Virus record (IMG/VR): IMGVR_UViG_3300035696_000007 | Location: 108,010 to 172,009 of that record | Origin: a virus | DNA length: 64,000 bases | Direction: 5' to 3' (one strand) | Part shown: positions 1 to 64,000 of the stretch, piece after piece | Layout: every line of letters starts with the position of its first letter | Position numbering within the stretch: position 1 is the stretch's first letter | Translations under genes and position numbers: made by a program | Notes under the pieces: model-generated | The model's input: the letters and a program-made list of their open reading frames with translations, nothing else | What the model was told of the DNA's origin: nothing | Databases searched by the model: none

Positions 1-167
1 GAGAAGCCTGCGGCGCCTACGTTTTGGTGACCTGTCGCGCACAACGGGGCAGCCGTTGACCCACGCGATCTGCTTAGTGCGTGGGCTATCAAGGGCGCAC
101 ATCAGGCTACTGAGCGAGGACGCCTCATGGTAGGGCACAATCTCGCCATTCGGGTGTTGAATCTTGA

Positions 168-1013
168 TCACAGCTCGGGCAGGTAGAGCATCTCGGCATC
201 CCAGGCGCCGAGGATGTAGTAGTAAAAGCCGAAGGGGGACTGGGCCAGCACGATGGGATCACGCTTGATCTCGCGGTCGGCGACCTCGCGGAACTGGTCG
301 TTGGTGGCGATCACGAAGAGCCGAGGCTTCTTGCCACACAACTCCATGGTCCTATCAGTGACGGCTTTCATCATCCGGGTGGCCTCGTCGGGCATCTCGG
401 GGATGAACATGTCGGCGTCCTTGAGCACGAGCTCGTGCTTCTCGCACAGGGCCATGACCTTGGCGTGGTCGGTGGTGTCGAGGCGGGAGAAGAACTCGCG
501 GAAGGTGGTGCCGTCCTTGGACTTGGCGTCGTACTTCTTGCGGTTGCGCAGGCACTGGAGCAGGGCGTCGACCTCGGCGGTGGAGTACTTGGTGCCCTGG
601 ATGAGGGACCGCTTGGCCTCCATCATCTCGATCTTCGTGTCGAGGCCCTCCAGCGACCAGTGCGTGGGGACGCGGCCGAGCTCGGCCAGCACCTCCTTGG
701 GGCGCACCCTGATCTTGGCCACCTTCTCCGGGGCCGGGGCGGGCACGCCGAGCACCTGCACGCCGGACGTGTCGGGCGTCAGCCACGCGGCGGTGGGGGT
801 CGTCGCGTTGGTCGAGACCATGTTGATGAGGCTATACTGGGTCGGGCCAGTATGGGCGAAGCCGCCGCCGGCGAACCGGTCGGAGCGGAAGTCGGCGAGG
901 AAGTCGCCGCCCGGCGACTCCTTCTGATCTTTCACGACCGCTTCCTCGACCTCGTCGGCTGTGCGGCCGCTAATGGCCGCGATGAGCGTCTTGATCAAAC
1001 TTGGTTTTTTCAT
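168..1013 (-). CDS. hypothetical phage protein
   Basis: ORF with GC3-biased codons; start taken at MKKPSLIK after GAGG. Confidence 0.75.
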   Translation of the reverse strand: MKKPSLIKTLIAAISGRTADEVEEAVVKDQKESPGGDFLADFRSDRFAGGGFAHTGPTQYSLINMVSTNATTPTAAWLTPDTSGVQVLGVPAPAPEKVAKIRVRPKEVLAELGRVPTHWSLEGLDTKIEMMEAKRSLIQGTKYSTAEVDALLQCLRNRKKYDAKSKDGTTFREFFSRLDTTDHAKVMALCEKHELVLKDADMFIPEMPDEATRMMKAVTDRTMELCGKKPRLFVIATNDQFREVADREIKRDPIVLAQSPFGFYYYILGAWDAEMLYLPEL

Positions 1014-1023
1014 AAGATGCCTC

Positions 1024-1635
1024 TTAGTTCCTCGGAATAGGGTTCCGAAGCTTAGTGCGGTATGTGGCCTTGAGGTCGCTACCCTGGCAGCCGTCCGCCG
1101 ACCTATACCAACTGAGGGTACCGTCCTCACCGGGGAGCCATATCTCAATTTCAGGCGTCGGTGCCCTAGGCCCGATCTCCTCGGGCGCCAACAGGCGCCA
1201 GCCGTCCTTCACGCCCACGCGCGAGCCGCGCAGCTTGCACGGGTTGTAGCCGGCGGCGACCTCGTCCTTGGGCCACTCGCCGGGGAAGACCATCTTCATC
1301 TCGTCCCAGTCCCAGGGCGCGAGCGGCAGCTCCCGCGCGTGGAGGGCGCGCAGCTCGGCCTTGCATTTGAGGATGGCCCTCTTCATGTCCTCAAGGGCGT
1401 CGTTGGAGGCTGGCCAGCCGCCCCGCGCGCACCATTTTTTGGCACAGTCCAGGACGGCGCGGGGCAAGTCGTCGGGGTCGAGGAGGAGGGGCTGCATCCA
1501 GAGCAGGCGGGTGGCCCGCTCGGAGGCCGTCTTCGACTCCTTGATGACCTTGCGCCGCTTGTCGGCCGTCTCGCTGAGGGGCTCCAGGAGCACCTCGTGG
1601 TGCACGTGCCAGTACCATGTCAGTTCGATGCTCAT
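1024..1635 (-). CDS. hypothetical protein
   Basis: MSIELTWYWHVHHE...; overlaps stop of upstream gene. Confidence 0.65.
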   Translation of the reverse strand: MSIELTWYWHVHHEVLLEPLSETADKRRKVIKESKTASERATRLLWMQPLLLDPDDLPRAVLDCAKKWCARGGWPASNDALEDMKRAILKCKAELRALHARELPLAPWDWDEMKMVFPGEWPKDEVAAGYNPCKLRGSRVGVKDGWRLLAPEEIGPRAPTPEIEIWLPGEDGTLSWYRSADGCQGSDLKATYRTKLRNPIPRN

Positions 1636-2051
1636 AAATCCTTCCGGTTCCCGCTCAGCCTCTTGCCGGCGCCCGCGGTGACCCGCACGATGACCTTCTG
1701 GACCTCGCCCACGATGTCCTCCAGGACGTAGGGGAGCATCCCCACGTCCACCAGCCGCAGGCCGAGCGGGCGGGCCTCCGCGTCGAGCTGCGCGAACATG
1801 GCGTTGAGCATGTCCTGCTGGCCAGCCTCGGCGTAGCCCTTTCCCAGCCAACCCTCGGTGAGCGCCACGGTGTAGGGGCGCCCCCGCTGGACGTTGTGCA
1901 CCTTGGGCAGCAGGTCGGCCCCGTCGAGGACCACGATGACCGGGGGGTGCGCGCCGGCGACGGGGTTCGCGGCCCCGGGCGCGGCCCGCAGCACGGCCTG
2001 CACGTCGCCGTCGTAGACGGCGCACACGGTGAATCTGTTGGAGCCGCTCAC
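1632..2051 (-). CDS. hypothetical protein
   Basis: GTG start coupled to upstream stop. Confidence 0.6.
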   Translation of the reverse strand: MSGSNRFTVCAVYDGDVQAVLRAAPGAANPVAGAHPPVIVVLDGADLLPKVHNVQRGRPYTVALTEGWLGKGYAEAGQQDMLNAMFAQLDAEARPLGLRLVDVGMLPYVLEDIVGEVQKVIVRVTAGAGKRLSGNRKDL

Positions 2052-2425
2052 GCCTTCTTCCCCAGCGCCCGCAGGCGCTTGTCGATAGCGGCGGCGCACA
2101 GGGCGCCGGCCCTGGCCAGGTCACGGATCTCATCCTCCAGCCTGCCCGCGGCGGCCTCCTTCTCAGTCCTGAGCACCCGGCGGTGCTCGGAGGTGCCCGG
2201 CTTCCACCAGGAGGCCTTCCACGGCCAGACGGTGACCATGACGCCCTCCTTGTTGGGCAGGCACATGTTCTCGGCGCGGACGCCGCCGGCGTTGAGGGCG
2301 TAGGCGGCCGCCCCGCGCTCCAGCTCGCCGGCCCGGTAGGCGTCGTCGCGGCCGGCGTCGAAGCCCTCGGCCTCGACCTGGCGGGCGCGCTCGACCGCGA
2401 TGAGGTGGACACCCTCATTCGTCAT
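2048..2425 (-). CDS. conserved phage hypothetical protein (ERxRQxxxEG...DD motif)
   Basis: LIAVERARQVEAEGFDAGRDD...WPW...WWKP...LARAGALCAAAID resembles a widespread phage family. Confidence 0.7.
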   Translation of the reverse strand: MTNEGVHLIAVERARQVEAEGFDAGRDDAYRAGELERGAAAYALNAGGVRAENMCLPNKEGVMVTVWPWKASWWKPGTSEHRRVLRTEKEAAAGRLEDEIRDLARAGALCAAAIDKRLRALGKKA

Positions 2426-2551
2426 AGATTTGCTCTCTTTTTTCATGGATGGTTATGATGCCGAACAGCCGCCACGTGGTGACCCTCCACGCCCGGAACC
2501 AAAAGTCGCCGGAGCAGCCCTGGCTCGCCTCGAATCTGACGGCCTTGGTGA

Positions 2552-3013
2552 TCATCCCGCCGCCGTCCCCTTCCCCGGCTTGCCCTCCCACAGCCACGCG
2601 ACGGGGAGCTTCGCGAAGCCGGGGTCGAGCGGACGCCACGCCAGGCAGGCGGGGCGGAGCCCGACGTACATTGAAAGGTAGGCGGGCGGGACGCCGCTTA
2701 GGCACATCCTGGTCTTCAGCGTCTGCACCTGGCCGTCCGTGGCCACCTCCACGCAGTAGGCCTCGACCGGCTGGCCGGGGTTCGGCTGGGAAGGCCACGA
2801 CCCGTCGGGCCGCCTGACGACCCAGCCGTCGCCCGCGGCTGGGCCCGCGTCGCGGAAGTCCCGGTGGTCCACCAGCTCGTCCACCTTGCAGTCCTCCAGC
2901 TTGAAGCCGCTCTCCGGGGGCCTCGGCAGGGCGACGTGGAGTATCGTCGACGCGTCGTCGGCGACGTGCGCCACCCTCCTGCCGAACTCGTCGCGGTGGA
3001 CGTAGACGTACAC
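2552..3013 (-). CDS. hypothetical protein
   Basis: ORF in tightly packed operon. Confidence 0.6.
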   Translation of the reverse strand: MYVYVHRDEFGRRVAHVADDASTILHVALPRPPESGFKLEDCKVDELVDHRDFRDAGPAAGDGWVVRRPDGSWPSQPNPGQPVEAYCVEVATDGQVQTLKTRMCLSGVPPAYLSMYVGLRPACLAWRPLDPGFAKLPVAWLWEGKPGKGTAAG

Positions 3014-3015
3014 GG

Positions 3016-3375
3016 CTACTTCACCCTCGAATAGTAGGCGTTGCTGACCCCGGCCTGCGCGCTCCAGCGCCACTGGTCGAGGACGTACTGGGCGAACTCG
3101 CCCTCGGTCAGCTCGATGACCTTGTCCTTGGTCCAGCGCATCATCGAAATGACACGGTCGTAGTCCTCAGTCTGGTCGACGGGGGCCGCGACCTGCACCT
3201 GGACCTGGAGGGGGATGCGCTTGCCCCTGCGGGCCAGCCTGAGCATCTTGTCGAGCTGCCGGATGACGGTCTTCCGGTAGCCCTCCTGCGCCTTGAGGAA
3301 GATGGCGCGGTGGGCGTTCCTGTTGGCCACGAGCTTGGCCAGCAGCTTTTCCTTGTCGATTTTCACGGTTTCCAT
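3016..3375 (-). CDS. conserved phage hypothetical protein
   Basis: METVKIDKEKLLAKL...; GAGTTCT motif upstream. Confidence 0.75.
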   Translation of the reverse strand: METVKIDKEKLLAKLVANRNAHRAIFLKAQEGYRKTVIRQLDKMLRLARRGKRIPLQVQVQVAAPVDQTEDYDRVISMMRWTKDKVIELTEGEFAQYVLDQWRWSAQAGVSNAYYSRVK

Positions 3376-3390
3376 AAAGCCTATGAGAAC

Positions 3391-3621
3391 TCACTTCGGC
3401 GCGGGAGCAACCGGCGGAACTCGCGGGGGTCGGCTGGTGAGCCTGTATGCCCGCACCACCCTCTCGTTGACGATTTCGAGGAGCGTCCAGCCATTTTCGT
3501 ATGCAGCGGCCAAAAGAGCGTCCCATTGCCCTGGCCGCATTGTGATGTAACCCTGACCCGCCGGGCCCACCACAGGAAATGGGGAGGGGAGTGGGATACG
3601 ATCTAGCAGCGGACGTTTCAT
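3391..3621 (-). CDS. hypothetical protein
   Basis: packed ORF. Confidence 0.55.
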   Translation of the reverse strand: MKRPLLDRIPLPSPFPVVGPAGQGYITMRPGQWDALLAAAYENGWTLLEIVNERVVRAYRLTSRPPRVPPVAPAPK

Positions 3622-3631
3622 GGGATGCAGG

Positions 3632-4015
3632 TCAGAAGGGCGGCGGGAACCTGGAGCCCTCGGCACCTATCTCCGGCCACCGCATGCGGTCCGGCCCGGC
3701 CCGCTCGGCGGCCCGCCTGAGCGCCTCCAGCTGCGGGGCGTCGAGGCCCTTGCTCTTGTGCTCCTCGATGCTCTTCAGCAAATGCTCGACCATGCCGGGC
3801 GGCATCGCCGCGACCAGCTCCTCGGCCATGCCAGGCGGCACCGTCGACGCGAGGTGGTCGGCGAGCAAGTTCAGGACCTCGCCCAGGGCCTTCTCGAACT
3901 CCTCCGGCGAGAAGGTCTCGTGCCCGACGGGGAGCCCGACGACGGCTTCGAGCTTCGCCTTCAGCGCCTCGATGAAGTCCTCCCCGGACCCGCCGATGAA
4001 AGGCTCGCCGCTCAC
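3632..4015 (-). CDS. hypothetical protein
   Basis: acidic ORF with phage-like codon usage. Confidence 0.65.
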   Translation of the reverse strand: MSGEPFIGGSGEDFIEALKAKLEAVVGLPVGHETFSPEEFEKALGEVLNLLADHLASTVPPGMAEELVAAMPPGMVEHLLKSIEEHKSKGLDAPQLEALRRAAERAGPDRMRWPEIGAEGSRFPPPF

Positions 4016-4414
4016 CGGTCGCCCTCCTCGCCCCTGGCGTCCTCAAGCTCGGCCTCGGCCAGGGCGTCGGACTGGCGGTAGCGGACGGGCTTGCCGTCGA
4101 CGAGGCCCACCGCGTTCCGGGCGGCCGCCTGTGCGTCCTTGGCCATCCTGAACACCTTCTCCGCGTCGGCCTTAGAGAGCATCCGCATCGAGAAGAACGA
4201 CGGCATGCCGTTGATCGAGCGGGGGCCGGCCTCGGAGAGGTACTCGTAGATCAGGCCCGGCGGGTTCTTGATCATCTCCCTGCGCTGCTTGGCGCCCATG
4301 AAGATGAGGACCATGAACACGGACGAGAGGTCCTCCGGGCTGCGCAGTGAAGACGCGGCCCGCGGCGATGTCCAGCGCGAGCTGCCCGAGTTCGGCTTCG
4401 GGGAGGTCCTTCAT
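4012..4414 (-). pseudogene. frameshifted hypothetical phage protein
   Basis: MKDLPEAELGQLALDIAAGRVFT in one frame continues as LRSPEDLSSVFMVLIF...GPRSINGMP in another; switch near 4345. Confidence 0.55.
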
Positions 4415-4429
4415 GTATCAGGAAAATGT

Positions 4430-4930
4430 TTACGCCACCCTCGGCCTGCTCGACGGCATGGGGCCGGGGCTGGGCTTCTTCTTCGCGTCACGCTCGCGAA
4501 CCTCCACAAGCATCGGCGGGATGGCCTTGCCCTTGAGGCGGCGGATGTCGAAGTCGAGCGGCAGGATCGCCTGTCCGGTCTTCTCCAGCGTGCCGCGGGG
4601 CTGGATCTCCACGTGCGTGCAGCCGCTGACGTGCACCAATAGGTTGATCGCCATGCCGGCGAAGCCGGTGTAGGTGTCCTCGACCTGCGTGCCGAGCACT
4701 TCGATTGGGATCTCGCAGTCCACAAGTTCGATTTTGTGCTCGCCAAAGCCTTCAAGCCTCTCCGCGGCCAGCCAGACTTGCTTGAGCGGCCGCTGGTCGG
4801 CCGGGTCCAGGCCCTTCGGCTGGACGAGGTACAAGTGCGAAAGATCCAACCCGATCTGCAGGAGCGTCACGGTGCCCCTGAGGCCCGTCGCAAGGTCCCT
4901 GACCTTGCTTCCAAGCTTGATGATTTTCAT
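4430..4930 (-). CDS. hypothetical protein with two internal repeats
   Basis: LGSKVRDLATGLRG / LGTQVEDTYTGFAG duplicated units. Confidence 0.75.
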   Translation of the reverse strand: MKIIKLGSKVRDLATGLRGTVTLLQIGLDLSHLYLVQPKGLDPADQRPLKQVWLAAERLEGFGEHKIELVDCEIPIEVLGTQVEDTYTGFAGMAINLLVHVSGCTHVEIQPRGTLEKTGQAILPLDFDIRRLKGKAIPPMLVEVRERDAKKKPSPGPMPSSRPRVA

Positions 4931-4980
4931 TCTAGTTTTTGTTTACAACTTTATGTCTACAACAAAATGGTGGCCGCATG

Positions 4981-5754
4981 TCAACTGAAACCCGACGCCG
5001 TCAGCGCCGCACACGCCTCCATGGCCGCCTTGAGGCCCTGAGCGATCTCGACCCACCGCACGGCAAGGACGACGGCGTACACGGATGGCTTCACGCCGTA
5101 GGCGCCGCAGGCGTAGGCGTCGTTCGCCTCGATCAGGGCCGTGATGGACCCGCCCCGCAGCACACCGAAGTCCAGCAGGAAAGCGACCGGCCCGCCCGCG
5201 GCGAAGTACGCGTACGCCGCGTCCTCGACGACGCCGCGGTCCACCGGCGTGGCCTCGTCGCCCCAGTAGTGCCGCACGTCTAGGACGCGCCCGAGCAGGA
5301 CGAACGCCCGCCACTCCGACTTGAAGTCGACCACGTCCGAGCACCAGATCTCGTCGTCGGGGCGAATCCTGGCCAGGGTCGGCGTGCCGGTGACGAAGCC
5401 GGTGAACTTCTTGACCCGGCCCCGCGGCTTGACGAAGAGCGGCGCCCTCCCGCAGACCTCCCGCCAGGTGGACGGCCACACGCACCGCCGGAAGAACCGG
5501 CGCAGGCAGTCGGGGTAGTCGAGCGGCCAGGGCGGGGTGAGGCCGAGCTGCCTCAGCGCCATGTGGACGACCGGCACCGTGCCGCCCACCAGGGTGCCCG
5601 TGGAGAGGGGCACCCGGCCCCTGAAGAGGTTCTTCTCGTAGAAGCCGAACCACGGGACGCGCGGGCTGAGCGCCGACAGCCCGGCGGCGAGCGCCTGGCA
5701 GTCCGTCTCCAGGCGGCCGGGCGACTCCAGCAGGAGCTGCGCGGAGGTTATCAT
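4981..5754 (-). CDS. ATP-grasp domain protein (R2K clade / DUF4343-like)
   Basis: motifs DYPDCL, LFVKP..KKFTGFV, SEWRAFV, LDFGV, LIEANDAYACGAYG. Confidence 0.8.
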   Translation of the reverse strand: MITSAQLLLESPGRLETDCQALAAGLSALSPRVPWFGFYEKNLFRGRVPLSTGTLVGGTVPVVHMALRQLGLTPPWPLDYPDCLRRFFRRCVWPSTWREVCGRAPLFVKPRGRVKKFTGFVTGTPTLARIRPDDEIWCSDVVDFKSEWRAFVLLGRVLDVRHYWGDEATPVDRGVVEDAAYAYFAAGGPVAFLLDFGVLRGGSITALIEANDAYACGAYGVKPSVYAVVLAVRWVEIAQGLKAAMEACAALTASGFS

Positions 5755-5755
5755 G

Positions 5756-6598
5756 TCAGCTCCCGATGGCGATCGAGCCGTCGAGGATCTGGGCGATGTA
5801 CTGCTCGTGCGTCGCCTGCGCCCGGCGCCTGGCCGGCCCGCCGGCGACGCGCTGCCAGAAGGAGGGCCGCGAGGACATGTGGGCGTCCACGCGCCTGGCC
5901 TCCTCGATCCTGGCGTCGAGCGTGCCGCCGGCCAGGGCCCCGGCCTCGACGCCGCGGCGGGCCGTCTCCAGGGCCCTCGCGATGGCCTCGCTCCGCCACC
6001 AGTGCGCCGGGATGTCCCGCGGGGTGTAGACGACGCGGGGGACGCCGTCCCATTCCGGCCGCGCGCCCACCGGCCCCTGCACGCCCGTCGGGCCCACCGG
6101 CCCCTGCATGCCACCGCGCGGCCACATGCGCGTCGGCTCGACATGCCCGCGCGGCGGAGGCCCCGCGCCGGTGACCCCGGAGGCGGCGGCCCATCCCGGC
6201 CCCGTGGCCCCGGGGAACATGGCGAACGCCCCGGACTCGCGCGCCCCCGGCCACGCGTCCGCGCCGCGCACCTCGAAATTGGAGTTCATCGCCTCGATCA
6301 CGCGCACCTGCTCCTCGGTCATGGGGGGCGTCGCGCCGGGCCGGTCCAGCCAGGCGGGGTGCTCCACGGGCTGGCCGTCGACGGGGGCCGTCAGGACCAT
6401 CTCCTCGCGGTAGCCCGCGCCGAGCGGCCCCTGCCACTCGCCGTCCTCGTTCTTCCACCAGCGGCTACCGTCGCTAGTGTCCTCGACCGCGGGCAGGCCG
6501 CGCCACTCGCCCGGCCGGAAGCGGGCCTTCGGGGCCTTCGGCTTCTTCGGCCTGGGGGCGGAGGGCTCTTCGAGGTCGAACTTTCGGATGGCGGCCAC
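5756..6598 (-). CDS. hypothetical protein
   Basis: GTG start after GAGTTCT motif; short G-X-Y stretch. Confidence 0.6.
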   Translation of the reverse strand: MAAIRKFDLEEPSAPRPKKPKAPKARFRPGEWRGLPAVEDTSDGSRWWKNEDGEWQGPLGAGYREEMVLTAPVDGQPVEHPAWLDRPGATPPMTEEQVRVIEAMNSNFEVRGADAWPGARESGAFAMFPGATGPGWAAASGVTGAGPPPRGHVEPTRMWPRGGMQGPVGPTGVQGPVGARPEWDGVPRVVYTPRDIPAHWWRSEAIARALETARRGVEAGALAGGTLDARIEEARRVDAHMSSRPSFWQRVAGGPARRRAQATHEQYIAQILDGSIAIGS

Positions 6599-6613
6599 GG
6601 CTCTGGAAAGAAC

Positions 6614-6937
6614 TCAGGTCATGTAGACCGGCACGCACACCGGCACGGCCACCGGCATCATCACCGTGATCATCGAGATGAACACGGGCACGGGCACCGG
6701 CACGGGCACCAGCACGGGCACCGACGGCGCGGCTGGCGCCCACCCCCAGCCCGTCCAAGCCAGCCAGCCGAAGCGAGGATCGAAGCAGACCGTCCCGGGC
6801 GGCGGAAACGGCTGGGGGCAGTTCGAAGTCCAGAACGACGGGCGCGCGGGGGCCGGCTCCGGGGGCGGGGGCGGGTCGCCGAGGTCGAACCTGCGGATGG
6901 GCGTCTGCACGGGATTCGAGCCGCGATGGCCGGGCAT
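6614..6937 (-). CDS. proline-rich hypothetical protein
   Basis: shares IRxFDL motif with the neighbouring gene. Confidence 0.45.
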   Translation of the reverse strand: MPGHRGSNPVQTPIRRFDLGDPPPPPEPAPARPSFWTSNCPQPFPPPGTVCFDPRFGWLAWTGWGWAPAAPSVPVLVPVPVPVPVFISMITVMMPVAVPVCVPVYMT

Positions 6938-6941
6938 TTGT

Positions 6942-7475
6942 TTACAAGCCCCGCAGCTTCCTGCACCCCGGGTTGCCGGACATGCAGGGGCCGCCGAAGC
7001 GCCCGCAGAGCCACGTGCCGCAGGTGATGCGCCTGGGGCCGCGCACGCACCTGACGCCTTCGGGCGAGGAGTCGTCGGAGACGTAGTAGCGGACGGCGGT
7101 CTCGGTGACCTTCGGCCCGCGCCTGAGGAGGCCCGCGGCCCCGCAGAGGCGGAACTGCTCGCTGAACAGGCGGGGCGCCTTGGGCGGGGACACCGTGCCG
7201 GGGGCGGCGGACTCCATCTCGGCCAAGACGGTGCCCTCCAGCGTCTGGAGGGCGCAGCCGAGCACGTAGAGCTTGCCGCGCAGGCCGCCCTTGGGCGGCA
7301 GGGCGTTGACGGCCGCCCAGAACGGGCGGGACTTGGGGCCGGAGTACCGGCGGTGGAGGGGCTTGGCCCGGCGAAGGAAGGCCTGCCGGTCCTTGGCGAA
7401 CTTCCTGAGATCCTTCAGCCATCGGGCGTGCGTCTTTTTCGGTGTCTTTTTTGGTGTCTTTTTTGGCATCTTCAT
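6942..7475 (-). CDS. basic, Cys-rich hypothetical protein
   Basis: ORF. Confidence 0.5.
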   Translation of the reverse strand: MKMPKKTPKKTPKKTHARWLKDLRKFAKDRQAFLRRAKPLHRRYSGPKSRPFWAAVNALPPKGGLRGKLYVLGCALQTLEGTVLAEMESAAPGTVSPPKAPRLFSEQFRLCGAAGLLRRGPKVTETAVRYYVSDDSSPEGVRCVRGPRRITCGTWLCGRFGGPCMSGNPGCRKLRGL

Positions 7476-7482
7476 GGCGGGT

Positions 7483-7839
7483 TCAAAGTTCGACCTGCTT
7501 GCCGTCGAAGCCGATCCAGGGCTCGTCCCTCCAGTCCTCCCCGTCGCCGCGGTCGCCCCAGTCCGTGGCCGCCGTCGGGGTGTCGATCTCCGTCCACGGG
7601 GCGCCCGGCGGGACGTCGCGCTGGTCGCCGCCCGGCCCGGTGTACTTGACGGGGGTGGAGGGGTTCCGCTCCGCGAACAGGGCCACCGCGATCAGGAACG
7701 CCCGCTCCGGCGTGTCCGTCGCGACGTACGGCCCCGGCCGCAGGAGGCCGAAGTCGTGCACGACGCCCCTGACGTACCGCCGGCCCCGGCGGGGCAGCCG
7801 CTCGTACGCGGCCTCGTTGAACGTCCTCGTCTCATTCAC
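7483..7839 (-). CDS. hypothetical protein
   Basis: GTG start overlapping upstream stop. Confidence 0.55.
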   Translation of the reverse strand: MNETRTFNEAAYERLPRRGRRYVRGVVHDFGLLRPGPYVATDTPERAFLIAVALFAERNPSTPVKYTGPGGDQRDVPPGAPWTEIDTPTAATDWGDRGDGEDWRDEPWIGFDGKQVEL

Positions 7840-8351
7840 GGCACGGTCTGGAGCCTGAAGGGGGAGACGATGACGCGGGGCTCGACGTAGACGGGCTTCA
7901 CGTCGCCGCCGTTGGGGTCCTTGAGGAGCACCCAAGTGCCCTCGGCGGTGGCGGGCGAGTAGAGGCCGTTGGGGTCGGCCTGGGCGATGGTGGTCGCCCC
8001 CTGCCCGTAGGGGATGGTCTGCTGCGGGTTGGTGAACTGGGTGGCGTAGGGGATGCCGTAGCCGACGGACTCGCCGAGGAAGACCAGCTTGCCGGTCATC
8101 TCCGCCACGATGTAGGTGTAGGTGACGAGGCCGTTCTGGTCGCGCAGCTCGATGATGTCCTTCAGGAGCTTCTTCTCCCTGAAGTTGTGGACGGCGGGCA
8201 TGCCGACGGTCATGTTGGACTCGCGCTGCAGGGTCTCCTGCCGCTGCTTCTCGACGGCGATGCTGTCCGGCGTGCCGGAGCAGGAGTTCTCGGCGCCGCA
8301 CCAGAGCAGCGCGAGAGGGATCAGGACTGTGAGGGCCAGCTTTCTTTTCAT
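7836..8351 (-). CDS. putative exported protein/lipoprotein
   Basis: signal peptide with Cys; GYGIPYATQFTNP, QADPNGLYSP motifs. Confidence 0.75.
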   Translation of the reverse strand: MKRKLALTVLIPLALLWCGAENSCSGTPDSIAVEKQRQETLQRESNMTVGMPAVHNFREKKLLKDIIELRDQNGLVTYTYIVAEMTGKLVFLGESVGYGIPYATQFTNPQQTIPYGQGATTIAQADPNGLYSPATAEGTWVLLKDPNGGDVKPVYVEPRVIVSPFRLQTVP

Positions 8352-8370
8352 GGGGGCTGGGGGTCAGGGG

Positions 8371-8712
8371 TTATTGGTTGAGGTGCTTGCGGGCGCGGAG
8401 CTGGCGCATGAAGCCCTGGAGGTCGGCCGGGAGCTTCTCGTCGGGGTAGTCGGCGTAGCGGTGGAGGATCAGGCTGGCCAGGGCGTCCTTGCCGCCCTCG
8501 TCGGCGGCGACGTACTGGGCCTCCATGCCGTAGAGGTCCTGGATCATGCCCTGGTTGTAGGCCTTCGACTGCTCGAAGGTGGAGCGGCGCACCGCCTCCA
8601 TCCTGGGGTTGAACACCTTGAACAGGAAGTAGTCGTTCCCCTGAACGACCCATCCGATGGCCAGCACCGCGAGGAGGCCGGCGAGGAGTATCGTGGCGAT
8701 TTTGGTCTTCAT
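8371..8712 (-). CDS. membrane-anchored protein
   Basis: N-terminal TM helix plus helical domain (FEQSKAYNQGM). Confidence 0.75.
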   Translation of the reverse strand: MKTKIATILLAGLLAVLAIGWVVQGNDYFLFKVFNPRMEAVRRSTFEQSKAYNQGMIQDLYGMEAQYVAADEGGKDALASLILHRYADYPDEKLPADLQGFMRQLRARKHLNQ

Positions 8713-8783
8713 GGAAGGGGGTCACGGGGCGAAGGACTACCCGGGGGCGTCCCAGTGCTCGCATGACTGGCAGAAGCGCATGG

Positions 8784-9335
8784 TCAGTCCCTGTCGACGC
8801 AGATGGCGATGACGCCCCCGACGGCGAGGACGATGAAGAAGACGACCTGGCAGCCGCCCACCCACCGCCAGAGGGACGGGTGGCTGTGCTTCCACCAGAC
8901 GCCCTCGAACACGTCGAGCATCCCCTTGGCCTCGCCCTGCTCCTGAGCCGTGATCTGCTGGATGGCGGCCTGGTACTGGAAGGAGCCGACGTCCATGTTC
9001 AGGATTTCGTGCAGGCGCCCCTGGAGGCTCTTGACGGCCTCCAGGTTGCGGTCGAAGGAGTTGTCCGGGGTCGTGAGGAGCACGGCGTTGTGCTCGCCGG
9101 CGAAACCCCCGGCCTCCAGCGCGGCCACGAAGGCGTCGACGTACTTCGACTTCTGCGGGATGGTGGAGGCCTTCTCGGCGAGGCTCCAGTACGACCCGAA
9201 CTGGCGGCTGTACTGGTACTCGCCGACGATCTCGTTGGCGACGTTGAAGACCGTGGCGGCGACGCCGACCAAGAGCATGACGATCCCGGCGGGCGTGAGG
9301 GCGGACCTGTCGGAGGGCGACGATATGGTGTCCAT
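8784..9335 (-). CDS. two-TM membrane protein
   Basis: hydrophobic segments at both termini. Confidence 0.7.
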   Translation of the reverse strand: MDTISSPSDRSALTPAGIVMLLVGVAATVFNVANEIVGEYQYSRQFGSYWSLAEKASTIPQKSKYVDAFVAALEAGGFAGEHNAVLLTTPDNSFDRNLEAVKSLQGRLHEILNMDVGSFQYQAAIQQITAQEQGEAKGMLDVFEGVWWKHSHPSLWRWVGGCQVVFFIVLAVGGVIAICVDRD

Positions 9336-9341
9336 AAAGGT

Positions 9342-9740
9342 TCAGCGCAGGCCGAGGACGCCGGTAACCCCGACGCCCGCGGCGAGCAGCAGGGCGACCA
9401 TGCCCGCCTCCGCGAGGGAGGCGCACTCGCCGCTGCGGACCTCGTGGGGCCACGGCCGCGAGAAGTCGAACAGCGTCACGGTCCAGTAGTTGACCTGGTC
9501 GGGGCCGATGTGCCGGGCCTTCCAGTCGCGCCTGTCGAGGCAGGCCAGCACGGCCTTGGAGTCGCCGGTGAAGTTGGGCAAGCCCTCGAAGACGCACCGG
9601 TCACCGTCGAACCAGCCGCCGGGGTCCACGAGGTGATAGTCCGAGTCGAAGGCGGGGGGACGCATGACGAGGCCAAGCGCACGCTCGGCGAAGAGTTTGT
9701 TCTTCGCGGTGGCGTCCAGGGCGTTCCAGTCGATTGTCAT
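9342..9740 (-). CDS. hypothetical phage protein
   Basis: packed ORF. Confidence 0.65.
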   Translation of the reverse strand: MTIDWNALDATAKNKLFAERALGLVMRPPAFDSDYHLVDPGGWFDGDRCVFEGLPNFTGDSKAVLACLDRRDWKARHIGPDQVNYWTVTLFDFSRPWPHEVRSGECASLAEAGMVALLLAAGVGVTGVLGLR

Positions 9741-9985
9741 TGAGAAGGCGGTTGAATCTTCGGCTTGGTGATCTGGTGATTGTATTCGTCGGCCAACGAA
9801 GCGGCCATGAAGACCTCCAAGGCGTTGAGAGCGGCCTGGGCGTCGACGCCCGACACGTCGGTAGAGGTCGACAGCCCTCCGTCCGGGCGCAGCATCTCGG
9901 CCCTGGTGGCGATGTTGTCGGCGTCGATCACGACCTTCCAGCCGTGGCGGAGCAGGCGGTTGATGAGGGGGTGGGGCGGGCTCAT
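9737..9985 (-). CDS. hypothetical protein
   Basis: packed ORF. Confidence 0.55.
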   Translation of the reverse strand: MSPPHPLINRLLRHGWKVVIDADNIATRAEMLRPDGGLSTSTDVSGVDAQAALNALEVFMAASLADEYNHQITKPKIQPPSQ

Positions 9986-10043
9986 GCGCAGTTTGTGTTA
10001 GACTATTAGAACTGCGGGTCGCAACTTTTTTCGTAAACAAAAG

Positions 10044-10388
10044 TTAGAGTCCGATCTCCCGCAGCCACCGGCTGTACGCCATGACCGTCGCGTCGTGCGC
10101 CGCCCGCATCGCCTCCAGGTTGCCGGACTTGACGGCGCAGTGGAACTCCGCGTTGGCCTCGTTGAACTGGCGGAGCCAGAACTCACCCTGGACGCAGGCC
10201 TGCTCGCGCCCCACGCTGTAGCGCACGAGGCCGACGAGCGCCGCAGCGATCGCGATGTAGACGAGGCCGACGGGCAGCGAGACGCAGCTGTTCGCGACGC
10301 CCAGCCCCGTCGTGACGACCACCATCCCGACGGCCAGCCACTTGGAAAACCTAGCCGAGGCCGCGCTTGGACCCTTGATGATTTCCAT
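10044..10388 (-). CDS. membrane protein
   Basis: two TM helices. Confidence 0.65.
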   Translation of the reverse strand: MEIIKGPSAASARFSKWLAVGMVVVTTGLGVANSCVSLPVGLVYIAIAAALVGLVRYSVGREQACVQGEFWLRQFNEANAEFHCAVKSGNLEAMRAAHDATVMAYSRWLREIGL

Positions 10389-10471
10389 TGGAAAAAACCG
10401 CGGGCGGCGCAAGCCGCCCGCGGCTATGAATCCATCCACTCTCCAGCGCCGGGGGCGCTGGCAAACGAAAG

Positions 10472-10867
10472 TTAGGAGACAGGGGCGGACGCCACCTCGA
10501 CCGGCCCGGACACAGGCGAAGGCGCAGCCGAGTCGGGCTGGGCAACCACGGGGGCGACGGGCACTGGCGGCGGAGACCGGGGCGGCTTGACGGCGGGGGC
10601 CACGTAGGGGCGCTTGCGGACTTCGATGAAGCCGGAGGCGAGCAGGCTCTTCTTGTAGAAGGAGAGGACGCGGGTCGGCTTCTGCCGGGAGTTCCCGAGG
10701 TGCCTGGCCATCGCCGCGATCAGCTCGCGCCGGGTCAGGGGCCGGTGGTGGGTGCGGAGCACCGACACAATCATGCAGCCCTGCGGGGTGAGCTTGGACG
10801 GGTCAGCCGCCCGGAGCGCCCGAAAGGTGGCGACCATGCGTTGCGGTCTTTTGGCGGTTGTTTTCAT
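10472..10867 (-). CDS. putative winged-helix DNA-binding protein
   Basis: basic; PLTRRELIAAM...YKKSLLASGFIE; TGTTTACA and GTTCT motifs upstream. Confidence 0.6.
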   Translation of the reverse strand: MKTTAKRPQRMVATFRALRAADPSKLTPQGCMIVSVLRTHHRPLTRRELIAAMARHLGNSRQKPTRVLSFYKKSLLASGFIEVRKRPYVAPAVKPPRSPPPVPVAPVVAQPDSAAPSPVSGPVEVASAPVS

Positions 10868-10919
10868 AGTTTCACTGACAAGAACTGCTAGCACACCCAC
10901 GCGATGTTGTAAACATTTA

Positions 10920-11147
10920 TTACCAGAGGCCGAGCCTGTGGCCGAGCGCGCCCAGGATCATGGCCACGACGGACACCAGCATGGCCGCACTTATGACGTT
11001 GTCCCTGAGCCTCTCCCGCCGCTCGTTGCGCCGAAAGATCCTCTCCGTGTCCTCACGGACCCCGCCCATGACCCTCGCCCGCTGATCCTCGGTGAGCGAT
11101 GGCCCCTTCGAGCCTTCCGGCCCCTTGTCGTTCATAGCATTAAGCAT
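10920..11147 (-). CDS. small membrane protein
   Basis: C-terminal TM helix. Confidence 0.55.
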   Translation of the reverse strand: MLNAMNDKGPEGSKGPSLTEDQRARVMGGVREDTERIFRRNERRERLRDNVISAAMLVSVVAMILGALGHRLGLW

Positions 11148-11790
11148 GGGGAGGGGGAGCGGGCCACTTGTGCTTCCACCATGTAGAACTGGCCGTGGTG
11201 TCGTTCTGGCAAAAGACGTAGGGGGACCCCCTCTGCTTCCTCACGATGCCCTCCCAAAAGGGGAGGTTTTCGGACAGGTGGCGCAAGAAGGCCTCCGTGG
11301 GCGGGTTGAAGATCCACGCCGCCCCGACGGCCCGGCAGGCCTCCTCGGCGACCCTGGCCCGCTCGTCGGGGCCGGCCCGGAGGTAGGACGTCCCGCCGAC
11401 GGCGAGCGCCTCGAACGGGTAGAACAGGCCCTTGTAGACCTCGCCGTCGAAGCAGGAGCCGGGCGGCAGCTTAGCGAAGTCGGGGAGATTGGCGACCTTG
11501 TAGTGGTAGCGGCGTCCGTGCCGGTTCTGCACCAACAGGGCGATGCCGTCCACGACGACGGGGGAGAAGAAGCTGCGGTCGGCGTCCGACAGGGCCGAGG
11601 CCCGCACGGTGGCGACGCCAGCCCTGTCGCCGTTCAGCTTGGGCTGGAGGGTGTCGCCGTTGCCCTTGAACTCCAGCACCAGTTCGACGGCCCTCGCCGG
11701 GTCGGAGAGGGCGCGCCCCTCGGCGGGGCGCATGGGATAGAAAGGCACCGCGATGCCGGGCACCACTCTGACGCGGGTCGGGGGCATCAA
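11140..11790 (-). CDS. ATP-dependent ligase-like nucleotidyltransferase (adenylation domain only)
   Basis: motif I QPKLNGDR, III FDGEV, IV EGIVRK. Confidence 0.7.
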   Translation of the reverse strand: MMPPTRVRVVPGIAVPFYPMRPAEGRALSDPARAVELVLEFKGNGDTLQPKLNGDRAGVATVRASALSDADRSFFSPVVVDGIALLVQNRHGRRYHYKVANLPDFAKLPPGSCFDGEVYKGLFYPFEALAVGGTSYLRAGPDERARVAEEACRAVGAAWIFNPPTEAFLRHLSENLPFWEGIVRKQRGSPYVFCQNDTTASSTWWKHKWPAPPPHA

Positions 11791-12032
11791 TCGGCCCTCG
11801 GCGTAGCCCCACCCAACGCCAAATCGACGTTGAGTGAAAGACAGACAAGAGCGCCGTCCTCAGCATTGGTCTGAGACATGCCACAGACGTTGAAGGAACC
11901 AACGTGACCAGTGCCACGCAAAGCCCGGCGAACACGCTCCAAGTCTTCTAGCAGATGGACACGCTCCTCAGGGGTACCAGCCTCTATGTAAAGGCTGGGC
12001 ACGTTATCATGGACAACAACCTGAAGGTGCAT
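11787..12032 (-). CDS. hypothetical protein
   Basis: short, lower-GC ORF in operon. Confidence 0.45.
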   Translation of the reverse strand: MHLQVVVHDNVPSLYIEAGTPEERVHLLEDLERVRRALRGTGHVGSFNVCGMSQTNAEDGALVCLSLNVDLALGGATPRAD

Positions 12033-12033
12033 G

Positions 12034-12696
12034 TTACTCGACGGTGGCGGTGATGGTGTTCTTGACGACCTCGGTCACCTTCTCTTGGTCGCCCACCTTG
12101 GGGAAGGCCGCCCAGCGGGTCTGATGGAACCCCTCGCGGACGGTGACTTTTTCGAAAGTGCTGAGCGGGCACGCGGTGCCTTCGGGGAGGTAGCCACGCT
12201 TGATAAGCTCGGCGGTGACGGTCTCGGCGGACTTCCGGTAGGCGTCGTAGATGCGCTTGCTGAACTCGCCCTTGTCCTCCCCGACCTTGGAGACGAACAC
12301 GGCGTCGTCGAACTTCGCACCCGCCCTCTGCTGGACGTAGTCGTTAATGTCCTTGCCGAGGGACTTCATCAGTTCGTCGACGGCCTCGACGTTAGCGATG
12401 ATGGAGTAGCGGTCTTGAAAGCTGACCCGCACCGAAGTGCCCTCCCTGTCCGTGAGACGCACCGTCGCGACGGGCTTCATCGGCTCGGCGATGTTGTGGA
12501 TGAAGAGGCGGTGGGTGGCGTCGGCCTTGATGGTCGGCTCCAGTTCGGCGATCTCGGCCTCGGCGGCGCGCTTCGCGCGGATGGCCTCGGCGTAGCGGCG
12601 GAGCCCGTCATTCTCGATGACGAAGCTGGGGACGTCGGTACCGTTCTTGGCGCCGGCGGTGGTGGAGGTCTTGAGGGCAACTGTCTTGAGTGGCAT
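12034..12696 (-). CDS. hypothetical protein
   Basis: strong codon bias; sigma70-like TTTACA..CATACT upstream. Confidence 0.75.
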   Translation of the reverse strand: MPLKTVALKTSTTAGAKNGTDVPSFVIENDGLRRYAEAIRAKRAAEAEIAELEPTIKADATHRLFIHNIAEPMKPVATVRLTDREGTSVRVSFQDRYSIIANVEAVDELMKSLGKDINDYVQQRAGAKFDDAVFVSKVGEDKGEFSKRIYDAYRKSAETVTAELIKRGYLPEGTACPLSTFEKVTVREGFHQTRWAAFPKVGDQEKVTEVVKNTITATVE

Positions 12697-12844
12697 GGGA
12701 GGGTGGATTGGATTTTGTTTTGGTGAGTTCTAAACTATGCCCGGAGTATGGGGGTTCCGGCCCCGGTTGTAAACAAAAAAATGTCATAAACTTTTTGCTT
12801 GCAACCCCGGCCCGCTTCCCCCAGCCTCCCAGGAGTCACCCGCC

Positions 12845-13735
12845 ATGCCCCGCTTCGTAAAAAACCTCAACTACGGCCTCATAAAGGACATAGACCTCCA
12901 GAAGATGAGCCGCATCGCGCCCATCATCGCGAACGTGGGCGCACAGGCGTTCACCGAACTGCTGCTGATGCACCTCCACGCCCGCGTGGGCATGACCTTC
13001 ATCATCCAGAAGAAGGTGACGGACGACCTTAGGCTGACGGACTTCCACGAGGGCCGGTTCGAGGACCTGACGTGGCCGAGCACGACCATCGAGTTCAACT
13101 TCGAGGACCCGGCCCTCGGCACGCTGCTCGCGGGGAAGCTCACGCGGCAGCAGGTGCTGGAGGCGTCCGAGCGGCTGAACGTGACGCTGCGCGGCTACAC
13201 CGCCGCGCCCGACCACGACCACCAGCTCATCATGGTGTGCCAGGCCTCCGACGGGAGCGGCTCCTGCGTGATGGTCCACGACGAGCACACGTGGCCGCGG
13301 CTGATGGCGGGCGAGGAAGTCGAGAGCATGACGCCCACCGGCCCCGGCGACGGGCGCATGGAGAAGGCGGAGTCGGCCGAGATGATCGACCTCGCGAAGC
13401 TCTGCATGAAGGTGCTGGCCTACTCCTCGATCCCGCAGTTCAAGCCGGCGCCTGTGACCCGCCACCAGCTGCACTACGGCGAGGGCAAGCCGGGCGTCCG
13501 GGGCCGGCCGAACCGCCCGACCTTCCGCGTCATCTACCTCCCGCACGTCATCCACGTCGGCGAGCGCAAGCCGTCCGAGCCGACCGGCATCCACCGCGAG
13601 TTCAAGGGGCGGCGCGGGCACCTGCGCTACTTCCACAGCGACTACTTCGTGAACGTGAAGGGCCAGTGGAAGTACATCGCGCCCGTCGAGGTCGAGGGCG
13701 TCGAGCGCACCATCGCCATAGTGAGGGAGCCGTAG
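12845..13735 (+). CDS. hypothetical phage protein
   Basis: AGGAG RBS; C-terminal RRGHLR...WKYIAP motif typical of a phage family. Confidence 0.75.
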   Translation: MPRFVKNLNYGLIKDIDLQKMSRIAPIIANVGAQAFTELLLMHLHARVGMTFIIQKKVTDDLRLTDFHEGRFEDLTWPSTTIEFNFEDPALGTLLAGKLTRQQVLEASERLNVTLRGYTAAPDHDHQLIMVCQASDGSGSCVMVHDEHTWPRLMAGEEVESMTPTGPGDGRMEKAESAEMIDLAKLCMKVLAYSSIPQFKPAPVTRHQLHYGEGKPGVRGRPNRPTFRVIYLPHVIHVGERKPSEPTGIHREFKGRRGHLRYFHSDYFVNVKGQWKYIAPVEVEGVERTIAIVREP

Positions 13736-13737
13736 CG

Positions 13738-13947
13738 ATGTCGCGCTCCCACAGGAACTGGCCCGGCGGAATCCACCGCTGCTCGAAGTGCGGAAAGGAG
13801 TACAAGCAGGGGGCGAGCCTCGCCGCCCACATCATCGCCGGGTGCACGCCGAAGAAGCCCCGGCGCTCCCGCTACCCGAAGCACTACCAAGACTTCCTAG
13901 ACCGGCGCGCCGAAGCCGAAGCCGCCAGCCTGCCAAAAACTTTATGA
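13738..13947 (+). CDS. small zinc-finger protein (C2HC)
   Basis: CSKCGKEYKQGASLAAHIIAGC. Confidence 0.6.
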   Translation: MSRSHRNWPGGIHRCSKCGKEYKQGASLAAHIIAGCTPKKPRRSRYPKHYQDFLDRRAEAEAASLPKTL

Positions 13948-14591
13948 AACCAACCCCCAAACTACTCACAACGGGCGTGTTCATGTGGCACGCCGAGGAA
14001 CGCAGGAGCAACCGCTACGGCGCCTTCTACCCGGCGACCGAGAGCTACTCCGGCGAAATGACGAAGCTCCGCCGGATCGACCAGGGCGCGGTCAAGGGCT
14101 TCGACGGCAAGCGCGTCAGGATGTTCGCCGTCGTCGTGGAGAGCCGCCCGAGCGGCCACCTCGGCGATTTCTTCCTCGGCCTCAGGCCGAACCCGGCGCC
14201 GGTCGGCGCCACCGTCGAGATCGGCGTGGGCACGCTGCGCGTGACCAAGAACCCCGAAATCGGCGACACGCCCATCTTCGAGCTGCACCCGGACGACGGC
14301 CGGCGAGAGTTCTGGTGCGACCCGCGCAACTTCTACAAGCTCCACGACCAGACGGTGGAGTTCTACGCCGCAAGGACGAAGGCCGCCGCGCCGCCCGCCT
14401 ACCAGGGCAGCCGGGATGAGGACGAGGCCATCGTCATTGGGACAGACCCGGCAGGAGCCGACCTCCAGGTGAAGACGAGATCGAAATCTTTCAGGATACC
14501 TGGCACCATCGCCAACATGGGCGGCGGCACGTTCATCGTCAGGGCGCCCGTCCTGTCGGAGGGTTCCCGCCACAAACTCGCACCCGAATGA
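13944..14591 (+). CDS. hypothetical protein
   Basis: ORF coupled to upstream gene. Confidence 0.7.
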   Translation: MKPTPKLLTTGVFMWHAEERRSNRYGAFYPATESYSGEMTKLRRIDQGAVKGFDGKRVRMFAVVVESRPSGHLGDFFLGLRPNPAPVGATVEIGVGTLRVTKNPEIGDTPIFELHPDDGRREFWCDPRNFYKLHDQTVEFYAARTKAAAPPAYQGSRDEDEAIVIGTDPAGADLQVKTRSKSFRIPGTIANMGGGTFIVRAPVLSEGSRHKLAPE

Positions 14592-14643
14592 CACACAGAT
14601 TTCGCTTGCATTGAAGGTAGGGCTATACTTAGGTGGGTTACTT

Positions 14644-14961
14644 ATGAACTACATCCCACCAGAAGATGCAAACTCCCCCAAAGAACACTTGTTCTTGATC
14701 AAAGTTCTCGTTCACGGTTCCGAGGACACCCTGGCTCTCGCCCTCATAAAATACGACGACACCTTTACGCTCGGTCTCCGCTGGAACGGCGACAAGGACA
14801 GGCCAGCCGGGTACCCACAATCCTACGGCCATCCCAGTTGGTTCGTTGTCGAAGAGGGGTTTTTCGCCGAGCAGATTGTCAGCGGCCTGAAGCCCGTAGA
14901 CCAGGCCTTCGTGCGCAACTTTATCGCGAAGCCGAAAGTACCGCCGCCCTGCCCGGACTGA
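14644..14961 (+). CDS. hypothetical protein
   Basis: lower GC; LGLRWNG..GYPQSYGHPSWF. Confidence 0.65.
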   Translation: MNYIPPEDANSPKEHLFLIKVLVHGSEDTLALALIKYDDTFTLGLRWNGDKDRPAGYPQSYGHPSWFVVEEGFFAEQIVSGLKPVDQAFVRNFIAKPKVPPPCPD

Positions 14962-17900
14962 TCACTGGAAGGTGTAGGTGGCGGTGGCGCGCGGACTCGG
15001 AGCCACGCCGCTCAGGAAGGCCCGGGCGTTGAGCGTGACCGAGTAGCCGGGGTTGTAGGGCACGTTGACGGCGCCGCCGTAGGGCAGGCCCGAGTCGATT
15101 GACTGCGGGTCGGTGCCGTCGAGCGTGTAGCGGATGGTGACGTTCGCGTCGGGCGACGAGATGACGACGGCCACGCCCTGCGAATAGATGCCGGAGCTGA
15201 CGCTGAGGCCGATCTGCTTGAGCCCCGTGGCATAGACGATGCAAGGCGCGACCGAGACCTGCATGGAGGCGCCGAACTGGTCGTAGACGGTGACCAGCCC
15301 GTCGATCGAGGCGCCGACCGGGGCGACCGTGCCGCTCGTGTCGACGTCCACGTTACCGCCCCAGAGGGTCTCGCCGATGGAAGTGAAGTCCCAGCGGTAG
15401 TTGACGGTGTCACCCTGGGCGTCGATGGCGTAGGCGGCGAACGAAGCCAGCTGGCCGACCGCCACGCCGGGGTTGACGGGGTAGGCCCACTGGATGACCG
15501 GGGCGGTGTTCATCACCAGCTCGACGATGCCGTTGGCGGTGGCGGAATAGCCCATTTCGTCGGTCACGGTCGCGCTGAACAGGCCCTGCCCGCCGGCAGG
15601 GATGAGGCCGACGACCTTGGTCAGGGTGGCGTAGTAGGTGTTGCCGTAGCCTCCGATCGGGGTGAGGATGGCGGCCGCCGTGGTGGCGTCCCAGAAGGAG
15701 AAGACGACGCTGGCGATGCCGCGCTCGTCCGGGTCGCTGACGATGGCGGAGAAGACGAGGTCCTGGGTCAGGTTCACGCCGGCCCTGGCCGTCGCCGGGT
15801 ACTCGCAGAGGGAGATCGTGGGCGGCTGGTTCGGCGCCCCGAAGAGCGGGATCGTGCCGGTCGTGGTGAGCCCCGCCGAGTTGGCCACGGTGACCGACAC
15901 GGTCTGCGGCTCGGAGACCTGGTAGCCAGCGATCTCCTCCGTCGTGCCGATGACCGTGGAACCCGACATCCAGAGGTAGGTCAGCGGCAGGCCGCCCGGG
16001 TCGGCCGCGAAGGCCGTAAGGTTGGTCGTGTAGGGCAGCGGCTGGTTGTTGACCGAGGCGACGATGAGCTGGAGCGACGGCGGCGCGACGACGCTGATCG
16101 CCTCCGAGACGCTGGCCCACTGGCCCATGTCGTCGACGGCGGTCACGGTGGCGATCGTATCGCCTCCCTGCGCGAAGGTCACGGAGGCCTGCGGCAGCCG
16201 CGTGGACACGGTGCCCGTGCCAGGGACGACCCAGACGTAGCCCAGGTTGGTGCCGGTCCCGTTGACGCTCAACTCCACGGTCTCGCCGACGTAGTAGGGC
16301 GGCGAGACGCTTATCGCGAAGTCGGAAAGAACCGGGACTTCGGGCGCCGGAACGTCGGGCAGCGCCACCGGATTGAGCACGGCCAGATCGTCGGTTCTCC
16401 TGGCCGTCGAGCCGGTGGTCGTGTTCGAGACCGGCCACCGGGAGTTGTCATAAGCGTCCTGGCCAAGGGTGGCCGAGTAAATCGTGGACTCGTGGGAAAG
16501 CGACACGATGGTGCCGTAGCTGTTGAGTGCCCCGACCCACGCCCCGGCCGGCAGGGACACCGGTGAGGCGGCGCTGGTGGAGACGGGGGTGAGGACGAAA
16601 TCCGGCGGCGAAAGGGTGACCTGATAGAGCACCGGGGCGAGCTTGCGGATCTCGTAGCCATAGACGGCGAGCTGGCGCACCTGGCCGCGGCTCGGCACGC
16701 TGGCCTCGTTGGCCCATGTGAAGGTGAGCACCCAAGGCCCGGACAGGTTGGAGGCCAGGGTGAAGTCGACGGACGTCAAGCCCCGCGGGTTCAAGCCGGC
16801 GCCGTCCGGCAGGAGCGTCGCTGTGAAGACCGTCGCCGCGCCGCTGGAGCCTTGGAGCTGGATGCTGACCTCGAACCCCGCGAAGTCGTCGTCCACGACG
16901 CCGATGTTGCCGGCGTCGACGGTGATGCGGTAGTACCCGGCGACCAGGGCGTCCGGGACCTCGAAGGACAGGTCGCCGTTGTACGGCAAGGCCGCCACCC
17001 CAAGGGCCGTCCCGAAGCTGTTGGCGTTCAGCCAAACCGAGAAGGCGTTCGGCTGGTCCGACCAGACCTGCGACTGATTGTAAATGAAGAGGGGCGGCGT
17101 GGCGACAGTCCCGGCCCAGGGGGCCACGTAGACGACGCCCGTCGTGCCCATGCCCGCCACGGAAAGACGGTTGCCCGAAACGGCCAGGAGCGAGACGGCA
17201 TCGGTGGGCTCGTCGTAGCCCATGAGATCCGGGCCGACGATGGCCTCCTCGGCGGCGGGCCTGGAACGCAGAGGCAGCGATACCGTGAACTCCGGCCCGG
17301 AACCCGTGTTGTCCAAACCGACCTCATAGACCGTCGTGCCGTCGCCAGCCAGGATGTAGGCCCGGTCCTGGGCCGCGTTGAAGTTCGGCAAAGCCGCGAC
17401 CGTGCCGGCCCACGCCTGGCCCACGAGCGTGCCCGCGTAGGCATAGGTTTCGCCCGGCAGCACACCGGTCGTCCCGGCGAGCACGACCTTGCCCGCGCCC
17501 TCGATCTCCGGGCCCTGCAGGCCGAGCGGGAAAAGCGGGGGCACGACTTGGGCGCCGCCGAGCCCGACCAGCTTGAACTCGTCATCCCCGTCGAACTGGC
17601 CAGTGGCGTCGTACCGGCCCACGTAACCCTGATCCAGGGCCTCGGTGGTGGGCCGGGTGGCCGCGTTGGTGCCCGCGGCGGGCACCACGAAGCCGGAATC
17701 GAGGATGGCAAGGCCGTACCGGTCACCCCGCACGGAACTGACGTAGGGAAGCCCCTCGACCGTCTCAAGCGGGGTGAACGCCGGGTTGCGCACCACGGCG
17801 AGATCCGAGCCGAGCTTGATCGAGGCCCAAAGACTGAAATCCTGGAGGTAGGAGAGGCCTTCGGTGCCGTAGATAATGGCCTGCGAGGGGGTAGTCGGGT

Positions 17901-20562
17901 CGAAGATCCCAGCGGCCGACACCGTGACCGGAGACAGCGCCGGGTCAGCCGCGCCAAGCGTGAGCAAGGAAGTGGAGAGGCTGACGAACACATAGGCCTG
18001 CGCGCCAGCAAAGGGCACCCAGCCCGTTGACACGGCGGTGCCATTGGACTGCACGGCCATGGCCGAGAACCCGGAGGACCCGACGTACAGCGACACGGGG
18101 CCGAGCAGGGCAAACGTCTCCGCGATGGGCTGGAGCTGGCCCTGCTGGACGTAAAGCCCCGCCGTGAACCCGTCGTCGCCGATGGCTCTCGAAGCCGTCG
18201 AAGTCAGGTCAACGCCCACCGGCAGCGAAAGGCCCCACCCGCGGAAGGGGTCCCACACCCGGTGCGACGGCATGAGCTGCGGCGCAACCGGGTCAGGATA
18301 AGCCGTGACGTCCTCCACGACCAGCGCACTGTCAGGGTGCTCGGCCATCGGCCACCAGGCCGTGAGGTCGTCGTACCTCGCCGGAACCCAACATTGGGCG
18401 GCGATCAGGAGCTCCTCCGAGACAAGGCGGACTTCCGCGAGGCCCCCACCGCCGAGGACGCCAAGGCCCAGGCGGACCGGGGCGGACGCCTCCGGCTCGT
18501 CCAAGGCGACTGCTCGGACGCGATAGGGCTTCACCGAATAATTGAGATCGAGCACGCGCAGGCCGTACGCCACCCCAGCGTCGTCCACCACGCGCGCTTC
18601 GGGGCCGATCAGGGTGGGCATCGGGTCCGCCCCGAACGGCATAAAGTAGTCTGGGGAGACCACCTCACCCCCGGCCCTGAGCAGCCGCCGCCAGGGGTAC
18701 TCGTCCTGGGTCTCGTAGTCCCAGTCGACGCAGTTGACGCTCCCGTTCAGGTCCACGCCGACGTAGGCGAAGGTGCCGGTCACGTCGACGACCGCCTCCG
18801 GCCGCGCCTCGTAGCTGACGGACATCCCGGCCGGCGGCTCCGGCCTGATCGTGCCGCTATCGGCGACAACCCATTCGGCGACGACCGTGCCGGCGAACGC
18901 GGGGCCGGCGGCGATCCCAAACTCGCCCGCGCTGAAGTCGTACCAGCCGGACACGACGTCGCCCGTGACGCTGCCGCCGAAGTAATAGACGCTCCCGATT
19001 TGCTCGGTGGAGAGGGGGGTGGAGGAGTCGCCGAGCACAACAGAGAACTCGGCCGCGTAGTCGCCGAACGGCGCCTGCGGGAACAGAAGCGTCCCGAAGA
19101 AGGTGCCGGACCCGCCGCCGGTGAGAAAGTCGTAGGCCGGGTACGGGGCGTAGGCCGCCGCATCCCTCCCAAGCAGCCCGGAGGTCTTGCGGCGGGGGAG
19201 CCGGGTGGCCGCCCTCACATCCTCAAGATAGCCGAATGTCCTCGTCGCATCCGACTGGAGCGTGACCGCGTCCACCTGAGGCGTCCCGGCCGCCGCCTGG
19301 GTGACCGGCACCGGCGCGACTGTGCCCGCCAAAACGACCTTCTCCGGCCAGAGCGTGACCGCGGGCTCGGGCTGCCAACCGTTCGCCCACGGGCGCCACG
19401 GGGCCGGGGCAGTCCCCGCCGGGGTCACAAGGTCCGGGTTGGCCTCCAGATCGGTGTTTGGGATGGCCGCGATGGTGCCGGGGTCGAGGCTGAACACGCC
19501 GAGGTCGAAATAGCTTGTGCGGTACTTGATGCTGGACAGCGCCCCGAAGCACGAAAGCGTGCGCCAGGTGCCGGAGCCGGCCACAACGATGGGCAGGCCG
19601 TTGAAGCTGTCGCCAGGGACGAGCGCCTGGGCGAGCAACCCGGAGACCACGGTACCGCTGTCGAGGGCCACGCTGGCGACAAGCGCCGGGGCGCCGCCGG
19701 CCAGCGGATAGGAGCCGGGCACCGGATTGACGACGCTGCCCGCCGTCTGGACGAGCCTGAAGAAGGGGTTGGCGCCATTAACCGCCGTGAGGTAGAATGA
19801 GTCGCTGGTCCCGTCCGCCACCAGGGCCGGGCTGGCGTACTGGTAGAAGGCACCGTCGGTGAAGTCCTGCGGGTCGTAGTTGCCTTCCGGGTCCGGGAGG
19901 GTCGGCGTCGGGAAATAGTCCGGCACGGCCGCGAAGTCCCTGTCGTTGGCCGGGCTGCCGATGTCCAAGGCCTCGCGCGGCGAGAGCCTGCCCCACAGGG
20001 GCGTCATGGCGGCGTCACCGAAGCCCGACAGCTTGGCCACGGTAGCGAAGCTCTGGGCAGTGCCCTTGGTCTTGAGGCGCGGGAAGTAGGTGGCCATGGC
20101 CCGCTGCTGCCGGGCGGCGGCCTCCGCCGCCGTGTCGGTCGCCGGCCCGGAGTAGAGGGTCGCCCCCAGGCTCCGGGCGAGGAACTGAACCGTGTCAACG
20201 CCCACCTGCCGCAAGAGGTCGGTGCCGACGGTGACGGCGGTCACCTGCGACGGGTCGACGTCCATCTGCGCCGCGGCCCAGGCGAGGAGGGCCACCGGGT
20301 CGTCCACGGGCGTGTCGGGCAGGACGTCGAGCGTGCGCGTGATGAGATTGCCCGCGTCGCCGACATAGGTGGCGAACACGCAGGTGAGGGGCGCGGGGGC
20401 GGGCTGGTTGAGGTTCTCGAACCAGCCGACCAGCGACCTGAGGTCGGCGATCCTATCCTGGTACCCGCCGACGACCGCCTGGATCAACTTGCGCACGTCC
20501 AGGTCGACGATGAACTGCGGCAGGTCGTCGTAGAGATACGATTCTGGCAAATTGGCTAGCAT
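14962..20562 (-). CDS. giant virion structural protein (baseplate/tail-type N-terminus, PKD/Ig repeats, FN3-associated C-terminus)
   Basis: ~1866 aa, very acidic and beta-rich; LKTKGT baseplate-like motif; IRYTLDGTDP C-terminal domain. Confidence 0.75.
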   Translation of the reverse strand: MLANLPESYLYDDLPQFIVDLDVRKLIQAVVGGYQDRIADLRSLVGWFENLNQPAPAPLTCVFATYVGDAGNLITRTLDVLPDTPVDDPVALLAWAAAQMDVDPSQVTAVTVGTDLLRQVGVDTVQFLARSLGATLYSGPATDTAAEAAARQQRAMATYFPRLKTKGTAQSFATVAKLSGFGDAAMTPLWGRLSPREALDIGSPANDRDFAAVPDYFPTPTLPDPEGNYDPQDFTDGAFYQYASPALVADGTSDSFYLTAVNGANPFFRLVQTAGSVVNPVPGSYPLAGGAPALVASVALDSGTVVSGLLAQALVPGDSFNGLPIVVAGSGTWRTLSCFGALSSIKYRTSYFDLGVFSLDPGTIAAIPNTDLEANPDLVTPAGTAPAPWRPWANGWQPEPAVTLWPEKVVLAGTVAPVPVTQAAAGTPQVDAVTLQSDATRTFGYLEDVRAATRLPRRKTSGLLGRDAAAYAPYPAYDFLTGGGSGTFFGTLLFPQAPFGDYAAEFSVVLGDSSTPLSTEQIGSVYYFGGSVTGDVVSGWYDFSAGEFGIAAGPAFAGTVVAEWVVADSGTIRPEPPAGMSVSYEARPEAVVDVTGTFAYVGVDLNGSVNCVDWDYETQDEYPWRRLLRAGGEVVSPDYFMPFGADPMPTLIGPEARVVDDAGVAYGLRVLDLNYSVKPYRVRAVALDEPEASAPVRLGLGVLGGGGLAEVRLVSEELLIAAQCWVPARYDDLTAWWPMAEHPDSALVVEDVTAYPDPVAPQLMPSHRVWDPFRGWGLSLPVGVDLTSTASRAIGDDGFTAGLYVQQGQLQPIAETFALLGPVSLYVGSSGFSAMAVQSNGTAVSTGWVPFAGAQAYVFVSLSTSLLTLGAADPALSPVTVSAAGIFDPTTPSQAIIYGTEGLSYLQDFSLWASIKLGSDLAVVRNPAFTPLETVEGLPYVSSVRGDRYGLAILDSGFVVPAAGTNAATRPTTEALDQGYVGRYDATGQFDGDDEFKLVGLGGAQVVPPLFPLGLQGPEIEGAGKVVLAGTTGVLPGETYAYAGTLVGQAWAGTVAALPNFNAAQDRAYILAGDGTTVYEVGLDNTGSGPEFTVSLPLRSRPAAEEAIVGPDLMGYDEPTDAVSLLAVSGNRLSVAGMGTTGVVYVAPWAGTVATPPLFIYNQSQVWSDQPNAFSVWLNANSFGTALGVAALPYNGDLSFEVPDALVAGYYRITVDAGNIGVVDDDFAGFEVSIQLQGSSGAATVFTATLLPDGAGLNPRGLTSVDFTLASNLSGPWVLTFTWANEASVPSRGQVRQLAVYGYEIRKLAPVLYQVTLSPPDFVLTPVSTSAASPVSLPAGAWVGALNSYGTIVSLSHESTIYSATLGQDAYDNSRWPVSNTTTGSTARRTDDLAVLNPVALPDVPAPEVPVLSDFAISVSPPYYVGETVELSVNGTGTNLGYVWVVPGTGTVSTRLPQASVTFAQGGDTIATVTAVDDMGQWASVSEAISVVAPPSLQLIVASVNNQPLPYTTNLTAFAADPGGLPLTYLWMSGSTVIGTTEEIAGYQVSEPQTVSVTVANSAGLTTTGTIPLFGAPNQPPTISLCEYPATARAGVNLTQDLVFSAIVSDPDERGIASVVFSFWDATTAAAILTPIGGYGNTYYATLTKVVGLIPAGGQGLFSATVTDEMGYSATANGIVELVMNTAPVIQWAYPVNPGVAVGQLASFAAYAIDAQGDTVNYRWDFTSIGETLWGGNVDVDTSGTVAPVGASIDGLVTVYDQFGASMQVSVAPCIVYATGLKQIGLSVSSGIYSQGVAVVISSPDANVTIRYTLDGTDPQSIDSGLPYGGAVNVPYNPGYSVTLNARAFLSGVAPSPRATATYTFQ

Positions 20563-21083
20563 AGCAGTCTCTCCCTCAAATGATTGTATGCCTGCCTCAG
20601 CCACACAAAAAACTCCTGCTGCGACGCACTGCCCTTCGCATAATTGCAACGCTTACAGCATGGAACGACGTTCGCCAAATCGTATCCCCCTGAGCTTTCC
20701 ACTCGATCCAGGCCGTTGTAAAGATGCAGACCTACGAACGGCTTACATGACCGCACGATAACCTGAGCCGGTGGTCTCCCACAATAGAAGCAGTTGGAGT
20801 TGGCCAGTGTCACGAAATCCTGAAAAGAAAGACTGAACTTGATCCCGCGCAGCCGTGCCGTGCTCGCGATGCCTCGGTAAAGCACCCTAAAGGCCACTTC
20901 CCTTTCAGGCAGTTTACGAGCGCACCCGCAGCTCTTCACCCTGACAATGTTGGACGACTTCTGCCTGAACACATTTCCACAACGCTTACACTTAGCCAGA
21001 TACCAACCTCCATCAAAACCGACCACTTTGACGTGTTCAGTCTCAAAAGAGAGGTACTTGAGTGGCGGATGCGGATGAGGCAC
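20556..21083 (-). mobile_element. free-standing HNH-type homing endonuclease
   Basis: CKRCG, SCGC, CFYCG, NGLDRVESSGGY..NVVPCCKRCNYAK; lower GC. Confidence 0.8.
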
Positions 21084-21131
21084 AAACTAACTATGGCGGG
21101 GCCGGGCCGCCGCCCGGTAGTTAGGCTGGCC

Positions 21132-21785
21132 ATGAGCGAAACCACGACAGGGACGGACACGCAGGACAACTACTTCTCCATCACCGCGCAGGGCATGGGA
21201 ATCGGCGAGGGCGGCCCCGCCCCGACCCCCTACGTCGGCGCCGTCCCGGCGACGATCCAGCCGAGCAACCCGCAGGGCTACGACGCGATCCTGAAGATCT
21301 GCGACGGGGCCGGGCCGCTCACCCTCGCGGGCATGACCGTCGCCCAGGGCCACGAGGACTCGGTCAACTTCACCAACGGCTGCCACGACATCCAGTTCTC
21401 CGGGGTCGTCGGCGCGGGCACGATCCGGGGGCTCCGGGCCATCACGATCAAGGGCCCCTGCAGGAACATAACCTTCGGGCCGACCGTCATCGACCAGCAC
21501 GGGACGGATGAGGACGTCAAGCTCGGCGACTGGCTGGACGAGTCCTACGGCGCCCCCGACCGGGTCGACCTCTCCAACATCACCATGCAGGACGGGTCCA
21601 AGGTCCAGGTCGTGGTCGGCCATTCCCCGTGGCCCAAGTACAACCCAAGCAAGCAGATCCTTTTCGGCTCCACGGCCGAGCTGAAGCTCTACTGGTGGTT
21701 CAAGCGGGGGGCGCGAATCCTCTGCGGGGTCAAGGTCGGCCAGCAGGGGCCCAAGAACTTCCTGGGGTTCATCGACCTCACCTGA
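21132..21785 (+). CDS. hypothetical protein, possible beta-helix
   Basis: TAGTTA motif upstream; GHEDSVNF..CHDI. Confidence 0.7.
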   Translation: MSETTTGTDTQDNYFSITAQGMGIGEGGPAPTPYVGAVPATIQPSNPQGYDAILKICDGAGPLTLAGMTVAQGHEDSVNFTNGCHDIQFSGVVGAGTIRGLRAITIKGPCRNITFGPTVIDQHGTDEDVKLGDWLDESYGAPDRVDLSNITMQDGSKVQVVVGHSPWPKYNPSKQILFGSTAELKLYWWFKRGARILCGVKVGQQGPKNFLGFIDLT

Positions 21786-22147
21786 TGCTGAACACGCGGG
21801 GCATAACCCAGGTCGCGGTCGGCCTGAGCCGGGACTTGAGCAAGCGGGGGGCCGAGTTCGCGTTCGACCTGAACGAGAGGAGCCGCCCCTACCGCCGCAT
21901 CGGGCAGTGGGCGCAGGGGGTGTGGCTCAAGTGGCGCGTCATCCTCGCGGCGGCCTTCGTCAACCTCGTGGTGTCGAACGGGCTGGAGGTGACGGTCAAG
22001 GGCGCGCTGCACTGGCACTGGGCCTTCGCGTGCGTCGACGGGATGGGGATGTCGTGGAAGGCCGCGGTGGCGCAGGCGATCCTGCACTCGCTCTGGAGCG
22101 GCGCGACCCACATCGCCGGGCAGAAGAAGGTGTCGGACGCCGGCTAG
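21785..22147 (+). CDS. membrane protein
   Basis: hydrophobic, TGATG coupling. Confidence 0.6.
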   Translation: MLNTRGITQVAVGLSRDLSKRGAEFAFDLNERSRPYRRIGQWAQGVWLKWRVILAAAFVNLVVSNGLEVTVKGALHWHWAFACVDGMGMSWKAAVAQAILHSLWSGATHIAGQKKVSDAG

Positions 22148-22764
22148 TGCATCCACTGCATGCTCTCGACGCGCTCGTCGCCATGCAGGGCGGCGTCGAT
22201 GGCGTCCTCGATCTTGGCGATGAGGGCGCCGTGGTGCTTGGGGTCAGCCACGACATCCAGCGAATAGACGTCACCAGTGCCACCCGCGGGAATAATCTCA
22301 ACGCCAAAGGTACGCTCGGCGGAAGGCTCGTCGTCGCCTCCCCCGGCGCCCTCGGCCTCGTGAACTTGAGACTCCTCGGGCTCCTCAGGATCATCCTCGT
22401 CAGGCTCAAGTCGGTATTTGAAGCCGCACTCCGGGCACTGGCAGATCTGGTAGACCGTTTCGCGCGTCTTCGGGTCGGTGACGTCCTTCAGAATGTCCAC
22501 GCGCCGGCCGCACTTGGGGCATGTGGGCGGCTGCTCCGACATAAGCCAAACATCCAGGTCCTCCTTCACGCGGGGGCCCGCCGGCATGGTCTGGTCGAGC
22601 CTGCTCAGCTCCGCGAAGGTGGGCGAGCGGCCCGCGCCGCGGTCGCGGCGGCCCTTGCGCTTGCGCGGCCACATCCCGGCCATGGGCGAGGCGCTCACGG
22701 GGCACTCCAGCAATTTGTCGACGAGCGTCCGGCCCGCCTGTTCCACCCTGTCGAGATCAGTCAT
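22144..22764 (-). CDS. Zn-ribbon protein with LVDKLLE motif
   Basis: CPKC..CPEC; TAGTTA-N4-ATG. Confidence 0.7.
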   Translation of the reverse strand: MTDLDRVEQAGRTLVDKLLECPVSASPMAGMWPRKRKGRRDRGAGRSPTFAELSRLDQTMPAGPRVKEDLDVWLMSEQPPTCPKCGRRVDILKDVTDPKTRETVYQICQCPECGFKYRLEPDEDDPEEPEESQVHEAEGAGGGDDEPSAERTFGVEIIPAGGTGDVYSLDVVADPKHHGALIAKIEDAIDAALHGDERVESMQWMH

Positions 22765-22771
22765 GCCCTAA

Positions 22772-22990
22772 CTACTGGGGCACGAGCGTGGTGGAGCACT
22801 CCTCGATGGCGAGGCGGACTTCGCAGGGCAGCTCGGAGTCCGGCACGGCGACGCAGTTGCGGCAGCGCGTGACGACGTGGCCGAAGTCGTCGAGCACGAC
22901 GTAGTAGGTCGTGCCGCGGTCCCCGACGGCCGTCAGGTGCAGCCACCCCTCGAAGTCCACGGTCCGGTTGATCTGGAAGATCTCATCCAT
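22772..22990 (-). CDS. hypothetical protein
   Basis: short ORF. Confidence 0.55.
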   Translation of the reverse strand: MDEIFQINRTVDFEGWLHLTAVGDRGTTYYVVLDDFGHVVTRCRNCVAVPDSELPCEVRLAIEECSTTLVPQ

Positions 22991-23124
22991 CGGATTCGAC
23001 GATACGCAAACAGGGCTGAAAGTAAACAACAAAAGTAAACATCATCCTGCGCGGCCAGTGGTTACGCGAAGTCGTAGACATTATTTTGTTTACAACTCCG
23101 ACCCGCCTGTGGTAGCTTCCAGGC

Positions 23125-23664
23125 ATGACCAGGATCACGCCCAAGAACATCAGGCGCCTGCGCGCCCGCGCGGGCCTCAGCCAAACGAAGCTGGCCGAGA
23201 AACTCGGCTGGCCGCCCAAGAAGGCCTCCATGATCTCGTGCTGGGAGCGGGGCGTCTGCCAGCCCTCGCTGATCGAGAGGCGCCAGTTGCGCGAGCTGAT
23301 GCGCTCGACCCCGGTGACGCGTGCGCTTGGCATGGTCCGGGAGAGCCGCGCCAGGATGAACAGGTATTCCGGCGACCAGCGCGCAAAGTTGGAGGCGGCG
23401 GCGCGGAAAAAGCTGGCGAAGGAGGGCGCGCCCAAGACCGAGATGGTCTGGCACCCGCCGCTGGAGCAGCAGTGCGAGGCGCTGATCGGGGCGATGGCCG
23501 ACATCGTCGAGCTGGCCGACCAAATCAAGGACCCGGAGGTCTTCAGGCGCCACGCCCGGAAGATCGCCGATCGCAGCCGCTTCCTCTCGATGCAGTGCCG
23601 GCTGACCATCTCCGACGCGGCCGCGCGCAAGCTGGTGCGCGACCCCAAGGCCGCGAGGTCCTAG
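23125..23664 (+). CDS. XRE-family HTH transcriptional regulator
   Basis: IRRLRARAGLSQTKLAEKLG..ISCWERG..PS. Confidence 0.8.
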   Translation: MTRITPKNIRRLRARAGLSQTKLAEKLGWPPKKASMISCWERGVCQPSLIERRQLRELMRSTPVTRALGMVRESRARMNRYSGDQRAKLEAAARKKLAKEGAPKTEMVWHPPLEQQCEALIGAMADIVELADQIKDPEVFRRHARKIADRSRFLSMQCRLTISDAAARKLVRDPKAARS

Positions 23665-24311
23665 GCGGGCCGGAACACGACCAGGGCCGACGGGAAGGGG
23701 GCCGGGCGGGGCGCGCCGCCGAAGGTGAGGCGCCCGCGGATGAAGCGGGTCTCGCCCTTCATGGCGTAGTCGTGCCACCAGGCCGTGTCGGTGCGGGCGG
23801 GCACGAGGCAGACGACGAGGCTGCTCTCGTACGCCTTCTGCATCCACCTGCCGATCTCGCGCCCGTAGGGCGGGTTCATCCAGACGCGCCCGCGCCAGGG
23901 CCGCGACAAGCCGTCCTGGGCCCGCGTGTAGTAGCGCCGGGCCTTGGCGTTCCCCGGGGTGGCGCAGGCGTCGAGGTCGAACGGGCCGAACTCGGCCTCG
24001 ACCTCCTTGAAGAGGGTGTCGGGCGTCGCCCACTCGTCGGTGACGCTGGAGAACGCCTGGCGGCTTCGGAAGAACGGGGTGGCGGCCTCGCAGGCGAGCA
24101 GCCGGCCCACCAGGGCCAGGGCCTCGGCCCTCACGGAGGGGGCCGGCGGGCCGACCCTGAACACCTGCCCCGGCTTGGCGCGGCGGAGGGCGCCGGCCTG
24201 GGCGAGCGCCCTGGCGCGGTCGCGCCTGCCGGGCGGGACGCGCCTGACCTCGGACCACCCGGCCTCCGGGGCGCCGCGGCCCTTGGCGTAGATCCTGTAG
24301 GGCTCGGCCAT
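23661..24311 (-). CDS. dam: phage DNA N6-adenine methyltransferase (Dam family)
   Basis: DEWATP, FDLDACA, WMNPPYG, LVPARTDTAWW. Confidence 0.9.
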   Translation of the reverse strand: MAEPYRIYAKGRGAPEAGWSEVRRVPPGRRDRARALAQAGALRRAKPGQVFRVGPPAPSVRAEALALVGRLLACEAATPFFRSRQAFSSVTDEWATPDTLFKEVEAEFGPFDLDACATPGNAKARRYYTRAQDGLSRPWRGRVWMNPPYGREIGRWMQKAYESSLVVCLVPARTDTAWWHDYAMKGETRFIRGRLTFGGAPRPAPFPSALVVFRPA

Positions 24312-24580
24312 CAGCGTGGCCCGATGAGCCGGTTGACCAGCTCGACCGCCGCGGGGTCCCCCCGTCCGCGCCGGGGCGGCGGCTGGACGGTTCGGACGAC
24401 CTCGCCGTGGGGGTAGAGGATGTGCAGGGCGGCCTCCGGGCAGTAGCCGTAGCTCTTGCCGTCGGGGTCGCGCTCGGCGAACTCGTCCGCGTGATGCCTC
24501 TCGTCGACCACGGCGATCGGCAGGCCCGAGTCGCGGGCCGCCTGCTCGGCGCCTTCCACAGCGTCCTTCAGCGTTGCCAT
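24311..24580 (-). CDS. hypothetical protein
   Basis: TAGTTA-N4-ATG. Confidence 0.65.
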   Translation of the reverse strand: MATLKDAVEGAEQAARDSGLPIAVVDERHHADEFAERDPDGKSYGYCPEAALHILYPHGEVVRTVQPPPRRGRGDPAAVELVNRLIGPR

Positions 24581-24583
24581 GCC

Positions 24584-24811
24584 CTAACTATCGAGCTCGG
24601 CGGCGAGGTGGGCGACGACCTTCCGGTACTCCGGCCGGAGCACGGGGTGCATGCCGACGAACCAGTCGGCGCCGAACTCGGCGAGCTGCTGCGTCGTGCG
24701 CCTCGGGTCGTCCGGGTCAGACTGGGCCATGCACATCAGGCCGTAGGCGGCGTGCAGGTCGCTCGCCTCCTCGTCGGTCAGCAGCTCAAGCTCAAGGCGG
24801 TCTTCTCCCAT
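24584..24811 (-). CDS. hypothetical protein
   Basis: TAGTTA-N5-ATG. Confidence 0.6.
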   Translation of the reverse strand: MGEDRLELELLTDEEASDLHAAYGLMCMAQSDPDDPRRTTQQLAEFGADWFVGMHPVLRPEYRKVVAHLAAELDS

Positions 24812-24941
24812 CCTTCTAACTACACCACTAATCGCAGCGCAACACAGACAAAAACATCATAAGCGAATGTTGTTTACTTTTCCCGGCAAAGCGGGTGGAA
24901 AAGCAGTTCTCTCCTTGGAACAACCGAACAAAGAAACCCAC

Positions 24942-25790
24942 ATGCACTCGAAACGAGCCCCATACTCAAAGCTGGAAACCCTGACCCCGAAACTCGCAGA
25001 CCACCTCCTAGAAACCCTCACCCACGGCCCGCTCAACATCGACCAGGTATCCTTCCTGGCGACCGAACTGAGGGAGAATCGGTGGAGGAAGTTCCCGGGG
25101 GCCATAATGATCGCCGACGCCGAGCGCGTGCTGGTCGACGGCGCTCACCGGTGCGGGGCTTGCTCCCTCACCGGAATCTCGTTCCCGGTGTACATCTGGC
25201 ACAACGTGCCGGCGGACACCAACCCCGACCTCGGCATAAGGGGCCACTCCCTGGCCGAGGCGATGAAGCTCAACAAGAACATCGTGTCTGCCGCCCGCCA
25301 GCTCGCCGCCGCGTGCTGCAAGCACCACCCCGTCAAGATGAGCATGGGATCGACCCTGATAGTGCTGGACGAGTTCCAGGGCGACATCGAGCGCGTGACC
25401 AAGGCCATGGCGGGCTTCAGGGCGGGGAAGCACGCGTGGGTCGTCGGCGCGCTCGCGCTGGCCTGCGGGGCGGACCCGGGGACGATCCCGTTCATCGAGG
25501 CCTTCGGCTCGGGCGAAGGCCTCCACCGGGGCGACCCCGCCAAGGCGGCGCGGCAGTGGCTCACCAACAACGAGCCGAGCGGCCACGACCACAACCACGG
25601 GGCGGCCGTCGAGACACTGCTCATCGCCGCCTACCACGCCGCGATGGGCGAGCAGATCACCGTGCTGCGGCGCAGCGACCAGGGGCTCAACTACTTCCTC
25701 GGCAGGAAAGCCGGGTTCGTCAAGGCCCTCCGCTCGGCGCTCACGCTCCTGCTGCCCCGCCCGCGCACCCAGCCCGTAGTTAGGGCGTGA
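24942..25790 (+). CDS. ParB/DGQHR-like domain protein
   Basis: ETLTPKLA...LVDGAHR. Confidence 0.65.
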   Translation: MHSKRAPYSKLETLTPKLADHLLETLTHGPLNIDQVSFLATELRENRWRKFPGAIMIADAERVLVDGAHRCGACSLTGISFPVYIWHNVPADTNPDLGIRGHSLAEAMKLNKNIVSAARQLAAACCKHHPVKMSMGSTLIVLDEFQGDIERVTKAMAGFRAGKHAWVVGALALACGADPGTIPFIEAFGSGEGLHRGDPAKAARQWLTNNEPSGHDHNHGAAVETLLIAAYHAAMGEQITVLRRSDQGLNYFLGRKAGFVKALRSALTLLLPRPRTQPVVRA

Positions 25791-26293
25791 CCGACTACAG
25801 GAAGCTTGTGCGCAGGTTCCCGGGGGACGACGACGCCTCGTTCGAGGCGAGGGCGGCGCGCGCCGGGGACCTGGGGATCGAGGACATGGAGGACGGCGAC
25901 CTCACGCCCGCGGGCCTCAAGGCCAAGGCCGAGGCGGTCCGCGAGATCGGGGGCGACTTCTGGGACGAGTACCGGGGGATGCACCCGGGGCTGCGCGAGC
26001 GGGCACGCCACGAGTCCCGCGCCAAGCGGGAGCTGGAGGGGCTCCTCGGCGAGTCGGCCCTGGTGTGGACCGAGATGCTCACCAAGGCGTGGGCCGAGGG
26101 CAAGCGGTTCCTCATGCTGCCGCAGCGCGGCGCGGCCGAGCTCCTGGCCACGAGGGAGGAGGCCCTGCGCCTCGGCAAGAACTTCGAAAGCGTCGCCATC
26201 CCCTACGCCGTCTTCTCCGTGCGCGAGCTGGTCGGGGCGACCCACCAGGCGGCCTACAACCAGCCCATGACGGCGCGCGGCTCCCCGCAATGA
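25787..26293 (+). CDS. hypothetical protein
   Basis: TAGTTA-N4-GTG. Confidence 0.65.
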   Translation: MTDYRKLVRRFPGDDDASFEARAARAGDLGIEDMEDGDLTPAGLKAKAEAVREIGGDFWDEYRGMHPGLRERARHESRAKRELEGLLGESALVWTEMLTKAWAEGKRFLMLPQRGAAELLATREEALRLGKNFESVAIPYAVFSVRELVGATHQAAYNQPMTARGSPQ

Positions 26294-26802
26294 ACCCCCC
26301 TGACAGCAGAGCGCGCCGGGCGGTGGACCGCCTCGTGGAGGCGGAGGCCGTCACGGCGATGGACAAGGCGACCGCCAAGCGCATCCACCACGAGGCGGAC
26401 GACCTGATGAGGACGCTGGCCGAGGACCTAGGGATGCAGCACGCCGGCAAGGGCGGCAGCTACAGCTAGGACACCTTCACCTATCGCTGCGAGTTCAAGC
26501 TCAAGACGGTCGGGGGCGTCCCCGCCGAGGAGGCGAGGTTCAAGCGCGAGTGCTACCTCTTCGACTTGGAGCCGTCCGACTACGGGGCGGTGATCACCAT
26601 CAACCGCGAGCAGTGGAGGCTGACGGGGCTGCAGCCGAACCGGTCGAAGTTCCCGCTGGTGTTCACCCGCGTCAGCGACGGCAAGCAGCTGCTCTTCACC
26701 GACGACCAGGTCGACAGAGTGAAGGCGGCCCGCAAGGGCGGGGCGCCGCCACCACCAGCAGCACCGATGAAGCCCTTTGCGCCGCGGGCGCCGGAGACAT
26801 AG
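26290..26802 (+). pseudogene. phage protein interrupted by an in-frame amber codon
   Basis: ...GGSYS*DTFTYRCEFKL...LEPSDYG reads on in frame past TAG 26467-26469. Confidence 0.65.
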
Positions 26803-27128
26803 TCAGACCGTCGGGTCCTCGAAGTCCTCGAACGGGTTCCCCTCGCACATGACGGCGAGCGGGACGGGGGTTATGGTGCCGTCGCGGTTGCGCTGCATCG
26901 CGGCGACGAGCGCCACGGGCTTCTTGTCCGCCTTTCGGACGGCGGAGATCAGCCCGAGGTCCCCCTCCTTGGCGGCCCGGAGGAGCATGCTGAAGTTCTT
27001 GCGGTAGCCGACGTAAGAGGGGGCGGGGTGGGCCCCTCCCCGGCCGGGGCGTCGCCCCGCTGCGCCCCCTCGTCAGCTTCCAGCAGCTTGTCGACAATCT
27101 TTCTGGCCCGCTCGGCGTCTCGGTTCAT
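26803..27128 (-). pseudogene. frameshifted protein (IVDKLLE leader + DUF6117-like domain)
   Basis: ATG 27128 frame differs from the SYVGYRKNFSMLLRAAKEGDL...GNPFE frame; switch in C/G runs ~27020-27050. Confidence 0.5.
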
Positions 27129-27197
27129 GCCCTAACTACAGCCCCTACGTTGTAAGCAAAAAGAGTTATGACCAGAAAGGGGTGCGGAGACAGCTCA

Positions 27198-27604
27198 CCG
27201 CGGCTCGGCGAGGTGTCGTTGTCGGCAGACACCTCGCCCTTAGTTGCGCGCGTGCGCCCGCGCGAGGGCGGGCGCCGCAGGTGGGCGGGGTGGCGCATAA
27301 GCCGGCTGAGGGGCCGGCTGGAACGGTTGCCGCCGGTCTTCCCATGACGCGGCCCGTGCTCGCCCAACTCCAAATGAGGCGGCGGCCATCCGGCCCGCAT
27401 GGTGCGTTCGAACCGGTTTCATCTGCCCCATCCGATATGGCTCAATCCTGACGGCTAGCGGCTAAGACAAGGAGCACGCCGGGGTGTCAGGCTCGATGAA
27501 CACGTATGGCTTAGAGTTGCGGCACGCGCGCAAGCGCAACGAACAACGGCCCGTGCGGAGGCGACGGCACCCCGGCGGCAACCGGTAAGAACTGCAAACC
27601 GCGG
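27198..27604. ncRNA. candidate large structured RNA
   Basis: no convincing ORF; several perfect long-range helices (see findings). Confidence 0.5.
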
Positions 27605-27609
27605 CCAAG

Positions 27610-28317
27610 TCACCTGCCGGACGGCGACCACGGCTGGAGCCCCGGGTAGGGGCGCCCGATGGTCTTAACCACCGCGCCGGGCCAGCGCTCGTGCAACAGA
27701 TGCGCGATGACCGAGTCCAGATGCTCGGCCTCGACGCCGGCGGGAACCATGATGTTCTGGCGGTTCACCCCGACCTCCGCGCCGACGTCCACGGTGAACT
27801 CGACGCCATAGGTCTTCGGGCCCTGGTCGAAATCGGCCTCCTCCAAGCCCCCCTCCACCTCTTCCTCCTCCGGGTGCTCGGCCTCCCAGCCCTCCAAGAA
27901 GTCGCCCCAGCTCGTCCACAGGAACTCCTCGGTCTCGCTGTCCAACAGGAGCGTGTTCTCGTAGGTGTCGCCCATGTTGACGTACGTGGCGATGATGTCC
28001 CCGTAGTAGCCGTCCACCCAGGCGTCCTCCTTGTGGATCGCCTCGACGCCGTAGCCCTCCAGGACCTCGTTGGCGGCCTCAAGGATCTTCTCCTCGTCCG
28101 AAGGCTCGTTGTAGCACTGGCCGACCCAGTCCTGCACAGACTTGAAGGACATCGGATCGAGCTCGCCTCTCACCAGCTGTCGGATCTGCTCAGGTGCACC
28201 AGCCAGGCCTAGGTCACCCCGCGGAACAGGGGCACCGCCGCCCGGACCAGCGAGACGGTCTCTCGCGGCCATGCTCACCTCGACCAACGAATCCAGTATG
28301 CTGCGGGCGTTGCTCAT
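27610..28317 (-). CDS. acidic hypothetical protein with ARSILDSLVE N-terminus
   Basis: TAGTTA-N4-ATG; YVNMGDTYENT motif. Confidence 0.75.
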   Translation of the reverse strand: MSNARSILDSLVEVSMAARDRLAGPGGGAPVPRGDLGLAGAPEQIRQLVRGELDPMSFKSVQDWVGQCYNEPSDEEKILEAANEVLEGYGVEAIHKEDAWVDGYYGDIIATYVNMGDTYENTLLLDSETEEFLWTSWGDFLEGWEAEHPEEEEVEGGLEEADFDQGPKTYGVEFTVDVGAEVGVNRQNIMVPAGVEAEHLDSVIAHLLHERWPGAVVKTIGRPYPGLQPWSPSGR

Positions 28318-28324
28318 GGCCTAA

Positions 28325-30046
28325 CTACTTGTCCAAGTCGGCTGCCTCATATCCGGCGCCGATGGAGTCCGGCCCCAAACAAGGCCAGAAGAAGCTGAAC
28401 CCGCGCGTCTTCTCCAGCTCGGCGACGAGGGCCAGCGACCCGCGGCGCATCGCCGAGGTCTGCCGGTCAATGAAGAGGGTCACGTGCGCCTCGTTCTCCC
28501 CGGCAGGCTTCCTGCGGATGAAGCGCCCGATCATCTGCCGGGCGACGTCCGGCCCGGCCACGTAGTCGGCGATGACCCCGGCCTTGAGCTCCGGCAGCGA
28601 CACGCCCTCCTTGACGAGCGGCGAGACGAGGACGGCCCCCGGCGTGCCGACCAGCCAGGCAAAGGCCTCGTCGCGGGTCTTCGAAGTGTCCTCGCCGGTG
28701 AGGGTGCGCACCTCGGCCAGCCCGGCCTCGGCCAACAGGGTCTCGATGATGAGGACGTGCAAGGTACGGGTAGCGATGACCAGGGTCGGCCAACCCTTGG
28801 AGACATAATGCCTGACCCACTCGACGACCAGCCGGTTGCGATCCCTGAAGCGGACGACGCCCTCATCATGCTGCCGATGGAGGAGGCACCAGCGGCTCTC
28901 CACCTCGAACTCGCCGCCCTCGTCCAGCTCGATGAGGTGCTTGTTGATGACCACGGTGGGCTCCTTCCTGGCGTTGCGCACGATCACGCCGCGCTCGTCG
29001 CGCTCGTAGACCGGCCCGACGTAGGTGCCCCGCTTCCAACCCTCGCCCATCAGGCACCAGGCCTTGGTGCCCTTCTTCGCCCGGTTGGGCAAATCCTGGA
29101 AGCGGTTGTTCCACTCCGGGCAGTCGACGAGGTAGAGGATGGGCTTGGCGACGCGCCCGACCTCGATGAGCGGCGCGAGAGTCGTGCGATGGCGGGCGGG
29201 CCCGAAGGCACCCTCGACGGCCAGCCCGCGCATCTTGTCCTGCGGGCGGCTGCTGTCCTTGACCGAGGCAGAGGCCCCGAAGCGGAAGAAGGTGGGGATG
29301 TCGCCGACGACCTTCCGGGTCGCCGGGGCGCCGACGTGGTGCACCTCGTCGAACAGGAGGCCGGAGAAGGTCTTGTACCAGCCGGAGACTAAGAACCGGT
29401 CATGGTTACGGTTGAGCGAGGCCATCGTGGCCACGACCATGTCCCGCCCCGTCTCCGACTTCACCCCGCCGCCGAACTGCGACACCCTCAGGGAGGGTGC
29501 TAGCTTCCTAGCCTCCTTGACAACCTGGCGGACGAGCCGCTCGGAGGGCGTGACGTAGAGGAACCGGGCGTCGGGGAAGCGCCGGCGGATGAGGAGGGCG
29601 ACGGAGAAGAGGACGGCGGTCTTGCCGCCGGAGGTGGTGATCTCGACGGTGCCGAAGGCGTTGCGGCAAAGCTCGGCCACGCAAGTCCGCTGGTCGAGGT
29701 CGAGGGTCAGGCCCTTGAGCAAGTCGGGCGGCACGTCGTCGACGGTGATCCCGGCGAGCGGCTTGCGCCGCTCTTTCCATTCGACCTCGATGTCCTCCTG
29801 CGCGGCGGCCGCCAGCAGCCGCTCCTGGTGGCCCCGCTGCACCCACGCCTGGTCGCGGGCGACGCGGTGCACCAGCGTTAGCGTGCCATCCCAGCCACTC
29901 TTACCGTCGGTGCGCTTCCACAGCTGGTACTTCGGCGATCGCCAGTACTCCGGCGGGTGGAACCGAAGGCGCTCCACGAGGGCGTCCAGCTCGCCCCTCT
30001 CGCCCTTGAGCCAGACCCGCACGTTGGATTCTTCGAGCGTAACCAT
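28325..30046 (-). CDS. uvsW: SF2 DNA helicase, UvsW-like
   Basis: TTSGGKT, FDEVHH, GASAS, EGVSLP, QMIGRFIR. Confidence 0.85.
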   Translation of the reverse strand: MVTLEESNVRVWLKGERGELDALVERLRFHPPEYWRSPKYQLWKRTDGKSGWDGTLTLVHRVARDQAWVQRGHQERLLAAAAQEDIEVEWKERRKPLAGITVDDVPPDLLKGLTLDLDQRTCVAELCRNAFGTVEITTSGGKTAVLFSVALLIRRRFPDARFLYVTPSERLVRQVVKEARKLAPSLRVSQFGGGVKSETGRDMVVATMASLNRNHDRFLVSGWYKTFSGLLFDEVHHVGAPATRKVVGDIPTFFRFGASASVKDSSRPQDKMRGLAVEGAFGPARHRTTLAPLIEVGRVAKPILYLVDCPEWNNRFQDLPNRAKKGTKAWCLMGEGWKRGTYVGPVYERDERGVIVRNARKEPTVVINKHLIELDEGGEFEVESRWCLLHRQHDEGVVRFRDRNRLVVEWVRHYVSKGWPTLVIATRTLHVLIIETLLAEAGLAEVRTLTGEDTSKTRDEAFAWLVGTPGAVLVSPLVKEGVSLPELKAGVIADYVAGPDVARQMIGRFIRRKPAGENEAHVTLFIDRQTSAMRRGSLALVAELEKTRGFSFFWPCLGPDSIGAGYEAADLDK

Positions 30047-30047
30047 A

Positions 30048-30293
30048 TCAGTCGGAGGCCGGGATGTTCTCCCAGCAGCTCTCGCCGCGCCTCCGCTGCC
30101 AGACCGCCCCTGGCTTCCTTGTCGCGAGGGCAACCTGCTTCGCATCCGTGGCCACGCCGCCGTGGGTGTCCATGTCGTACTGCGAGACACCCATCAGCCG
30201 GAACGCCGCGGTCTTCGTCCGGGCCGCGACGATCCTCAACCCCTCGGGGCACCGCACATAGTAGACTTGGATGGCATCCCTGCTGACGTTCAT
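30048..30293 (-). CDS. hypothetical protein
   Basis: short ORF with TGTTTAC motif upstream. Confidence 0.55.
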   Translation of the reverse strand: MNVSRDAIQVYYVRCPEGLRIVAARTKTAAFRLMGVSQYDMDTHGGVATDAKQVALATRKPGAVWQRRRGESCWENIPASD

Positions 30294-30342
30294 CTCACCC
30301 CCATATAGTCTATGACATTTTGGCCGTAAACAAAAAAGTGGC

Positions 30343-31461
30343 TCAGCCGAGGATTTCCTTGACGGCCGCGACGATCTGCGCGGGGTCGCGCGGCAGCACG
30401 CCGCACCACCCGGAGGTCCTAGTCGGGCAGTAGGAAGGGAACTGCGGCCGGTAGACGAGGCACGGGGCGTGCGGGCACACCTTGGGGTCGCGGAGCGGTC
30501 GGTGACCCTTGTAATAGGCCACCCTGTAAGCCGGGTCCGTCGAGCCCCATAGGCCGACGCACGGGCGCCCCCAGACGCCCATGGCGTGGCAGAGCAGGCT
30601 ATCGGGACCGACGCCAACCTCGGCCAGCTCGGCCATCGCGAACAAGTGGCGAAGCGAGGGGAAGCAGATGATCTCGACATTGGAGGCGCCGTCGGGCTTC
30701 TTCCAGAAGCCTTGCGGCACGAATGAGTCGACGATGCTGAACCAGTGGATGCCGGGGAAGGCCTTCGCCAGGGCGGTCAAAGTGGCCACGGACAGATCGG
30801 CCGGCAGCGTGCGCGTCGGCGAGGTGGCGGAAGGCTGGTAGAAGGCCACCTTGCGGCCCGCCCGGAACCTTCTGGCCATCGCCCGCTCGCCGTCGGACAG
30901 CGCAGGCGCCACGCACTTCGCCTCGCTCGGCACCAGGTCGGGGTCGATCCCCATCCGGTGAAGCACGGCGTCGATCGGGTGAAGCTGGCCAGGGTGCTCG
31001 TCGACGTTCGTTATTTGCTCGAAGAGGCAGAGCTCGTCGAAGCCGCGAAAATAGTCCAACGGCTTGGGGAGGCTGCTGACACCCTTCACCCAGGGGAAGT
31101 GCCACCAGCACGTCTCATTGCCCTTGAAGTCGGCCAGGACGTGGACGGCGTAGCCCGCGCTCTCCGCGAGCCACCGGACGACCGGCCACATCATCAGCTG
31201 GTCCCCGTAGCCCCCGGCGCCCGTGTGGAACAGGACGCTCTTGCCCCCACCACCGTGCGGGTCGACGCGGAACTGCCTCAAGCGGGGCTCGAAGAAGCTG
31301 CTGCGCTTAAACTCGGCGGCGACCTTGGGCTCGGCGACGAGCCTCTCCCAGTGGTGGGCGGAGATGACGTAGTCCCGGCCTGCCTCGAAGCGGAACGGCT
31401 GCTCGCCCTCGGACTTGCGGAAGTTGACGTTGAAGTCGCGGATGAACGTGACGAGCTGCAT
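30343..31461 (-). CDS. glycosyltransferase, GT9/heptosyltransferase-like
   Basis: GGYGDQLM, VGPDSLLCHA...CVGLWGSTDP, CPHAPC. Confidence 0.8.
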   Translation of the reverse strand: MQLVTFIRDFNVNFRKSEGEQPFRFEAGRDYVISAHHWERLVAEPKVAAEFKRSSFFEPRLRQFRVDPHGGGGKSVLFHTGAGGYGDQLMMWPVVRWLAESAGYAVHVLADFKGNETCWWHFPWVKGVSSLPKPLDYFRGFDELCLFEQITNVDEHPGQLHPIDAVLHRMGIDPDLVPSEAKCVAPALSDGERAMARRFRAGRKVAFYQPSATSPTRTLPADLSVATLTALAKAFPGIHWFSIVDSFVPQGFWKKPDGASNVEIICFPSLRHLFAMAELAEVGVGPDSLLCHAMGVWGRPCVGLWGSTDPAYRVAYYKGHRPLRDPKVCPHAPCLVYRPQFPSYCPTRTSGWCGVLPRDPAQIVAAVKEILG

Positions 31462-31716
31462 TGTTGCCTTTGAAGAACTTGCCTGCCGCGGGGCGTGAGT
31501 TCGACCCGGGCCACCCCGCGCGTTACGAGCACCCCCCAGTCGTCGACGACGGCCTCGGGCACGGAGCGCCCCTCGGCGTCAACCCCGGATGGCGCCCACA
31601 TCCGAACCAAGCCCCTGCGACGGAGAGCCAACCGAAGCTGCCGACGGCTCAGCGACCGGCCACCATCGACCACCCGCAGCAGCTCGCCCATTTCGTCCAT
31701 GTCCACTAGAACTGGC

Positions 31717-32448
31717 TCACGAAAGCTTCTCGCACATCAGGACCGAACCGGTCGAGACCCAGTTGCCAGTCTGCGACCCGGACGTGGACACGGCGGCTAT
31801 GGACAGCGTGTAAGTGCCGGCCGGCGACACGACGACGTTGGACACGGCGATAGCGCCCATCCCGACGTTGCGCCCGAAGCCCGAGCCGCCCGTCCGAAGG
31901 GCGGTGAAGGAGGTGGTGACTATGCCAATGCCGGTGATGGCCCCGACCTGGCTCACCTGGATGTTCGAGTTGCCGCCGGAGTCGTTGTCGTAGCCCATCG
32001 TCTGGAGGCTCAGCTGCCACGTCCCCGCCGCCAGGTAGGCCGTCCGGGTGGTGGCCCCGCCCGAACTGACCAGCGTGTAGTGCGTCGGGTACACCACCGA
32101 GGCCGGCGGGGCGACGACCTGCCAGCCGGAGCCGTCGTTGTACACGTACTCCCCCTGGAGCGTGGTGTCGTAGAAGAGGAAGCCGTTCGCAGGGTTGGAG
32201 GGCCGCTGGTTAGTCGTGCCGAAACCGACCATGGCGGCCGCAGGCGCCACCGGGATCGAGACGGGCTGCCAACTCGTGTCGTTCCAGACGTACTCCTGGC
32301 CGATGGTGGTGTCGTAGTAGAGGAAGCCGTCCGGCGGGTTGCCGGGGCGCTGCGCGCTGGTGCCGTAGCCGACCATCACCAAGGCCGTGGCGGCGGCCGG
32401 GGGCTGGGTCTGGAGGCTGGCGCTCTGCGGTGTCGCTGTCGATGCCAT
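31717..32448 (-). CDS. virion fibre/structural protein with two GTxxQRPxNP repeats
   Basis: GYGTSAQRPGNPPDGFLYYDTT / GFGTTNQRPSNPANGFLFYDTT. Confidence 0.7.
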   Translation of the reverse strand: MASTATPQSASLQTQPPAAATALVMVGYGTSAQRPGNPPDGFLYYDTTIGQEYVWNDTSWQPVSIPVAPAAAMVGFGTTNQRPSNPANGFLFYDTTLQGEYVYNDGSGWQVVAPPASVVYPTHYTLVSSGGATTRTAYLAAGTWQLSLQTMGYDNDSGGNSNIQVSQVGAITGIGIVTTSFTALRTGGSGFGRNVGMGAIAVSNVVVSPAGTYTLSIAAVSTSGSQTGNWVSTGSVLMCEKLS

Positions 32449-32451
32449 GGC

Positions 32452-33969
32452 TCAGGAGATTGCGTTGGCCGGCTTGTCGCCGGTGATGACGATTTCGACC
32501 TGGTTGGTGCCCCAGGAGGTGACGTTCCAGGCGGTGCCACCCATGGGCACGACGGAGACCAGCGGGACAGTCGTAAGGCCGAACAGCGGGTTGCCGTGGG
32601 TGCTGGCCTCGATGACCGTGTCCGCGACCGTCCAGTTGGCCCGGGCGCTGTTGGCCAGCGTGGGCAGGTTGATCTGGAGGTCGCCGTAGAACACCAGCCC
32701 GGCGCGGCCCCGCAGCCAATTCATCGAGCTGTAGGGCTGGGCGGGCGGGCCGCCGAAGATGACGGACTCGACGAACGGGAAGTTCCAGATGGTGCCGACG
32801 ACGATGATGTCGTAGCCCGGCTGGGCCGTCGTGGGGTCGGCGACGAAGCTGGCCTGGGGCGCGACGGCGACGGGCACCGAGGACTGGACGTAGCACGGGC
32901 CGGTGAACGGCCCGAAGAGCGGCAGCCACGGGGCGGACGGCGGGGCGTTGTACGTGGCGCCGACGTCGTTGTAGTACACCATCGTCTGGGTGGTGCCGGT
33001 GCCATTAAGGACCACCGCGCCGTACGGGTACTGCGTGCCCGCGGCGAAGTACCCCATGTATATGAAGCCCTGAGTGCCCGTGGCGCCCACCTCGCCCTGC
33101 ACGCCCTGCGCGGCGGCGGCGAGCACGTCCCAGTTGGTCGACGGCGCATTGGCGGGCAGGGGCGGGACGACGCCCGTGCACGGCAGGATGTTGATGTAGC
33201 TGACCAAGCCGATCGTGCCGTCCCAGTCGTGGCTGACGCCGTCGTTGACGGCGTAGATGGAGGTGTTGCTGTACGCGCCGCGCCAGTTGAGGCCGGCGAG
33301 GCCGGGGGCGCCCGGAGGGCCGACGACGCCCACCCCCTGCGGCCCCTGCGGGCCGGGGGCACCCTGCGAGCCCTGCACGCCCGGGCCGATGACACTGCCC
33401 GTCTGGGCGGTGGTCGGGCGGACAGTCATCATGATCGAGGCGACGACCTCGGTCGGCGTGACGCCGGTGTTAGTGAGCTGGACGACGAACTCGCCCGTGC
33501 CGTAGAAACTGGTGCCCGCGCCGGATTCCTTGTAGGTGGAGACGGCGGTAACCGAGCCGGTCGTCTGGCCGAACGTGTTCGCGTTGTAAAGGACCTCCAG
33601 GAGCACCTGCTGGGTGACGGGGGTGGAGGAGACGGTCGAGTCAATCAGCCGGGCCTCGAAGCCGGGTGGGATGCGGTAGTTGGTGGCGACCACCGACTCG
33701 CCGGGGCCCAGCGCCGTCCAGATGGCCGGCAGGTTCATCAGCTGCTCCTTGTTGTTCACGACCGCGATCAGCTCGTTGAGCTTCGCGGAGAGCAGGGCGT
33801 CGCGGTACGCCAGCATGCGGGTGACGTTGCTGATGGCCGGCGCGTCCAGCGGGCTGCTGGGGCCGAGGTGCTGCACGTCGCCGCCGTTGTAGTTGATCGG
33901 CGAGCCGTCCGGGAGGGAGAGCGGGCTGACCAAGCCCAAGGTGCCTGTGCTGACAATCTGAGTCGCCAC
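32452..33969 (-). CDS. virion structural protein with short collagen and CBM-like segments
   Basis: G-X-Y run; NWRGAYSNTSIY...WDVLA; TAGTTA-N4-GTG. Confidence 0.7.
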   Translation of the reverse strand: MATQIVSTGTLGLVSPLSLPDGSPINYNGGDVQHLGPSSPLDAPAISNVTRMLAYRDALLSAKLNELIAVVNNKEQLMNLPAIWTALGPGESVVATNYRIPPGFEARLIDSTVSSTPVTQQVLLEVLYNANTFGQTTGSVTAVSTYKESGAGTSFYGTGEFVVQLTNTGVTPTEVVASIMMTVRPTTAQTGSVIGPGVQGSQGAPGPQGPQGVGVVGPPGAPGLAGLNWRGAYSNTSIYAVNDGVSHDWDGTIGLVSYINILPCTGVVPPLPANAPSTNWDVLAAAAQGVQGEVGATGTQGFIYMGYFAAGTQYPYGAVVLNGTGTTQTMVYYNDVGATYNAPPSAPWLPLFGPFTGPCYVQSSVPVAVAPQASFVADPTTAQPGYDIIVVGTIWNFPFVESVIFGGPPAQPYSSMNWLRGRAGLVFYGDLQINLPTLANSARANWTVADTVIEASTHGNPLFGLTTVPLVSVVPMGGTAWNVTSWGTNQVEIVITGDKPANAIS

Positions 33970-34001
33970 GCCCTAACTATTCCCGGCGCGGCGCGGCGCC
34001 T

Positions 34002-34316
34002 TCAGGGGGCGAGGCCGTGGAGGCGCCCGAAGGCCTTGAAGACTTTGAAGGTATAGCTGATCCTGATCCCCAGGAGGTAGTTCCGCTTCACCTTCCGCAC
34101 GCCGCTCGCGTCGCGCATGAAGCCCATCGTGACCGTGCGGGCCCCCCGCTTGACCGGCTTCAGGACGCCCACGTGGCCGACGCAGATCTGGGAGCGGCTG
34201 GCGACGCCATCCTCGAAGAACCCGACCACGGCCCGATAGGCCGTCTGGGCCTGGGAGTAGGTGAGGCCGGCGTCGACGAACCGGCGGATGAAGTCGACGC
34301 GCTTGAGCTTGGGCAT
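34002..34316 (-). CDS. HU/IHF-family DNA-binding protein
   Basis: basic 104 aa; helix pair + ICVGHVGVLKPVKRGAR...FKVFKAF. Confidence 0.7.
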   Translation of the reverse strand: MPKLKRVDFIRRFVDAGLTYSQAQTAYRAVVGFFEDGVASRSQICVGHVGVLKPVKRGARTVTMGFMRDASGVRKVKRNYLLGIRISYTFKVFKAFGRLHGLAP

Positions 34317-34320
34317 ACCG

Positions 34321-35031
34321 TTAAGAACCGGAAAACGAAAGCGGGGCGAGGAGCGTGTACGTCTGCGGCCCCAGGTTGGAGGTGAAGGTGATGAGGATGT
34401 TCACCTGGGTGCCCTGCTGCGTCGCCTTGACGTCGGTGAGCGTCACGCGGGGTTCGTTCGCACTCACGGCCGAGGTGACGAGCTCCCGTACGGCGTTGAG
34501 CAGCGAGGGGTCGTTCGGGTCGAACACCAGCCTCCGCACACCGCACCCGAAGTTCGGGCGCATGAGCCGCTCCCCGGGGTTCGTGAACAGGATCGAGACC
34601 AGCGACGCCTCAAGGCAGAGGCCGTCGGTACCCACGTTGAACTGCCAATCCTGGGCGTCTGGGAAGCCGTTGATCCGAGGGAAAATCGGCCCGAAGTACA
34701 CGGGAGCCGCGGTCGGGACGACAGCCTGGTTGGCTAGGACGACGGTGAGCGGCGACATCCACACGGCCTGGGTCTGGTTCGGGACCTCGGCGTTGACGGC
34801 CGTGATGCGGATCAGGTAGGTGCCGGGCGGGTAGGCGTGCTCGACGGCGACCGGGCCAAGCGGCTTCGTCTGGAGCGGGTACGCCTGAGTCTGCCCGTCG
34901 CCCCAGGCGACGGTGGCCGCCACTTGGGACAGGTAGGGGTCGGTCTCGTCGACGGTGAAACTGAGCGTCACGACGGCCTTGGAGACCGTCTCGATCTGCG
35001 TGGCGGAAACGGTGGCGATGATGGTGACCAT
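34321..35031 (-). CDS. baseplate wedge gp25-like protein with N-terminal PKD domain
   Basis: WGDG..HAY; ILFTNPGERLMRPNFGC..FDP..EPRV. Confidence 0.85.
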   Translation of the reverse strand: MVTIIATVSATQIETVSKAVVTLSFTVDETDPYLSQVAATVAWGDGQTQAYPLQTKPLGPVAVEHAYPPGTYLIRITAVNAEVPNQTQAVWMSPLTVVLANQAVVPTAAPVYFGPIFPRINGFPDAQDWQFNVGTDGLCLEASLVSILFTNPGERLMRPNFGCGVRRLVFDPNDPSLLNAVRELVTSAVSANEPRVTLTDVKATQQGTQVNILITFTSNLGPQTYTLLAPLSFSGS

Positions 35032-35034
35032 GGC

Positions 35035-36930
35035 TCAGCCTCGCGACACCGGCGACCAGGCCCTCCACGCCTCGCCCTGGGCCTTCTGGACGTCGTTCGC
35101 GAAGTGGTCGAGCTGCCCGAACGACGAGACGATGAGGTCGCCCGGCTTGATCGCCCCGTCCAGCCGGTCGGGCCGGGTCTGCTCACTCTCGAAGATCTTG
35201 CGCCCGTGGTGGGCCAGCGTCCTGTGGTTGCTGCGGGTGTCGTAGACGACTTGGCGCAGGTCCTCGACCACCGTGCGGAGGTAGCGGTTGCCCTGCACCT
35301 TCTTCTCGATCTCCTCAAGGAGCTGGCGGGTGGTGTCGCCGCGGGCCGTGCGCTGCTTGCTCTCCGTGGGGCCCTTGGCCTCCGGGGGCAGCGCCGTCAT
35401 GAAGGCGTCGACCACCTCGGAGGGCAGGTGCATGTACTTCTTGAAGATGACCTCCAGCCAGACCTCCTGCGGGAGGCTGTACTTGTCGACGACGTCGCCA
35501 AGCTTCTGGAGGATGTCGACCTGCTTTTCCAGCATCTCCAGCTTCATCTGGTCCTCCAGGGACCCGATGTCGCTCATCCTGGTGCGGATGTCGAGGTTGG
35601 TGATGTTCTTGCCCTTCAGGAGGCAGTGGAAGTAGGCCAGCCAGGTGTAGCCGTTGATGATGGGGCGCCGCAGGGCCTTGACCTTGCGGTAGAACCGAGC
35701 GTCCTGAGCGAGCAGCGCCTTGCCGGACGCGGGCTGGTTGCCACCCTCGCCGCCGCCCGTGCTGGCCATGCCGAGCCAGGACTTGGGCATGCCGATGATC
35801 GAGAAGAAGAGGTTCACGAGCATCTCGATGTCGTACACGTCGGGCACGGTGGTGGTGCCGGCCAGCTTCTCGATGGCATGGTTGAAGCCCTTCGGCTTCG
35901 CCAGCCAGAAGATGGTGTCGAGCGAGAGGGCGTTGTAGTAGGACTTGAAGTCGTTCGGGGTGGTGTAGTCGATGTTCTGCCCCTGCTGGTTGGTGGTTCC
36001 GCCCCAGCCGAAGGCCAGCTTGGCCCGCATGGACTGCTTCCACCGCTGGATGGTGCGCATTTGCTCGACGGGCGGCTGCTCCTGGGTGTCGATGTTGACG
36101 ACATAGCGGTCGGGCTGGACCTGGGCGCGATGGACGACCATCTGGTCGATGGCCAGGCGGAGCTTCTTGTAGATGCCCTGGGCCTCATCGAAGATCGGCT
36201 CGCCGTGCTCGTTGAGCCGGAGCCGGTACATGCGGCGGAAGTGGAGGAAGTCCCACGGGTAGTGGAGCTCCTCGGTGGACTGGCCGTCGGCGATCTCCGT
36301 GTGGGGGACGATCTTGTTGGCCTGCATCCAGAGGCTCTCCTTGTCGGGCTTCACCAAGTTGGACATGTTCTGGTTCCACCGGAAGCCGACGCACTGCCGG
36401 TTCTTGGCGAGCCAGTAGCGGCGCACGTCCATCGGATGGGCGAAGGCCATGCCCAGGACACCCTCCTTCTGGGCGTAATAGAGCTTCTCGAAGTGGTTGC
36501 CGAAGGCGGCGGTGTGCCAGAACTGCGACGGGAGGACGCCCTCCACGTCCAGCTTCTCCACGATGTTCTCGTTGAGGTCGTCCTCGACCTCGTGATCGTT
36601 GCTCTCGTACCAGAGCGTGCCAGGAGCCATGGAGTCGGGCTGGGTAGCCTCGTCAACCACCTCGACCAGGGCGGCCGCCAGCAGGTCCCAGGTCGACATG
36701 TCCTGCCAAAGGCGGAGCATCTCGTCGTACGAGGTGGGCATCCGCATGCTGGCGTTGTAGTAGCTCCAGACGTCCGGGTTGGCGATCTTGCTGTCGTCGA
36801 GGAAAGTCTGGTAGTCCCGCTCCCGGGTGGGCAGGTTGTCCATCCGCGGCGCCAGGGTGCTGGTGGCGACGCCCCCGCCCGTGATGCCCAAAAGGCTCAG
36901 CACGTCGCCAGCGATAGAGTGTTCGGCCAT
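35035..36930 (-). CDS. portal protein (T4 gp20-like)
   Basis: DQMVVHRAQVQPDRYVVNID, IEKLAG, LFFSIIGMPKSWL, QDARF. Confidence 0.85.
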   Translation of the reverse strand: MAEHSIAGDVLSLLGITGGGVATSTLAPRMDNLPTRERDYQTFLDDSKIANPDVWSYYNASMRMPTSYDEMLRLWQDMSTWDLLAAALVEVVDEATQPDSMAPGTLWYESNDHEVEDDLNENIVEKLDVEGVLPSQFWHTAAFGNHFEKLYYAQKEGVLGMAFAHPMDVRRYWLAKNRQCVGFRWNQNMSNLVKPDKESLWMQANKIVPHTEIADGQSTEELHYPWDFLHFRRMYRLRLNEHGEPIFDEAQGIYKKLRLAIDQMVVHRAQVQPDRYVVNIDTQEQPPVEQMRTIQRWKQSMRAKLAFGWGGTTNQQGQNIDYTTPNDFKSYYNALSLDTIFWLAKPKGFNHAIEKLAGTTTVPDVYDIEMLVNLFFSIIGMPKSWLGMASTGGGEGGNQPASGKALLAQDARFYRKVKALRRPIINGYTWLAYFHCLLKGKNITNLDIRTRMSDIGSLEDQMKLEMLEKQVDILQKLGDVVDKYSLPQEVWLEVIFKKYMHLPSEVVDAFMTALPPEAKGPTESKQRTARGDTTRQLLEEIEKKVQGNRYLRTVVEDLRQVVYDTRSNHRTLAHHGRKIFESEQTRPDRLDGAIKPGDLIVSSFGQLDHFANDVQKAQGEAWRAWSPVSRG

Positions 36931-37001
36931 ATCGTAAGTATTCCTCGGAGGCGCGTTTTTGATCGACGCCCGTGTTTACAAGAACAGTTCTTAGGGGCTA
37001 T

Positions 37002-37217
37002 ATGCCAAAGTTCGTTAATGAAGGCGAAGGGCTGGAGACCGTCGTCATCTTCAGGCTGACCGCGGCGGACTTCGCCGCCCTAGACAAGCAGGTGCGCGAC
37101 CTGCGCATCATCAAGGTCCACTCCGCCAACCAACTCGCCCGGAAAATCGTGATCGACTACCTCAGGGAACGGCTCATGTACCTTAGCGAAGCCGACAGGC
37201 ACATCTGCGGGCCCTAG
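37002..37217 (+). CDS. small RHH-like DNA-binding protein
   Basis: VVIFRLT...SANQLARKIVIDYL. Confidence 0.55.
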   Translation: MPKFVNEGEGLETVVIFRLTAADFAALDKQVRDLRIIKVHSANQLARKIVIDYLRERLMYLSEADRHICGP

Positions 37218-37534
37218 TCCAGCCGTTCGACCCGACCCTCGGCGGGCTCCACCCTGAAACGAACCTCGATGGCGAACGGCGAAGCGTCCTCACAGTCCTC
37301 GGCCATGGCCGGGGCGGCGCAGCAAACCCACTTGGGGCCCATCGACTCCACGACGACCCCCGCGGGGTCACAGACTTCGGGCTGGGCGGCCAGGAAAGCC
37401 CTCACCGCCCCGGAAAGGCTGCCCTCGCGCACCTGCCTCGTCATCCAGGCCAGGACGCCGTCAGACGACTCGGCCAGCGGCGCCGGGTGCAGGCCGGTCA
37501 GCTCCCTGATCGTCCTCGTGCCCTTCAGCAGCAT
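37214..37534 (-). CDS. hypothetical protein
   Basis: ORF. Confidence 0.5.
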   Translation of the reverse strand: MLLKGTRTIRELTGLHPAPLAESSDGVLAWMTRQVREGSLSGAVRAFLAAQPEVCDPAGVVVESMGPKWVCCAAPAMAEDCEDASPFAIEVRFRVEPAEGRVERLD

Positions 37535-37946
37535 GCTCGCCCTCCTCCTGCGGCGCCACTTCGAGCTCGGACAGGTCCTCGTCGGTCGGGTGGAACCTAA
37601 ACCCGGTGCAGGGCGCATCGTGCCGGTAAAACTTGAAGATCTCGACCTTCGCGCAGCCGGAGAGCTTGACCACGCCCTCGATCAGCTCCTTCGGCAGGCG
37701 CCAAAAGCTGAACTCGATCGCGTCGTCGACCACGCCGGAGTTGATCATGAAGGTCACCAGGCCGGGTGCCGCGCTAAAGAAGCGGAGCACAAGCAGATCC
37801 GCGAAGACCTTCAGCTTGGCCTCGCGGTCGAGGCTGCCCTTCTCGGCCGACGGCTCGTCAGCCCTGTCGTTCTTCACGGGCAAGCCTTGCGCAAGGGCGG
37901 TGGTGGCCCCCTCAGAACCGATGTCAGCTGCGTTGAAGTCCGGCAC
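37461..37946 (-). CDS. hypothetical protein
   Basis: TAGTTA-N4-GTG. Confidence 0.6.
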   Translation of the reverse strand: MPDFNAADIGSEGATTALAQGLPVKNDRADEPSAEKGSLDREAKLKVFADLLVLRFFSAAPGLVTFMINSGVVDDAIEFSFWRLPKELIEGVVKLSGCAKVEIFKFYRHDAPCTGFRFHPTDEDLSELEVAPQEEGEHAAEGHEDDQGADRPAPGAAGRVV

Positions 37947-37953
37947 GCCTTAA

Positions 37954-38205
37954 CTACAGGAGGCAGAGAGCGCGGCAGATGAAGTGCCGCAGCCAAGTGT
38001 CGCGGACGGACAACGTCGGCCTCACGGGCAGCCAGAACGGCTGCTCGACGATCACACGGGCCAGCAGCCTGCCGTTGACCTCAAGCCGATATACTTCGAC
38101 ATCGCGCATCACCATAAGAACCAGGGGCAGGGTCGCCGCCCGGCCCACGGGGAGCCTTATGACCCCGAAACAATTACCGGCTATGATCATGGTGGAAAAA
38201 CCCAT
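37954..38205 (-). CDS. hypothetical protein
   Basis: short ORF, start uncertain. Confidence 0.4.
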   Translation of the reverse strand: MGFSTMIIAGNCFGVIRLPVGRAATLPLVLMVMRDVEVYRLEVNGRLLARVIVEQPFWLPVRPTLSVRDTWLRHFICRALCLL

Positions 38206-38257
38206 AGAGGCGCCCCCAGGGACGAAGTAAACAAAAACCGAACAGTTCTCAGGGCGG

Positions 38258-39307
38258 ATGAAGATCCTAGTCTATACCGACGTGCAGGCGACGGAGGGCG
38301 CCGAGCGGTGCCGGGCCAGGCCGGAGGTCACGCTCCAACGGTATCGCACGGCCCGCTTCTTCATCGAGCTGGAGCGCCTGGCCCGGGAGCGCCGGGTGGA
38401 CGCCGTCTGGGACCTCGGCGACACGCTGGACAACCGCAGCGAAATCCCCGTGCCGACCATCCAGGTGGTGGAGGCCGGGCTGGCGTGGCTCATGCGGGGG
38501 CGGGGCGGCCCCCTGTGCTACAAGCTGATCGGCAACCATGAGCAGCACCAGAAGGCCGCCGGCGTCCACACGGGTGCCCTCTTCAACCCCTTCTTCCGCG
38601 TCGTGCCCGAACGCGAGGTCTTCGACTGGTCGCGGGTTGAGGAGGACGGCCCCTGGATCATCGCGGCGGCCTTCCCCTACGACTTCGAGGACGCCGCGGC
38701 CTGGATCAGGGCGGAGGTGGTCCGGGGCCGCGAGGCCAACCGGAACGTCATCGTCATAGGGCACCTGCCCCTGAAGGGCGCCAGGCTGCCAGGAGGGCCG
38801 CTAGCGACGGGCCTGGAGGCGGACTGCCTTGAAGGCGCGGACTTTGCCCTGCTCGGCCACGTCCACCGGCACCAGGAGGTGCGACGCAGCTACTGGTACG
38901 TGGGCTCGCCATTCCAGCAGGACTTCGGGGAGGCGGGCGAGCCGAAGGGCGTCGCCCTATTCGACACCCGGACGCTGGAGGTGGAGTTCGTCGACCTCGG
39001 CGGGTTCCCACAGTATAGGGTGGCCGAAGCGGCGGGGCTGCCGGACGAGCTGGCCCTCGGCGAGGACCGGTGGAAGATCCTCGTGCGCGACCGGGCGCAG
39101 GCCCAGGCGATCTACGCCAGGCCGTGGGCGCCGGAGGTCGAGCTGACCTACCTGTACGAGGAGGCCGCAGCCCGCGACCCGGAGGCGAACGTGCTCGTGG
39201 GCGAGCCGGAGAGCCTCGTCAAGGAATACCTGGCTACCCACCCGGCGGCGGGTCTCGACGGGGCGCGACTACTGGAGATGGGGATGGGGTTCCTGCGCGG
39301 GCAATAA
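38258..39307 (+). CDS. SbcD/Mre11/gp47-like recombination nuclease
   Basis: TDVQ, LGD, IGNHE, GH, LGHVH, YVGSPFQQDFGE. Confidence 0.9.
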   Translation: MKILVYTDVQATEGAERCRARPEVTLQRYRTARFFIELERLARERRVDAVWDLGDTLDNRSEIPVPTIQVVEAGLAWLMRGRGGPLCYKLIGNHEQHQKAAGVHTGALFNPFFRVVPEREVFDWSRVEEDGPWIIAAAFPYDFEDAAAWIRAEVVRGREANRNVIVIGHLPLKGARLPGGPLATGLEADCLEGADFALLGHVHRHQEVRRSYWYVGSPFQQDFGEAGEPKGVALFDTRTLEVEFVDLGGFPQYRVAEAAGLPDELALGEDRWKILVRDRAQAQAIYARPWAPEVELTYLYEEAAARDPEANVLVGEPESLVKEYLATHPAAGLDGARLLEMGMGFLRGQ

Positions 39308-39312
39308 AAAAG

Positions 39313-39336
39313 CCCTGTGATTCTCGGCCCACAGGG
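39313..39336. terminator. hairpin after sbcD-like gene
   Basis: CCCTGTG..CACAGGG flanked by an A-run. Confidence 0.4.
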
Positions 39337-39541
39337 AAAGCCGTGCAAGAGGCGCCGTAAGGCTAGCGCGATCTGCTGACCTGCGCCAAGAAGACCACAG
39401 AGCGTCTCCCTGTCAACTCTGTTCACGATATGATTTGCACCCAATCATATCGAACAATCGAAGCCCGGAGGCGGTGATTAATCTGCTAAGGCGTGCCGTT
39501 CACGGTGCGCGTCCACATCACCATCAACCCAGCCAATCCCC

Positions 39542-40009
39542 ATGCTCAACCAACTCAGTGGCGTCCCCTTCGGGACAGACGCCACCACCCTGGCAGGCTA
39601 TGCGATTGCCGTTAACGACCGCCTCGGTAACGTCAACTTCATCGTCGAGAACACCGGAGCGAACAATCTTTGGATCGAGTTCCGCGAGTTCGTCGGCGTC
39701 GCCAACACTCCAGTGGCCGCCTCCGGCTACTCGACCATTGGCGCTGCGTTCACCGTCGTCCCCGGCGGCCAGATCACGCAGTCGCTGTCGATCCTCAGCC
39801 AGCAGGTTGGGTTCTTCGGCTCAGGCAGCACCACAGCCAACATCTCCTGCGTCTTCCGCAACCCGGCCGACCGGCGCGGCGCGCAGATCGATCTGGCCAT
39901 CGTGGGCCGCGTGGGCTGGAGCGTCGACCCGGCTTACCCCGTCAAGGCCTTCCGGCCGAACTGGGGCTCGCCGCCCGACAGCCCAACCACCCCGCCGACC
40001 AATCAGTGA
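39542..40009 (+). CDS. virion structural protein (possible paralog of 58706 and 59222 genes)
   Basis: VENTGANNLWIEFREF similar to LQNVGANPITYVFQEF. Confidence 0.65.
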   Translation: MLNQLSGVPFGTDATTLAGYAIAVNDRLGNVNFIVENTGANNLWIEFREFVGVANTPVAASGYSTIGAAFTVVPGGQITQSLSILSQQVGFFGSGSTTANISCVFRNPADRRGAQIDLAIVGRVGWSVDPAYPVKAFRPNWGSPPDSPTTPPTNQ

Positions 40010-40323
40010 TCGCGGGCGCCAGCAGACTTCAAAGGGCCGCCACGGGGCGGCCCTTTTTCTTGCTCAGGGTCGGCGCCGTTGGACCTCAGGCAGACGAGCG
40101 CGACCTGGTAGAGGTGCCGGGCGTGCTCGACCGTATGGGGGAGGATCACCCGCTCCCCCGACTCAAGGCCGTCCAGCTGGCGCTTCAGCTCCTTACGCTC
40201 CTCCTCGCACAGGCGAAGTTGCGCCAAGGCCGCGTCAACAAGGTGCGAAGGCACATGGTGACTCTGCACGAGGTACTCCCGCGCCTCGACCAACACCGCC
40301 TGGGTGTAGCTGGGGTCGTACAT
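40003..40323 (-). CDS. hypothetical protein
   Basis: coupled ORF. Confidence 0.6.
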   Translation of the reverse strand: MYDPSYTQAVLVEAREYLVQSHHVPSHLVDAALAQLRLCEEERKELKRQLDGLESGERVILPHTVEHARHLYQVALVCLRSNGADPEQEKGPPRGGPLKSAGARDH

Positions 40324-40937
40324 CAGTCGACCTTGGCGTGGATGAACCCCTGGTCAATGTAGACCATAAGGTTCGCGCCGAGCTTGAAGGGGTTCGCCCG
40401 GCCGGGGTCGAGCTTCACCTCGTCGCCCGCCTTCACGTCGATCTCCGCCGCCGGACCCGCCTGGGACACGTAGTAGCGGGGGCGGCCGGGGGCCTCGAAT
40501 ACGCTCTGGTCGGGCAGGTAGATCCTCCCCACCTTCTCCGGCATCTCGATCCGGCACAGCACCCACGCGCCGGTGACGTGGAAGGTGTCGGCGTGCACTC
40601 GCTCGGAGTCCAGCGTGGCGATGACGTCGCCCTGCGGGATGACGAGAACCTTCACGCCCTCCACCTGGCAGCCGCAGTGGGCGATCATCATCCCGTTAAA
40701 CTGCATGAAGACGACGTCGCCAGGCTTCAGCCACATGTGGCGGACCTTCGCTTCGCCACGGACGCGCCCGTCGCCGACGGCGACGACCAGCCCGATGCAG
40801 TACTGCCTCTGCCTGTTCTCCGGCAGGACGATCCCGGTGTCGTTCTCCTCCTCAAGGTCCATGACCGCCACCCGGTCGCCGAACACCGTGAGTTTGCCGT
40901 TGATCTTCTTGAAGTCCTTCCGTTCCGATTCAGTCAT
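40323..40937 (-). CDS. groES: co-chaperonin with two GroES-like domains
   Basis: GDRVAV..GIVLP..GLVVAVGDG..LKPGDVV..DVIA, then a second GAWVL..GRIYLP..VKAGDEV. Confidence 0.8.
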   Translation of the reverse strand: MTESERKDFKKINGKLTVFGDRVAVMDLEEENDTGIVLPENRQRQYCIGLVVAVGDGRVRGEAKVRHMWLKPGDVVFMQFNGMMIAHCGCQVEGVKVLVIPQGDVIATLDSERVHADTFHVTGAWVLCRIEMPEKVGRIYLPDQSVFEAPGRPRYYVSQAGPAAEIDVKAGDEVKLDPGRANPFKLGANLMVYIDQGFIHAKVD

Positions 40938-40949
40938 GCCGGTAAGAAC

Positions 40950-41297
40950 TCATTCGAATCCCTTGTCGTAGTAGAGGTTCGCCGCCCGCTGGGCCTCGTC
41001 CCGCTTGCGATAGGGGGCGTCCCGCATCCCCGCCGGCCCCGCCGCCCAGGCCAGGGCCAGCCGGTACGGCGTCGGGTCGGGAACGACCTTCTCCAGCCAC
41101 CGCAGGTATTCGAGCGGGTCCAGCGCCCTCTTCCGGGCGGCGGCCGTCATCTGCTGCGGGCCGATCTCGCCCGCGCGACCCACCATCCAGCGGTTCCCGG
41201 TCTCCACCGCGCCGATGCAGCGCAGCTCGCGCGCCTCGTCGATCTGGGCGACCGCGGGCAGCGCAAAAAGCAACAAGAGAATGAACAGGAGCCTCAT
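40950..41297 (-). CDS. secreted lysozyme/lytic-transglycosylase-like protein
   Basis: signal peptide; VETG..GEIGPQQMT..AWAAGP. Confidence 0.65.
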   Translation of the reverse strand: MRLLFILLLLFALPAVAQIDEARELRCIGAVETGNRWMVGRAGEIGPQQMTAAARKRALDPLEYLRWLEKVVPDPTPYRLALAWAAGPAGMRDAPYRKRDEAQRAANLYYDKGFE

Positions 41298-42322
41298 GGC
41301 AGGCGGCTGAGCAGCGACTCGTATTCGGAGTACGCCCCCCTCTTGGCGAAGAGGTCGGCGGCCAGGCGGGCGTCGTCGTTGGGGTCTACTTTCCTGCCCT
41401 GGGCGTCCGACGGCATCTTGACCACGGTCACCGGCACGCCCCCCTGGAGCCGCCGGCACTCCTCATAGGCGCTCGCCAGGGCGTCCGCGTCGAACATGAG
41501 GCACACCTCGGCCAGGCCCTTGACGGAGGACAGCTTGCCGAGCTGCTCGGCGCTGACCTTGTGCTTGAAACAGGCGACGGGGGTGGCGCCGACCCCCCGC
41601 GCCGCCAGCTCGCGACGCAGCGACCTCACGTTGAGGATGGCCTCGACCACGATGGCGACGCCGCCCCGCTCGCGCAGCTCGTCGAAATTGTAGAGCCAAT
41701 GGCGGGAGCCGAGCTTGACCTCGCTCCGGCTGGGGAACTGCTTGGTGGCTCGATCCGGCTCATCCGTGTAGGTGCGGCCCTGGTAATAGACGACCCGGCC
41801 CCATTCGAACACCGGGAAGATGGCGTAGGGCTCCCACCGAGGGTCAACGCGGGTGAAGCCGACGCCCGCCTCGATAAAGTCGGCGAGGTCGAGGTTCTTC
41901 CGCTCCGCCATGCGCCCGATGAGGCGGGCGTAGGCGCCGTCAGGCTCGTCGGCCAGGAGCGTGAAGCCCGCTGGCAAGCACACCTGAGGCACGTAGGACG
42001 GCTGCCTGCCCTCCGGGACGCCAAGGCCGGCGACCATCCCACTCAGCTCGCCCACGGCCAGGCCCGGCTCCTCCTCGATCTCCACCGGGTAGCCAAGCTG
42101 GGTGGCCCAGCGCACGAAGTCGCCACCCTTGTTGCAGCGCCAGCAGTTGGTCTTGCCGGTCCTGAGGTTGACGGACCTGTTGCCGGAACGGTCGCCGCAG
42201 CCCGGCTCGGGGCAGAGGAAGACCAGCTCGTCACCTTGGCTGCGGTCAGGGATGACGTCGAACAGCATCTCCACCTGCGACCGAAGCTGGGCGGGGTTGT
42301 ATCGTCTGACCTTGCTTTCCAT
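41294..42322 (-). CDS. DNA primase (gp61/DnaG-like)
   Basis: Zn finger CPEPGC..CWRC; YYQGR; TOPRIM VE..MFDAD..DPND. Confidence 0.85.
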   Translation of the reverse strand: MESKVRRYNPAQLRSQVEMLFDVIPDRSQGDELVFLCPEPGCGDRSGNRSVNLRTGKTNCWRCNKGGDFVRWATQLGYPVEIEEEPGLAVGELSGMVAGLGVPEGRQPSYVPQVCLPAGFTLLADEPDGAYARLIGRMAERKNLDLADFIEAGVGFTRVDPRWEPYAIFPVFEWGRVVYYQGRTYTDEPDRATKQFPSRSEVKLGSRHWLYNFDELRERGGVAIVVEAILNVRSLRRELAARGVGATPVACFKHKVSAEQLGKLSSVKGLAEVCLMFDADALASAYEECRRLQGGVPVTVVKMPSDAQGRKVDPNDDARLAADLFAKRGAYSEYESLLSRLP

Positions 42323-42335
42323 CGAGTGTCAGAAC

Positions 42336-43115
42336 TCAGATGAGAGCCGCCGTGGACACCTGGACGGGCAACCAGCCGGAGCACCCGAAAGTAGCCGTGA
42401 TCATCCACACACCCTGCCCACTGTATTGGAGGGCAGAGGGTGAGATGCCGATGGGCCACATCTGGTGAATCTTGATGGCTGACGCGACCTCAAAAGGCGG
42501 GTTAGGGGCGATGACGCCCCTGCCGCCGGTCGTCGCTTGGTCCCCGCTGAGGATGGACTGCAGGGAAGCACCCATGAGCAGGTTGACGAGCACGTCGAAC
42601 TGGTAGGTGGGCTGCAGGGTCGAACCGTCGATGTCGTTGAGGCCTACGGCGAACTCGAAGTCGGGGTTGTCCGCAAAGCCGCCCTGGAAAGAGCCGCGAC
42701 CCGCGCGGCCGAGGGCGCGCCAGGCGAAAAGCAGGCTCAGCAGCTTCGAGCCGAGGGCGGGGGCGGGCGAGCCTGCGTCGACGAGGAAGGTGAGCTTCAC
42801 GGTCGAGGGCGCGTGGTCGATTCCCGGCACAAGGTAAGGCAGGGCGTCCCGTGCGATCGTCGGCGAGTCCATGACGAGTTCGGGCAGGTCCACGGACTGG
42901 ACGTAATAGAGGGCGTAGGCCGAGGAGGGCAGGCTTCTGAGGAGGGGGCCGGAGTTGCGGTACTGCGCAACCTGCTGCAGCTGGTTGCGGATCTCGTTGA
43001 CGACACCGTGCAAGTCGACCTGCCAGAGGTCGACCCTCTGCGCGTCCATCAAGAGCGCATTGGCCGCCGTCGGAGTGATCTTCCCCCAGGGGTTCGCTAC
43101 ATGGTATCTTGGCAT
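42336..43115 (-). CDS. tail tube-like protein (gp19/gp54-like)
   Basis: VQSVDLP..TVKLTF..MWPIGISPSALQY..ATF; AGGAGG RBS. Confidence 0.6.
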   Translation of the reverse strand: MPRYHVANPWGKITPTAANALLMDAQRVDLWQVDLHGVVNEIRNQLQQVAQYRNSGPLLRSLPSSAYALYYVQSVDLPELVMDSPTIARDALPYLVPGIDHAPSTVKLTFLVDAGSPAPALGSKLLSLLFAWRALGRAGRGSFQGGFADNPDFEFAVGLNDIDGSTLQPTYQFDVLVNLLMGASLQSILSGDQATTGGRGVIAPNPPFEVASAIKIHQMWPIGISPSALQYSGQGVWMITATFGCSGWLPVQVSTAALI

Positions 43116-43137
43116 AGTCCTCCTGTCTAATTATGGT

Positions 43138-44034
43138 GTGGCGCACTTTTTCGCAACCTACGCCGGAACCGTAGAGTCCACCAGCGACCCGGAGAGGGTC
43201 GGGAGGCTCAAGGTGCGCGTGCCGCTGATCTACGGGCCGTCCAGCTCCAACGAGGCCATCTCGGTCTCCGACCTCCCGTGGGCCCTCCCCGCCGGCCTCC
43301 CGGCCGGGGGCACCGCCCAGTCGGGCGGGATGGTGTGGCTCCCGCAGGTGGGCGACCACGTCTGGGTGCGGTTCCTCGACGGCGAGGCCGAGAAGCCCAT
43401 CTGGGAATGGGGCGCCCAGGACACCAAGCAGGCGGCCGCCTACCGGTACTTCCGGCTCCAAGACGGCGGCTACGAGGCCAGCGGCGCCGCCCCCACCATG
43501 GGGATGCTGACGCGGTACGGGCACGCCATCCAGCTCTCCCCCGGCGCCGTGGTCCTGTCCAGCTCCGGCGGCTACACCTACTACGTCAACGACAGCGACG
43601 AGGCGGAAGGGCAGCTCGGCCTGCGCACGGCGCGGGGGTACCTCCACGAGTTCGACGACTCGACCGACACGCTGCTCCTCTACGTTCGGAACTACACGGC
43701 CAACGTGTCCTACCTGTTCTTCACGGGCGACGACTACAAGTGGGTGGTGACCGACCAGGCCGAGTTCGACGTGGGCAACACCTTCGCGGTGACCGCCGGG
43801 GTCTCCGCATCCTTCGACACGCCGGAGTTCGACGTGAGCGCGGCCCACTTGGAGCTTGGCATGGACGCCGACGATCCCGTAGTACGTCTCAGCGACCTCC
43901 AGGCCGCCATCGACACCGTAACCGCCTTCTTCAACGACCACCAGCACACCGGCAACCTGGGGGCGCCGACGTCGCCCCCGCTGGCCCCGATGGAGGTCAC
44001 CGGAACCGGCAGCCCCACCACGTTCTCAACCTAG
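43138..44034 (+). CDS. baseplate spike gp5/VgrG (OB-fold) protein
   Basis: GTVESTSDPERVGRLKVRVP..LPWA..PQVGDHVWVRFLDG..PIW; C-terminal HQH. Confidence 0.85.
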   Translation: MAHFFATYAGTVESTSDPERVGRLKVRVPLIYGPSSSNEAISVSDLPWALPAGLPAGGTAQSGGMVWLPQVGDHVWVRFLDGEAEKPIWEWGAQDTKQAAAYRYFRLQDGGYEASGAAPTMGMLTRYGHAIQLSPGAVVLSSSGGYTYYVNDSDEAEGQLGLRTARGYLHEFDDSTDTLLLYVRNYTANVSYLFFTGDDYKWVVTDQAEFDVGNTFAVTAGVSASFDTPEFDVSAAHLELGMDADDPVVRLSDLQAAIDTVTAFFNDHQHTGNLGAPTSPPLAPMEVTGTGSPTTFST

Positions 44035-44047
44035 GCAGCAAAACACA

Positions 44048-44230
44048 ATGAAAACAGCCATAATCATCATCGGCATCCTGACCGTGGTCTTCTGGGTCCT
44101 CGTGGCCGTCGATCTCGTCATGCGGAAGTTCGCCAAGAGCATCCCCGGCGTGGCCCAGATCAAGGCCTTCCTCGTCAAAGTCCTGAGCTACACGCCCGCT
44201 CCGAAGTCGGTTCCCCCCGCCGTAGCGTAG
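44048..44230 (+). CDS. small membrane protein
   Basis: one TM helix. Confidence 0.55.
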   Translation: MKTAIIIIGILTVVFWVLVAVDLVMRKFAKSIPGVAQIKAFLVKVLSYTPAPKSVPPAVA

Positions 44231-44237
44231 TTAAGGC

Positions 44238-44765
44238 ATGCCAGAGGGCTACCTCACCTGCATCGGCGTCCGCGACGCGGGCGGCCGCGAGATCGCGTTG
44301 AAGGACGCCGTCCGTTACGGCTGGCTCAGGCCCGCCAGGGCCCCCGCCGGCTGGGGCATCGGCCCCGGCGAGGTGCCGCTCGGCCACAACCTCTTCCTCG
44401 ACGCCGGGCGGCAGTACCTGGCCTACTCGTTCGGGTACCGGTCGCCCGTCGCCAACTACGCCGTGCAGTACTTCGGCATCGGGACGGGCACGTCCACGCC
44501 GACCGCGGCGGACACGGCGCTCGCCAACCCGGTGGCCTTCGACTACGCGAGCACCTACCTCAAGCTGATCGACACGGTGGACTACCCGGCGCCGTTCGTG
44601 GCCCGCGCCCTGTTCACGATCGGGGCGGGCCAGGCGAACGGCTACCTTATCACCGAGTTCGGGCTGTATTCCGGCGACAACACGCTGCTCATCCGGCTGA
44701 CGCGGGTGGGCATCAACAAGACGAGCGACTTCGCACCCCAGCTGGCGCACCGCATCCGCTTCTAG
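44238..44765 (+). CDS. tail/baseplate structural protein
   Basis: HNL..GR..GIGTGT..DTAL..ANGYLITEFGL..INKTSD..RF. Confidence 0.75.
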   Translation: MPEGYLTCIGVRDAGGREIALKDAVRYGWLRPARAPAGWGIGPGEVPLGHNLFLDAGRQYLAYSFGYRSPVANYAVQYFGIGTGTSTPTAADTALANPVAFDYASTYLKLIDTVDYPAPFVARALFTIGAGQANGYLITEFGLYSGDNTLLIRLTRVGINKTSDFAPQLAHRIRF

Positions 44766-44767
44766 CC

Positions 44768-45109
44768 ATGAACGCCAAGGCCCTTCTCGACCAGCTAGTC
44801 GAGATACAGGCGACCCGGAGCATCCCGCGCGAGGCGATGAAGCAGAGGATCGCCCGCGCTTTCCCAAAGCTCTGGATGAAGGACTCGGAGGAGTTCGACC
44901 CCGGAACGAGGGGGGCCATCTGGACGACGGCCGAGGACGCCGACGCCACCGCCTCAGACGGCAACCGCCTCTTCGACGCCTACGCCGAGGACTTCAAGGA
45001 GACCACCTACGTCCTGGGCGTCCATCGGCAAATGCTCGCCCTCCTCGACGCAGGCGGCTGGTCCGCCGAGTTCTACGACCCAGGCACCGTGCTGCTCTTC
45101 CCCGGCTAG
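44768..45109 (+). CDS. hypothetical protein with AKALLDQLVE N-terminus
   Basis: ORF. Confidence 0.7.
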   Translation: MNAKALLDQLVEIQATRSIPREAMKQRIARAFPKLWMKDSEEFDPGTRGAIWTTAEDADATASDGNRLFDAYAEDFKETTYVLGVHRQMLALLDAGGWSAEFYDPGTVLLFPG

Positions 45110-45750
45110 GCCGGAAGAACGAACGGCAGGTGCTGCGGGTCGCGGGCGTCGCGCAGCCGGATAATGACGGGCATGGTCGGCGGCGCCTTCGGGGCGCGCC
45201 GGAGCTTGAGGCCAACCTGGTGCGGCAGGCGGTCCCCCTTGAGCGTGTTGGTGGCCTTGCGGGTGACGACGACGTTCTCCCAGACGGTCTTGCCGCCGGA
45301 GTGGCGGGAGACGACGTGGTCGATGTTCCACTCGCCCGGCTGGAGCCGGCGGTCGTCCGCCGCGTACTGGTCGAGGCCGTGGTCGCGCTCGTAGACGGCC
45401 TTCGGCGTGCACTTGACCGTGCGCACCGGGACCTTGTCGTAGTGCTGGCAGATGAGGACCATCGGGACGCGCACGCGCTGGTGCGCGGCCTGGAGCCAGA
45501 GGTCGAACGGGCGGATCGGGAGCTTCAGCCAGTCCCCCCAGGCGGTCGGGATCGAGCGAACCGGGCGCAGGTAGTCGAACTCGCCGTCGGCGCCGACGGC
45601 GAACTCCAGGTCCATGGCGAACTTCGCCGGGCCCCGGCCCATCAGGCCGCCGTTCATGTCGACGATGGCCTGCCGGACCGTGCGCCAGCCGATGGCCCGC
45701 CAGTGACGGTTCAGGGAGAGGACGATTGGCTTGTCGAGATCCGCGAACAT
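45106..45750 (-). CDS. HNH endonuclease at the distal end of the tRNA operon
   Basis: VLSLN, VYERD..DQY, NIDHVVSRHSGGKTVWENVV..N..K. Confidence 0.85.
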   Translation of the reverse strand: MFADLDKPIVLSLNRHWRAIGWRTVRQAIVDMNGGLMGRGPAKFAMDLEFAVGADGEFDYLRPVRSIPTAWGDWLKLPIRPFDLWLQAAHQRVRVPMVLICQHYDKVPVRTVKCTPKAVYERDHGLDQYAADDRRLQPGEWNIDHVVSRHSGGKTVWENVVVTRKATNTLKGDRLPHQVGLKLRRAPKAPPTMPVIIRLRDARDPQHLPFVLPA

Positions 45751-45793
45751 AAGATGACTCTGAGCGGTGGTTCCTTCGTAGAAAAGTTGAAAG

Positions 45794-45888
45794 TGGCGGA
45801 GGCGTGCGGTTCCGCCCCGCGCCGGGCTTGACCTCGGTCCCGGGTTAGCAACCCGGTCGGACTTCTGGATGTCCTGCTTACTGCCTCC
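45794..45888 (-). tRNA. tRNA-Ser(GCT), atypical D region
   Basis: CCGGG-UUGCUAA-CCCGG; long variable arm; GCCA end. Confidence 0.75.
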
Positions 45889-45894
45889 GAAAGA

Positions 45895-45981
45895 TGGCGG
45901 AAGGCGATGGAGTTGCGCCATTGTCCTTGCGGGCACTGCGGTTTTCGAGACCGTTCGAGGAGACTACCCTCAGCGCCTTCC
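45895..45981 (-). tRNA. tRNA-Ser(CGA)
   Basis: loop CUCGAAA; GCCA. Confidence 0.85.
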
Positions 45982-46029
45982 GAAAATGGTATTATTTAGG
46001 CTTATCACACTAGATGAGTTACTAATAGA

Positions 46030-46117
46030 TGGCGGAGGGCGGAGATCTCGCGTCCCAGCGGCTCGCGCCGCCCCATGAGCTTCCAACTCAGGCCGACCCT
46101 CGGCCGGTTCACCCTCC
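46030..46117 (-). tRNA. tRNA-Ser(GGA)
   Basis: loop UUGGAAG; GCCA. Confidence 0.8.
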
Positions 46118-46400
46118 GAAAAGGAAATCGTTGACAAAACCGCGCCGGGAACAATCGGTGGTCGCGGGGATGTTTACGAAATCATGGTGGCCCGGCAGCT
46201 GGCTCGTGCGCGTCTCGGCCCGGAAGAAGGTCGTGCGCAGCTTCCAGTGCCTGACCTTCGACGACGCGAGGCTGGAGGCCTCCAAGGCCGTGAACGCCCG
46301 GCGCCTGCGCAGGCACCCGCTGCCGACGGCCGTCACCGTGGCGCTGATCGAGGGGCCGGGCCGGACGAGCCCGGAGATGCCCCTCTTCAGCGGCGGAAAG

Positions 46401-46476
46401 TGGTCCCCCCGCCCGGATTCGCGCCGGGATCTGCGCCTTAGGACGACGCGGCCCTGTCTAGTTGGACGACGGGGAG
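46401..46476 (-). tRNA. tRNA-Arg(CCT)
   Basis: loop GUCCUAA. Confidence 0.85.
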
Positions 46477-46477
46477 A

Positions 46478-46553
46478 TGGTAGGGGCGGTGGGACTCCCA
46501 CCCACACTATGCCGGGTTCGTAGCCCGGGTGACTAATAATTGCCGACGCCCCC
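46478..46553 (-). tRNA. tRNA-Arg(ACG)
   Basis: loop CUACGAA. Confidence 0.85.
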
Positions 46554-46577
46554 AAGATTGAAAAAGGTAGTTACGGC

Positions 46578-47000
46578 ATGAACAAGAGCCGACGGGTGAT
46601 CAGCCAGCTGACGGAAGCCGGGCCGGACCAGGGACAGAAGCCCGACGCCCTCGCGGCACTGGTGGCCTTCGCCAAAGAGGTGGTCGAGGCGTTCGAGGAG
46701 CACGAGTCCGGCGACCTCAACGACATCCCGGCGGACATCGTCATCGAGCGCGGCCGGGCCGCGCTGAAGCTGGCCGGCGCGGACGTGTCCAGCCTGCAGA
46801 AGTACAAGGTCGAGCAGCTCTTCGGCGGCGACTGGGGCGACCCGCAGTGGGAGGAGAACGAACACCCCATGCGCTTCGACACCGAGGAGGAGGCCTGGGT
46901 GGAGGTCGACGAGTTCCTCGCCGACGCGGCGGCCGCCGCGGAGGCCGGGCACATGGCGGCGGGGTTCAGCCGGGACGAGTTCCGGGTCGTCCCCGCCTGA
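46578..47000 (+). CDS. acidic hypothetical protein (SRRVISQLTE N-terminus)
   Basis: TAGTTA-N4-ATG; antisense to the tRNA array. Confidence 0.7.
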   Translation: MNKSRRVISQLTEAGPDQGQKPDALAALVAFAKEVVEAFEEHESGDLNDIPADIVIERGRAALKLAGADVSSLQKYKVEQLFGGDWGDPQWEENEHPMRFDTEEEAWVEVDEFLADAAAAAEAGHMAAGFSRDEFRVVPA

Positions 47001-47003
47001 GAG

Positions 47004-47079
47004 TGGACCCCGCGGCGGGATTCGCACCCGCACCACCGGCCTTAGAACGACCGGGCGCTGTCTGTTACACCACGCGGGG
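47004..47079 (-). tRNA. tRNA-Arg(TCT)
   Basis: loop GUUCUAA. Confidence 0.85.
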
Positions 47080-47095
47080 AAGGGGTACTTAGGCC

Positions 47096-47332
47096 ATGAA
47101 GAGCGCCGTCGAGAGGCTGCTGGAGGACGACCGGCAACCGTGGAGCCACGAGAACACGGTCAACGCCATCGTCGGCTCGTTCGTCGGCTTCGACTTGGAC
47201 GCCAGCGTCGCCAGGCTGCGCGTCCTCCTGGCCAAGGTGCCCGACCCGCTGCTGCGCCAGGTCTACGACGCGATGCACGCGGGCGAGGAGGACACCCTCG
47301 CGAGGGGCCCCTACCGGTTCACCGACAAGTGA
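47096..47332 (+). CDS. hypothetical protein (MKSAVERLLE)
   Basis: TACTTA-N4-ATG. Confidence 0.65.
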   Translation: MKSAVERLLEDDRQPWSHENTVNAIVGSFVGFDLDASVARLRVLLAKVPDPLLRQVYDAMHAGEEDTLARGPYRFTDK

Positions 47333-47333
47333 G

Positions 47334-47407
47334 TGGTCGCCCCGCCGGGAATCCCACCCGGGACGCGGCCTTCGGAGGGCCGCATGATATGGCTTCACCA
47401 CGGGGCG
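47334..47407 (-). tRNA. tRNA-Arg(CCG)
   Basis: loop CUCCGAA. Confidence 0.85.
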
Positions 47408-47411
47408 AAAT

Positions 47412-47488
47412 TGGGGCGATCGACGGGGCTTGCACCCGCAACCCGCGGGCTCACAACCCGCTGCTCTGCTGATTGAGCTACGACCGCC
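47412..47488 (-). tRNA. tRNA-His(GTG)
   Basis: loop UUGUGAG; G-1:C73. Confidence 0.9.
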
Positions 47489-47489
47489 G

Positions 47490-47564
47490 TGGGGCCTCAG
47501 TGGGGATTTGCGCCCCCCTGTCCGATTTACAAAATCGGTCCCTCGCTGCCTAGGGGTCTGAGGC
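47490..47564 (-). tRNA. tRNA-Thr(TGT)
   Basis: loop UUUGUAA. Confidence 0.85.
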
Positions 47565-47587
47565 GAAGTCGAAGTTGTAGTTAAGGC

Positions 47588-47908
47588 ATGGAAAAGACTC
47601 CTGCACCGAAGCCGAAGCTGCGTGGAACCATGGCGCCGGGTTCCGCCCTCCTCAGCCTTGTCGCCGACATCGAGGCGATGCAGACCAATGTCCCCGACGA
47701 ATATGAGGGGGATGCGGCTGACCGCGGCTGGTTCGGCCCCTTCGAAACAGGGGTGTCCGCGTACGAGCGGGGCCACTTCATCCTGTGGCCCAACCTTGAA
47801 ATCCTTCTGGTGCAAGCCAAGGCGGCCCTGGAGGCGACCAAACCAAGAGGCTCCGCCGGCCCGGTCGAATCCAAAGCCTCCCGCCTCGTCGACAGGCTAC
47901 TCGAATGA
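47588..47908 (+). CDS. hypothetical protein (C-terminal ASRLVDRLLE)
   Basis: TAGTTA-N4-ATG. Confidence 0.65.
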   Translation: MEKTPAPKPKLRGTMAPGSALLSLVADIEAMQTNVPDEYEGDAADRGWFGPFETGVSAYERGHFILWPNLEILLVQAKAALEATKPRGSAGPVESKASRLVDRLLE

Positions 47909-48390
47909 GCCACCGTTTCATCCTTTTCGGCGGCGGGTCTGGGAACGTCTACGGCGTCAGCGACGCCGCGAGCTTCGAGGAGGCGTGGAAGGAGATCCTG
48001 GCGGCGGGCGGGCCGCTGGGCTACTCGGCTGGCGGGGAGCCCGGGGGCGAGGTCGAGCGCGAGTGGCCCGAGTTCGACGACATGTCGGTGATGCTCGGGG
48101 GCGCGGAGATCGAGAAAAAGGACGGCTACTGGCTGATCACCGCCCGCGACTCGGACGAGGGCCAGTTCGGACTGCTGGACGCCCAGTCCGCCAACTCGGC
48201 GGTGCAAAAGGAGATCGAGGATCTCGGCCTGCAGAAGTACGCCGACGAGTTCGTCGCCGAGAAGGCCGCGCTGGACGCCGAGGCCGAGGACGAGATGCAC
48301 CGCCAGGCGGTCTACGCGCAGGCGCCGCAGCACGAGTCGGTCAAGGCGGCCGCGAAACGGCTGGTCGACGCGCTGCTCGGCGAGGCCTGA
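47905..48390 (+). CDS. acidic hypothetical protein (C-terminal AKRLVDALLGE)
   Basis: coupled ORF. Confidence 0.7.
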   Translation: MSHRFILFGGGSGNVYGVSDAASFEEAWKEILAAGGPLGYSAGGEPGGEVEREWPEFDDMSVMLGGAEIEKKDGYWLITARDSDEGQFGLLDAQSANSAVQKEIEDLGLQKYADEFVAEKAALDAEAEDEMHRQAVYAQAPQHESVKAAAKRLVDALLGEA

Positions 48391-48393
48391 AAG

Positions 48394-48469
48394 TGGGGCC
48401 ACCGACCCGAGTCGCACGGGCAACGTCCTGTTTACGGAACAGGTGCTCTGCTGATTGAGCTACGGCGGC
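48394..48469 (-). tRNA. tRNA-Thr(CGT)
   Basis: loop UCCGUAA. Confidence 0.85.
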
Positions 48470-48474
48470 GAGAT

Positions 48475-48549
48475 TGGTAGGCGCGGGAGGGGTTTCGCCT
48501 CCACCCAAGGGATTATGGGTCCCCTGCTCTGAGATTGAGCTACGCGCCC
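48475..48549 (-). tRNA. tRNA-Ile2/Met(CAT)
   Basis: loop CCCAUAA. Confidence 0.8.
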
Positions 48550-48553
48550 GAAG

Positions 48554-48639
48554 TGGTGCGGCCGGCGCGAATCGCACGCGCACGCCCCGGAGGGCAGCGG
48601 GGTTTAGGCCCGCCGCGTCTGCTGTTCCGCCACGGCCGC
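48554..48639 (-). tRNA. tRNA-Leu(TAA)
   Basis: loop CCUAAAC; variable arm. Confidence 0.85.
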
Positions 48640-48644
48640 GAAGT

Positions 48645-48728
48645 TGGTGGGGGCGGAGGGGGTTGCACCCTCATGCCTCGCGGCCGGGGGTTTTGGGTCC
48701 CCTGCGTATGCTGTTCCGCCACGCCCCC
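48645..48728 (-). tRNA. tRNA-Leu(CAA)
   Basis: loop CCCAAAA; variable arm. Confidence 0.85.
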
Positions 48729-48733
48729 GAGAT

Positions 48734-48810
48734 TGGCGGCGGCGACGGGAGTTGCACCCGCATTTCACCGGCTGAGAACCGGGGTTCCTAGGCTGTTAGA
48801 AGACGCCGCC
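48734..48810 (-). tRNA. tRNA-Glu(CTC)
   Basis: loop UUCUCAG. Confidence 0.85.
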
Positions 48811-48817
48811 ATGAAAT

Positions 48818-48893
48818 TGGCCGCCCCGACGGGATTCCCACCCGTGTCGCAGGCTTGAAGGGCCCGCATCCTGGGATGCTAGAAGACGGGGCG
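48818..48893 (-). tRNA. tRNA-Glu(TTC)
   Basis: loop CCUUCAA. Confidence 0.85.
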
Positions 48894-48896
48894 AAA

Positions 48897-48981
48897 TGGT
48901 ACGGGTAGAGGGACTCGCACCCCCATGCCTTGCGGCGCCGCCTTCTGAGGGCGGTGTGTCTGCTGATTCCACCATACCCGC
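48897..48981 (-). tRNA. tRNA-Leu(CAG)
   Basis: loop CUCAGAA. Confidence 0.85.
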
Positions 48982-48987
48982 GTGAAA

Positions 48988-49245
48988 CTATTCGGCCATC
49001 GCCCTGCGGATCGCGGCGAGCGCGGCCGGGTCCCCGGCCTTGGCCCTCTTGGCGAACAGGGCGAACGAGGTCCCCCTGACGGCGTCGGTGACCGGCTTCC
49101 GGCCGTGGAGCCTCTGGAGGTCGAGCTCGGCGGCGCGGCGGGCGACTCTCTCGCCGTAGGCGTCGCGCAGCCACCGCACGGCGTCCACCGTGCTGCCCTC
49201 CTCCCTGGGCCTGGCCAGGGCGTCGGCTATCCTGACGAGCCTCAT
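48988..49245 (-). CDS. hypothetical protein
   Basis: TACTTA-N4-ATG. Confidence 0.6.
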   Translation of the reverse strand: MRLVRIADALARPREEGSTVDAVRWLRDAYGERVARRAAELDLQRLHGRKPVTDAVRGTSFALFAKRAKAGDPAALAAIRRAMAE

Positions 49246-49257
49246 GCCCTAAGTAAA

Positions 49258-49342
49258 TGGTGCGGTCAGGGGGAGTCGCACCCCCACGGGTCACCCCACC
49301 GGCCCCTCAAGCCGGCGCGTCTGCTGGTTCCGCCATGACCGC
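49258..49342 (-). tRNA. tRNA-Leu(GAG)
   Basis: loop UUGAGGG. Confidence 0.85.
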
Positions 49343-49352
49343 GAAAAATCGT

Positions 49353-49616
49353 TCAGCCCCGGACGTGGTACTCGATGCGCAGCCGGGCCCTGTCCTCCGC
49401 CGAAACGCACTCCCAGCACTCCACCTGGCCGGGGAAGAATACCCGCACGGGCAGGTCCTCGGGGTAGTCGCCCTTCATCTCGACGAAGACGGTGTGGCAG
49501 CGCTTCTCGGCGTCCCAGAGGTTCAGCTGGGCCGCGCACCCCGAAAGGAGCCGCCCGCCGACTTTGAACCTGATTTTGATGCCGTGCGGCGGCAGGAGCC
49601 TGTTGATGCTGATCAT
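49353..49616 (-). CDS. hypothetical protein
   Basis: GTTCT motif upstream. Confidence 0.6.
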   Translation of the reverse strand: MISINRLLPPHGIKIRFKVGGRLLSGCAAQLNLWDAEKRCHTVFVEMKGDYPEDLPVRVFFPGQVECWECVSAEDRARLRIEYHVRG

Positions 49617-49632
49617 GCCCGTAAGAACAAAG

Positions 49633-49708
49633 TGGGGCCTCCTGTCGGATTTGCGCCGACCGTCCTCCCCTTACCAAGGGGTAGCATCGCTGCCTATGCT
49701 TAGGAGGC
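49633..49708 (-). tRNA. tRNA-Thr(GGT)
   Basis: loop UUGGUAA. Confidence 0.85.
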
Positions 49709-49709
49709 G

Positions 49710-49786
49710 TGGTAGCACCGGTCGGATTTGCGCCGACGACCTTCCCCTTATGAGGGGGCTGCGCTGGCTGGCTGCGCCACGGTGCC
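49710..49786 (-). tRNA. tRNA-Met(CAT)
   Basis: loop CUCAUAA. Confidence 0.85.
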
Positions 49787-49793
49787 ATGAAGT

Positions 49794-49872
49794 TGGTGGG
49801 GGCCGAGGCAGTTGCAGCCTCACGGATGGTCCGGGTAAGGGCCGGGTGCCCGTCTACTGTGGCTTGACCCCC
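49794..49872 (-). tRNA. tRNA-Lys(CTT)
   Basis: loop CCCUUAC. Confidence 0.8.
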
Positions 49873-49879
49873 GAAAGTT

Positions 49880-50089
49880 TTCCAGCCCGAGCGTAGCCGC
49901 GATTCTGTTTTATCCGCACATCACTCTAGGCCGCTACCATGCCCTCTTGACGGGAAGCACTACCCTGGGGCCCTTTTGCGTTGCAGCTACCATGCGGTGT
50001 TGGCGGGCCCGCGCCCTCCCGATCGGCTGCTTTGCTGTCGCGAACTTCCTCCGGGGACGAGCCCCGGCGTGCAGTCCTCTTGGCTGGAA
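49880..50089 (-). ncRNA. rnpB: minimal RNase P RNA (~210 nt, S-domain largely deleted)
   Basis: P1 UUCCAGCC/GGCUGGAA, P2, P3, CR-I GAGGAAGUUCGCGA, CR-IV CUAGAGUGAUG, CR-V ACAGAAUCGCGGCUA. Confidence 0.85.
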
Positions 50090-50096
50090 TCGAAAG

Positions 50097-50171
50097 TGGC
50101 TGGGGCGGCAGGATTCGCGCCTGCGCCATCGGGGTTCAAGGCCCCGCGTGCTGCTGTTACACCACGCCCCA
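50097..50171 (-). tRNA. tRNA-Gln(TTG)
   Basis: loop CCUUGAA. Confidence 0.85.
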
Positions 50172-50191
50172 AAAAGCTGTTCTGACGAGGC

Positions 50192-50827
50192 ATGGTCGAC
50201 TACTCGACGATCCCCGCCTCCTGCCAGATCCCCGGCCTGGCGGGCATCTACCGGAAGTGGCTCGCGCCCGCGGAGACGGGCGCCTTCGTCGAGGTGGGGG
50301 CCTACAGCGGCATCGCCTACAGCAACACCTACTGCTTCTGCCTCGCGGGCTGGCGCGGGCTGCAGATCGAGCCGCACCCCGCGACCTTCGCCTCGCTGCT
50401 GGAGAACATGCGGCCCTTCCCGAACGTCGCCTGCGAGCAGGTGGCCTGCTCGGACTGCGACGGGGAGGCGAGGCTGTACGACATGGGGGAGTGCTCCACG
50501 CTCGTGCTGGACGAGAACGCGCGGGCCTGGGGCTGCCGCGAGGACCGGTTCATCGTGGTCAGGACGACCCGGCTGGACGGGCTGCTGGAGAGGCACGCCA
50601 TCCCGCCCGGCTTCGAGGTGCTGGTCGTCGACGTCGAGGGGGCGGAGCTGTCGGTGCTGGCCGGGCTCGACCTGCGGCGGTGGCGCCCGAGGATGGCGAT
50701 CGTGGAGACGCACGAGAAGCACCCGAGCATCCTACACCCCAACGCCTGGGCCATCACCAAGCACTTTGAGGACCGGGGCTACTGCAAGGTCTACGCCGAC
50801 CACATCAACAGCATCTTCGCCCGCTGA
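50192..50827 (+). CDS. FkbM-family methyltransferase
   Basis: FVEVGAYSG..SNT..GW.GLQIEP; RLDGLL; VDVEGAELSVL. Confidence 0.85.
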   Translation: MVDYSTIPASCQIPGLAGIYRKWLAPAETGAFVEVGAYSGIAYSNTYCFCLAGWRGLQIEPHPATFASLLENMRPFPNVACEQVACSDCDGEARLYDMGECSTLVLDENARAWGCREDRFIVVRTTRLDGLLERHAIPPGFEVLVVDVEGAELSVLAGLDLRRWRPRMAIVETHEKHPSILHPNAWAITKHFEDRGYCKVYADHINSIFAR

Positions 50828-50830
50828 AAC

Positions 50831-50906
50831 TGGTGGAGGTGGCGGGATTCGCACCCGCGGCCTACGCGATGCCATCGCGCCGCTCTGCTGGCTGAGCTAC
50901 ACCCCC
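50831..50906 (-). tRNA. tRNA-Ala(GGC)
   Basis: loop AUGGCAU; G3:U70. Confidence 0.9.
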
Positions 50907-50955
50907 GAAAAAGTTGATCCAAGCAGCCGCGCTTAGAGTTCTTGTTTACATTCCC

Positions 50956-51351
50956 ATGAACACGAAACAGACGCTGCAGACACTGTTGAGCTACTACACG
51001 GCGACCCGCAAGATCGGCCACACCCGCGCGATGCTTGCCGGGGCGCAGAATACAGATGGTTGTCTTATTCTCACCGGCGTGGATGACATCGCCCTGACTC
51101 CCCCCAAAGGCGCCTCGTGCGTCAACGTCGTCTATGACGACAATCTGGTCCAACACTTCGTGGGTGTGCGCAAGCCCATGCTAGTGGACAACTCCGCCAT
51201 CGAGCACATCCTGCGCACGTCGCTGGCCGAGATCACCCGGCTGGAGACCCACGTCAAGCGGCTGAAGACCGAGAAGGCGCACCTGGCGCAGGGCAGACCC
51301 GGCCAGATCCCGGCCGAGGCCCCGGCGGCCCCCGGCGAGCTGCCGGCCTGA
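50956..51351 (+). CDS. hypothetical protein
   Basis: ORF, RKIGHT. Confidence 0.6.
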   Translation: MNTKQTLQTLLSYYTATRKIGHTRAMLAGAQNTDGCLILTGVDDIALTPPKGASCVNVVYDDNLVQHFVGVRKPMLVDNSAIEHILRTSLAEITRLETHVKRLKTEKAHLAQGRPGQIPAEAPAAPGELPA

Positions 51352-51354
51352 AAG

Positions 51355-51429
51355 TGGCTGCGGCGACTGGCTACGCTCCAGTGACTTCGGTTTCAGAGAC
51401 CGACGTGTTACTAGCTACACCACACCGCA
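51355..51429 (-). tRNA. tRNA-Gln(CTG)
   Basis: loop CUCUGAA. Confidence 0.85.
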
Positions 51430-51471
51430 AAGGAGTCTTCTTCACCGTCCGAGAACAGACCGTGCGTAGAT

Positions 51472-51548
51472 TGGTCGGCCCGGTGGGATTCGCACCCACG
51501 GTCTCTTGCTCCCGAAGCAAGCGCGATACTAGGCTACGCCACGGGCCG
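51472..51548 (-). tRNA. tRNA-Pro(CGG)
   Basis: loop UUCGGGA. Confidence 0.9.
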
Positions 51549-51556
51549 AACGGAAA

Positions 51557-51632
51557 TGGTGGTCGGCGGGGGACTCGCACCCCCGGTCCCCTGCATGTCG
51601 CGCAGGTGCCTTGGCTGCTGGGCTAGCCGACC
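51557..51632 (-). tRNA. tRNA-Val(GAC)
   Basis: loop GCGACAU. Confidence 0.85.
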
Positions 51633-51639
51633 GGAAAGC

Positions 51640-51716
51640 TGGTCGGGCCGGCGGGATTCGCACCCGCGGTCTCCTGCACCCCATGCAGGCGCGATGCTAG
51701 GCTACGCTACGGCCCG
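51640..51716 (-). tRNA. tRNA-Pro(GGG)
   Basis: loop AUGGGGU. Confidence 0.9.
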
Positions 51717-51721
51717 GAAGA

Positions 51722-51796
51722 TGGCTGCTCGGGCAGGACTCGCACCTGCAACCCTGGTGTTAACAGCACCCCGCTCTACTTTGGAGCTACCGAGCA
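51722..51796 (-). tRNA. tRNA-Asn(GTT)
   Basis: loop CUGUUAA. Confidence 0.85.
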
Positions 51797-51804
51797 ATGG
51801 AAAG

Positions 51805-51933
51805 TGGTGCCGGCGCTTGGAGTCGAACCAAGTCTAGTCTATTAGCAGTAGAAGTAACCCTCGTCATCACTGCGCCTTGCGACGAGAATAGGAGACCCGG
51901 GTGTTTTCTGTGCTACCGTTACACTACACCGGC
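51805..51933 (-). ncRNA. tRNA/Y-RNA chimera 1 (CCA end, GCU loop)
   Basis: GCCGGUG/CGCCGGC-ACCA, D arm, inserted UAUUCUCG-GCAA-GCAGUGA..GGUUACUUC stem, UUCGACU T-loop. Confidence 0.75.
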
Positions 51934-51941
51934 AGAAGCCT

Positions 51942-52071
51942 CCCGGGAGGAAGTCGAGTAGGGGTTTGGCCGGGTTTGCGGCCCGGTGCCTGACCATTTG
52001 GCGTACTGTCCCCTTTCGGGGGCGGTATCGGAATCGAACCGATGAAGTAACCCTAGCCCTCACTGCCCGGA
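51942..52071 (-). ncRNA. YrlA-like Y RNA with circularly permuted tRNA domain
   Basis: GCAGUGA..GGUUACUUC, T arm, GAAA-capped acceptor stem, D arm, CCGCAAA anticodon arm, ACUUCCUC. Confidence 0.75.
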
Positions 52072-52074
52072 AGA

Positions 52075-52151
52075 TGGTGCTCCGCGAGGGACTCGCACCC
52101 CCGTTTTTCCTCTGTGTGGAAGAGGTACCATAGCTGCTAGGAGAGCGGAGC
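52075..52151 (-). tRNA. tRNA-Val(CAC)
   Basis: loop UCCACAC. Confidence 0.8.
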
Positions 52152-52169
52152 GAAAGTGGTAGTTAGCGC

Positions 52170-52466
52170 ATGAGCGAGACCATCAGGCGCCTGGTCGAGT
52201 ACGAGGAGGACTGCCTCTACAACAACCCCATCGAGCCCGACCTCAAGAAGGAGGGCTGGGAGCTGATCGGCACGGGCGGCGGCTGCACGGCGGCCATCAA
52301 GCGCGTCGGCAGGGCGAGCCTGCTGCTCACCGACCAGGCGGAGGCCCCGCTCAGCCTCGACCAGGAGTGCACGCTCGGCGTCTACGACGAGGACGAGAAG
52401 GTCGTGATGACGTTCACCGTCACGGCGCGGCAGGCCCTGGAGCTGGGCCGCACGGCCAGCTGGTAA
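52170..52466 (+). CDS. hypothetical protein (MSETIRRLVE)
   Basis: TAGTTA-N4-ATG; TGGGCTA motif. Confidence 0.7.
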   Translation: MSETIRRLVEYEEDCLYNNPIEPDLKKEGWELIGTGGGCTAAIKRVGRASLLLTDQAEAPLSLDQECTLGVYDEDEKVVMTFTVTARQALELGRTASW

Positions 52467-52468
52467 GA

Positions 52469-52510
52469 TGGCGGGCAGCGTCCTGGTGCGTTTGAACGAA
52501 ATCTCCGCCC
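52469..52510 (-). ncRNA. mini tRNA-like hairpin with GCCA end
   Basis: GGGCGG/CUGCCC-GCCA. Confidence 0.35.
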
Positions 52511-52515
52511 TAAAG

Positions 52516-52592
52516 TGGCGGCGCCAAGGAGTGCTGCCCTCCCCTCTCAACCGTGACAGGGTTGCGCTTTCGGCTAGGTAAGCTATGGCACC
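52516..52592 (-). tRNA. tRNA-Asp(GTC)
   Basis: loop CUGUCAC. Confidence 0.85.
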
Positions 52593-52599
52593 AAGAAAA

Positions 52600-52676
52600 T
52601 GGTCAGCGTGGTGGGATGCGCGCCCACGACCGCCGGTCCCCAAAGCCGGAGCTCTGCTAGGCTGAGCTACACGCTG
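52600..52676 (-). tRNA. tRNA-Pro(TGG)
   Basis: loop UUUGGGG. Confidence 0.85.
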
Positions 52677-53038
52677 AAATTGTTCCGATGAGTCAGTTTC
52701 CTCTCACGGTAGGTTTTTCTCCGGTGGCAGTTGGCGCACCGGACATCACATTTAGCCACTTCCGCGATCACTGACTGTAATGAAAAACTTCGACGTCGGG
52801 CATCCCCAAGGTCGAACAATTTCTTAACTCCTGGTCGATGGTCGAACTCCAGCACGATAGGATCAGTCTCCCCACAATCGACACAAGGATGGGTAAAAAG
52901 GTACCCCGTCAAGTACACAGCTGTTTGCGCACGTACCTTAGCGTTATGTGCCATCGCTCTAGCAACATAAGCACCTTTATTTCTTCGATAATGCGCACGA
53001 GAAGATCGTCTTCGATCCTCTATCCGTTTATAGGGCAT
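52667..53038 (-). mobile_element. HNH homing endonuclease inserted in the tRNA array
   Basis: CVDCGETDPIVLEFDH..EVAKCDVRCANCHRRKT; low GC; stop lies inside tRNA-Pro 5' end. Confidence 0.85.
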
Positions 53039-53055
53039 AATCTTTAGAACAAAAT

Positions 53056-53133
53056 TGGGAGCAGGGGTGGCGCTCGAATCCACGTTATTGGGCTTATGAG
53101 ACCCAGCTGGGACCATCTCCAGTCGACCCTGCT
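53056..53133 (-). tRNA. tRNA-fMet-like (CAT)
   Basis: UGGGU-CUCAUAA-GCCCA, GGG/CCC stem. Confidence 0.75.
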
Positions 53134-53152
53134 ACGATAGGTACTATGAAAG

Positions 53153-53229
53153 TGGTGGGAACGGCTGGCGTTGCACCGGCGACCTCCGCTTTTTCAGAGC
53201 GGCGCTCTACCTGGCTGAGCTACGTCCCC
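53153..53229 (-). tRNA. tRNA-Phe(GAA)
   Basis: loop CUGAAAA. Confidence 0.9.
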
Positions 53230-53355
53230 TGGAGGCATCTGCCGCTGTTTGGGCGGCATACGCGGGCGGTTTCAAGGCCCGGGTGAAGTAACCCTGACGC
53301 TCACTGCGCCTTGCGGCGAGGATCAGGCTTCAAGGTACCTGTATTCACAGATGCC
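53230..53355 (-). ncRNA. tRNA/Y-RNA chimera 2
   Basis: GGCAUCU/AGAUGCC-UCCA enclosing GAUCCUCGCC-GCAA-GGCGCAGUGA..GGUUACUUC. Confidence 0.7.
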
Positions 53356-53359
53356 AAAG

Positions 53360-53493
53360 TGGTGGCGCTGTCAGGATTCGAACCTGAATAGGTCAACTTT
53401 TTGGGTTGATGTGTTTTCCGAAGTAACCCGCCCTATCACTGCGCCTCGCGGCGAGAATAGCCGGGTGGGTGTTGTAGTTTTCACCACAGCGCC
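53360..53493 (-). ncRNA. tRNA/Y-RNA chimera 3
   Basis: GGCGCUG/CAGCGCC-ACCA, UAUUCUCGCC-GCGA-GGCGCAGUGA..GGUUACUUC, UUCGAAU T-loop. Confidence 0.75.
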
Positions 53494-53499
53494 GAAAAT

Positions 53500-53555
53500 T
53501 GGTGGACCGCCCCGGTGATCAGCCAGGCTAGTGCGAGGTTTCCACGCAGCGGTCC
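53500..53555 (-). ncRNA. 56-nt mini tRNA-like RNA
   Basis: GGACCGC/GCGGUCC-ACCA + 5-bp T arm + one hairpin. Confidence 0.55.
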
Positions 53556-53560
53556 GAGAG

Positions 53561-53634
53561 TGGCACGCCCCCAGGGAGTCGCACCCTGCCGCCAGGTTTT
53601 GGAGACCCGGCCCTCGCTCCGAGCTGTGGGACGT
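53561..53634 (-). tRNA. tRNA-Trp(CCA)
   Basis: loop CUCCAAA. Confidence 0.8.
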
Positions 53635-53635
53635 A

Positions 53636-53710
53636 TGGTAGCCGCGTAGGGTGTCGCGCCCTCGTCTCCCGCTTATCGAGCGGGTGCTCTGCTGGTTGAG
53701 CTACACGGCC
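53636..53710 (-). tRNA. tRNA-Ile(GAT)
   Basis: loop UCGAUAA. Confidence 0.85.
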
Positions 53711-53717
53711 AAAGGCA

Positions 53718-53834
53718 TGGGGACGAGCGGGGTTTCACCGCCTTCTAGCTTGCGAGGCCAGTTTTGCCGGCCAGCGAAGGGAACGGGATTCGCGGTCCCT
53801 ATTGTTACCTTTTGCCAGCGTTCTGTTCGCCCCC
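53718..53834 (-). ncRNA. expanded tRNA-like RNA
   Basis: GGGGGCG/CGUCCCC-A acceptor, GGCGG-UGAAACC-CCGCU T arm, extra internal hairpins. Confidence 0.45.
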
Positions 53835-53845
53835 GAAAGGGAAAG

Positions 53846-53932
53846 TGGTCCCGGCGGGAGGACTCGCACCTCCGCAGCCCCGAAGGGCGACTGGGTTACG
53901 GCCAGTTGCAGTTGCTACTGTGCCACACCGGG
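53846..53932 (-). tRNA. tRNA-Tyr(GTA)
   Basis: loop CCGUAAC; variable arm. Confidence 0.85.
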
Positions 53933-53990
53933 AAAAGAGTGCCCGTGATTACGGCTCACGGGCAAAGCCAAATGTTCCGCGTGGAACATG

Positions 53991-55445
53991 CTAAAGCTCG
54001 ACCGCCTCGATGCGGTGGACGAGCGCGGCGCGGTCCTGCTCAAGGATCTTGAACAGGTCGAACACCTTGTCGGACCAGCCGGCGATGCAGTAGACCTTGT
54101 CCTCAGGGAACTGGATGGAACCCTGATGGTTGAGGTCCCAGCTGTAGACCGCCGGACGGACGCCCGCCTTGCGGACGTAGGCCTCGAACGACTGCATGCC
54201 CGTCCGCCCGCTGACCCAGTTCTGCTGGTCAGAGAGGATGACGATACGGGAGTACTTGCGGCCATCCGCCGTCCCGGCGATGAGCCGGAGCGCGCAGTCG
54301 AGGTCGGTGCCACCCCCGGTGAAGGGGATGTGCTTGGCGACCGTGAAGACCGAGTCGGTCAGGTTCAGGTTCACGTACTGGGCGTGGGTGTCAAAGACCA
54401 CCACGTCAGCGTTCCAAGCCTTCGCGAGGATCGCGGTGAACAGACCACCGATTTGCGCCGGGGAACCCTGCATGGAACCGGAAACGTCGAGGATGACACA
54501 CGAGCTGCCCTCGAACACGGGCACGTTCGCGACAGACAGGTCGATCACCTTGGCCAGGGCCGAGGAGATCTGCCGGAACTGCGCGGACGGCAGGCCCGCC
54601 GACTCGACCGCCGCCAGAGCGTTCTGCACCTGGAACGGGAAGATCAGAGCCTTGCGGACGGCCGCCGGGTCGCCGAGCTGGGCGAGGGCCTCCGGGAGGA
54701 CCTCGGGGGCCTGCTGGGCGAGGTTGCGCAGGTTGCGCAGGAGGGCCAGGTACTTGAGCTTGCGCTCGCGCACCAGGGACACCCACGCGTCCTTCTTGGC
54801 CTCGACCACGGACTCCTCGTCCTCGGCCTGGCCCGCCTTGGTGAGCTTGGCCTCCCAAGTCTCGGCGGGGGCGAGGGTGCCCTTCATGAGCTGGCTGAGG
54901 GCCGGGGTGGCCTTCGGGCGGACGAGGTTGACCACGTCCACCAGGTTGAAGGCCGCGCCCTCCTTGCGGTACTTCGCGAGGGCGTAGGCGTCCTGACGGG
55001 ACAGCGCCGCGCCGAGGCCCTTCTTCAGGGAGTTCGGGATCGGCTTGCCGTACTTGGTCAGGTAGTAGGCCAGGATCTCGACGGCGTCATCGGCCCGGTA
55101 GACCACGCGGTCGAAGAACCGCTTGGTCCACGGCTGGCCCTTCACGGCCTTGGCGATCTCGGCCGCCACGGCGTGGGTGATGGAGCGCATGCCGAACTCC
55201 CGGCGGGCGTACAGCGCGGCCTTGGCCGCGAAGGCCGGGTCGACCTGGCCCACGAGCTCGGTGACGCGCAGGAGCACGTCGCTGGAGCTGCGGTAGAACT
55301 GGTCCTGGACGAAGCTGGTCAGCATGGTGCTGACGAGCTCCAAAGCGGCGGTCGGCTTGAAGGCCGGGCCCCCCGCGAGGTTGACGGTGTTGCCCGCAGA
55401 AACAGACTTGCGGGCCACCTTCGGGTTGGTGGCGAAACGGGACAT
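53991..55445 (-). CDS. rsr: Ro60/TROVE-domain RNA-binding protein with vWA domain
   Basis: NLAGGPAF, QDQFY, YARREFGMRS, YALAKY, TWEAKL, ALLRNLRN, FPFQ, DVSGSM, GGTD, ILSDQQ, GWSD; AGGAGG RBS. Confidence 0.92.
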   Translation of the reverse strand: MSRFATNPKVARKSVSAGNTVNLAGGPAFKPTAALELVSTMLTSFVQDQFYRSSSDVLLRVTELVGQVDPAFAAKAALYARREFGMRSITHAVAAEIAKAVKGQPWTKRFFDRVVYRADDAVEILAYYLTKYGKPIPNSLKKGLGAALSRQDAYALAKYRKEGAAFNLVDVVNLVRPKATPALSQLMKGTLAPAETWEAKLTKAGQAEDEESVVEAKKDAWVSLVRERKLKYLALLRNLRNLAQQAPEVLPEALAQLGDPAAVRKALIFPFQVQNALAAVESAGLPSAQFRQISSALAKVIDLSVANVPVFEGSSCVILDVSGSMQGSPAQIGGLFTAILAKAWNADVVVFDTHAQYVNLNLTDSVFTVAKHIPFTGGGTDLDCALRLIAGTADGRKYSRIVILSDQQNWVSGRTGMQSFEAYVRKAGVRPAVYSWDLNHQGSIQFPEDKVYCIAGWSDKVFDLFKILEQDRAALVHRIEAVEL

Positions 55446-55510
55446 GGCGTCCTCCTAGTTTTGGGTTTTAGACTGCCCGATCCGGCGTCGTGCCGGGCCG
55501 GGAGGAGAGA

Positions 55511-55580
55511 TGGGGAGGAAATCGGCCACGGGTTTGTTTTCCTATAACCAGGGAGAAGTAGCCGCGACCTCACTGCCCCA
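55511..55580 (-). ncRNA. minimal Y-RNA-like element
   Basis: GGGGCAGUGA..GGCUACUUC..AAACCCG..GAUUUCCUCCCC. Confidence 0.7.
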
Positions 55581-55597
55581 AGATGTTCGAAAGTGAT

Positions 55598-55697
55598 GCG
55601 CCGGGAGGAAATCGCAGGCGGTGTTTTCTGGTGGGCCTTTCGGCCCGTCCATTTTGTGGTTGGAGTAGAAGTAACCGCATTGCTCACTGCCCAGCAC
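55598..55697 (-). ncRNA. Y-RNA-like element
   Basis: GGGCAGUGA..GGUUACUUC..AACACCG..GAUUUCCUCCC. Confidence 0.7.
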
Positions 55698-55710
55698 ACG
55701 AAGGTGGCCA

Positions 55711-55778
55711 CAGCAGGAGAAAACCGCCGACGGGTTTGTTCATGATGTTAGAAGTAACCGTAAGCTCACTGCCTGCTG
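55711..55778 (-). ncRNA. minimal Y-RNA-like element
   Basis: CAGCAGGCAGUGA..GGUUACUUC..AAACCCG..GGUUUUCUCCUGCUG. Confidence 0.7.
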
Positions 55779-55787
55779 CGATGAAAG

Positions 55788-55864
55788 TGGTACCCCGTGA
55801 GGGACGTGCGCCCTCCCTGCCTGGTTGGAAGCCAGGAGTGCTCGGCTGTTGACACCAACGGGGC
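55788..55864 (-). tRNA. tRNA-Gly(TCC)
   Basis: loop CUUCCAA. Confidence 0.85.
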
Positions 55865-56046
55865 GAGAAAGTTTTGGAAGATGGCTGCCGTGCCCGTGAG
55901 CACTCCCCATGGCGGTAACGTACCCGGGTGTCCCCGCCAAGCGTGCCACCGTTCGGGCCGGCGCAAGTCTCGATCAGCGGCGCGCGGGGGCTGTAGACCC
56001 CCGCAGACCTCGGTGAGGCGCGCCGTCACGCCGGCCTTATCCAAAT

Positions 56047-56122
56047 TGGTGGACCGGATGGGGATCGCACCCACCGCACGCTCCTTGCGAAAGAGCATCG
56101 CCTCTGAGGTACATGCCGGCCC
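56047..56122 (-). tRNA. tRNA-Ala(CGC)
   Basis: loop UUCGCAA; G3:U70. Confidence 0.85.
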
Positions 56123-56240
56123 GGAAGATAGTTTTGGGGCTTTTACCCCTTCCCGTCGAACTCTCGGGTGCCACTGGGGCCCCGTGGAGGGAAGCGGCCA
56201 GCGCGACGACGCCGCTATTGGGTCCCGTCGCTGGCTAAAG

Positions 56241-56315
56241 TGGAGAGGCGTGCTGGAGTCGCACCAGCGCATAGGAGTTTTGCGGACTCCGGCCTTGCTG
56301 CTTGGCTAACGCCTC
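56241..56315 (-). tRNA. tRNA-Cys(GCA)
   Basis: loop CCGCAAA; U73. Confidence 0.85.
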
Positions 56316-56592
56316 AACGGAAGAGCTGCCTGAGGGCCTGGGCGGCGAGGCGGGCCCGGGTGGGCTCGTCGATGTCGCCGGTGACCACGTCGCCGCCGTC
56401 GGTCGTGACCGCGTCGATGTCGGCGTACCAGCCGGGCTCGTTGCCGAGCGAGCCGGGCGCGCCCTCGTTGTAGGCGCACGTGGCGTCCACGACGACGGGC
56501 ACGTCGTCCTCGCCCCGCAGCGTCACGAAGGCGTCGAACCGGACGGTCTTGGATTCGCCTAGGAGCTGCTCAAGGACGGCGCGGGCTTTCAC
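56314..56592 (-). CDS. hypothetical protein (ARAVLEQLLGE)
   Basis: TAGTTA-N4-GTG. Confidence 0.65.
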   Translation of the reverse strand: MKARAVLEQLLGESKTVRFDAFVTLRGEDDVPVVVDATCAYNEGAPGSLGNEPGWYADIDAVTTDGGDVVTGDIDEPTRARLAAQALRQLFR

Positions 56593-56607
56593 GGCCTAAC
56601 TACAGGT

Positions 56608-56683
56608 TGGTGGCTCCCGCGGGATTTCCGCCCGCAACCTACCGCTTAAAAGGCGGCAGCTCTTGATGTTGAGCTAGGGAGCC
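56608..56683 (-). tRNA. tRNA-Lys(TTT)
   Basis: loop CUUUUAA. Confidence 0.9.
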
Positions 56684-56689
56684 GAAAAG

Positions 56690-64000: not shown

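Follow-up and report, generated by a model that had tools for sequence, protein, structure and literature searches.

The window analysed here, which makes up the final 64 kb of an IMG/VR virus record of 172 kb (CheckV completeness estimate, 76%), contains at 50089-49880 of the minus strand, which is also the strand of its tRNA genes, a 210-nt element that is almost certainly an RNase P RNA homologue. RNase P RNA is the universal cellular ribozyme that trims new tRNAs. The element is a phage-borne, S-domain-minimised RNase P RNA derived from bacterial type A, which retains the entire catalytic domain and a small stub. Its P5 strands are separated by just 46 nt, versus ~165 nt in the M1 RNA of Escherichia coli. 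The initial annotation had placed here an RNA of ~210 nt with P1-P4, CR-I, CR-IV, and CR-V, and the coordinates and parts list obtained in this study are identical. No viral RNase P RNA was found in the searchable literature or in Rfam 15, and no Rfam 15 model detects the phage mini RNase P RNA family to which the element belongs. To my knowledge, no smaller RNase P RNA of the bacterial type has been reported. The element, its parts, and its two immediate neighbours are as follows (window coordinates).

50097-50171, minus strand: upstream tRNA-Gln(UUG), CCA encoded, separated from P1 by 7 nt (Rfam, 53.3 bits; missed by ARAGORN)
49880-50089, minus strand: whole mini RNase P RNA, 210 nt, from the P1 5′ strand to the P1 3′ strand (sequence; RF00373; family model R1)
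50077-50089, minus strand: P1 5′ strand, outer UUCCAGCC at 50089-50082 and inner GAG at 50079-50077
50068-50074, minus strand: P2 5′ strand CUGCACG, pairing with 49914-49920; compensatory changes in 6 of 7 pairs
50051-50067, minus strand: P3 hairpin CCGGGG-CUCGU-CCCCGG, 6 bp (RNAalifold helix; 4 of 5 pairs covary)
50037-50051, minus strand: CR-I GAGGAAGUUCGCGAC, family-invariant, aligning to M1 CR-I and to the RF00373 consensus
50034-50037, minus strand: P5 5′ strand CAGC, pairing with 49984-49987 (3 of 4 pairs covary; 99% of cells paired)
50028-50032, minus strand: P6 pseudoknot 5′ strand AAGCA, pairing with L17 UGCUU at 49955-49959 (3 of 3 tested pairs covary)
49995-50021, minus strand: S-domain remnant, 27 nt (stem and hairpin by RNAalifold, covarying; family-conserved layout)
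49984-49987, minus strand: P5 3′ strand GCUG
49972-49983, minus strand: J5/15 and P15 5′ strand, with an invariant or nearly invariant GCAA (4 of 4 P15 pairs covary; aligned to M1 GCAAGGCC)
49941-49971, minus strand: P16 GCCC/GGGC around P17 and L17, the latter holding the P6 3′ strand UGCUU at 49959-49955 (covariation in 3 of 3 pairs of P16 and 3 of 3 of P17)
49932-49940, minus strand: L15 3′ strand AUGGUA and P15 3′ strand GCG, aligned to M1 GGGUAGG
49914-49931, minus strand: CR-IV / J15-2 GCCUAGAGUGAUG at 49931-49919 and P2 3′ strand at 49920-49914, with an invariant AG..AU core
49894-49913, minus strand: CR-V AUAAAACAGAAUCGCGGCUA, with the P4 3′ strand at 49902-49895 and an invariant ACAGAA..GGCUA
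49880-49891, minus strand: P1 3′ strand, CUC at 49891-49889 and GGCUGGAA at 49887-49880
49794-49872, minus strand: downstream tRNA-like RNA, starting 7 nt after P1 (recognised by its fold; not called by ARAGORN or Rfam)

P1 consists of UUCCAGCC/GGCUGGAA plus an inner GAG/CUC, so that its 5′ strand pairs with 49880-49887 and 49889-49891, and all three inner pairs covary among 24 sequences. The core pairing of P2 is CUGCAC/GUGCGG. The 5′ strand of P4 runs from 50046 to 50038. CR-V reads ACAGAAUCGCGGCUA, and its UCGCGGCU pairs with the AG-U-UCGCGA of CR-I to form P4, leaving the U at 50044 (minus strand) bulged. CR-IV reads UAGAGUGAUG, and P18 is missing from the window copy. In J5/15, the CAA at 49983-49981 contains the equivalents of M1 A248/A249, and the CGC at 49980-49978 is the P15 5′ strand. 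The GGU of L15 (49938-49936) is invariant in 27 sequences and is aligned to M1 G292-U294. In type A RNAs, this GGU is the site that pairs with the 3′-CCA of the tRNA.

The initial annotation had named covariance models as a check. At gathering thresholds, an Rfam search of the whole window returned 15 tRNAs and no RNase P RNA, and a permissive search of 1.4 kb did not find RNase P. When the 224-nt element was searched alone, the single match was RNaseP_arch (RF00373; 49881-50088, minus strand; 16.3 bits, E = 0.0055), and the alignment covers the full model (1-288). Since this score is far below the RF00373 gathering score of 84 bits and close to the maximum of ~14 bits that the model reaches on random genomes (PMC3579882), the match is a lead and not a proof. 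RF00010, whose gathering threshold is 100 bits, has 0 matches in the 172-kb record or the window, and the type T model RF02357 gave no row for the element at E ≤ 10 in a listing of the best match per clan. The minimum free energy of the single sequence is no better than that of shuffles (z = 0.45), as expected for a pseudoknotted RNA. The covariance model of the family (R1, spanning CR-I to CR-V only) has one match in the 172-kb record, the window element.

About 30 copies of the family were found in viral contigs, including those of the cultured phage DLP_6 and of huge phages of 595-735 kb. IMG/VR was scanned for exact CR-I-like and CR-V-like strings and then screened for the two motifs together. 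The two-motif screen yielded ~26 distinct copies in which both motifs lie on one strand, separated by 136-278 nt, and the covariance model contributed L093 and L009/L013 as extra copies. Most of the 119 matches to the CR-V pattern in viral contigs were chance matches. The GC content of the loci ranges from 31% to 67%. A blastn search of the GenBank phages with the window copy found nothing, while AT-richer members led to three further sources: DLP_6 (Stenotrophomonas phage vB_SmaS-DLP_6, KU682439.2), LR756501/LR756503 (735 kb), and LR756511 (595 kb). The DLP_6 copy (L139, at ~105775-106020) is unannotated and has no Rfam match even at E ≤ 10. It occupies a 258-nt gap of the tRNA array, between a hypothetical CDS and a tRNA-Arg(CCG) gene that begins 19 nt after GGCUA. 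L009 and L013 contain an additional R1 match of partial length (96 nt, 27.6 bits; L009:12882-12977, minus strand; L013:4843-4938, plus strand), ~560 nt from the full copy on the same contig, which may be a fragment or a duplicate.

The fold is supported by covariation. RNAalifold recovered P2, P3, P5, the stem of the S-domain remnant, the P12-like hairpin, and P15-P17 from a plain MAFFT alignment of 24 copies, with compensatory changes in 31 of 34 pairs. Before pair counting, the inner P1 and the P4 and P6 pseudoknots were added to this structure. It was found that 91.8% of the 1112 cells are paired, versus 31-47% when the 3′ partners were slid by 1-3 columns, and that the covariation score is 0.637 versus 0.104 at most in the slid controls. 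Changes on both sides of the pair are present in 37 of 47 pairs, and none of 500 shuffles reached the observed values. P4 is paired in 100% of the cells of the 24 copies; its invariance in this set is due to the selection of the set by P4. However, P4 pairing is maintained across four sequences: UCGCGA/UCGCGG in the family, UCGACG/CGUCGG in LR756511 (L141), CAGGA/UCCUG in the Gemmataceae copies described below, and CCGGG/CCCGG in M1. P6 was assessed independently of alignment columns by pairing the 9 nt after P5 with the P17/L17 segment. A run of 5 or more contiguous pairs can form in each of the 24 members (mean 6.2; 21 distinct strands), a length that 36-43% of the controls with shuffled or mismatched partners reach. 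The bulged U, the AA of J5/15, the GGU of L15, the AG..AU of CR-IV, and the ACAGAA of CR-V are invariant in the family. The strings GAGGAAG..C.G, UAGA..AUG, and ACAGAA..GGCUA, which vary little or not at all, can be aligned with M1 as well as with the RF00373 consensus.

R1 was also run over the 4.64-Mb chromosome of E. coli K-12, where the single candidate lies inside rnpB (15 bits, E = 0.4). On the 3-kb rnpB locus with filters off, model positions 1-159 align to M1 nucleotides 61-361 with 31.6 bits (E = 6.5e-9), and the next best match has 4.5 bits. CR-I, P4, P5, GCAA, P15-17, GGGU, CR-IV, and CR-V correspond one-to-one in this alignment. The S-domain of M1 appears as a 146-nt insertion versus ~32 nt in the family, and the P18 of M1 appears as a 22-nt insertion. 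In its P6, its P16/17, and its P2 of 6-7 bp, the architecture is that of bacterial type A, not of type B and not of type T (PMC3579882).

The S-domain had been described in the initial annotation as stripped from the RNA. The reduction is indeed drastic, but a family-conserved stub remains between the P5 strands, and the deletion is not complete. P8, P9, P13, and P14 are absent from the family copies. From P6 to the 3′ strand of P5, the family has a fixed layout: a stem of 3-7 bp, GAG, a hairpin, (C)GYUNNNA, and the return strand of the stem. GAG and (C)GYUNNNA are the 5′ and 3′ sides of an asymmetric internal loop. The hairpin itself is hypervariable, ranging from 8 to >70 nt across the family. 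In the window copy, the stem is CGG/CCG (50021-50019 with 49997-49995), the 5′ loop is GAG (50018-50016), the P12-like hairpin lies at 50015-50006, and the 3′ loop is CGCCAACA (50005-49998); the boundary between hairpin and loop was set by homology, and RNAfold alone favours a slightly different pairing. In full-size RNAs, CR-II/CR-III of the S-domain (the P10/11-P12 module) binds the elbow formed by the T-loop and D-loop of the tRNA. In its position and its hypervariable hairpin, the stub resembles the CR-II/P12/CR-III module, of which it may be a relic. None of the models aligns it to CR-II/III. Its 3′ strand fits a T-loop-like UNNNA pattern in most members and reads CAACA in the window. A kink-turn reading of the GAG/CGYUNNNA loop was dropped, as the 3′ strand has no consistent GA.

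All tRNA genes found in the window are on the minus strand, and no promoter-like or terminator-like site was found between the element and its neighbours. The downstream tRNA-like RNA has a 7-bp acceptor stem (GGGGGUC/GGCCCCC), a T-arm GAGGC-UGCAACU-GCCUC with a UGC T-loop, a 3′ ACCA, and an anticodon-like loop containing CUU with a C before it. A further tRNA-like sequence lies at ~49635-49708 (minus strand), where GGU can be seen by eye in the anticodon loop and Rfam gives only antisense 'Plastid-ycf2' noise. An FkbM-family methyltransferase gene (PF05050, 75 bits; 50192-50827, plus strand) lies 21 nt from the tRNA-Gln gene on the opposite strand, and thus the RNA array is interrupted and does not form a single same-strand block. 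Inside the array, a gene at 53991-55445 on the minus strand, the tRNA strand, codes for a Ro60-type protein with a TROVE domain (70 bits) and a VWA domain. Is a tRNA array the common setting of the family? ARAGORN calls tRNAs within 3 kb at 18 of 29 loci, all on the strand of the element (28/28, 30/30, 27/27, 19/19, 17/17, and so on), and calls none within 3 kb at 11 of the 29. At 7 of the 18 loci, the next tRNA begins 15-19 nt after GGCUA, just past P1, and at 6 loci the distance from the end of an upstream tRNA to CR-I is 30-50 nt. Whether the mini RNA goes together with genome-encoded CCA was also tested, and such a link was rejected, as the carriers encode CCA in nearly all (21/21, 35/36, 12/12) or in nearly none (0/30, 1/28, 3/30) of their tRNAs.

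The putative protein partner is usually not encoded by the carriers. The initial annotation had reported no RnpA gene, and RnpA (PF00825) was not found in the 172-kb record, which is an estimated 76% complete, so that the gene could sit in the missing part. RnpA is absent in 9 of 10 carriers, including LR756501, LR756511, the complete DLP_6 genome, and IMG/VR records with an estimated completeness of 95-100%. In one phage or provirus record of 476 kb, the mini RNA (150 bits, at 355 kb) and an RnpA gene (at 440 kb; L143:1498-1797, minus strand, equal to G001:C1:440379-440669) occur together, 85 kb apart. This RnpA has 99 aa, a PF00825 score of 50 bits, and an RNR motif, and its gene lies beside that of a ClpP-type protease. 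Neither a canonical rnpB nor any other RNase P RNA was found in the 476-kb record, which may encode a complete phage RNase P.

Does the family occur in cells? A scan of 185,579 prokaryotic species genomes with the CR-I 15-mer gave at least 119 loci. Among the matches listed, none belongs to the family by R1; the best R1 score among them is 18.8 bits over 50 nt, and they are chance matches. This 15-mer scan indicates enrichment in viruses and not absence from cells. Among 41 sampled Gemmataceae genomes, 33 have normal type A RNAs, 3 have only a miniature, and 0 have both. In these three MAGs (L265/L271; L286 in G040; L287 in G024), the miniature, with a GGAAAGUCAGGA CR-I and a long P1, is the only detectable RNase P RNA. 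The L265/L271 copy (G008:C18:157905-158125), with a canonical GGAAAGUC CR-I and the long P1, scores 113.7 bits with R1 and is the sole RF00010 match of its genome (82.5 bits, 221 nt). It lies beside planctomycete-type genes with no tRNAs nearby, a chromosomal-looking context. The other two of the three miniatures are in dense same-strand tRNA arrays, and these two copies may be binned phage DNA. In another Gemmataceae genome, a normal rnpB is followed ~900 nt downstream by an additional, weak match to RF00010 (33.5 bits; G014:C1:4869928-4870109).

The homology, the fold, the conservation, the genomic embedding, and the lack of RnpA in most carriers are observations. As to function, the RNA is probably an active mini ribozyme that works with the host RnpA and cleaves the 5′ leaders of phage pre-tRNAs by recognising the acceptor stem and the 3′ end. 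The mini RNA would be transcribed within the minus-strand tRNA array of the phage as part of a pre-tRNA transcript. Since it is tightly spaced with tRNAs and nothing resembling a promoter or terminator intervenes, it is likely to be made in this way and freed by end-processing. Lying 7 nt after the CCA of tRNA-Gln and 7 nt before the tRNA-like RNA, it would be released by ordinary tRNA end-processing, in which RNase P would also cut at the 3′ flank of the element itself. It would then assemble, most likely, with the host RnpA, which is proposed because the record encodes no RnpA. The predicted holoenzyme would cleave the 5′ leaders of the phage pre-tRNAs, holding the substrate mainly via the acceptor stem, the 3′-CCA (by the GGU of L15), the adenines of J5/15, and the metal-binding core of P4, and not by measuring the elbow. 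The phage would thereby gain its own tRNA-maturation capacity during infection. Deletion of the S-domain makes the E. coli ribozyme ~500-fold less efficient in vitro (PMC5839562), and thus activity in vivo is not assured.

The tRNAs of the window phage are themselves unusual. The initial annotation had claimed abnormal T-loops, and rightly so: in the window (46000-57000, minus strand), 20 of the 21 tRNAs called by ARAGORN have UGC, CGC, AGC, or UGG instead of UUC in the T-loop, the GG of the D-loop is absent in 18 of the 21, and CCA is encoded in 21 of 21. It is conceivable, if unlikely, that the mini ribozyme and the elbow-recoded, CCA-bearing tRNAs form a self-contained tRNA supply, and that phages in general have an RNase P lineage of their own, which may even have replaced rnpB in a sub-lineage of the Gemmataceae. 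A mini RNase P that does not read the elbow could then mature tRNAs that the host RNase P and other host factors reading the elbow handle poorly. It may further be supposed, as in the initial annotation, that the RNA gave up its S-domain in co-adaptation to the recoded elbows, the RNA and the tRNAs being a matched, host-independent pair with which the host RNase P copes poorly. The recoding is real and near-universal in the window phage, and only one of the 27 copies is more divergent than the window copy, which has 11 deviations from the family consensus at conserved positions. However, 15 other carriers with the same reduced S-domain have ordinary UUC T-loops and GG D-loops, and none of these 15 is recoded in this way. 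Thus, the reduction is a family trait that predates the window tRNA set and is independent of it, rather than a response to it. In addition, 9 of the 11 deviations are common to other members, including L004, L046, L049, and L119, whose tRNAs are normal, and the deviations sit in L15, J5/15, CR-IV, and the stub loop, not at an elbow-reading site. These results do not support the co-adaptation, which is unlikely.

The absence of RnpA in 9 of 10 carriers would also suit a decoy or regulator, an inefficient catalyst by which the phage sequesters the host RnpA or competes for pre-tRNAs and so reprograms the tRNA maturation of the host. The protein-contacting P2/P3, CR-IV, and CR-V are retained, and the in vitro effect of S-domain loss cited above (PMC5839562) points in the same direction. 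However, the residues that serve chemistry and substrate docking rather than protein binding (the bulged U, the AA of J5/15, the GGU of L15, and P6) are invariant across loci of 31-67% GC, and one phage encodes its own RnpA in addition to the mini RNA. These observations make a decoy quite unlikely.

The short distance to the next tRNA, 15-19 nt after GGCUA at the 7 loci mentioned above and 7 nt after P1 in the window, raises the question of whether the ribozyme mainly acts in cis, on the tRNA fused at its own 3′ end or on its own array, so that the tether offsets the loss of the S-domain. A cis construct of an archaeal C-domain with a pre-tRNA is catalytic (cited in PMC5839562). On the other hand, 11 of the 29 loci lack a called tRNA within 3 kb, the gaps are 100-575 nt at others, and arrays of 10-36 tRNAs need a trans-acting enzyme. 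A module acting mainly in cis is therefore very improbable. Finally, the RNA is short, is under every Rfam threshold, and has lost most of its S-domain, as a decaying, functionless fragment of a host rnpB acquired by a phage might be, but ~30 phage copies in DNA of 31-67% GC share one architecture and an invariant core, all helices show compensatory changes, and the divergence of the copies excludes the recent transfer of one sequence, which makes such a fragment extremely improbable.

If the mini RNA is the active ribozyme proposed here, the family would be the natural counterpart of the C-domain-only ribozyme made in the laboratory. It would show which parts are dispensable in vivo, as P8, P9, P13, P14, and P18 are lost while P6, L15, and J5/15 are kept. 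It would also extend the translation kit of large phages from tRNAs to a tRNA-maturing enzyme. Because a copy is present in the cultured DLP_6, whether an RNase P can work without elbow recognition becomes a directly testable question.

Phage-encoded ribozymes beside tRNA genes are not new as such. The HDV-like theta ribozymes are encoded by phages, lie beside tRNA genes, and are tied to tRNA end formation. They are small, self-cleaving RNAs of an unrelated fold, while the phage mini RNA is a predicted trans-acting RNase P homologue. With type A RNAs (RF00010, M1), the mini RNA shares P1-P5, a P4 with a bulged U, the P6/L17 contact, P15-P17, the GGU of L15, and the GCAA of J5/15; its CR-I, CR-IV, and CR-V sequences are also like those of M1, and its P2 has 6-7 bp. 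The phage RNA has 210 nt versus the 377 nt of M1, and the P7-P14 region of M1 (~146 nt aligned) is replaced by a stub of ~30 nt. The window copy has no P8, P9, P13, P14, or P18, no full S-domain, and no P18-P8 contact. CR-I has GGAAG versus GGAAAG in M1, and the bulged U is one pair nearer the top of P4, with 2 pairs above it versus 3 in M1. In contrast to M1, the RNA is phage-encoded in tRNA arrays, mostly without rnpA, and scores below the gathering threshold of RF00010.

The archaeal type T RNAs are similar in outline. They measure ~200 nt, combine a conventional catalytic domain with a degenerate S-domain, and retain P6 but have no P18 (PMC5839562, PMC3579882). Like the phage RNA, they escape the standard Rfam models. 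However, the P2 of type T has 3 bp, its P15 is shortened, and 2 nt link P5 to P15 (PMC3579882). Type T extends no further than P10, functions together with archaeal proteins, and occurs in one crenarchaeal family only. The phage RNA is carried by viruses and has a bacterial core, a covarying P2 of 6-7 bp, a longer J5/15, and a variable hairpin next to an internal loop that is conserved. The resemblance to type T is convergent reduction and not membership. The engineered C-domain of E. coli (Eco CP RPR; Mao et al. 2018, PMC5839562) is similar in its C-domain, P15-17, and P6-type contact, and in the dispensability of P18 once P8 is gone. This C-domain alone is catalytic with and without protein, depends on the P6-type contact and P15-17, and does not need P18 after S-domain loss (PMC5839562). 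The phage family, which keeps P6 and mostly lacks P18, matches these requirements. Eco CP RPR is a laboratory deletion, whereas the phage RNA is a natural, conserved gene that keeps a small remnant of the S-domain.

What the first reader, a model, noticed from the sequence alone, without database searches (positions are those of the whole stretch)
51805..53493. Inside-out Y RNAs: the Ro60-associated stem grafted into CCA-ended tRNA bodies
Seen: three RNAs (51805-51933, 53230-53355, 53360-53493) have 7-bp acceptor stems, a T arm and NCCA. Each carries the same bulged stem as the free elements beside rsr but circularly permuted: the 3' strand (UAUUCUCG/GAUCCUCG) comes first, a GNRA loop (GCAA/GCGA) joins it to GGCGCAGUGA..GGUUACUUC, and an anticodon-like hairpin follows (CU-GCU-AA; CUUGAAA; CC-AAA-AA). 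Established: YrlA-class Y RNAs are tRNA mimics whose acceptor stem is closed by a loop and whose ends lie in the Ro stem, the reverse topology. Inference: these could be RNase P-processed, possibly chargeable tRNA-Ro60 tethers or nuclease decoys, or intermediates in tRNA-to-Y RNA evolution.
Basis: partly seen in the sequence, partly recalled or inferred. Interest (0 to 1): 0.9.

Follow-up and report, generated by a model that had tools for sequence, protein, structure and literature searches.

The report
tRNA-shaped Y RNAs beside Ro60
Three small RNA genes in this phage's tRNA cluster have tRNA-type ends, but where the anticodon arm should be they carry the conserved hairpin that marks the partner RNAs (Y RNAs) of the neighbouring Ro60 protein. 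I found the same layout directly in front of Ro60 genes in cultured soil bacteria, and no paper I searched describes it.

Summary
Observation confirmed. Three RNAs (51805-51933, 53230-53355, 53360-53493, minus strand) each have a 7-bp acceptor stem, a T or T-like hairpin and an encoded NCCA. Each holds a two-helix module that is also found, with open ends, in four RNAs flanking rsr (53991-55445).

In the three RNAs the module is circularly permuted and capped by GCAA or GCGA. A covariance model of the permuted module scores them at 63-67 bits. It finds 17 more copies:
- a related complete 225-kb phage and two metagenome contigs;
- within 0.6 kb upstream of rsr in Sorangium cellulosum, Nannocystis pusilla, other Myxococcota and a Chloroflexota contig.

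Both helices and the tRNA stems covary (93-98% of cells paired against 32-53% in slid controls).

Best reading: these are Y RNAs of the YrlA kind that keep the native tRNA topology. The presumed Ro60-binding helix replaces the anticodon arm, and the ends are matured like tRNA ends.

Not shown: Ro60 binding, processing and charging. The "anticodon-like" loops are not conserved between orthologues. Only E1 has a full tRNA body.

Rfam YrlA does not match. I found no paper describing this layout. This scan noted the same layout before on other DNA (cyanobacterial rsr loci, e1-2630374); I did not test that note.

Verdict: new variant of a known kind.

The parts
51805..51933 (-). E1: tRNA-topology Y RNA with a full tRNA body. 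Acceptor 51927-51933 / 51809-51815; D arm 51910-51924; GAAAACA 51902-51908; module 51851-51907 (cap GCAA 51877-51880); hairpin 51838-51852; T arm 51816-51832; ACCA 51805-51808.
   Evidence: R1 67.2 bits. Orthologues P2, P2b and bacterial B1-B4 covary in acceptor, D and T stems.
53230..53355 (-). E2: CCA-ended RNA with acceptor 53349-53355 / 53234-53240, module 53285-53341 (cap GCAA 53311-53314), hairpin 53263-53281, T-like hairpin 53241-53257 (loop CCAAACA) and UCCA 53230-53233. It has no D arm.
   Evidence: (z -3.3). R1 65.9 bits. Orthologue on metagenome contig L165:5125-5250 with G-C to A-U changes in helix 2.
53360..53493 (-). E3: CCA-ended RNA with acceptor 53487-53493 / 53364-53370, a short hairpin in place of the D arm (53475-53486), module 53420-53476 (cap GCGA 53446-53449), hairpin 53393-53409, canonical T arm 53371-53387 and ACCA 53360-53363.
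   Evidence: (z -3.1). R1 63 bits. Orthologues P3 and P3b have 5 of 7 acceptor pairs changed on both sides.
51939..52074 (-). Element D: open-ended Y RNA in the canonical YrlA order. 5' strand CAGUGA, UUACUUC, T arm AUCGG-UUCGAUU-CCGAU, closed acceptor-like hairpin, D-like arm, 3' strand CUUCCU plus closing stem. It ends 5 nt upstream of E1.
   Evidence: Orthologue in G001 (L140:8225-8363).
55708..55781 (-). Free element A: small open-ended Y-like RNA upstream of rsr.
55596..55699 (-). Free element B: open-ended Y-like RNA upstream of rsr.
55511..55580 (-). Free element C: small open-ended Y-like RNA, about 65 nt upstream of the rsr start.
53991..55445 (-). rsr: Ro60 orthologue (TROVE plus vWA), 484 aa.
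   Evidence: Pfam TROVE E 2.2e-19. 57% identical to the G001 orthologue. 31% identical to Polyangiaceae Rsr, E 3e-25.

Best explanation
E1-E3 are partner RNAs (Y RNAs) of the phage Ro60 orthologue Rsr. They relate to YrlA-type tRNA-mimic Y RNAs but are built in the opposite topology.

In published Y RNAs the 5' and 3' ends pair to form the Ro60-binding stem, and in YrlA the tRNA-like acceptor stem is closed by a loop. Here the acceptor stem is open (7 bp, discriminator, CCA). The conserved bulged helix H1 is closed by a tetraloop. H1 plus a second, covarying helix H2 projects where the anticodon arm of a tRNA would be.

H1 is 5'-UUCU-C / G-[C]-AG-[U]-GA, the same pairs in all 20 copies apart from two copies with C-G in place of U.G at one pair. 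H2 is flanked by the conserved single strands AACA and UUACUUC.

Inferred steps:
- The RNAs are cut out of the poly-tRNA transcript like tRNAs, by RNase P at the 5' end and 3' trimming to the encoded CCA. Their ends would then be protected as tRNA ends are.
- Rsr binds the capped helix H1.
- The UUACUUC/AACA junction plus the tRNA-like body is the effector-binding side. This mirrors the way other Y RNAs tether Ro60 to PNPase.

Shown here: the anatomy, its conservation, and its linkage to rsr. Not shown: binding, processing, and any role of the CCA end.

The layout most plausibly relates to canonical YrlA by tandem duplication. A read from the middle of one tRNA-topology copy to the middle of the next gives exactly the YrlA order. 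E3 and E2 are such a tandem pair with identical closing stems (GGCG/CGCC).
For: (1) The same module occurs in both topologies in one locus. There are seven copies, all within 4 kb around rsr on its strand.

(2) Conservation in phages. Phage G001 (225 kb, terminal repeats) has three permuted copies, a canonical-order copy, four free copies and rsr in one tRNA array. Contigs L173 and L165 carry further orthologues.

(3) Direct linkage to rsr in bacteria. A tRNA-topology element followed by a small free element lies 0.2-0.6 kb upstream of a TROVE gene in G136, G098, G273, G130, G379 (two copies), G022, Sorangium cellulosum CP012670.1, Nannocystis pusilla and an Aggregatilineales contig (two copies). 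In a sample of 401 Myxococcota genomes, 6 had this rsr clade; the 4 loci I read with close (61-100%) matches carry a tRNA-topology element there, one (G006 C918) has only a free element, and the upstream region of the sixth (G039, a weak 40%-identity match) was not read.

(4) Covariation of the module. In 20 copies, 93.2% of cells are paired against 34-52% when slid; 9 of 15 pairs have double changes; 0 of 500 shuffles reach the score. The H1 core is the same in all 20 apart from one pair (U.G in 18, C-G in 2), while the cap stem and H2 vary by compensation.

(5) Covariation of the tRNA body. In 8 copies, acceptor, D and T stems are 97.7% paired against 35-53% when slid; 13 of 16 pairs are compensatory; U8, A14 and G18 are invariant.

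(6) Cap loops and cap-stem lengths vary freely (GCAA, GCGA, GAAA, GUGA, AUCC, UUCA, UCCG, UCAC, GAUGA). That is expected if the cap only closes a helix which elsewhere ends in the RNA termini.

(7) Precedent. M. smegmatis YrlA is cut by RNase P in its acceptor loop and receives CCA in vivo. An open CCA-bearing acceptor end on a Ro60-bound RNA therefore exists (PMC4201824). Wang et al. describe YrlA as resembling circularly permuted tRNA (10.1101/312249).
Against: - No binding, expression or end-mapping data exist.
- The conserved 5' strand G-S-C-AGUGA differs from the published Rsr motif GNCGAAN0-1G and from metazoan GGUCCGA.
- Rfam YrlA (RF02553) gives nothing above 30 bits against a cut-off of 69, even for the canonical-order element.
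- It is untested whether Rsr accepts a capped helix only 3-6 bp beyond the bulge.
- E2 lacks the D arm and a tRNA-type T loop, so a tRNA-like effector module is not common to all three.
- In one Polyangiales MAG the tRNA-topology copy sits beside a CARF-domain gene, not rsr.
- The module alignments were fitted to the model, which favours pairing.
Confidence: 0.7

Rival explanations
1. They are Rsr-independent tRNA mimics. The CCA-ended, anticodon-less tRNA look-alikes would act as decoys or sponges for factors that attack or use tRNA acceptor ends or elbows, such as host defence toxins. The shared module would be bound by something other than Ro60.
For: They sit in a phage tRNA array. Of 25 CCA-ended T arms in the array, only E1 and E3 have the canonical U55 T loop (UUCGA); the phage's own tRNAs have UGCGA, UGCAA or CGCGA. 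One bacterial copy lies beside a CARF gene rather than rsr.
Against: The same module sits immediately upstream of rsr in at least 10 bacterial loci and in every phage that has it. Two bacterial copies have UGCAA T loops, so a canonical elbow is not a rule. E2 has no elbow at all.
Confidence: 0.13
2. The tRNA part is only a processing and stability cassette. RNase P and 3' trimming define the ends, and the functional unit is the capped Ro60 hairpin with its UUACUUC/AACA junction. The tRNA body and CCA would bind no effector.
For: E2 and E3 have degenerate tRNA bodies yet keep the acceptor stem, a T-type hairpin and CCA, which is the minimal RNase P substrate. Small free elements of 60-75 nt have no tRNA part at all and still keep the junction motifs.
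Against: In the E1 class, U8, A14, G18 and the T loop are conserved from phages to Myxococcota. That exceeds what RNase P needs. M. smegmatis and Salmonella YrlA keep a full tRNA fold (PMC4201824; 10.1101/312249).
Confidence: 0.12
3. They are real decoding tRNAs interrupted by an intron or insertion that is removed. On this reading E1 would become a tRNA-Ser(GCU).
For: Acceptor stem, T arm and CCA are tRNA-like. E1 has a 4-bp hairpin with a 7-nt loop, CU-GCU-AA. Intron-tolerant ARAGORN calls some orthologues as intron-bearing tRNAs.
Against: ARAGORN calls none of E1-E3. For the orthologues it gives inconsistent identities (Trp, Glu, Pyl, Phe) and non-canonical intron positions. The loops are not conserved between orthologues. 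The 'insert' is homologous to free-standing RNAs and under structural selection. It has no group I intron features and is only about 57 nt. Bacterial copies lie at rsr, not in tRNA operons.
Confidence: 0.04

Closest known systems
YrlA, the tRNA-mimic Y RNA of bacterial and mycobacteriophage Rsr/Ro60 (Chen et al. 2014, PMC4201824; Wang et al. 2018, bioRxiv 10.1101/312249; Rfam RF02553)
   Same: Encoded next to rsr on the same strand, often with a second small Y RNA. It combines a conserved stem presumed to bind Rsr with a tRNA-like domain (acceptor-like stem, D and T arms, U8/A14/G18). The stem takes the place of the anticodon arm.
   Different: - Topology is reversed. YrlA has its ends in the Ro stem and a loop-closed acceptor stem (order T-AS-D). 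Here the ends are in a 7-bp acceptor stem with NCCA and the Ro stem is loop-closed (order D...T).
- The conserved 5' strand is G-S-C-AGUGA, not GNCGAAN0-1G.
- The extra invariant motifs UUACUUC and AACA are present.
- RF02553 does not match.
[quoted passage not shown] 2014)
   Same: A Ro60-bound RNA whose tRNA-like acceptor stem is open, with a mature 5' end and a 3' CCA.
   Different: In M. smegmatis this state is reached by cutting a closed-loop YrlA, which gives a two-piece RNA (82 + 65 nt) with four ends. Here it is encoded as one chain with the Ro stem capped.
Circularly permuted tRNA genes of red algae and an archaeon (Soma et al. 2007, as cited in 10.1101/312249)
   Same: The same pair of topologies applies: closed acceptor with open anticodon side, versus open acceptor. 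They are related by circular permutation, probably through tandem duplication.
   Different: Those are precursors processed into decoding tRNAs. These RNAs have no conserved anticodon and carry a Ro60-type module.
tmRNA tRNA-like domain and viral tRNA-like structures
   Same: Non-decoding RNAs with an open acceptor stem and a CCA end.
   Different: None of the copies has the G3:U70 alanine identity pair of tmRNA (acceptor sequences). There is no mRNA-like part, and the association is with Ro60 rather than SmpB.

Membership tests
Y RNA (Ro60/Rsr partner RNA) | Encoded within a few kb of the Ro60 orthologue on the same strand | tested here: met
   E1-E3 lie 0.5-2.2 kb downstream of rsr on its strand. 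Bacterial copies lie 0.2-0.6 kb upstream of TROVE genes.
Y RNA (Ro60/Rsr partner RNA) | Bound by Ro60/Rsr | not testable with these tools
   Needs an EMSA or RIP experiment.
Y RNA (Ro60/Rsr partner RNA) | Ro60-binding helix formed by pairing of the RNA's 5' and 3' ends | tested here: not met
   The helix is closed by a tetraloop and the ends lie in the acceptor stem. This is the point of difference.
Y RNA (Ro60/Rsr partner RNA) | Conserved bulged helix with a conserved 5' strand | tested here: met
   The H1 core (U-A, U.G, C-G, U-A, C-G, with a bulged C/U and a bulged U) is the same in all 20 copies, except that one pair is C-G instead of U.G in two copies. The same helix occurs in 24 open-ended elements.
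YrlA (RF02553) | Match to the Rfam covariance model at or above 69 bits | tested here: not met
   No RF02553 match at E<=5 in 46000-60000. The best own-genome score is 15 bits, and the best in any of four genomes is 30 bits at tRNA-tRNA junctions.
YrlA (RF02553) | GNCGAAN0-1G motif near the 5' end (PMC4201824) | tested here: not met
   The conserved strand is G-S-C-AGUGA, with variants UAGUGA, CAGUAA and CAGCGA.
YrlA (RF02553) | tRNA-like domain with T arm, D arm and acceptor-like stem | tested here: met
   Met for E1 and its class (97.7% paired). E3 has only the T arm and acceptor. E2 has the acceptor and a non-canonical T-like hairpin.
YrlA (RF02553) | Acceptor-like stem closed by a loop; order T - AS - D | tested here: not met
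   The acceptor is open with NCCA and the D side precedes the T side.
tRNA (RF00005) | Cloverleaf with a 5-bp anticodon stem and 7-nt loop; detected by tRNA finders | tested here: not met
   ARAGORN calls none of the three, with or without introns. RF00005 reaches 28.6 bits (cut-off 29) only for a partial misalignment of E3.
tRNA (RF00005) | 7-bp acceptor stem, discriminator, CCA | tested here: met
   All 7 acceptor pairs show compensatory changes among 8 copies.
tmRNA-type chargeable mimic | G3:U70 alanine identity pair | tested here: not met
   Position 3:70 is C-G, G-C or A-U in the 14 copies whose full-length sequences were printed; no copy has G:U.

The most novel reading that the evidence does not exclude
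The free CCA end is functional. These Ro60-bound tRNA look-alikes would be aminoacylated, or be recognised by EF-Tu, the CCA-adding enzyme or toxins that modify CCA ends. They would then physically couple the Ro60 RNA-decay and quality-control ring to the tRNA or translation machinery, or, in the phage, shield its tRNA pool. On this reading the tRNA topology is the ancestral form from which all YrlA-type Y RNAs arose by tandem duplication.
Probability: 0.15. Interest if true: 0.9.

Novelty: new variant of a known kind. Interest (0 to 1): 0.68.

Why it matters
Y RNAs have been defined by a stem made from their own two ends, and bacterial YrlA has been described as a circularly permuted tRNA with a closed acceptor stem. 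These RNAs show that the un-permuted layout exists naturally: a one-piece tRNA-shaped RNA with a free CCA end and the presumed Ro60 site at the anticodon position. It occurs in large soil phages, in cultured myxobacteria (Sorangium, Nannocystis) and in Chloroflexota.

Three consequences follow:
- It gives a concrete intermediate for the proposed tRNA origin of Y RNAs.
- It may explain why YrlA searches found few candidates in delta-proteobacteria.
- It makes two questions testable in culturable organisms: whether the tRNA-like end of a Y RNA is charged, and what it binds.

It also warns annotators that such genes are missed by tRNA finders and by Rfam alike.

Tried and rejected
- GenBank phages: megablast and blastn with the region and with E1 found no match. 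The closest Rsr there (LR745206.1, 44% identical) has no such motif or tRNAs nearby.
- Rfam at gathering and at E<=5: only tRNA hits and no Y RNA family. RF02553 searched directly gave nothing useful.
- Loose IMG/VR pattern scans returned mostly chance hits in coding DNA. A cap-independent scan found only phages with tandem open-ended elements, L238 and L239.
- R1 scores of 15-34 bits at such places are junctions between neighbouring free elements, not permuted copies.
- My first two scripts for pairing the 5' and 3' strands of free elements used a wrong boundary and were discarded. One search is the corrected one.
- The intron reading was rejected.
- I misread the frame of the L228 gene at first. 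The correct frame is TROVE.
- Two reviews (PMC10870794, PMC6047535) and the supplement of Chen et al. 2014 are not held. I therefore could not check whether any listed phage YrlA has this layout.
Full report
**Setting.** The window is the last 64 kb of a 172-kb IMG/VR virus record, about 76% complete. From about 46.4 to 56.8 kb the minus strand carries a dense array of tRNA genes with encoded CCA (21 by ARAGORN, about 25 by Rfam). Inside the array lies a 484-aa TROVE plus vWA protein, the Ro60 orthologue Rsr, at 53991-55445.

**The observation.**
- E1 (51805-51933) has a 7-bp acceptor stem, U8, a normal D arm with GG, a canonical T arm (loop UUCGACU) and ACCA.
- E3 (53360-53493) has the acceptor stem, a canonical T arm and ACCA, but only a short hairpin where the D arm should be.
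- E2 (53230-53355) has the acceptor stem, UCCA and a 5-bp hairpin with loop CCAAACA at the T position. It has no D arm.
- Each holds a roughly 57-nt block: AACA, helix-2 3' strand, (U)UUCU-C, a 3-4 bp cap stem, GCAA or GCGA, cap stem, G-[C]-AG-[U]-GA, helix-2 5' strand, UUACUUC.

Four other RNAs in the window hold the same pieces in the other order. Three lie just upstream of rsr (55708-55781, 55596-55699, 55511-55580) and one lies next to E1 (51939-52074). Their order is closing stem, CAGUGA, helix 2, UUACUUC, a variable middle, AACA, helix 2, UUYCU, closing stem. The 51939-52074 element has T arm, closed acceptor-like hairpin and D-like arm in its middle, which is the published YrlA order. 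The permutation claim is therefore correct.

The motif pair CAGUGA...GGYUACUUC occurs seven times in the 172-kb genome. All seven are on the minus strand within 4 kb, and the reversed-pattern control gives none.

**Is it conserved?** Yes. Pattern scans of IMG/VR and JGI metagenomes found three related sequences.
- G001 is a complete 225-kb phage (IMGVR_UViG_3300006931_000029). One tRNA array holds three CCA-ended permuted elements (P1-P3), a canonical-order element, four free elements and an rsr 57% identical to the window's.
- L173 is a diverged relative of G001 with all three permuted elements.
- L165 is a relative of the window phage with an E2 orthologue.

E1, P2 and P2b are orthologues, as are E3, P3 and P3b, and E2 and E2b. 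P1 is a fourth type. It has a tRNA-Glu-like body that keeps a 5-bp anticodon stem, with the module growing out of it.

I built a covariance model of the permuted module (R1, 57 positions, 15 pairs). It scores the three window copies at 63-67 bits and finds no other copy in the genome.

**Bacterial copies.** A pattern scan of GTDB genomes and R1 searches of Polyangiales genomes found the same thing in bacterial chromosomes. A tRNA-shaped RNA comes first: 7-bp acceptor, GCUC...GAGC D arm, permuted module, T arm, and ACC or CCA. A small open-ended element follows, and then a TROVE gene.

I searched 401 Myxococcota genomes with the Polyangiaceae Rsr and found the clade in 6. The four loci with close matches that I read (G136, G130, G379, G022) have a tRNA-topology element within 0.6 kb upstream of rsr. 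G379 has two, and G130 has an extra hairpin inside helix 2. A fifth, G006, has only a free element there, and its tRNA-topology copy lies beside a CARF-domain gene elsewhere. The sixth, G039, is a weak match (40% identity) whose upstream region I did not read; R1 scored only 15 bits in its locus.

Via protein homologues I then checked named organisms.
- Sorangium cellulosum CP012670.1 has the element upstream of SOCEGT47_022580.
- Nannocystis pusilla has it.
- An Aggregatilineales (Chloroflexota) contig has two tRNA-topology copies, one canonical-order copy and one small free copy in a row before rsr.

Cap loops vary freely in bacteria (GUGA, GCGA, AUCC, UUCA, UCCG, UCAC, GAUGA). That fits a cap whose only job is to close the helix.

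**Structure support.**
- Module, 20 copies: 93.2% of cells pair, against 34-52% when partners are slid. Nine of 15 pairs show changes on both sides, and 0 of 500 shuffles reach the covariation score (14 copies).
- The five inner pairs of H1 do not vary in any copy, apart from two copies with C-G in place of U.G at one pair. The cap stem and helix 2 vary by compensation. This is the pattern expected for a protein-recognised core flanked by purely structural helices.
- Caveat: these alignments were fitted to the model.
- tRNA body, MAFFT alignment of eight D-arm-bearing copies: acceptor, D and T stems are 97.7% paired against 35-53% when slid. Thirteen of 16 pairs are compensatory, including all seven acceptor pairs. 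U8, A14 and G18 are invariant.

**What it is not.**
- It is not an ordinary tRNA. ARAGORN does not call E1-E3 even with introns allowed, and it gives contradictory identities for orthologues. RF00005 reaches 28.6 bits only for a misaligned part of E3.
- No copy has the G3:U70 pair that lets AlaRS charge tmRNA.
- It is not a formal member of Rfam YrlA. RF02553 gives at most 15 bits in this genome and 30 bits elsewhere, at tRNA-tRNA junctions.
- The published Rsr-recognition motif GNCGAAN0-1G (PMC4201824) is replaced by G-S-C-AGUGA.

Ro60 binding is therefore inferred from three things: tight gene linkage in more than a dozen independent loci; the Y-RNA-like architecture; and the presence of the same stem on canonical-order YrlA-like RNAs in the same loci.

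**Mechanism proposed.**
- Shown: anatomy, conservation and linkage.
- Inferred: maturation as a tRNA (RNase P, 3' trimming, CCA); Rsr on the capped bulged helix; the UUACUUC/AACA junction and the tRNA-like body as the effector side.
- In the small free elements the whole terminal loop is little more than UUACUUC...GAAAACA. In the tRNA-topology and YrlA-order forms a tRNA body is inserted between these two motifs.
- M. smegmatis YrlA reaches a similar open-acceptor, CCA-tailed state by RNase P cleavage in vivo. This suggests the open end is useful, at least for protection from exonucleases.

**Origin.** Tandem copies explain the permutation. E3 and E2 are 4 nt apart and have identical closing stems. 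My script picked the span from E3's 5' strand to E2's 3' strand as a 'free element' in the YrlA order. This fits the dimeric-tRNA origin idea of Wang et al., run in either direction.

**Context.** Of 25 CCA-ended T arms in the array, only E1 and E3 have U55 (UUCGA). The phage's tRNAs have UGCGA, UGCAA or CGCGA. This confirms earlier notes on this genome. Two bacterial copies have UGCAA, so a canonical T loop is not a family rule.

**Literature.** Four full-text searches and four papers gave no description of Y RNAs with tRNA-type ends. Chen et al. discarded hits that overlapped tandem tRNA genes and found few YrlAs in delta-proteobacteria and cyanobacteria. Two reviews and the supplement were not available.

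This scan's own notes report the same layout at cyanobacterial rsr loci (e1-2630374) and flagged E1 in this genome (e1-5734533). I did not test the cyanobacterial claim.

**Verdict.** This is a real, conserved and apparently undescribed topological variant of YrlA-type Y RNAs. The function of its CCA end is unknown.

Noticed in passing
window 56047-56122 (-): A 76-nt CCA-ended tRNA-sized RNA (GGGCCGG...CCGGUCC-ACCA, T loop UGCGAUC) that neither ARAGORN nor Rfam tRNA calls. A close counterpart lies in phage G001 just upstream of a free Y element (L140, about 9084-9160).
   Followed up: no
window 53500-53555 (-): A 56-nt mini tRNA-like RNA between tRNA-Trp and E3. It has a 7-bp acceptor (GGACCGC/GCGGUCC), two short hairpins and ACCA, and no finder calls it.
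   Followed up: no
window 46400-56300 (-): Of 25 CCA-ended T arms found by a simple scan, only E1 and E3 have the canonical UUCGA T loop. All the others have G at position 55 (UGCGA, UGCAA, CGCGA, CGCAA).
   Followed up: yes
window 53328-53348 (-), inside E2; also L165:5125-5250: Right after its acceptor strand, E2 reads GUGA-AUACA-GGUACCUUG (GGUUACCUUG in the orthologue). This looks like a degenerate second copy of the module's 5' half (CAGUGA...GGUUACUUC). In the MFE fold the GUGA pairs with UCAC after UUACU.
   Followed up: no
L140:8799-8933 (-) and L165:5779-5910 (-): Open-ended Y elements whose middle holds a complete D arm, anticodon arm and T arm in normal tRNA order. ARAGORN calls 'tRNA-Asn att' and 'tRNA-Arg acg' inside them. 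This is a third arrangement, besides the YrlA order and the tRNA topology.
   Followed up: partly
L244, about 2004-2137 (+), Aggregatilineales contig: A tRNA-topology element that keeps a D arm and a hairpin with a CAU-containing 9-nt loop. It carries the Ro-type module at the variable-arm position rather than in place of the anticodon arm.
   Followed up: partly
L217:855-2241 (-), Polyangiales MAG JBILLI010000081.1: A tRNA-topology element plus a free Y element lie directly upstream of a 385-aa CARF-type protein (Pfam Cas_NE0113, E 4.5e-8) rather than rsr. This recalls the CARF domain of RtcR, which controls the Salmonella rsr-yrlBA-rtcBA operon.
   Followed up: partly
L165, about 5263-5395 (-): An RNA of about 130 nt with a 7-bp acceptor (GCCGGAG/CUUCGGC), a T arm and UCCACC, and a long insert without the CAGUGA/UUACUUC module.
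   Followed up: no
L130:5484-5990 (+); L238:250-950 (-); L239:6120-6400 (+): Other phages carry 3-5 tandem open-ended Y elements with the variant 5' strand UAGUAA or CAGUAA and the same UUACUUC motif (directly before rsr in L130; rsr was not sought in L238 and L239). Spacers between neighbours can pair, which mimics the permuted module at 26-34 bits.
   Followed up: partly

What the first reader, a model, noticed from the sequence alone, without database searches (positions are those of the whole stretch)
51942..52071. Y RNA containing a complete circularly permuted tRNA that retains a Cys anticodon arm
Seen: between the two strands of the conserved stem the order is T arm (AUCGG-UUCGAUU-CCGAU), acceptor 3' strand, GAAA loop, acceptor 5' strand, D arm, then CCGGG-CCGCAAA-CCCGG. 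The Y stem therefore opens at the variable-loop position and the anticodon arm is kept; its loop matches that of the phage tRNA-Cys at 56241. In described YrlA RNAs the Ro stem takes the place of the anticodon arm. An unchargeable full tRNA shape would suit a decoy for anticodon nucleases or synthetases (inference).
Basis: partly seen in the sequence, partly recalled or inferred. Interest (0 to 1): 0.75.

Follow-up and report, generated by a model that had tools for sequence, protein, structure and literature searches.

The report
Phage Y RNA with anticodon-like arm
A large uncultured phage encodes, next to its Ro60 (Rsr) gene, a YrlA-type Y RNA whose tRNA-like half carries an extra anticodon-style hairpin, and the same hairpin with other loop sequences occurs in related RNAs of other phages.

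Summary
On the minus strand (52074-51939) lie, in order: a Y stem 5' strand, a T arm with a canonical T loop, a closed acceptor-like stem, a D arm, one A, a perfect 5-bp/7-nt hairpin, and the Y stem 3' strand. The hairpin loop CCGCAAA equals the anticodon loop of the phage tRNA-Cys.

It is one of seven Y-RNA modules around a TROVE/vWA rsr gene. It fits the YrlA class except that described YrlAs have no hairpin after the D arm.

The hairpin is not chance. A syntenic homolog in a 225-kb phage and nine other phage or metagenome YrlAs have a 5-bp hairpin exactly one purine after the D stem. This was seen in 0 of 51 ordinary YrlAs, and the chance rate is about 1.7% per sequence. Most of these loops are 7 nt with U33 and a purine at 37.

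The arm is the most variable part between close relatives. The syntenic homolog has a different, 9-nt loop, so mimicry of tRNA-Cys in particular is not conserved.

Ordinary YrlAs carry an anticodon-format hairpin on the other side of the Y stem, labelled the "V" arm. This RNA is therefore a new variant of a known kind.

The parts
52050..52074 (-). Y stem 5' strand, holding the CAGUGA element and the start of the conserved GGUUACUUC (52052-52044)
   Evidence: Read. The motif is shared by seven modules in this genome, all on the minus strand near rsr, with 0 control hits. The GGUUACUUC part is also shared with about 90 phage YrlA-like RNAs; the CAGUGA element is specific to this phage and its close relatives.
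52027..52043 (-). T arm: 5 bp, canonical T loop UUCGAUU
   Evidence: The T stem is identical or nearly so in the related X-arm RNAs. The phage's own tRNAs instead have G at position 55.
52005..52026 (-). Acceptor-like stem closed by a GAAA loop (52017-52014), with two C.A mismatches
   Evidence: The G001 homolog has a 7-pair stem with one C.A mismatch at the same place relative to the junction.
51988..52002 (-). D arm: 3-bp stem, loop with GG
   Evidence: 83% identical to the G001 homolog over the D region.
51970..51986 (-). Extra anticodon-arm-like hairpin: 5 bp, loop CCGCAAA (51981-51975), GCA at 51979-51977, preceded by a single A (51987)
   Evidence: Present in the minimum-free-energy fold.
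51939..51965 (-). Y stem 3' strand with a bulged C and the CUUCCUC element. The CCAA linker at 51966-51969 precedes it.
   Evidence: The same layout is seen in the paralogs and in the relatives.
53991..55445 (-). rsr (Ro60 ortholog), 484 aa, TROVE plus vWA domains; about 1.9 kb upstream on the same strand
56241..56315 (-). Phage tRNA-Cys(GCA), whose anticodon loop equals the hairpin loop

Best explanation
This is a YrlA-class Y RNA of the phage's Ro60 (Rsr) system.

Shown:
- Its 5' and 3' ends pair into the bulged stem that all seven Y modules of this phage share.
- The middle is a tRNA-shaped module with a canonical elbow (GG in the D loop, UUC in the T loop), a closed acceptor stem, and an anticodon-arm-shaped hairpin one purine after the D stem.
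- The Y stem therefore leaves the cloverleaf on the variable-region side.
- The gene sits between a tRNA-like gene ending in CCA and a tRNA-shaped Y RNA.
- The hairpin is kept in shape across phages while its sequence is replaced.

Inferred:
- The RNA is released by the enzymes that process the phage's tRNA array.
- Rsr binds the stem.
- The tRNA module serves as an unchargeable tRNA surrogate that engages a tRNA-binding factor reading both elbow and anticodon arm.
- The hairpin acts as an exchangeable specificity cassette.
For: - Rsr gene on the same strand 1.9 kb away.
- Seven modules with the same 5' motif, all within about 4 kb, none elsewhere in 172 kb.
- Feature-by-feature match to the YrlA layout described in PMC4201824 and to 51 phage YrlAs.
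- A syntenic homolog in G001 with the same order (tRNA-like gene, this RNA, CCA-ended Y RNA) and an extra 5-bp hairpin whose stem sequence is entirely different.
- Ten distinct RNAs with the hairpin exactly one purine after the D stem, seven different stem sequences, all fully paired.
- 0 of 51 ordinary YrlAs have it; chance is 1.7%.
- Most loops are 7 nt with U33 and a purine at 37.
- TROVE genes lie beside four of these RNAs.
- The arm is the least conserved part between close relatives: 0.3-0.6 identity against 0.8-1.0 for the T arm, D arm and 5' motif.
Against: - No expression, end-mapping or binding data.
- The published 5' motif GNCGAAN0-1G is not literally present.
- The acceptor stem has two mismatches.
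- The single-sequence fold is not unusually stable.
- One close relative (L273) lacks the arm, and two others have non-anticodon hairpins with tetraloops. The arm is therefore dispensable or replaceable.
- Which helix stacks on the D stem in three dimensions is unknown.
- No partner protein is identified. No RtcB or CCA-adding enzyme was found in the 76%-complete record.
Confidence: 0.6

Rival explanations
1. Decoy. The unchargeable tRNA shape with an anticodon arm soaks up a host anticodon nuclease, a synthetase or another anticodon reader. The arm sequence tracks the specificity of the host factor.
For: - The arm keeps the anticodon-loop format while its sequence turns over fastest, as expected in an arms race.
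- This loop carries the same C33 as six of the 21 ARAGORN-called tRNAs of this phage.
- Phage tRNAs are proposed to evade tRNA-targeting defences through anticodon-loop changes (PMC10264068, listed).
- The Y modules keep the canonical elbow that the phage's own tRNAs have lost.
Against: - There is no functional test.
- Some arm triplets (AAC, AAU) are, to my knowledge, not natural bacterial anticodons, and one arm has 6 and one 9 loop bases.
- A close relative has no arm (L273).
- No cognate nuclease is known.
- Loop identity with a tRNA in the same locus is only marginally enriched.
Confidence: 0.15
2. Evolutionary leftover. The hairpin is the anticodon arm of the second tRNA in the dimeric-tRNA origin proposed for YrlA, or it was picked up by recombination within the tRNA array. 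It now serves only as a structural spacer.
For: - The dimeric-tRNA model is cited in bioRxiv 10.1101/312249.
- Ordinary YrlAs keep an anticodon-format hairpin on the T-arm side: 35 of 51, and 29 of 51 with U33 and R37, against 1.9 expected in shuffles.
- L124 carries a tRNA-Leu-like D arm together with a UAG arm.
- The arm can be absent (L273).
Against: A neutral relic should decay. Instead the 5-bp stem, the one-purine spacing, the 7-nt loop, U33 and R37 persist across lineages with unrelated stem sequences. The arm was also never seen together with a V hairpin: 0 of 51 V-bearing YrlAs have it. This suggests that one such arm is wanted.
Confidence: 0.2
3. A permuted pre-tRNA that is cut and rejoined into a working tRNA-Cys, as in the permuted tRNA genes of some algae.
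For: - The arm order is that of a permuted tRNA.
- ARAGORN calls the in-silico de-permuted sequence tRNA-Cys.
- M. smegmatis YrlA is opened by RNase P and receives CCA.
Against: - ARAGORN also of 43 constructs with a shuffled arm, so that call means little.
- The acceptor stem has two mismatches and no CCA.
[quoted passage not shown] - The phage already has a tRNA-Cys.
Confidence: 0.02
4. A chance hairpin in GC-rich spacer sequence.
For: The genome is GC-rich, and CCGGG/CCCGG also forms the terminal helix of the same RNA.
Against: The hairpin occupies the same position in 10 distinct homologs, against a 1.7% chance per sequence.
Confidence: 0.02

Closest known systems
YrlA (Y RNA-like A) of Salmonella Typhimurium, Mycobacterium smegmatis and mycobacteriophages (Chen et al. 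[quoted passage not shown]
   Same: - Encoded beside rsr on the same strand.
- The ends pair into the Ro-binding stem.
- The YUAY element is present.
- The order is T arm, closed acceptor-like stem, D arm.
- The elbow residues are canonical.
   Different: - It has an extra 5-bp/7-nt hairpin between the D arm and the 3' strand. Described YrlAs have a short linker there and are said to lack an anticodon loop.
- There is no V hairpin.
- The 5' motif reads CAGUGA rather than GNCGAA.
- The D stem has 3 bp, and the T and D stem sequences differ from the conserved YrlA ones.
Deinococcus radiodurans Yrn1
   Same: It is a Ro-bound Y RNA. Chen 2014 already drew a possible anticodon arm for it, with a 5-bp stem and a 6-nt loop.
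   Different: Yrn1 has the opposite order of T and D elements and no full D arm. Its stem-loop lies between the arms rather than after the D arm.
Circularly permuted tRNA genes of Cyanidioschyzon merolae and related cases (cited)
   Same: The acceptor stem is closed by a loop and the ends lie elsewhere in the cloverleaf.
   Different: Those are matured into real tRNAs by the splicing endonuclease and a ligase. Here the long Y stem is conserved for Ro binding, and nothing suggests maturation.
tmRNA and viral tRNA-like structures (TYMV TLS)
   Same: They are tRNA mimics with an L-shaped core.
   Different: They have a free CCA end and are aminoacylated. This RNA has a closed acceptor stem.

Membership tests
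YrlA-class bacterial/phage Y RNA | Encoded within about 4 kb of an rsr (TROVE) gene, on the same strand | tested here: met
   rsr lies at 53991-55445 (minus strand) and the RNA at 52074-51939 (minus strand).
YrlA-class bacterial/phage Y RNA | 5' motif GNCGAAN0-1G, the proposed Rsr contact | tested here: inconclusive
   The motif is not literally present. GCAGUGAG stands at the equivalent distance before the YUAY element. The 51 phage YrlAs also vary here, and all seven paralogs share the variant.
YrlA-class bacterial/phage Y RNA | Conserved YUAY after the 5' strand of the stem | tested here: met
   UUAC lies within GGUUACUUC.
YrlA-class bacterial/phage Y RNA | T arm, then a closed acceptor-like stem-loop, then a D arm, with canonical elbow residues | tested here: met
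   The acceptor stem is irregular and the D stem has 3 bp.
YrlA-class bacterial/phage Y RNA | The Y stem takes the place of the anticodon stem and there is no anticodon loop (description in Wang 2018) | tested here: not met
   An anticodon-format hairpin follows the D arm. This is the point of difference. It is a descriptive trait of the characterised members rather than a criterion used to define the family.
YrlA-class bacterial/phage Y RNA | Bound by Rsr; carries pseudouridine 55 and dihydrouridine | not testable with these tools
   Needs immunoprecipitation and modification mapping.
tRNA (Rfam RF00005) | Contiguous cloverleaf with free acceptor ends | tested here: not met
   The native sequence gets no significant tRNA-clan hit from Rfam (only a tRNA-Sec match at 17.4 bits against a gathering score of 47, E = 1.1) and no ARAGORN call. 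Only the de-permuted construct is called, and that test is unspecific.
Permuted tRNA genes | Maturation to a functional tRNA | not testable with these tools
   Mismatched acceptor stem, no CCA, and no splicing endonuclease known in bacteria.

The most novel reading that the evidence does not exclude
YrlA-type Y RNAs carry one exchangeable anticodon arm. It sits either before the T arm (the so-called V arm) or after the D arm (this class). The arm aims the Ro60-Y RNA particle, or a decoy, at anticodon-reading host factors such as tRNA-cleaving defence nucleases. The phage's Y-RNA set would then be a counter-defence that complements its elbow-rewired, C33-bearing tRNAs.
Probability: 0.15. Interest if true: 0.85.

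Novelty: new variant of a known kind. Interest (0 to 1): 0.6.

Why it matters
What the tRNA-like half of bacterial Y RNAs binds has been open since 2014. Two results here narrow the question.

- A subclass keeps an anticodon-format arm after the D arm.
- The ordinary "V" arm also has anticodon format.

Together they suggest that the unknown partner reads a whole tRNA shape, not only the elbow. They also point to the arm as the part under fastest change.

This gives concrete constructs to test: arm deleted, or arms swapped. It also gives concrete support to the dimeric-tRNA origin model.

In this phage clade the Y RNAs keep the canonical elbow that the phage's own tRNAs have lost. That argues they are read by a host-type factor.

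Tried and rejected
- **Rfam.** There was no hit at the locus even at E up to 10. Rfam also fails to hit textbook-like YrlAs in L012 and L024, so the blank says nothing.
- **BLAST of the locus against GenBank phages.** No match. The closest Rsr proteins are only 43-52% identical.
- **ARAGORN on the de-permuted sequence.** It calls tRNA-Cys. A shuffled-arm control on 43 YrlA constructs is still called 35 times, so I give this test no weight.
- **Automatic detection of the 3' strand.** It often misplaced the strand. I replaced it with a stricter parse.
- **MAFFT alignment of 12 X-arm RNAs (A1).** It puts the arm out of register by one to two columns. I therefore did not run the count of structure pairs or build a covariance model, and pair counts come from the explicit parse.
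- **RNA-repair partners.** No RtcB and no CCA-adding enzyme in the 172-kb record.
- **Reviews.** The reviews by Sim and Wolin (2018, 2020) are not held, so I cannot exclude that they mention such arms.
- I reran it from references.

Full report
**Context**

The window is the last 64 kb of a 172-kb IMG/VR virus record. The minus strand between about 47000 and 56800 holds a dense tRNA array: 21 ARAGORN calls plus further Rfam tRNA hits. It also holds a 484-aa gene with TROVE and vWA domains at 53991-55445, which is an Rsr/Ro60 ortholog. The finding lies on the same strand, 1.9 kb downstream of rsr.

**Observation**

- stem 5' strand (52074-52050), ending in GGUUACUUC;
- a T arm with a canonical UUCGAUU loop (52043-52027);
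- an acceptor-like stem closed by GAAA (52026-52005);
- AC;
- a 3-bp D arm with GG in its loop (52002-51988);
- one A;
- a perfect 5-bp hairpin with loop CCGCAAA (51986-51970);
- CCAA;
- the stem 3' strand (51965-51939).

Two corrections are needed. The acceptor stem is irregular: four C-G pairs, then an extension with two C.A mismatches. The D stem has only three pairs.

The phage tRNA-Cys has exactly the same 7-nt anticodon loop.

The RNA begins right after the CCA of a tRNA-like gene (52151-52075). It ends five bases before the 5' end of a tRNA-shaped RNA (51933-51805). The tRNA-processing enzymes could therefore release it; this is inference.

**It is a Y RNA**

The 5' element (CAGUGA, about eight bases, then GG-U/C-UACUUC) occurs seven times in the 172-kb record. 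All copies are on the minus strand within about 4 kb of rsr, and a reversed-pattern control gave no hits.

The GGUUACUUC part, followed by a canonical T loop, retrieves about 90 YrlA-like RNAs from IMG/VR. These have the layout published for YrlA: 5' motif, YUAY, optional V hairpin, T arm, closed acceptor stem-loop, D arm, 3' strand.

Rfam 15 does not detect these RNAs at all. Its silence at the locus therefore carries no information.

**The extra hairpin is real and recurrent**

In 51 ordinary phage YrlAs the D arm is usually followed by a linker of about 7-12 bases before the 3' strand (that parse sometimes misplaced the 3' strand). None of the 51 has a perfect 5-bp hairpin starting one base after the D stem. 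Shuffled sequences give such a hairpin in 1.7% of cases.

A complete 225-kb phage (G001) has the same gene order: tRNA-like gene, homolog of this RNA, CCA-ended Y RNA. Its homolog is 76-83% identical in the 5' motif, T arm and D arm. It carries a 5-bp hairpin at the same place, but with an unrelated stem sequence and a 9-nt loop.

A narrower pattern for V-less YrlAs found further cases in IMG/VR and in metagenomes. In all, ten distinct RNAs have a fully paired 5-bp stem exactly one purine after the D stem, with seven unrelated stem sequences.

The loops of the nine distinct hairpins, counting the 4-bp arm of L281, are as follows:

- Seven have 7-nt loops. Six of those have U at the second position, and this one has C, like the phage's own tRNA-Cys. 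All seven have a purine at the sixth position.
- One lineage has a 6-nt Met-like loop.
- G001 has a 9-nt loop.

L124 combines a tRNA-Leu-like D arm with a UAG loop. A TROVE gene lies near the RNA in the four records I could test.

One close relative (L273) lacks the arm. Two others (L264, L072) have hairpins with tetraloops. No case turned up among the 22 bacterial YrlAs I could parse.

**The arm is the fastest-changing part**

Between close relatives the 5' motif, T arm and D arm are 0.8-1.0 identical, while the arm is 0.3-0.6 identical. The shape is conserved and the sequence is replaced.

The identity of this loop with the phage tRNA-Cys loop should not be over-read. Across 28 arms in loci that also hold tRNAs, five equal the loop of a tRNA in the same locus, against 2.5 expected by permutation, p about 0.06. 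The syntenic homolog is not Cys-like.

The shared C33 is still notable. In this phage Thr-CGU, Leu-UAA, Leu-CAA, Val-GAC, Tyr-GUA and Cys-GCA all have C33.

**Ordinary YrlAs also contain an anticodon-format hairpin**

The hairpin that Chen 2014 labelled V, for variable arm, starts at the UUC of the conserved element. In 35 of 51 phage YrlAs it has at least 4 of 5 pairs, a 7-nt loop, and 3-6 bases (mostly 5) before the T stem. Shuffles give a mean of 12.6 and a maximum of 21.

In 29 of 51 it also has U33 and a purine at 37. Shuffles give a mean of 1.9 and a maximum of 6. The triplets are diverse. The same holds for 11 of 22 bacterial YrlAs, 9 of them with U33 and R37.

So the V-bearing majority of YrlAs examined (35 of 51 phage, 11 of 22 bacterial) already read as whole permuted tRNAs in which the Y stem enters between the D arm and an anticodon-like arm. 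In the present class the arm lies on the other side of the Y stem.

The two arrangements were never seen together: 0 of 51 V-bearing RNAs have the arm after the D stem. This fits the dimeric-tRNA origin model quoted in bioRxiv 10.1101/312249: the T side comes from a first tRNA and the D side from a second, with either anticodon arm retained. I found no statement of the anticodon format of these arms in the papers I could read. The two Sim and Wolin reviews were not available.

**Mechanism**

Shown:

- the anatomy;
- the genomic association with rsr;
- conservation of the arm's shape with turnover of its sequence;
- Y modules of this phage and of G001 that keep the canonical elbow, whereas the phages' own tRNAs have G at position 55 and no GG in the D loop (also noted earlier in the scan).

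Inferred:

- Rsr binds the bulged stem.
- The tRNA module engages a factor that reads canonical tRNA features. Wang 2018 argued for an elbow-reading partner.
- The arm adds or sets specificity.

Whether that factor is recruited to Rsr or sequestered (the decoy idea) cannot be decided here. No RtcB or CCA-adding enzyme is encoded in the 76%-complete record.

**Rivals**

- A neutral relic is unlikely, given the preserved spacing, stem length and loop format.
- Maturation into a tRNA-Cys is unlikely. The acceptor stem is mismatched, there is no CCA, and the homolog is not Cys. The ARAGORN call on the de-permuted sequence is uninformative because of its shuffled control.
- Chance is excluded by the comparative data.

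**Verdict**

This is a real, conserved structural variant of a known RNA family, with a family-wide corollary about anticodon-format arms. Its Cys-specific and decoy readings are unproven.

Noticed in passing
window 51805-51933, 53230-53355, 53360-53493 (minus strand): Three tRNA-shaped RNAs have 7-bp acceptor stems and encoded NCCA ends. In them the Y stem is closed by a GNRA-type loop and sits between the D arm and an anticodon-format hairpin. Four to five bases then separate that hairpin from the T arm. G001 has syntenic homologs. An earlier first-reader note of this scan also lists them.
   Followed up: partly
window about 55510-55790 (minus strand): Three small Y RNAs without a tRNA module lie directly upstream of rsr. 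They share the same 5' and 3' stem elements.
   Followed up: partly
window 47000-56320 (minus strand), tRNA genes: Six of the 21 ARAGORN tRNAs have C instead of the near-universal U at position 33: Thr-CGU, Leu-UAA, Leu-CAA, Val-GAC, Tyr-GUA and Cys-GCA. All 21 have a purine where U55 normally stands (G in nearly all), and most lack GG in the D loop. The Y-RNA tRNA modules keep the canonical elbow. The same contrast is seen in G001.
   Followed up: partly
window 52075-52151 (minus strand): A tRNA-like gene ending in ACCA has a CAC anticodon-like loop with C33. ARAGORN misses it, and so does Rfam at gathering score. Its only weak hit is to the Tymovirus tRNA-like element (25.9 bits).
   Followed up: no
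L007-L125 (IMG/VR) and L288-L367 (bacterial genomes): The 'V' hairpin of ordinary YrlA RNAs has anticodon-arm format: 5 bp, a 7-nt loop with U33 and R37, then about 5 bases before the T stem. It carries many different triplets. The format is far beyond shuffled expectation.
   Followed up: yes
window 52070-52066 / 51947-51943 and 51986-51982 / 51974-51970: The two strands of the extra hairpin have the same 5-base sequences as the two strands of the terminal helix of the same RNA. The G001 homolog does not share this, so it is probably a coincidence of GC-rich sequence.
   Followed up: no
L260 (G001:55000-66000, minus strand): The related 225-kb phage packs 32 tRNA genes (plus one tRNA-like call with an undetermined anticodon), a tmRNA and seven Y modules into 11 kb. 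Its rsr lies about 7 kb from the homolog of this RNA.
   Followed up: partly
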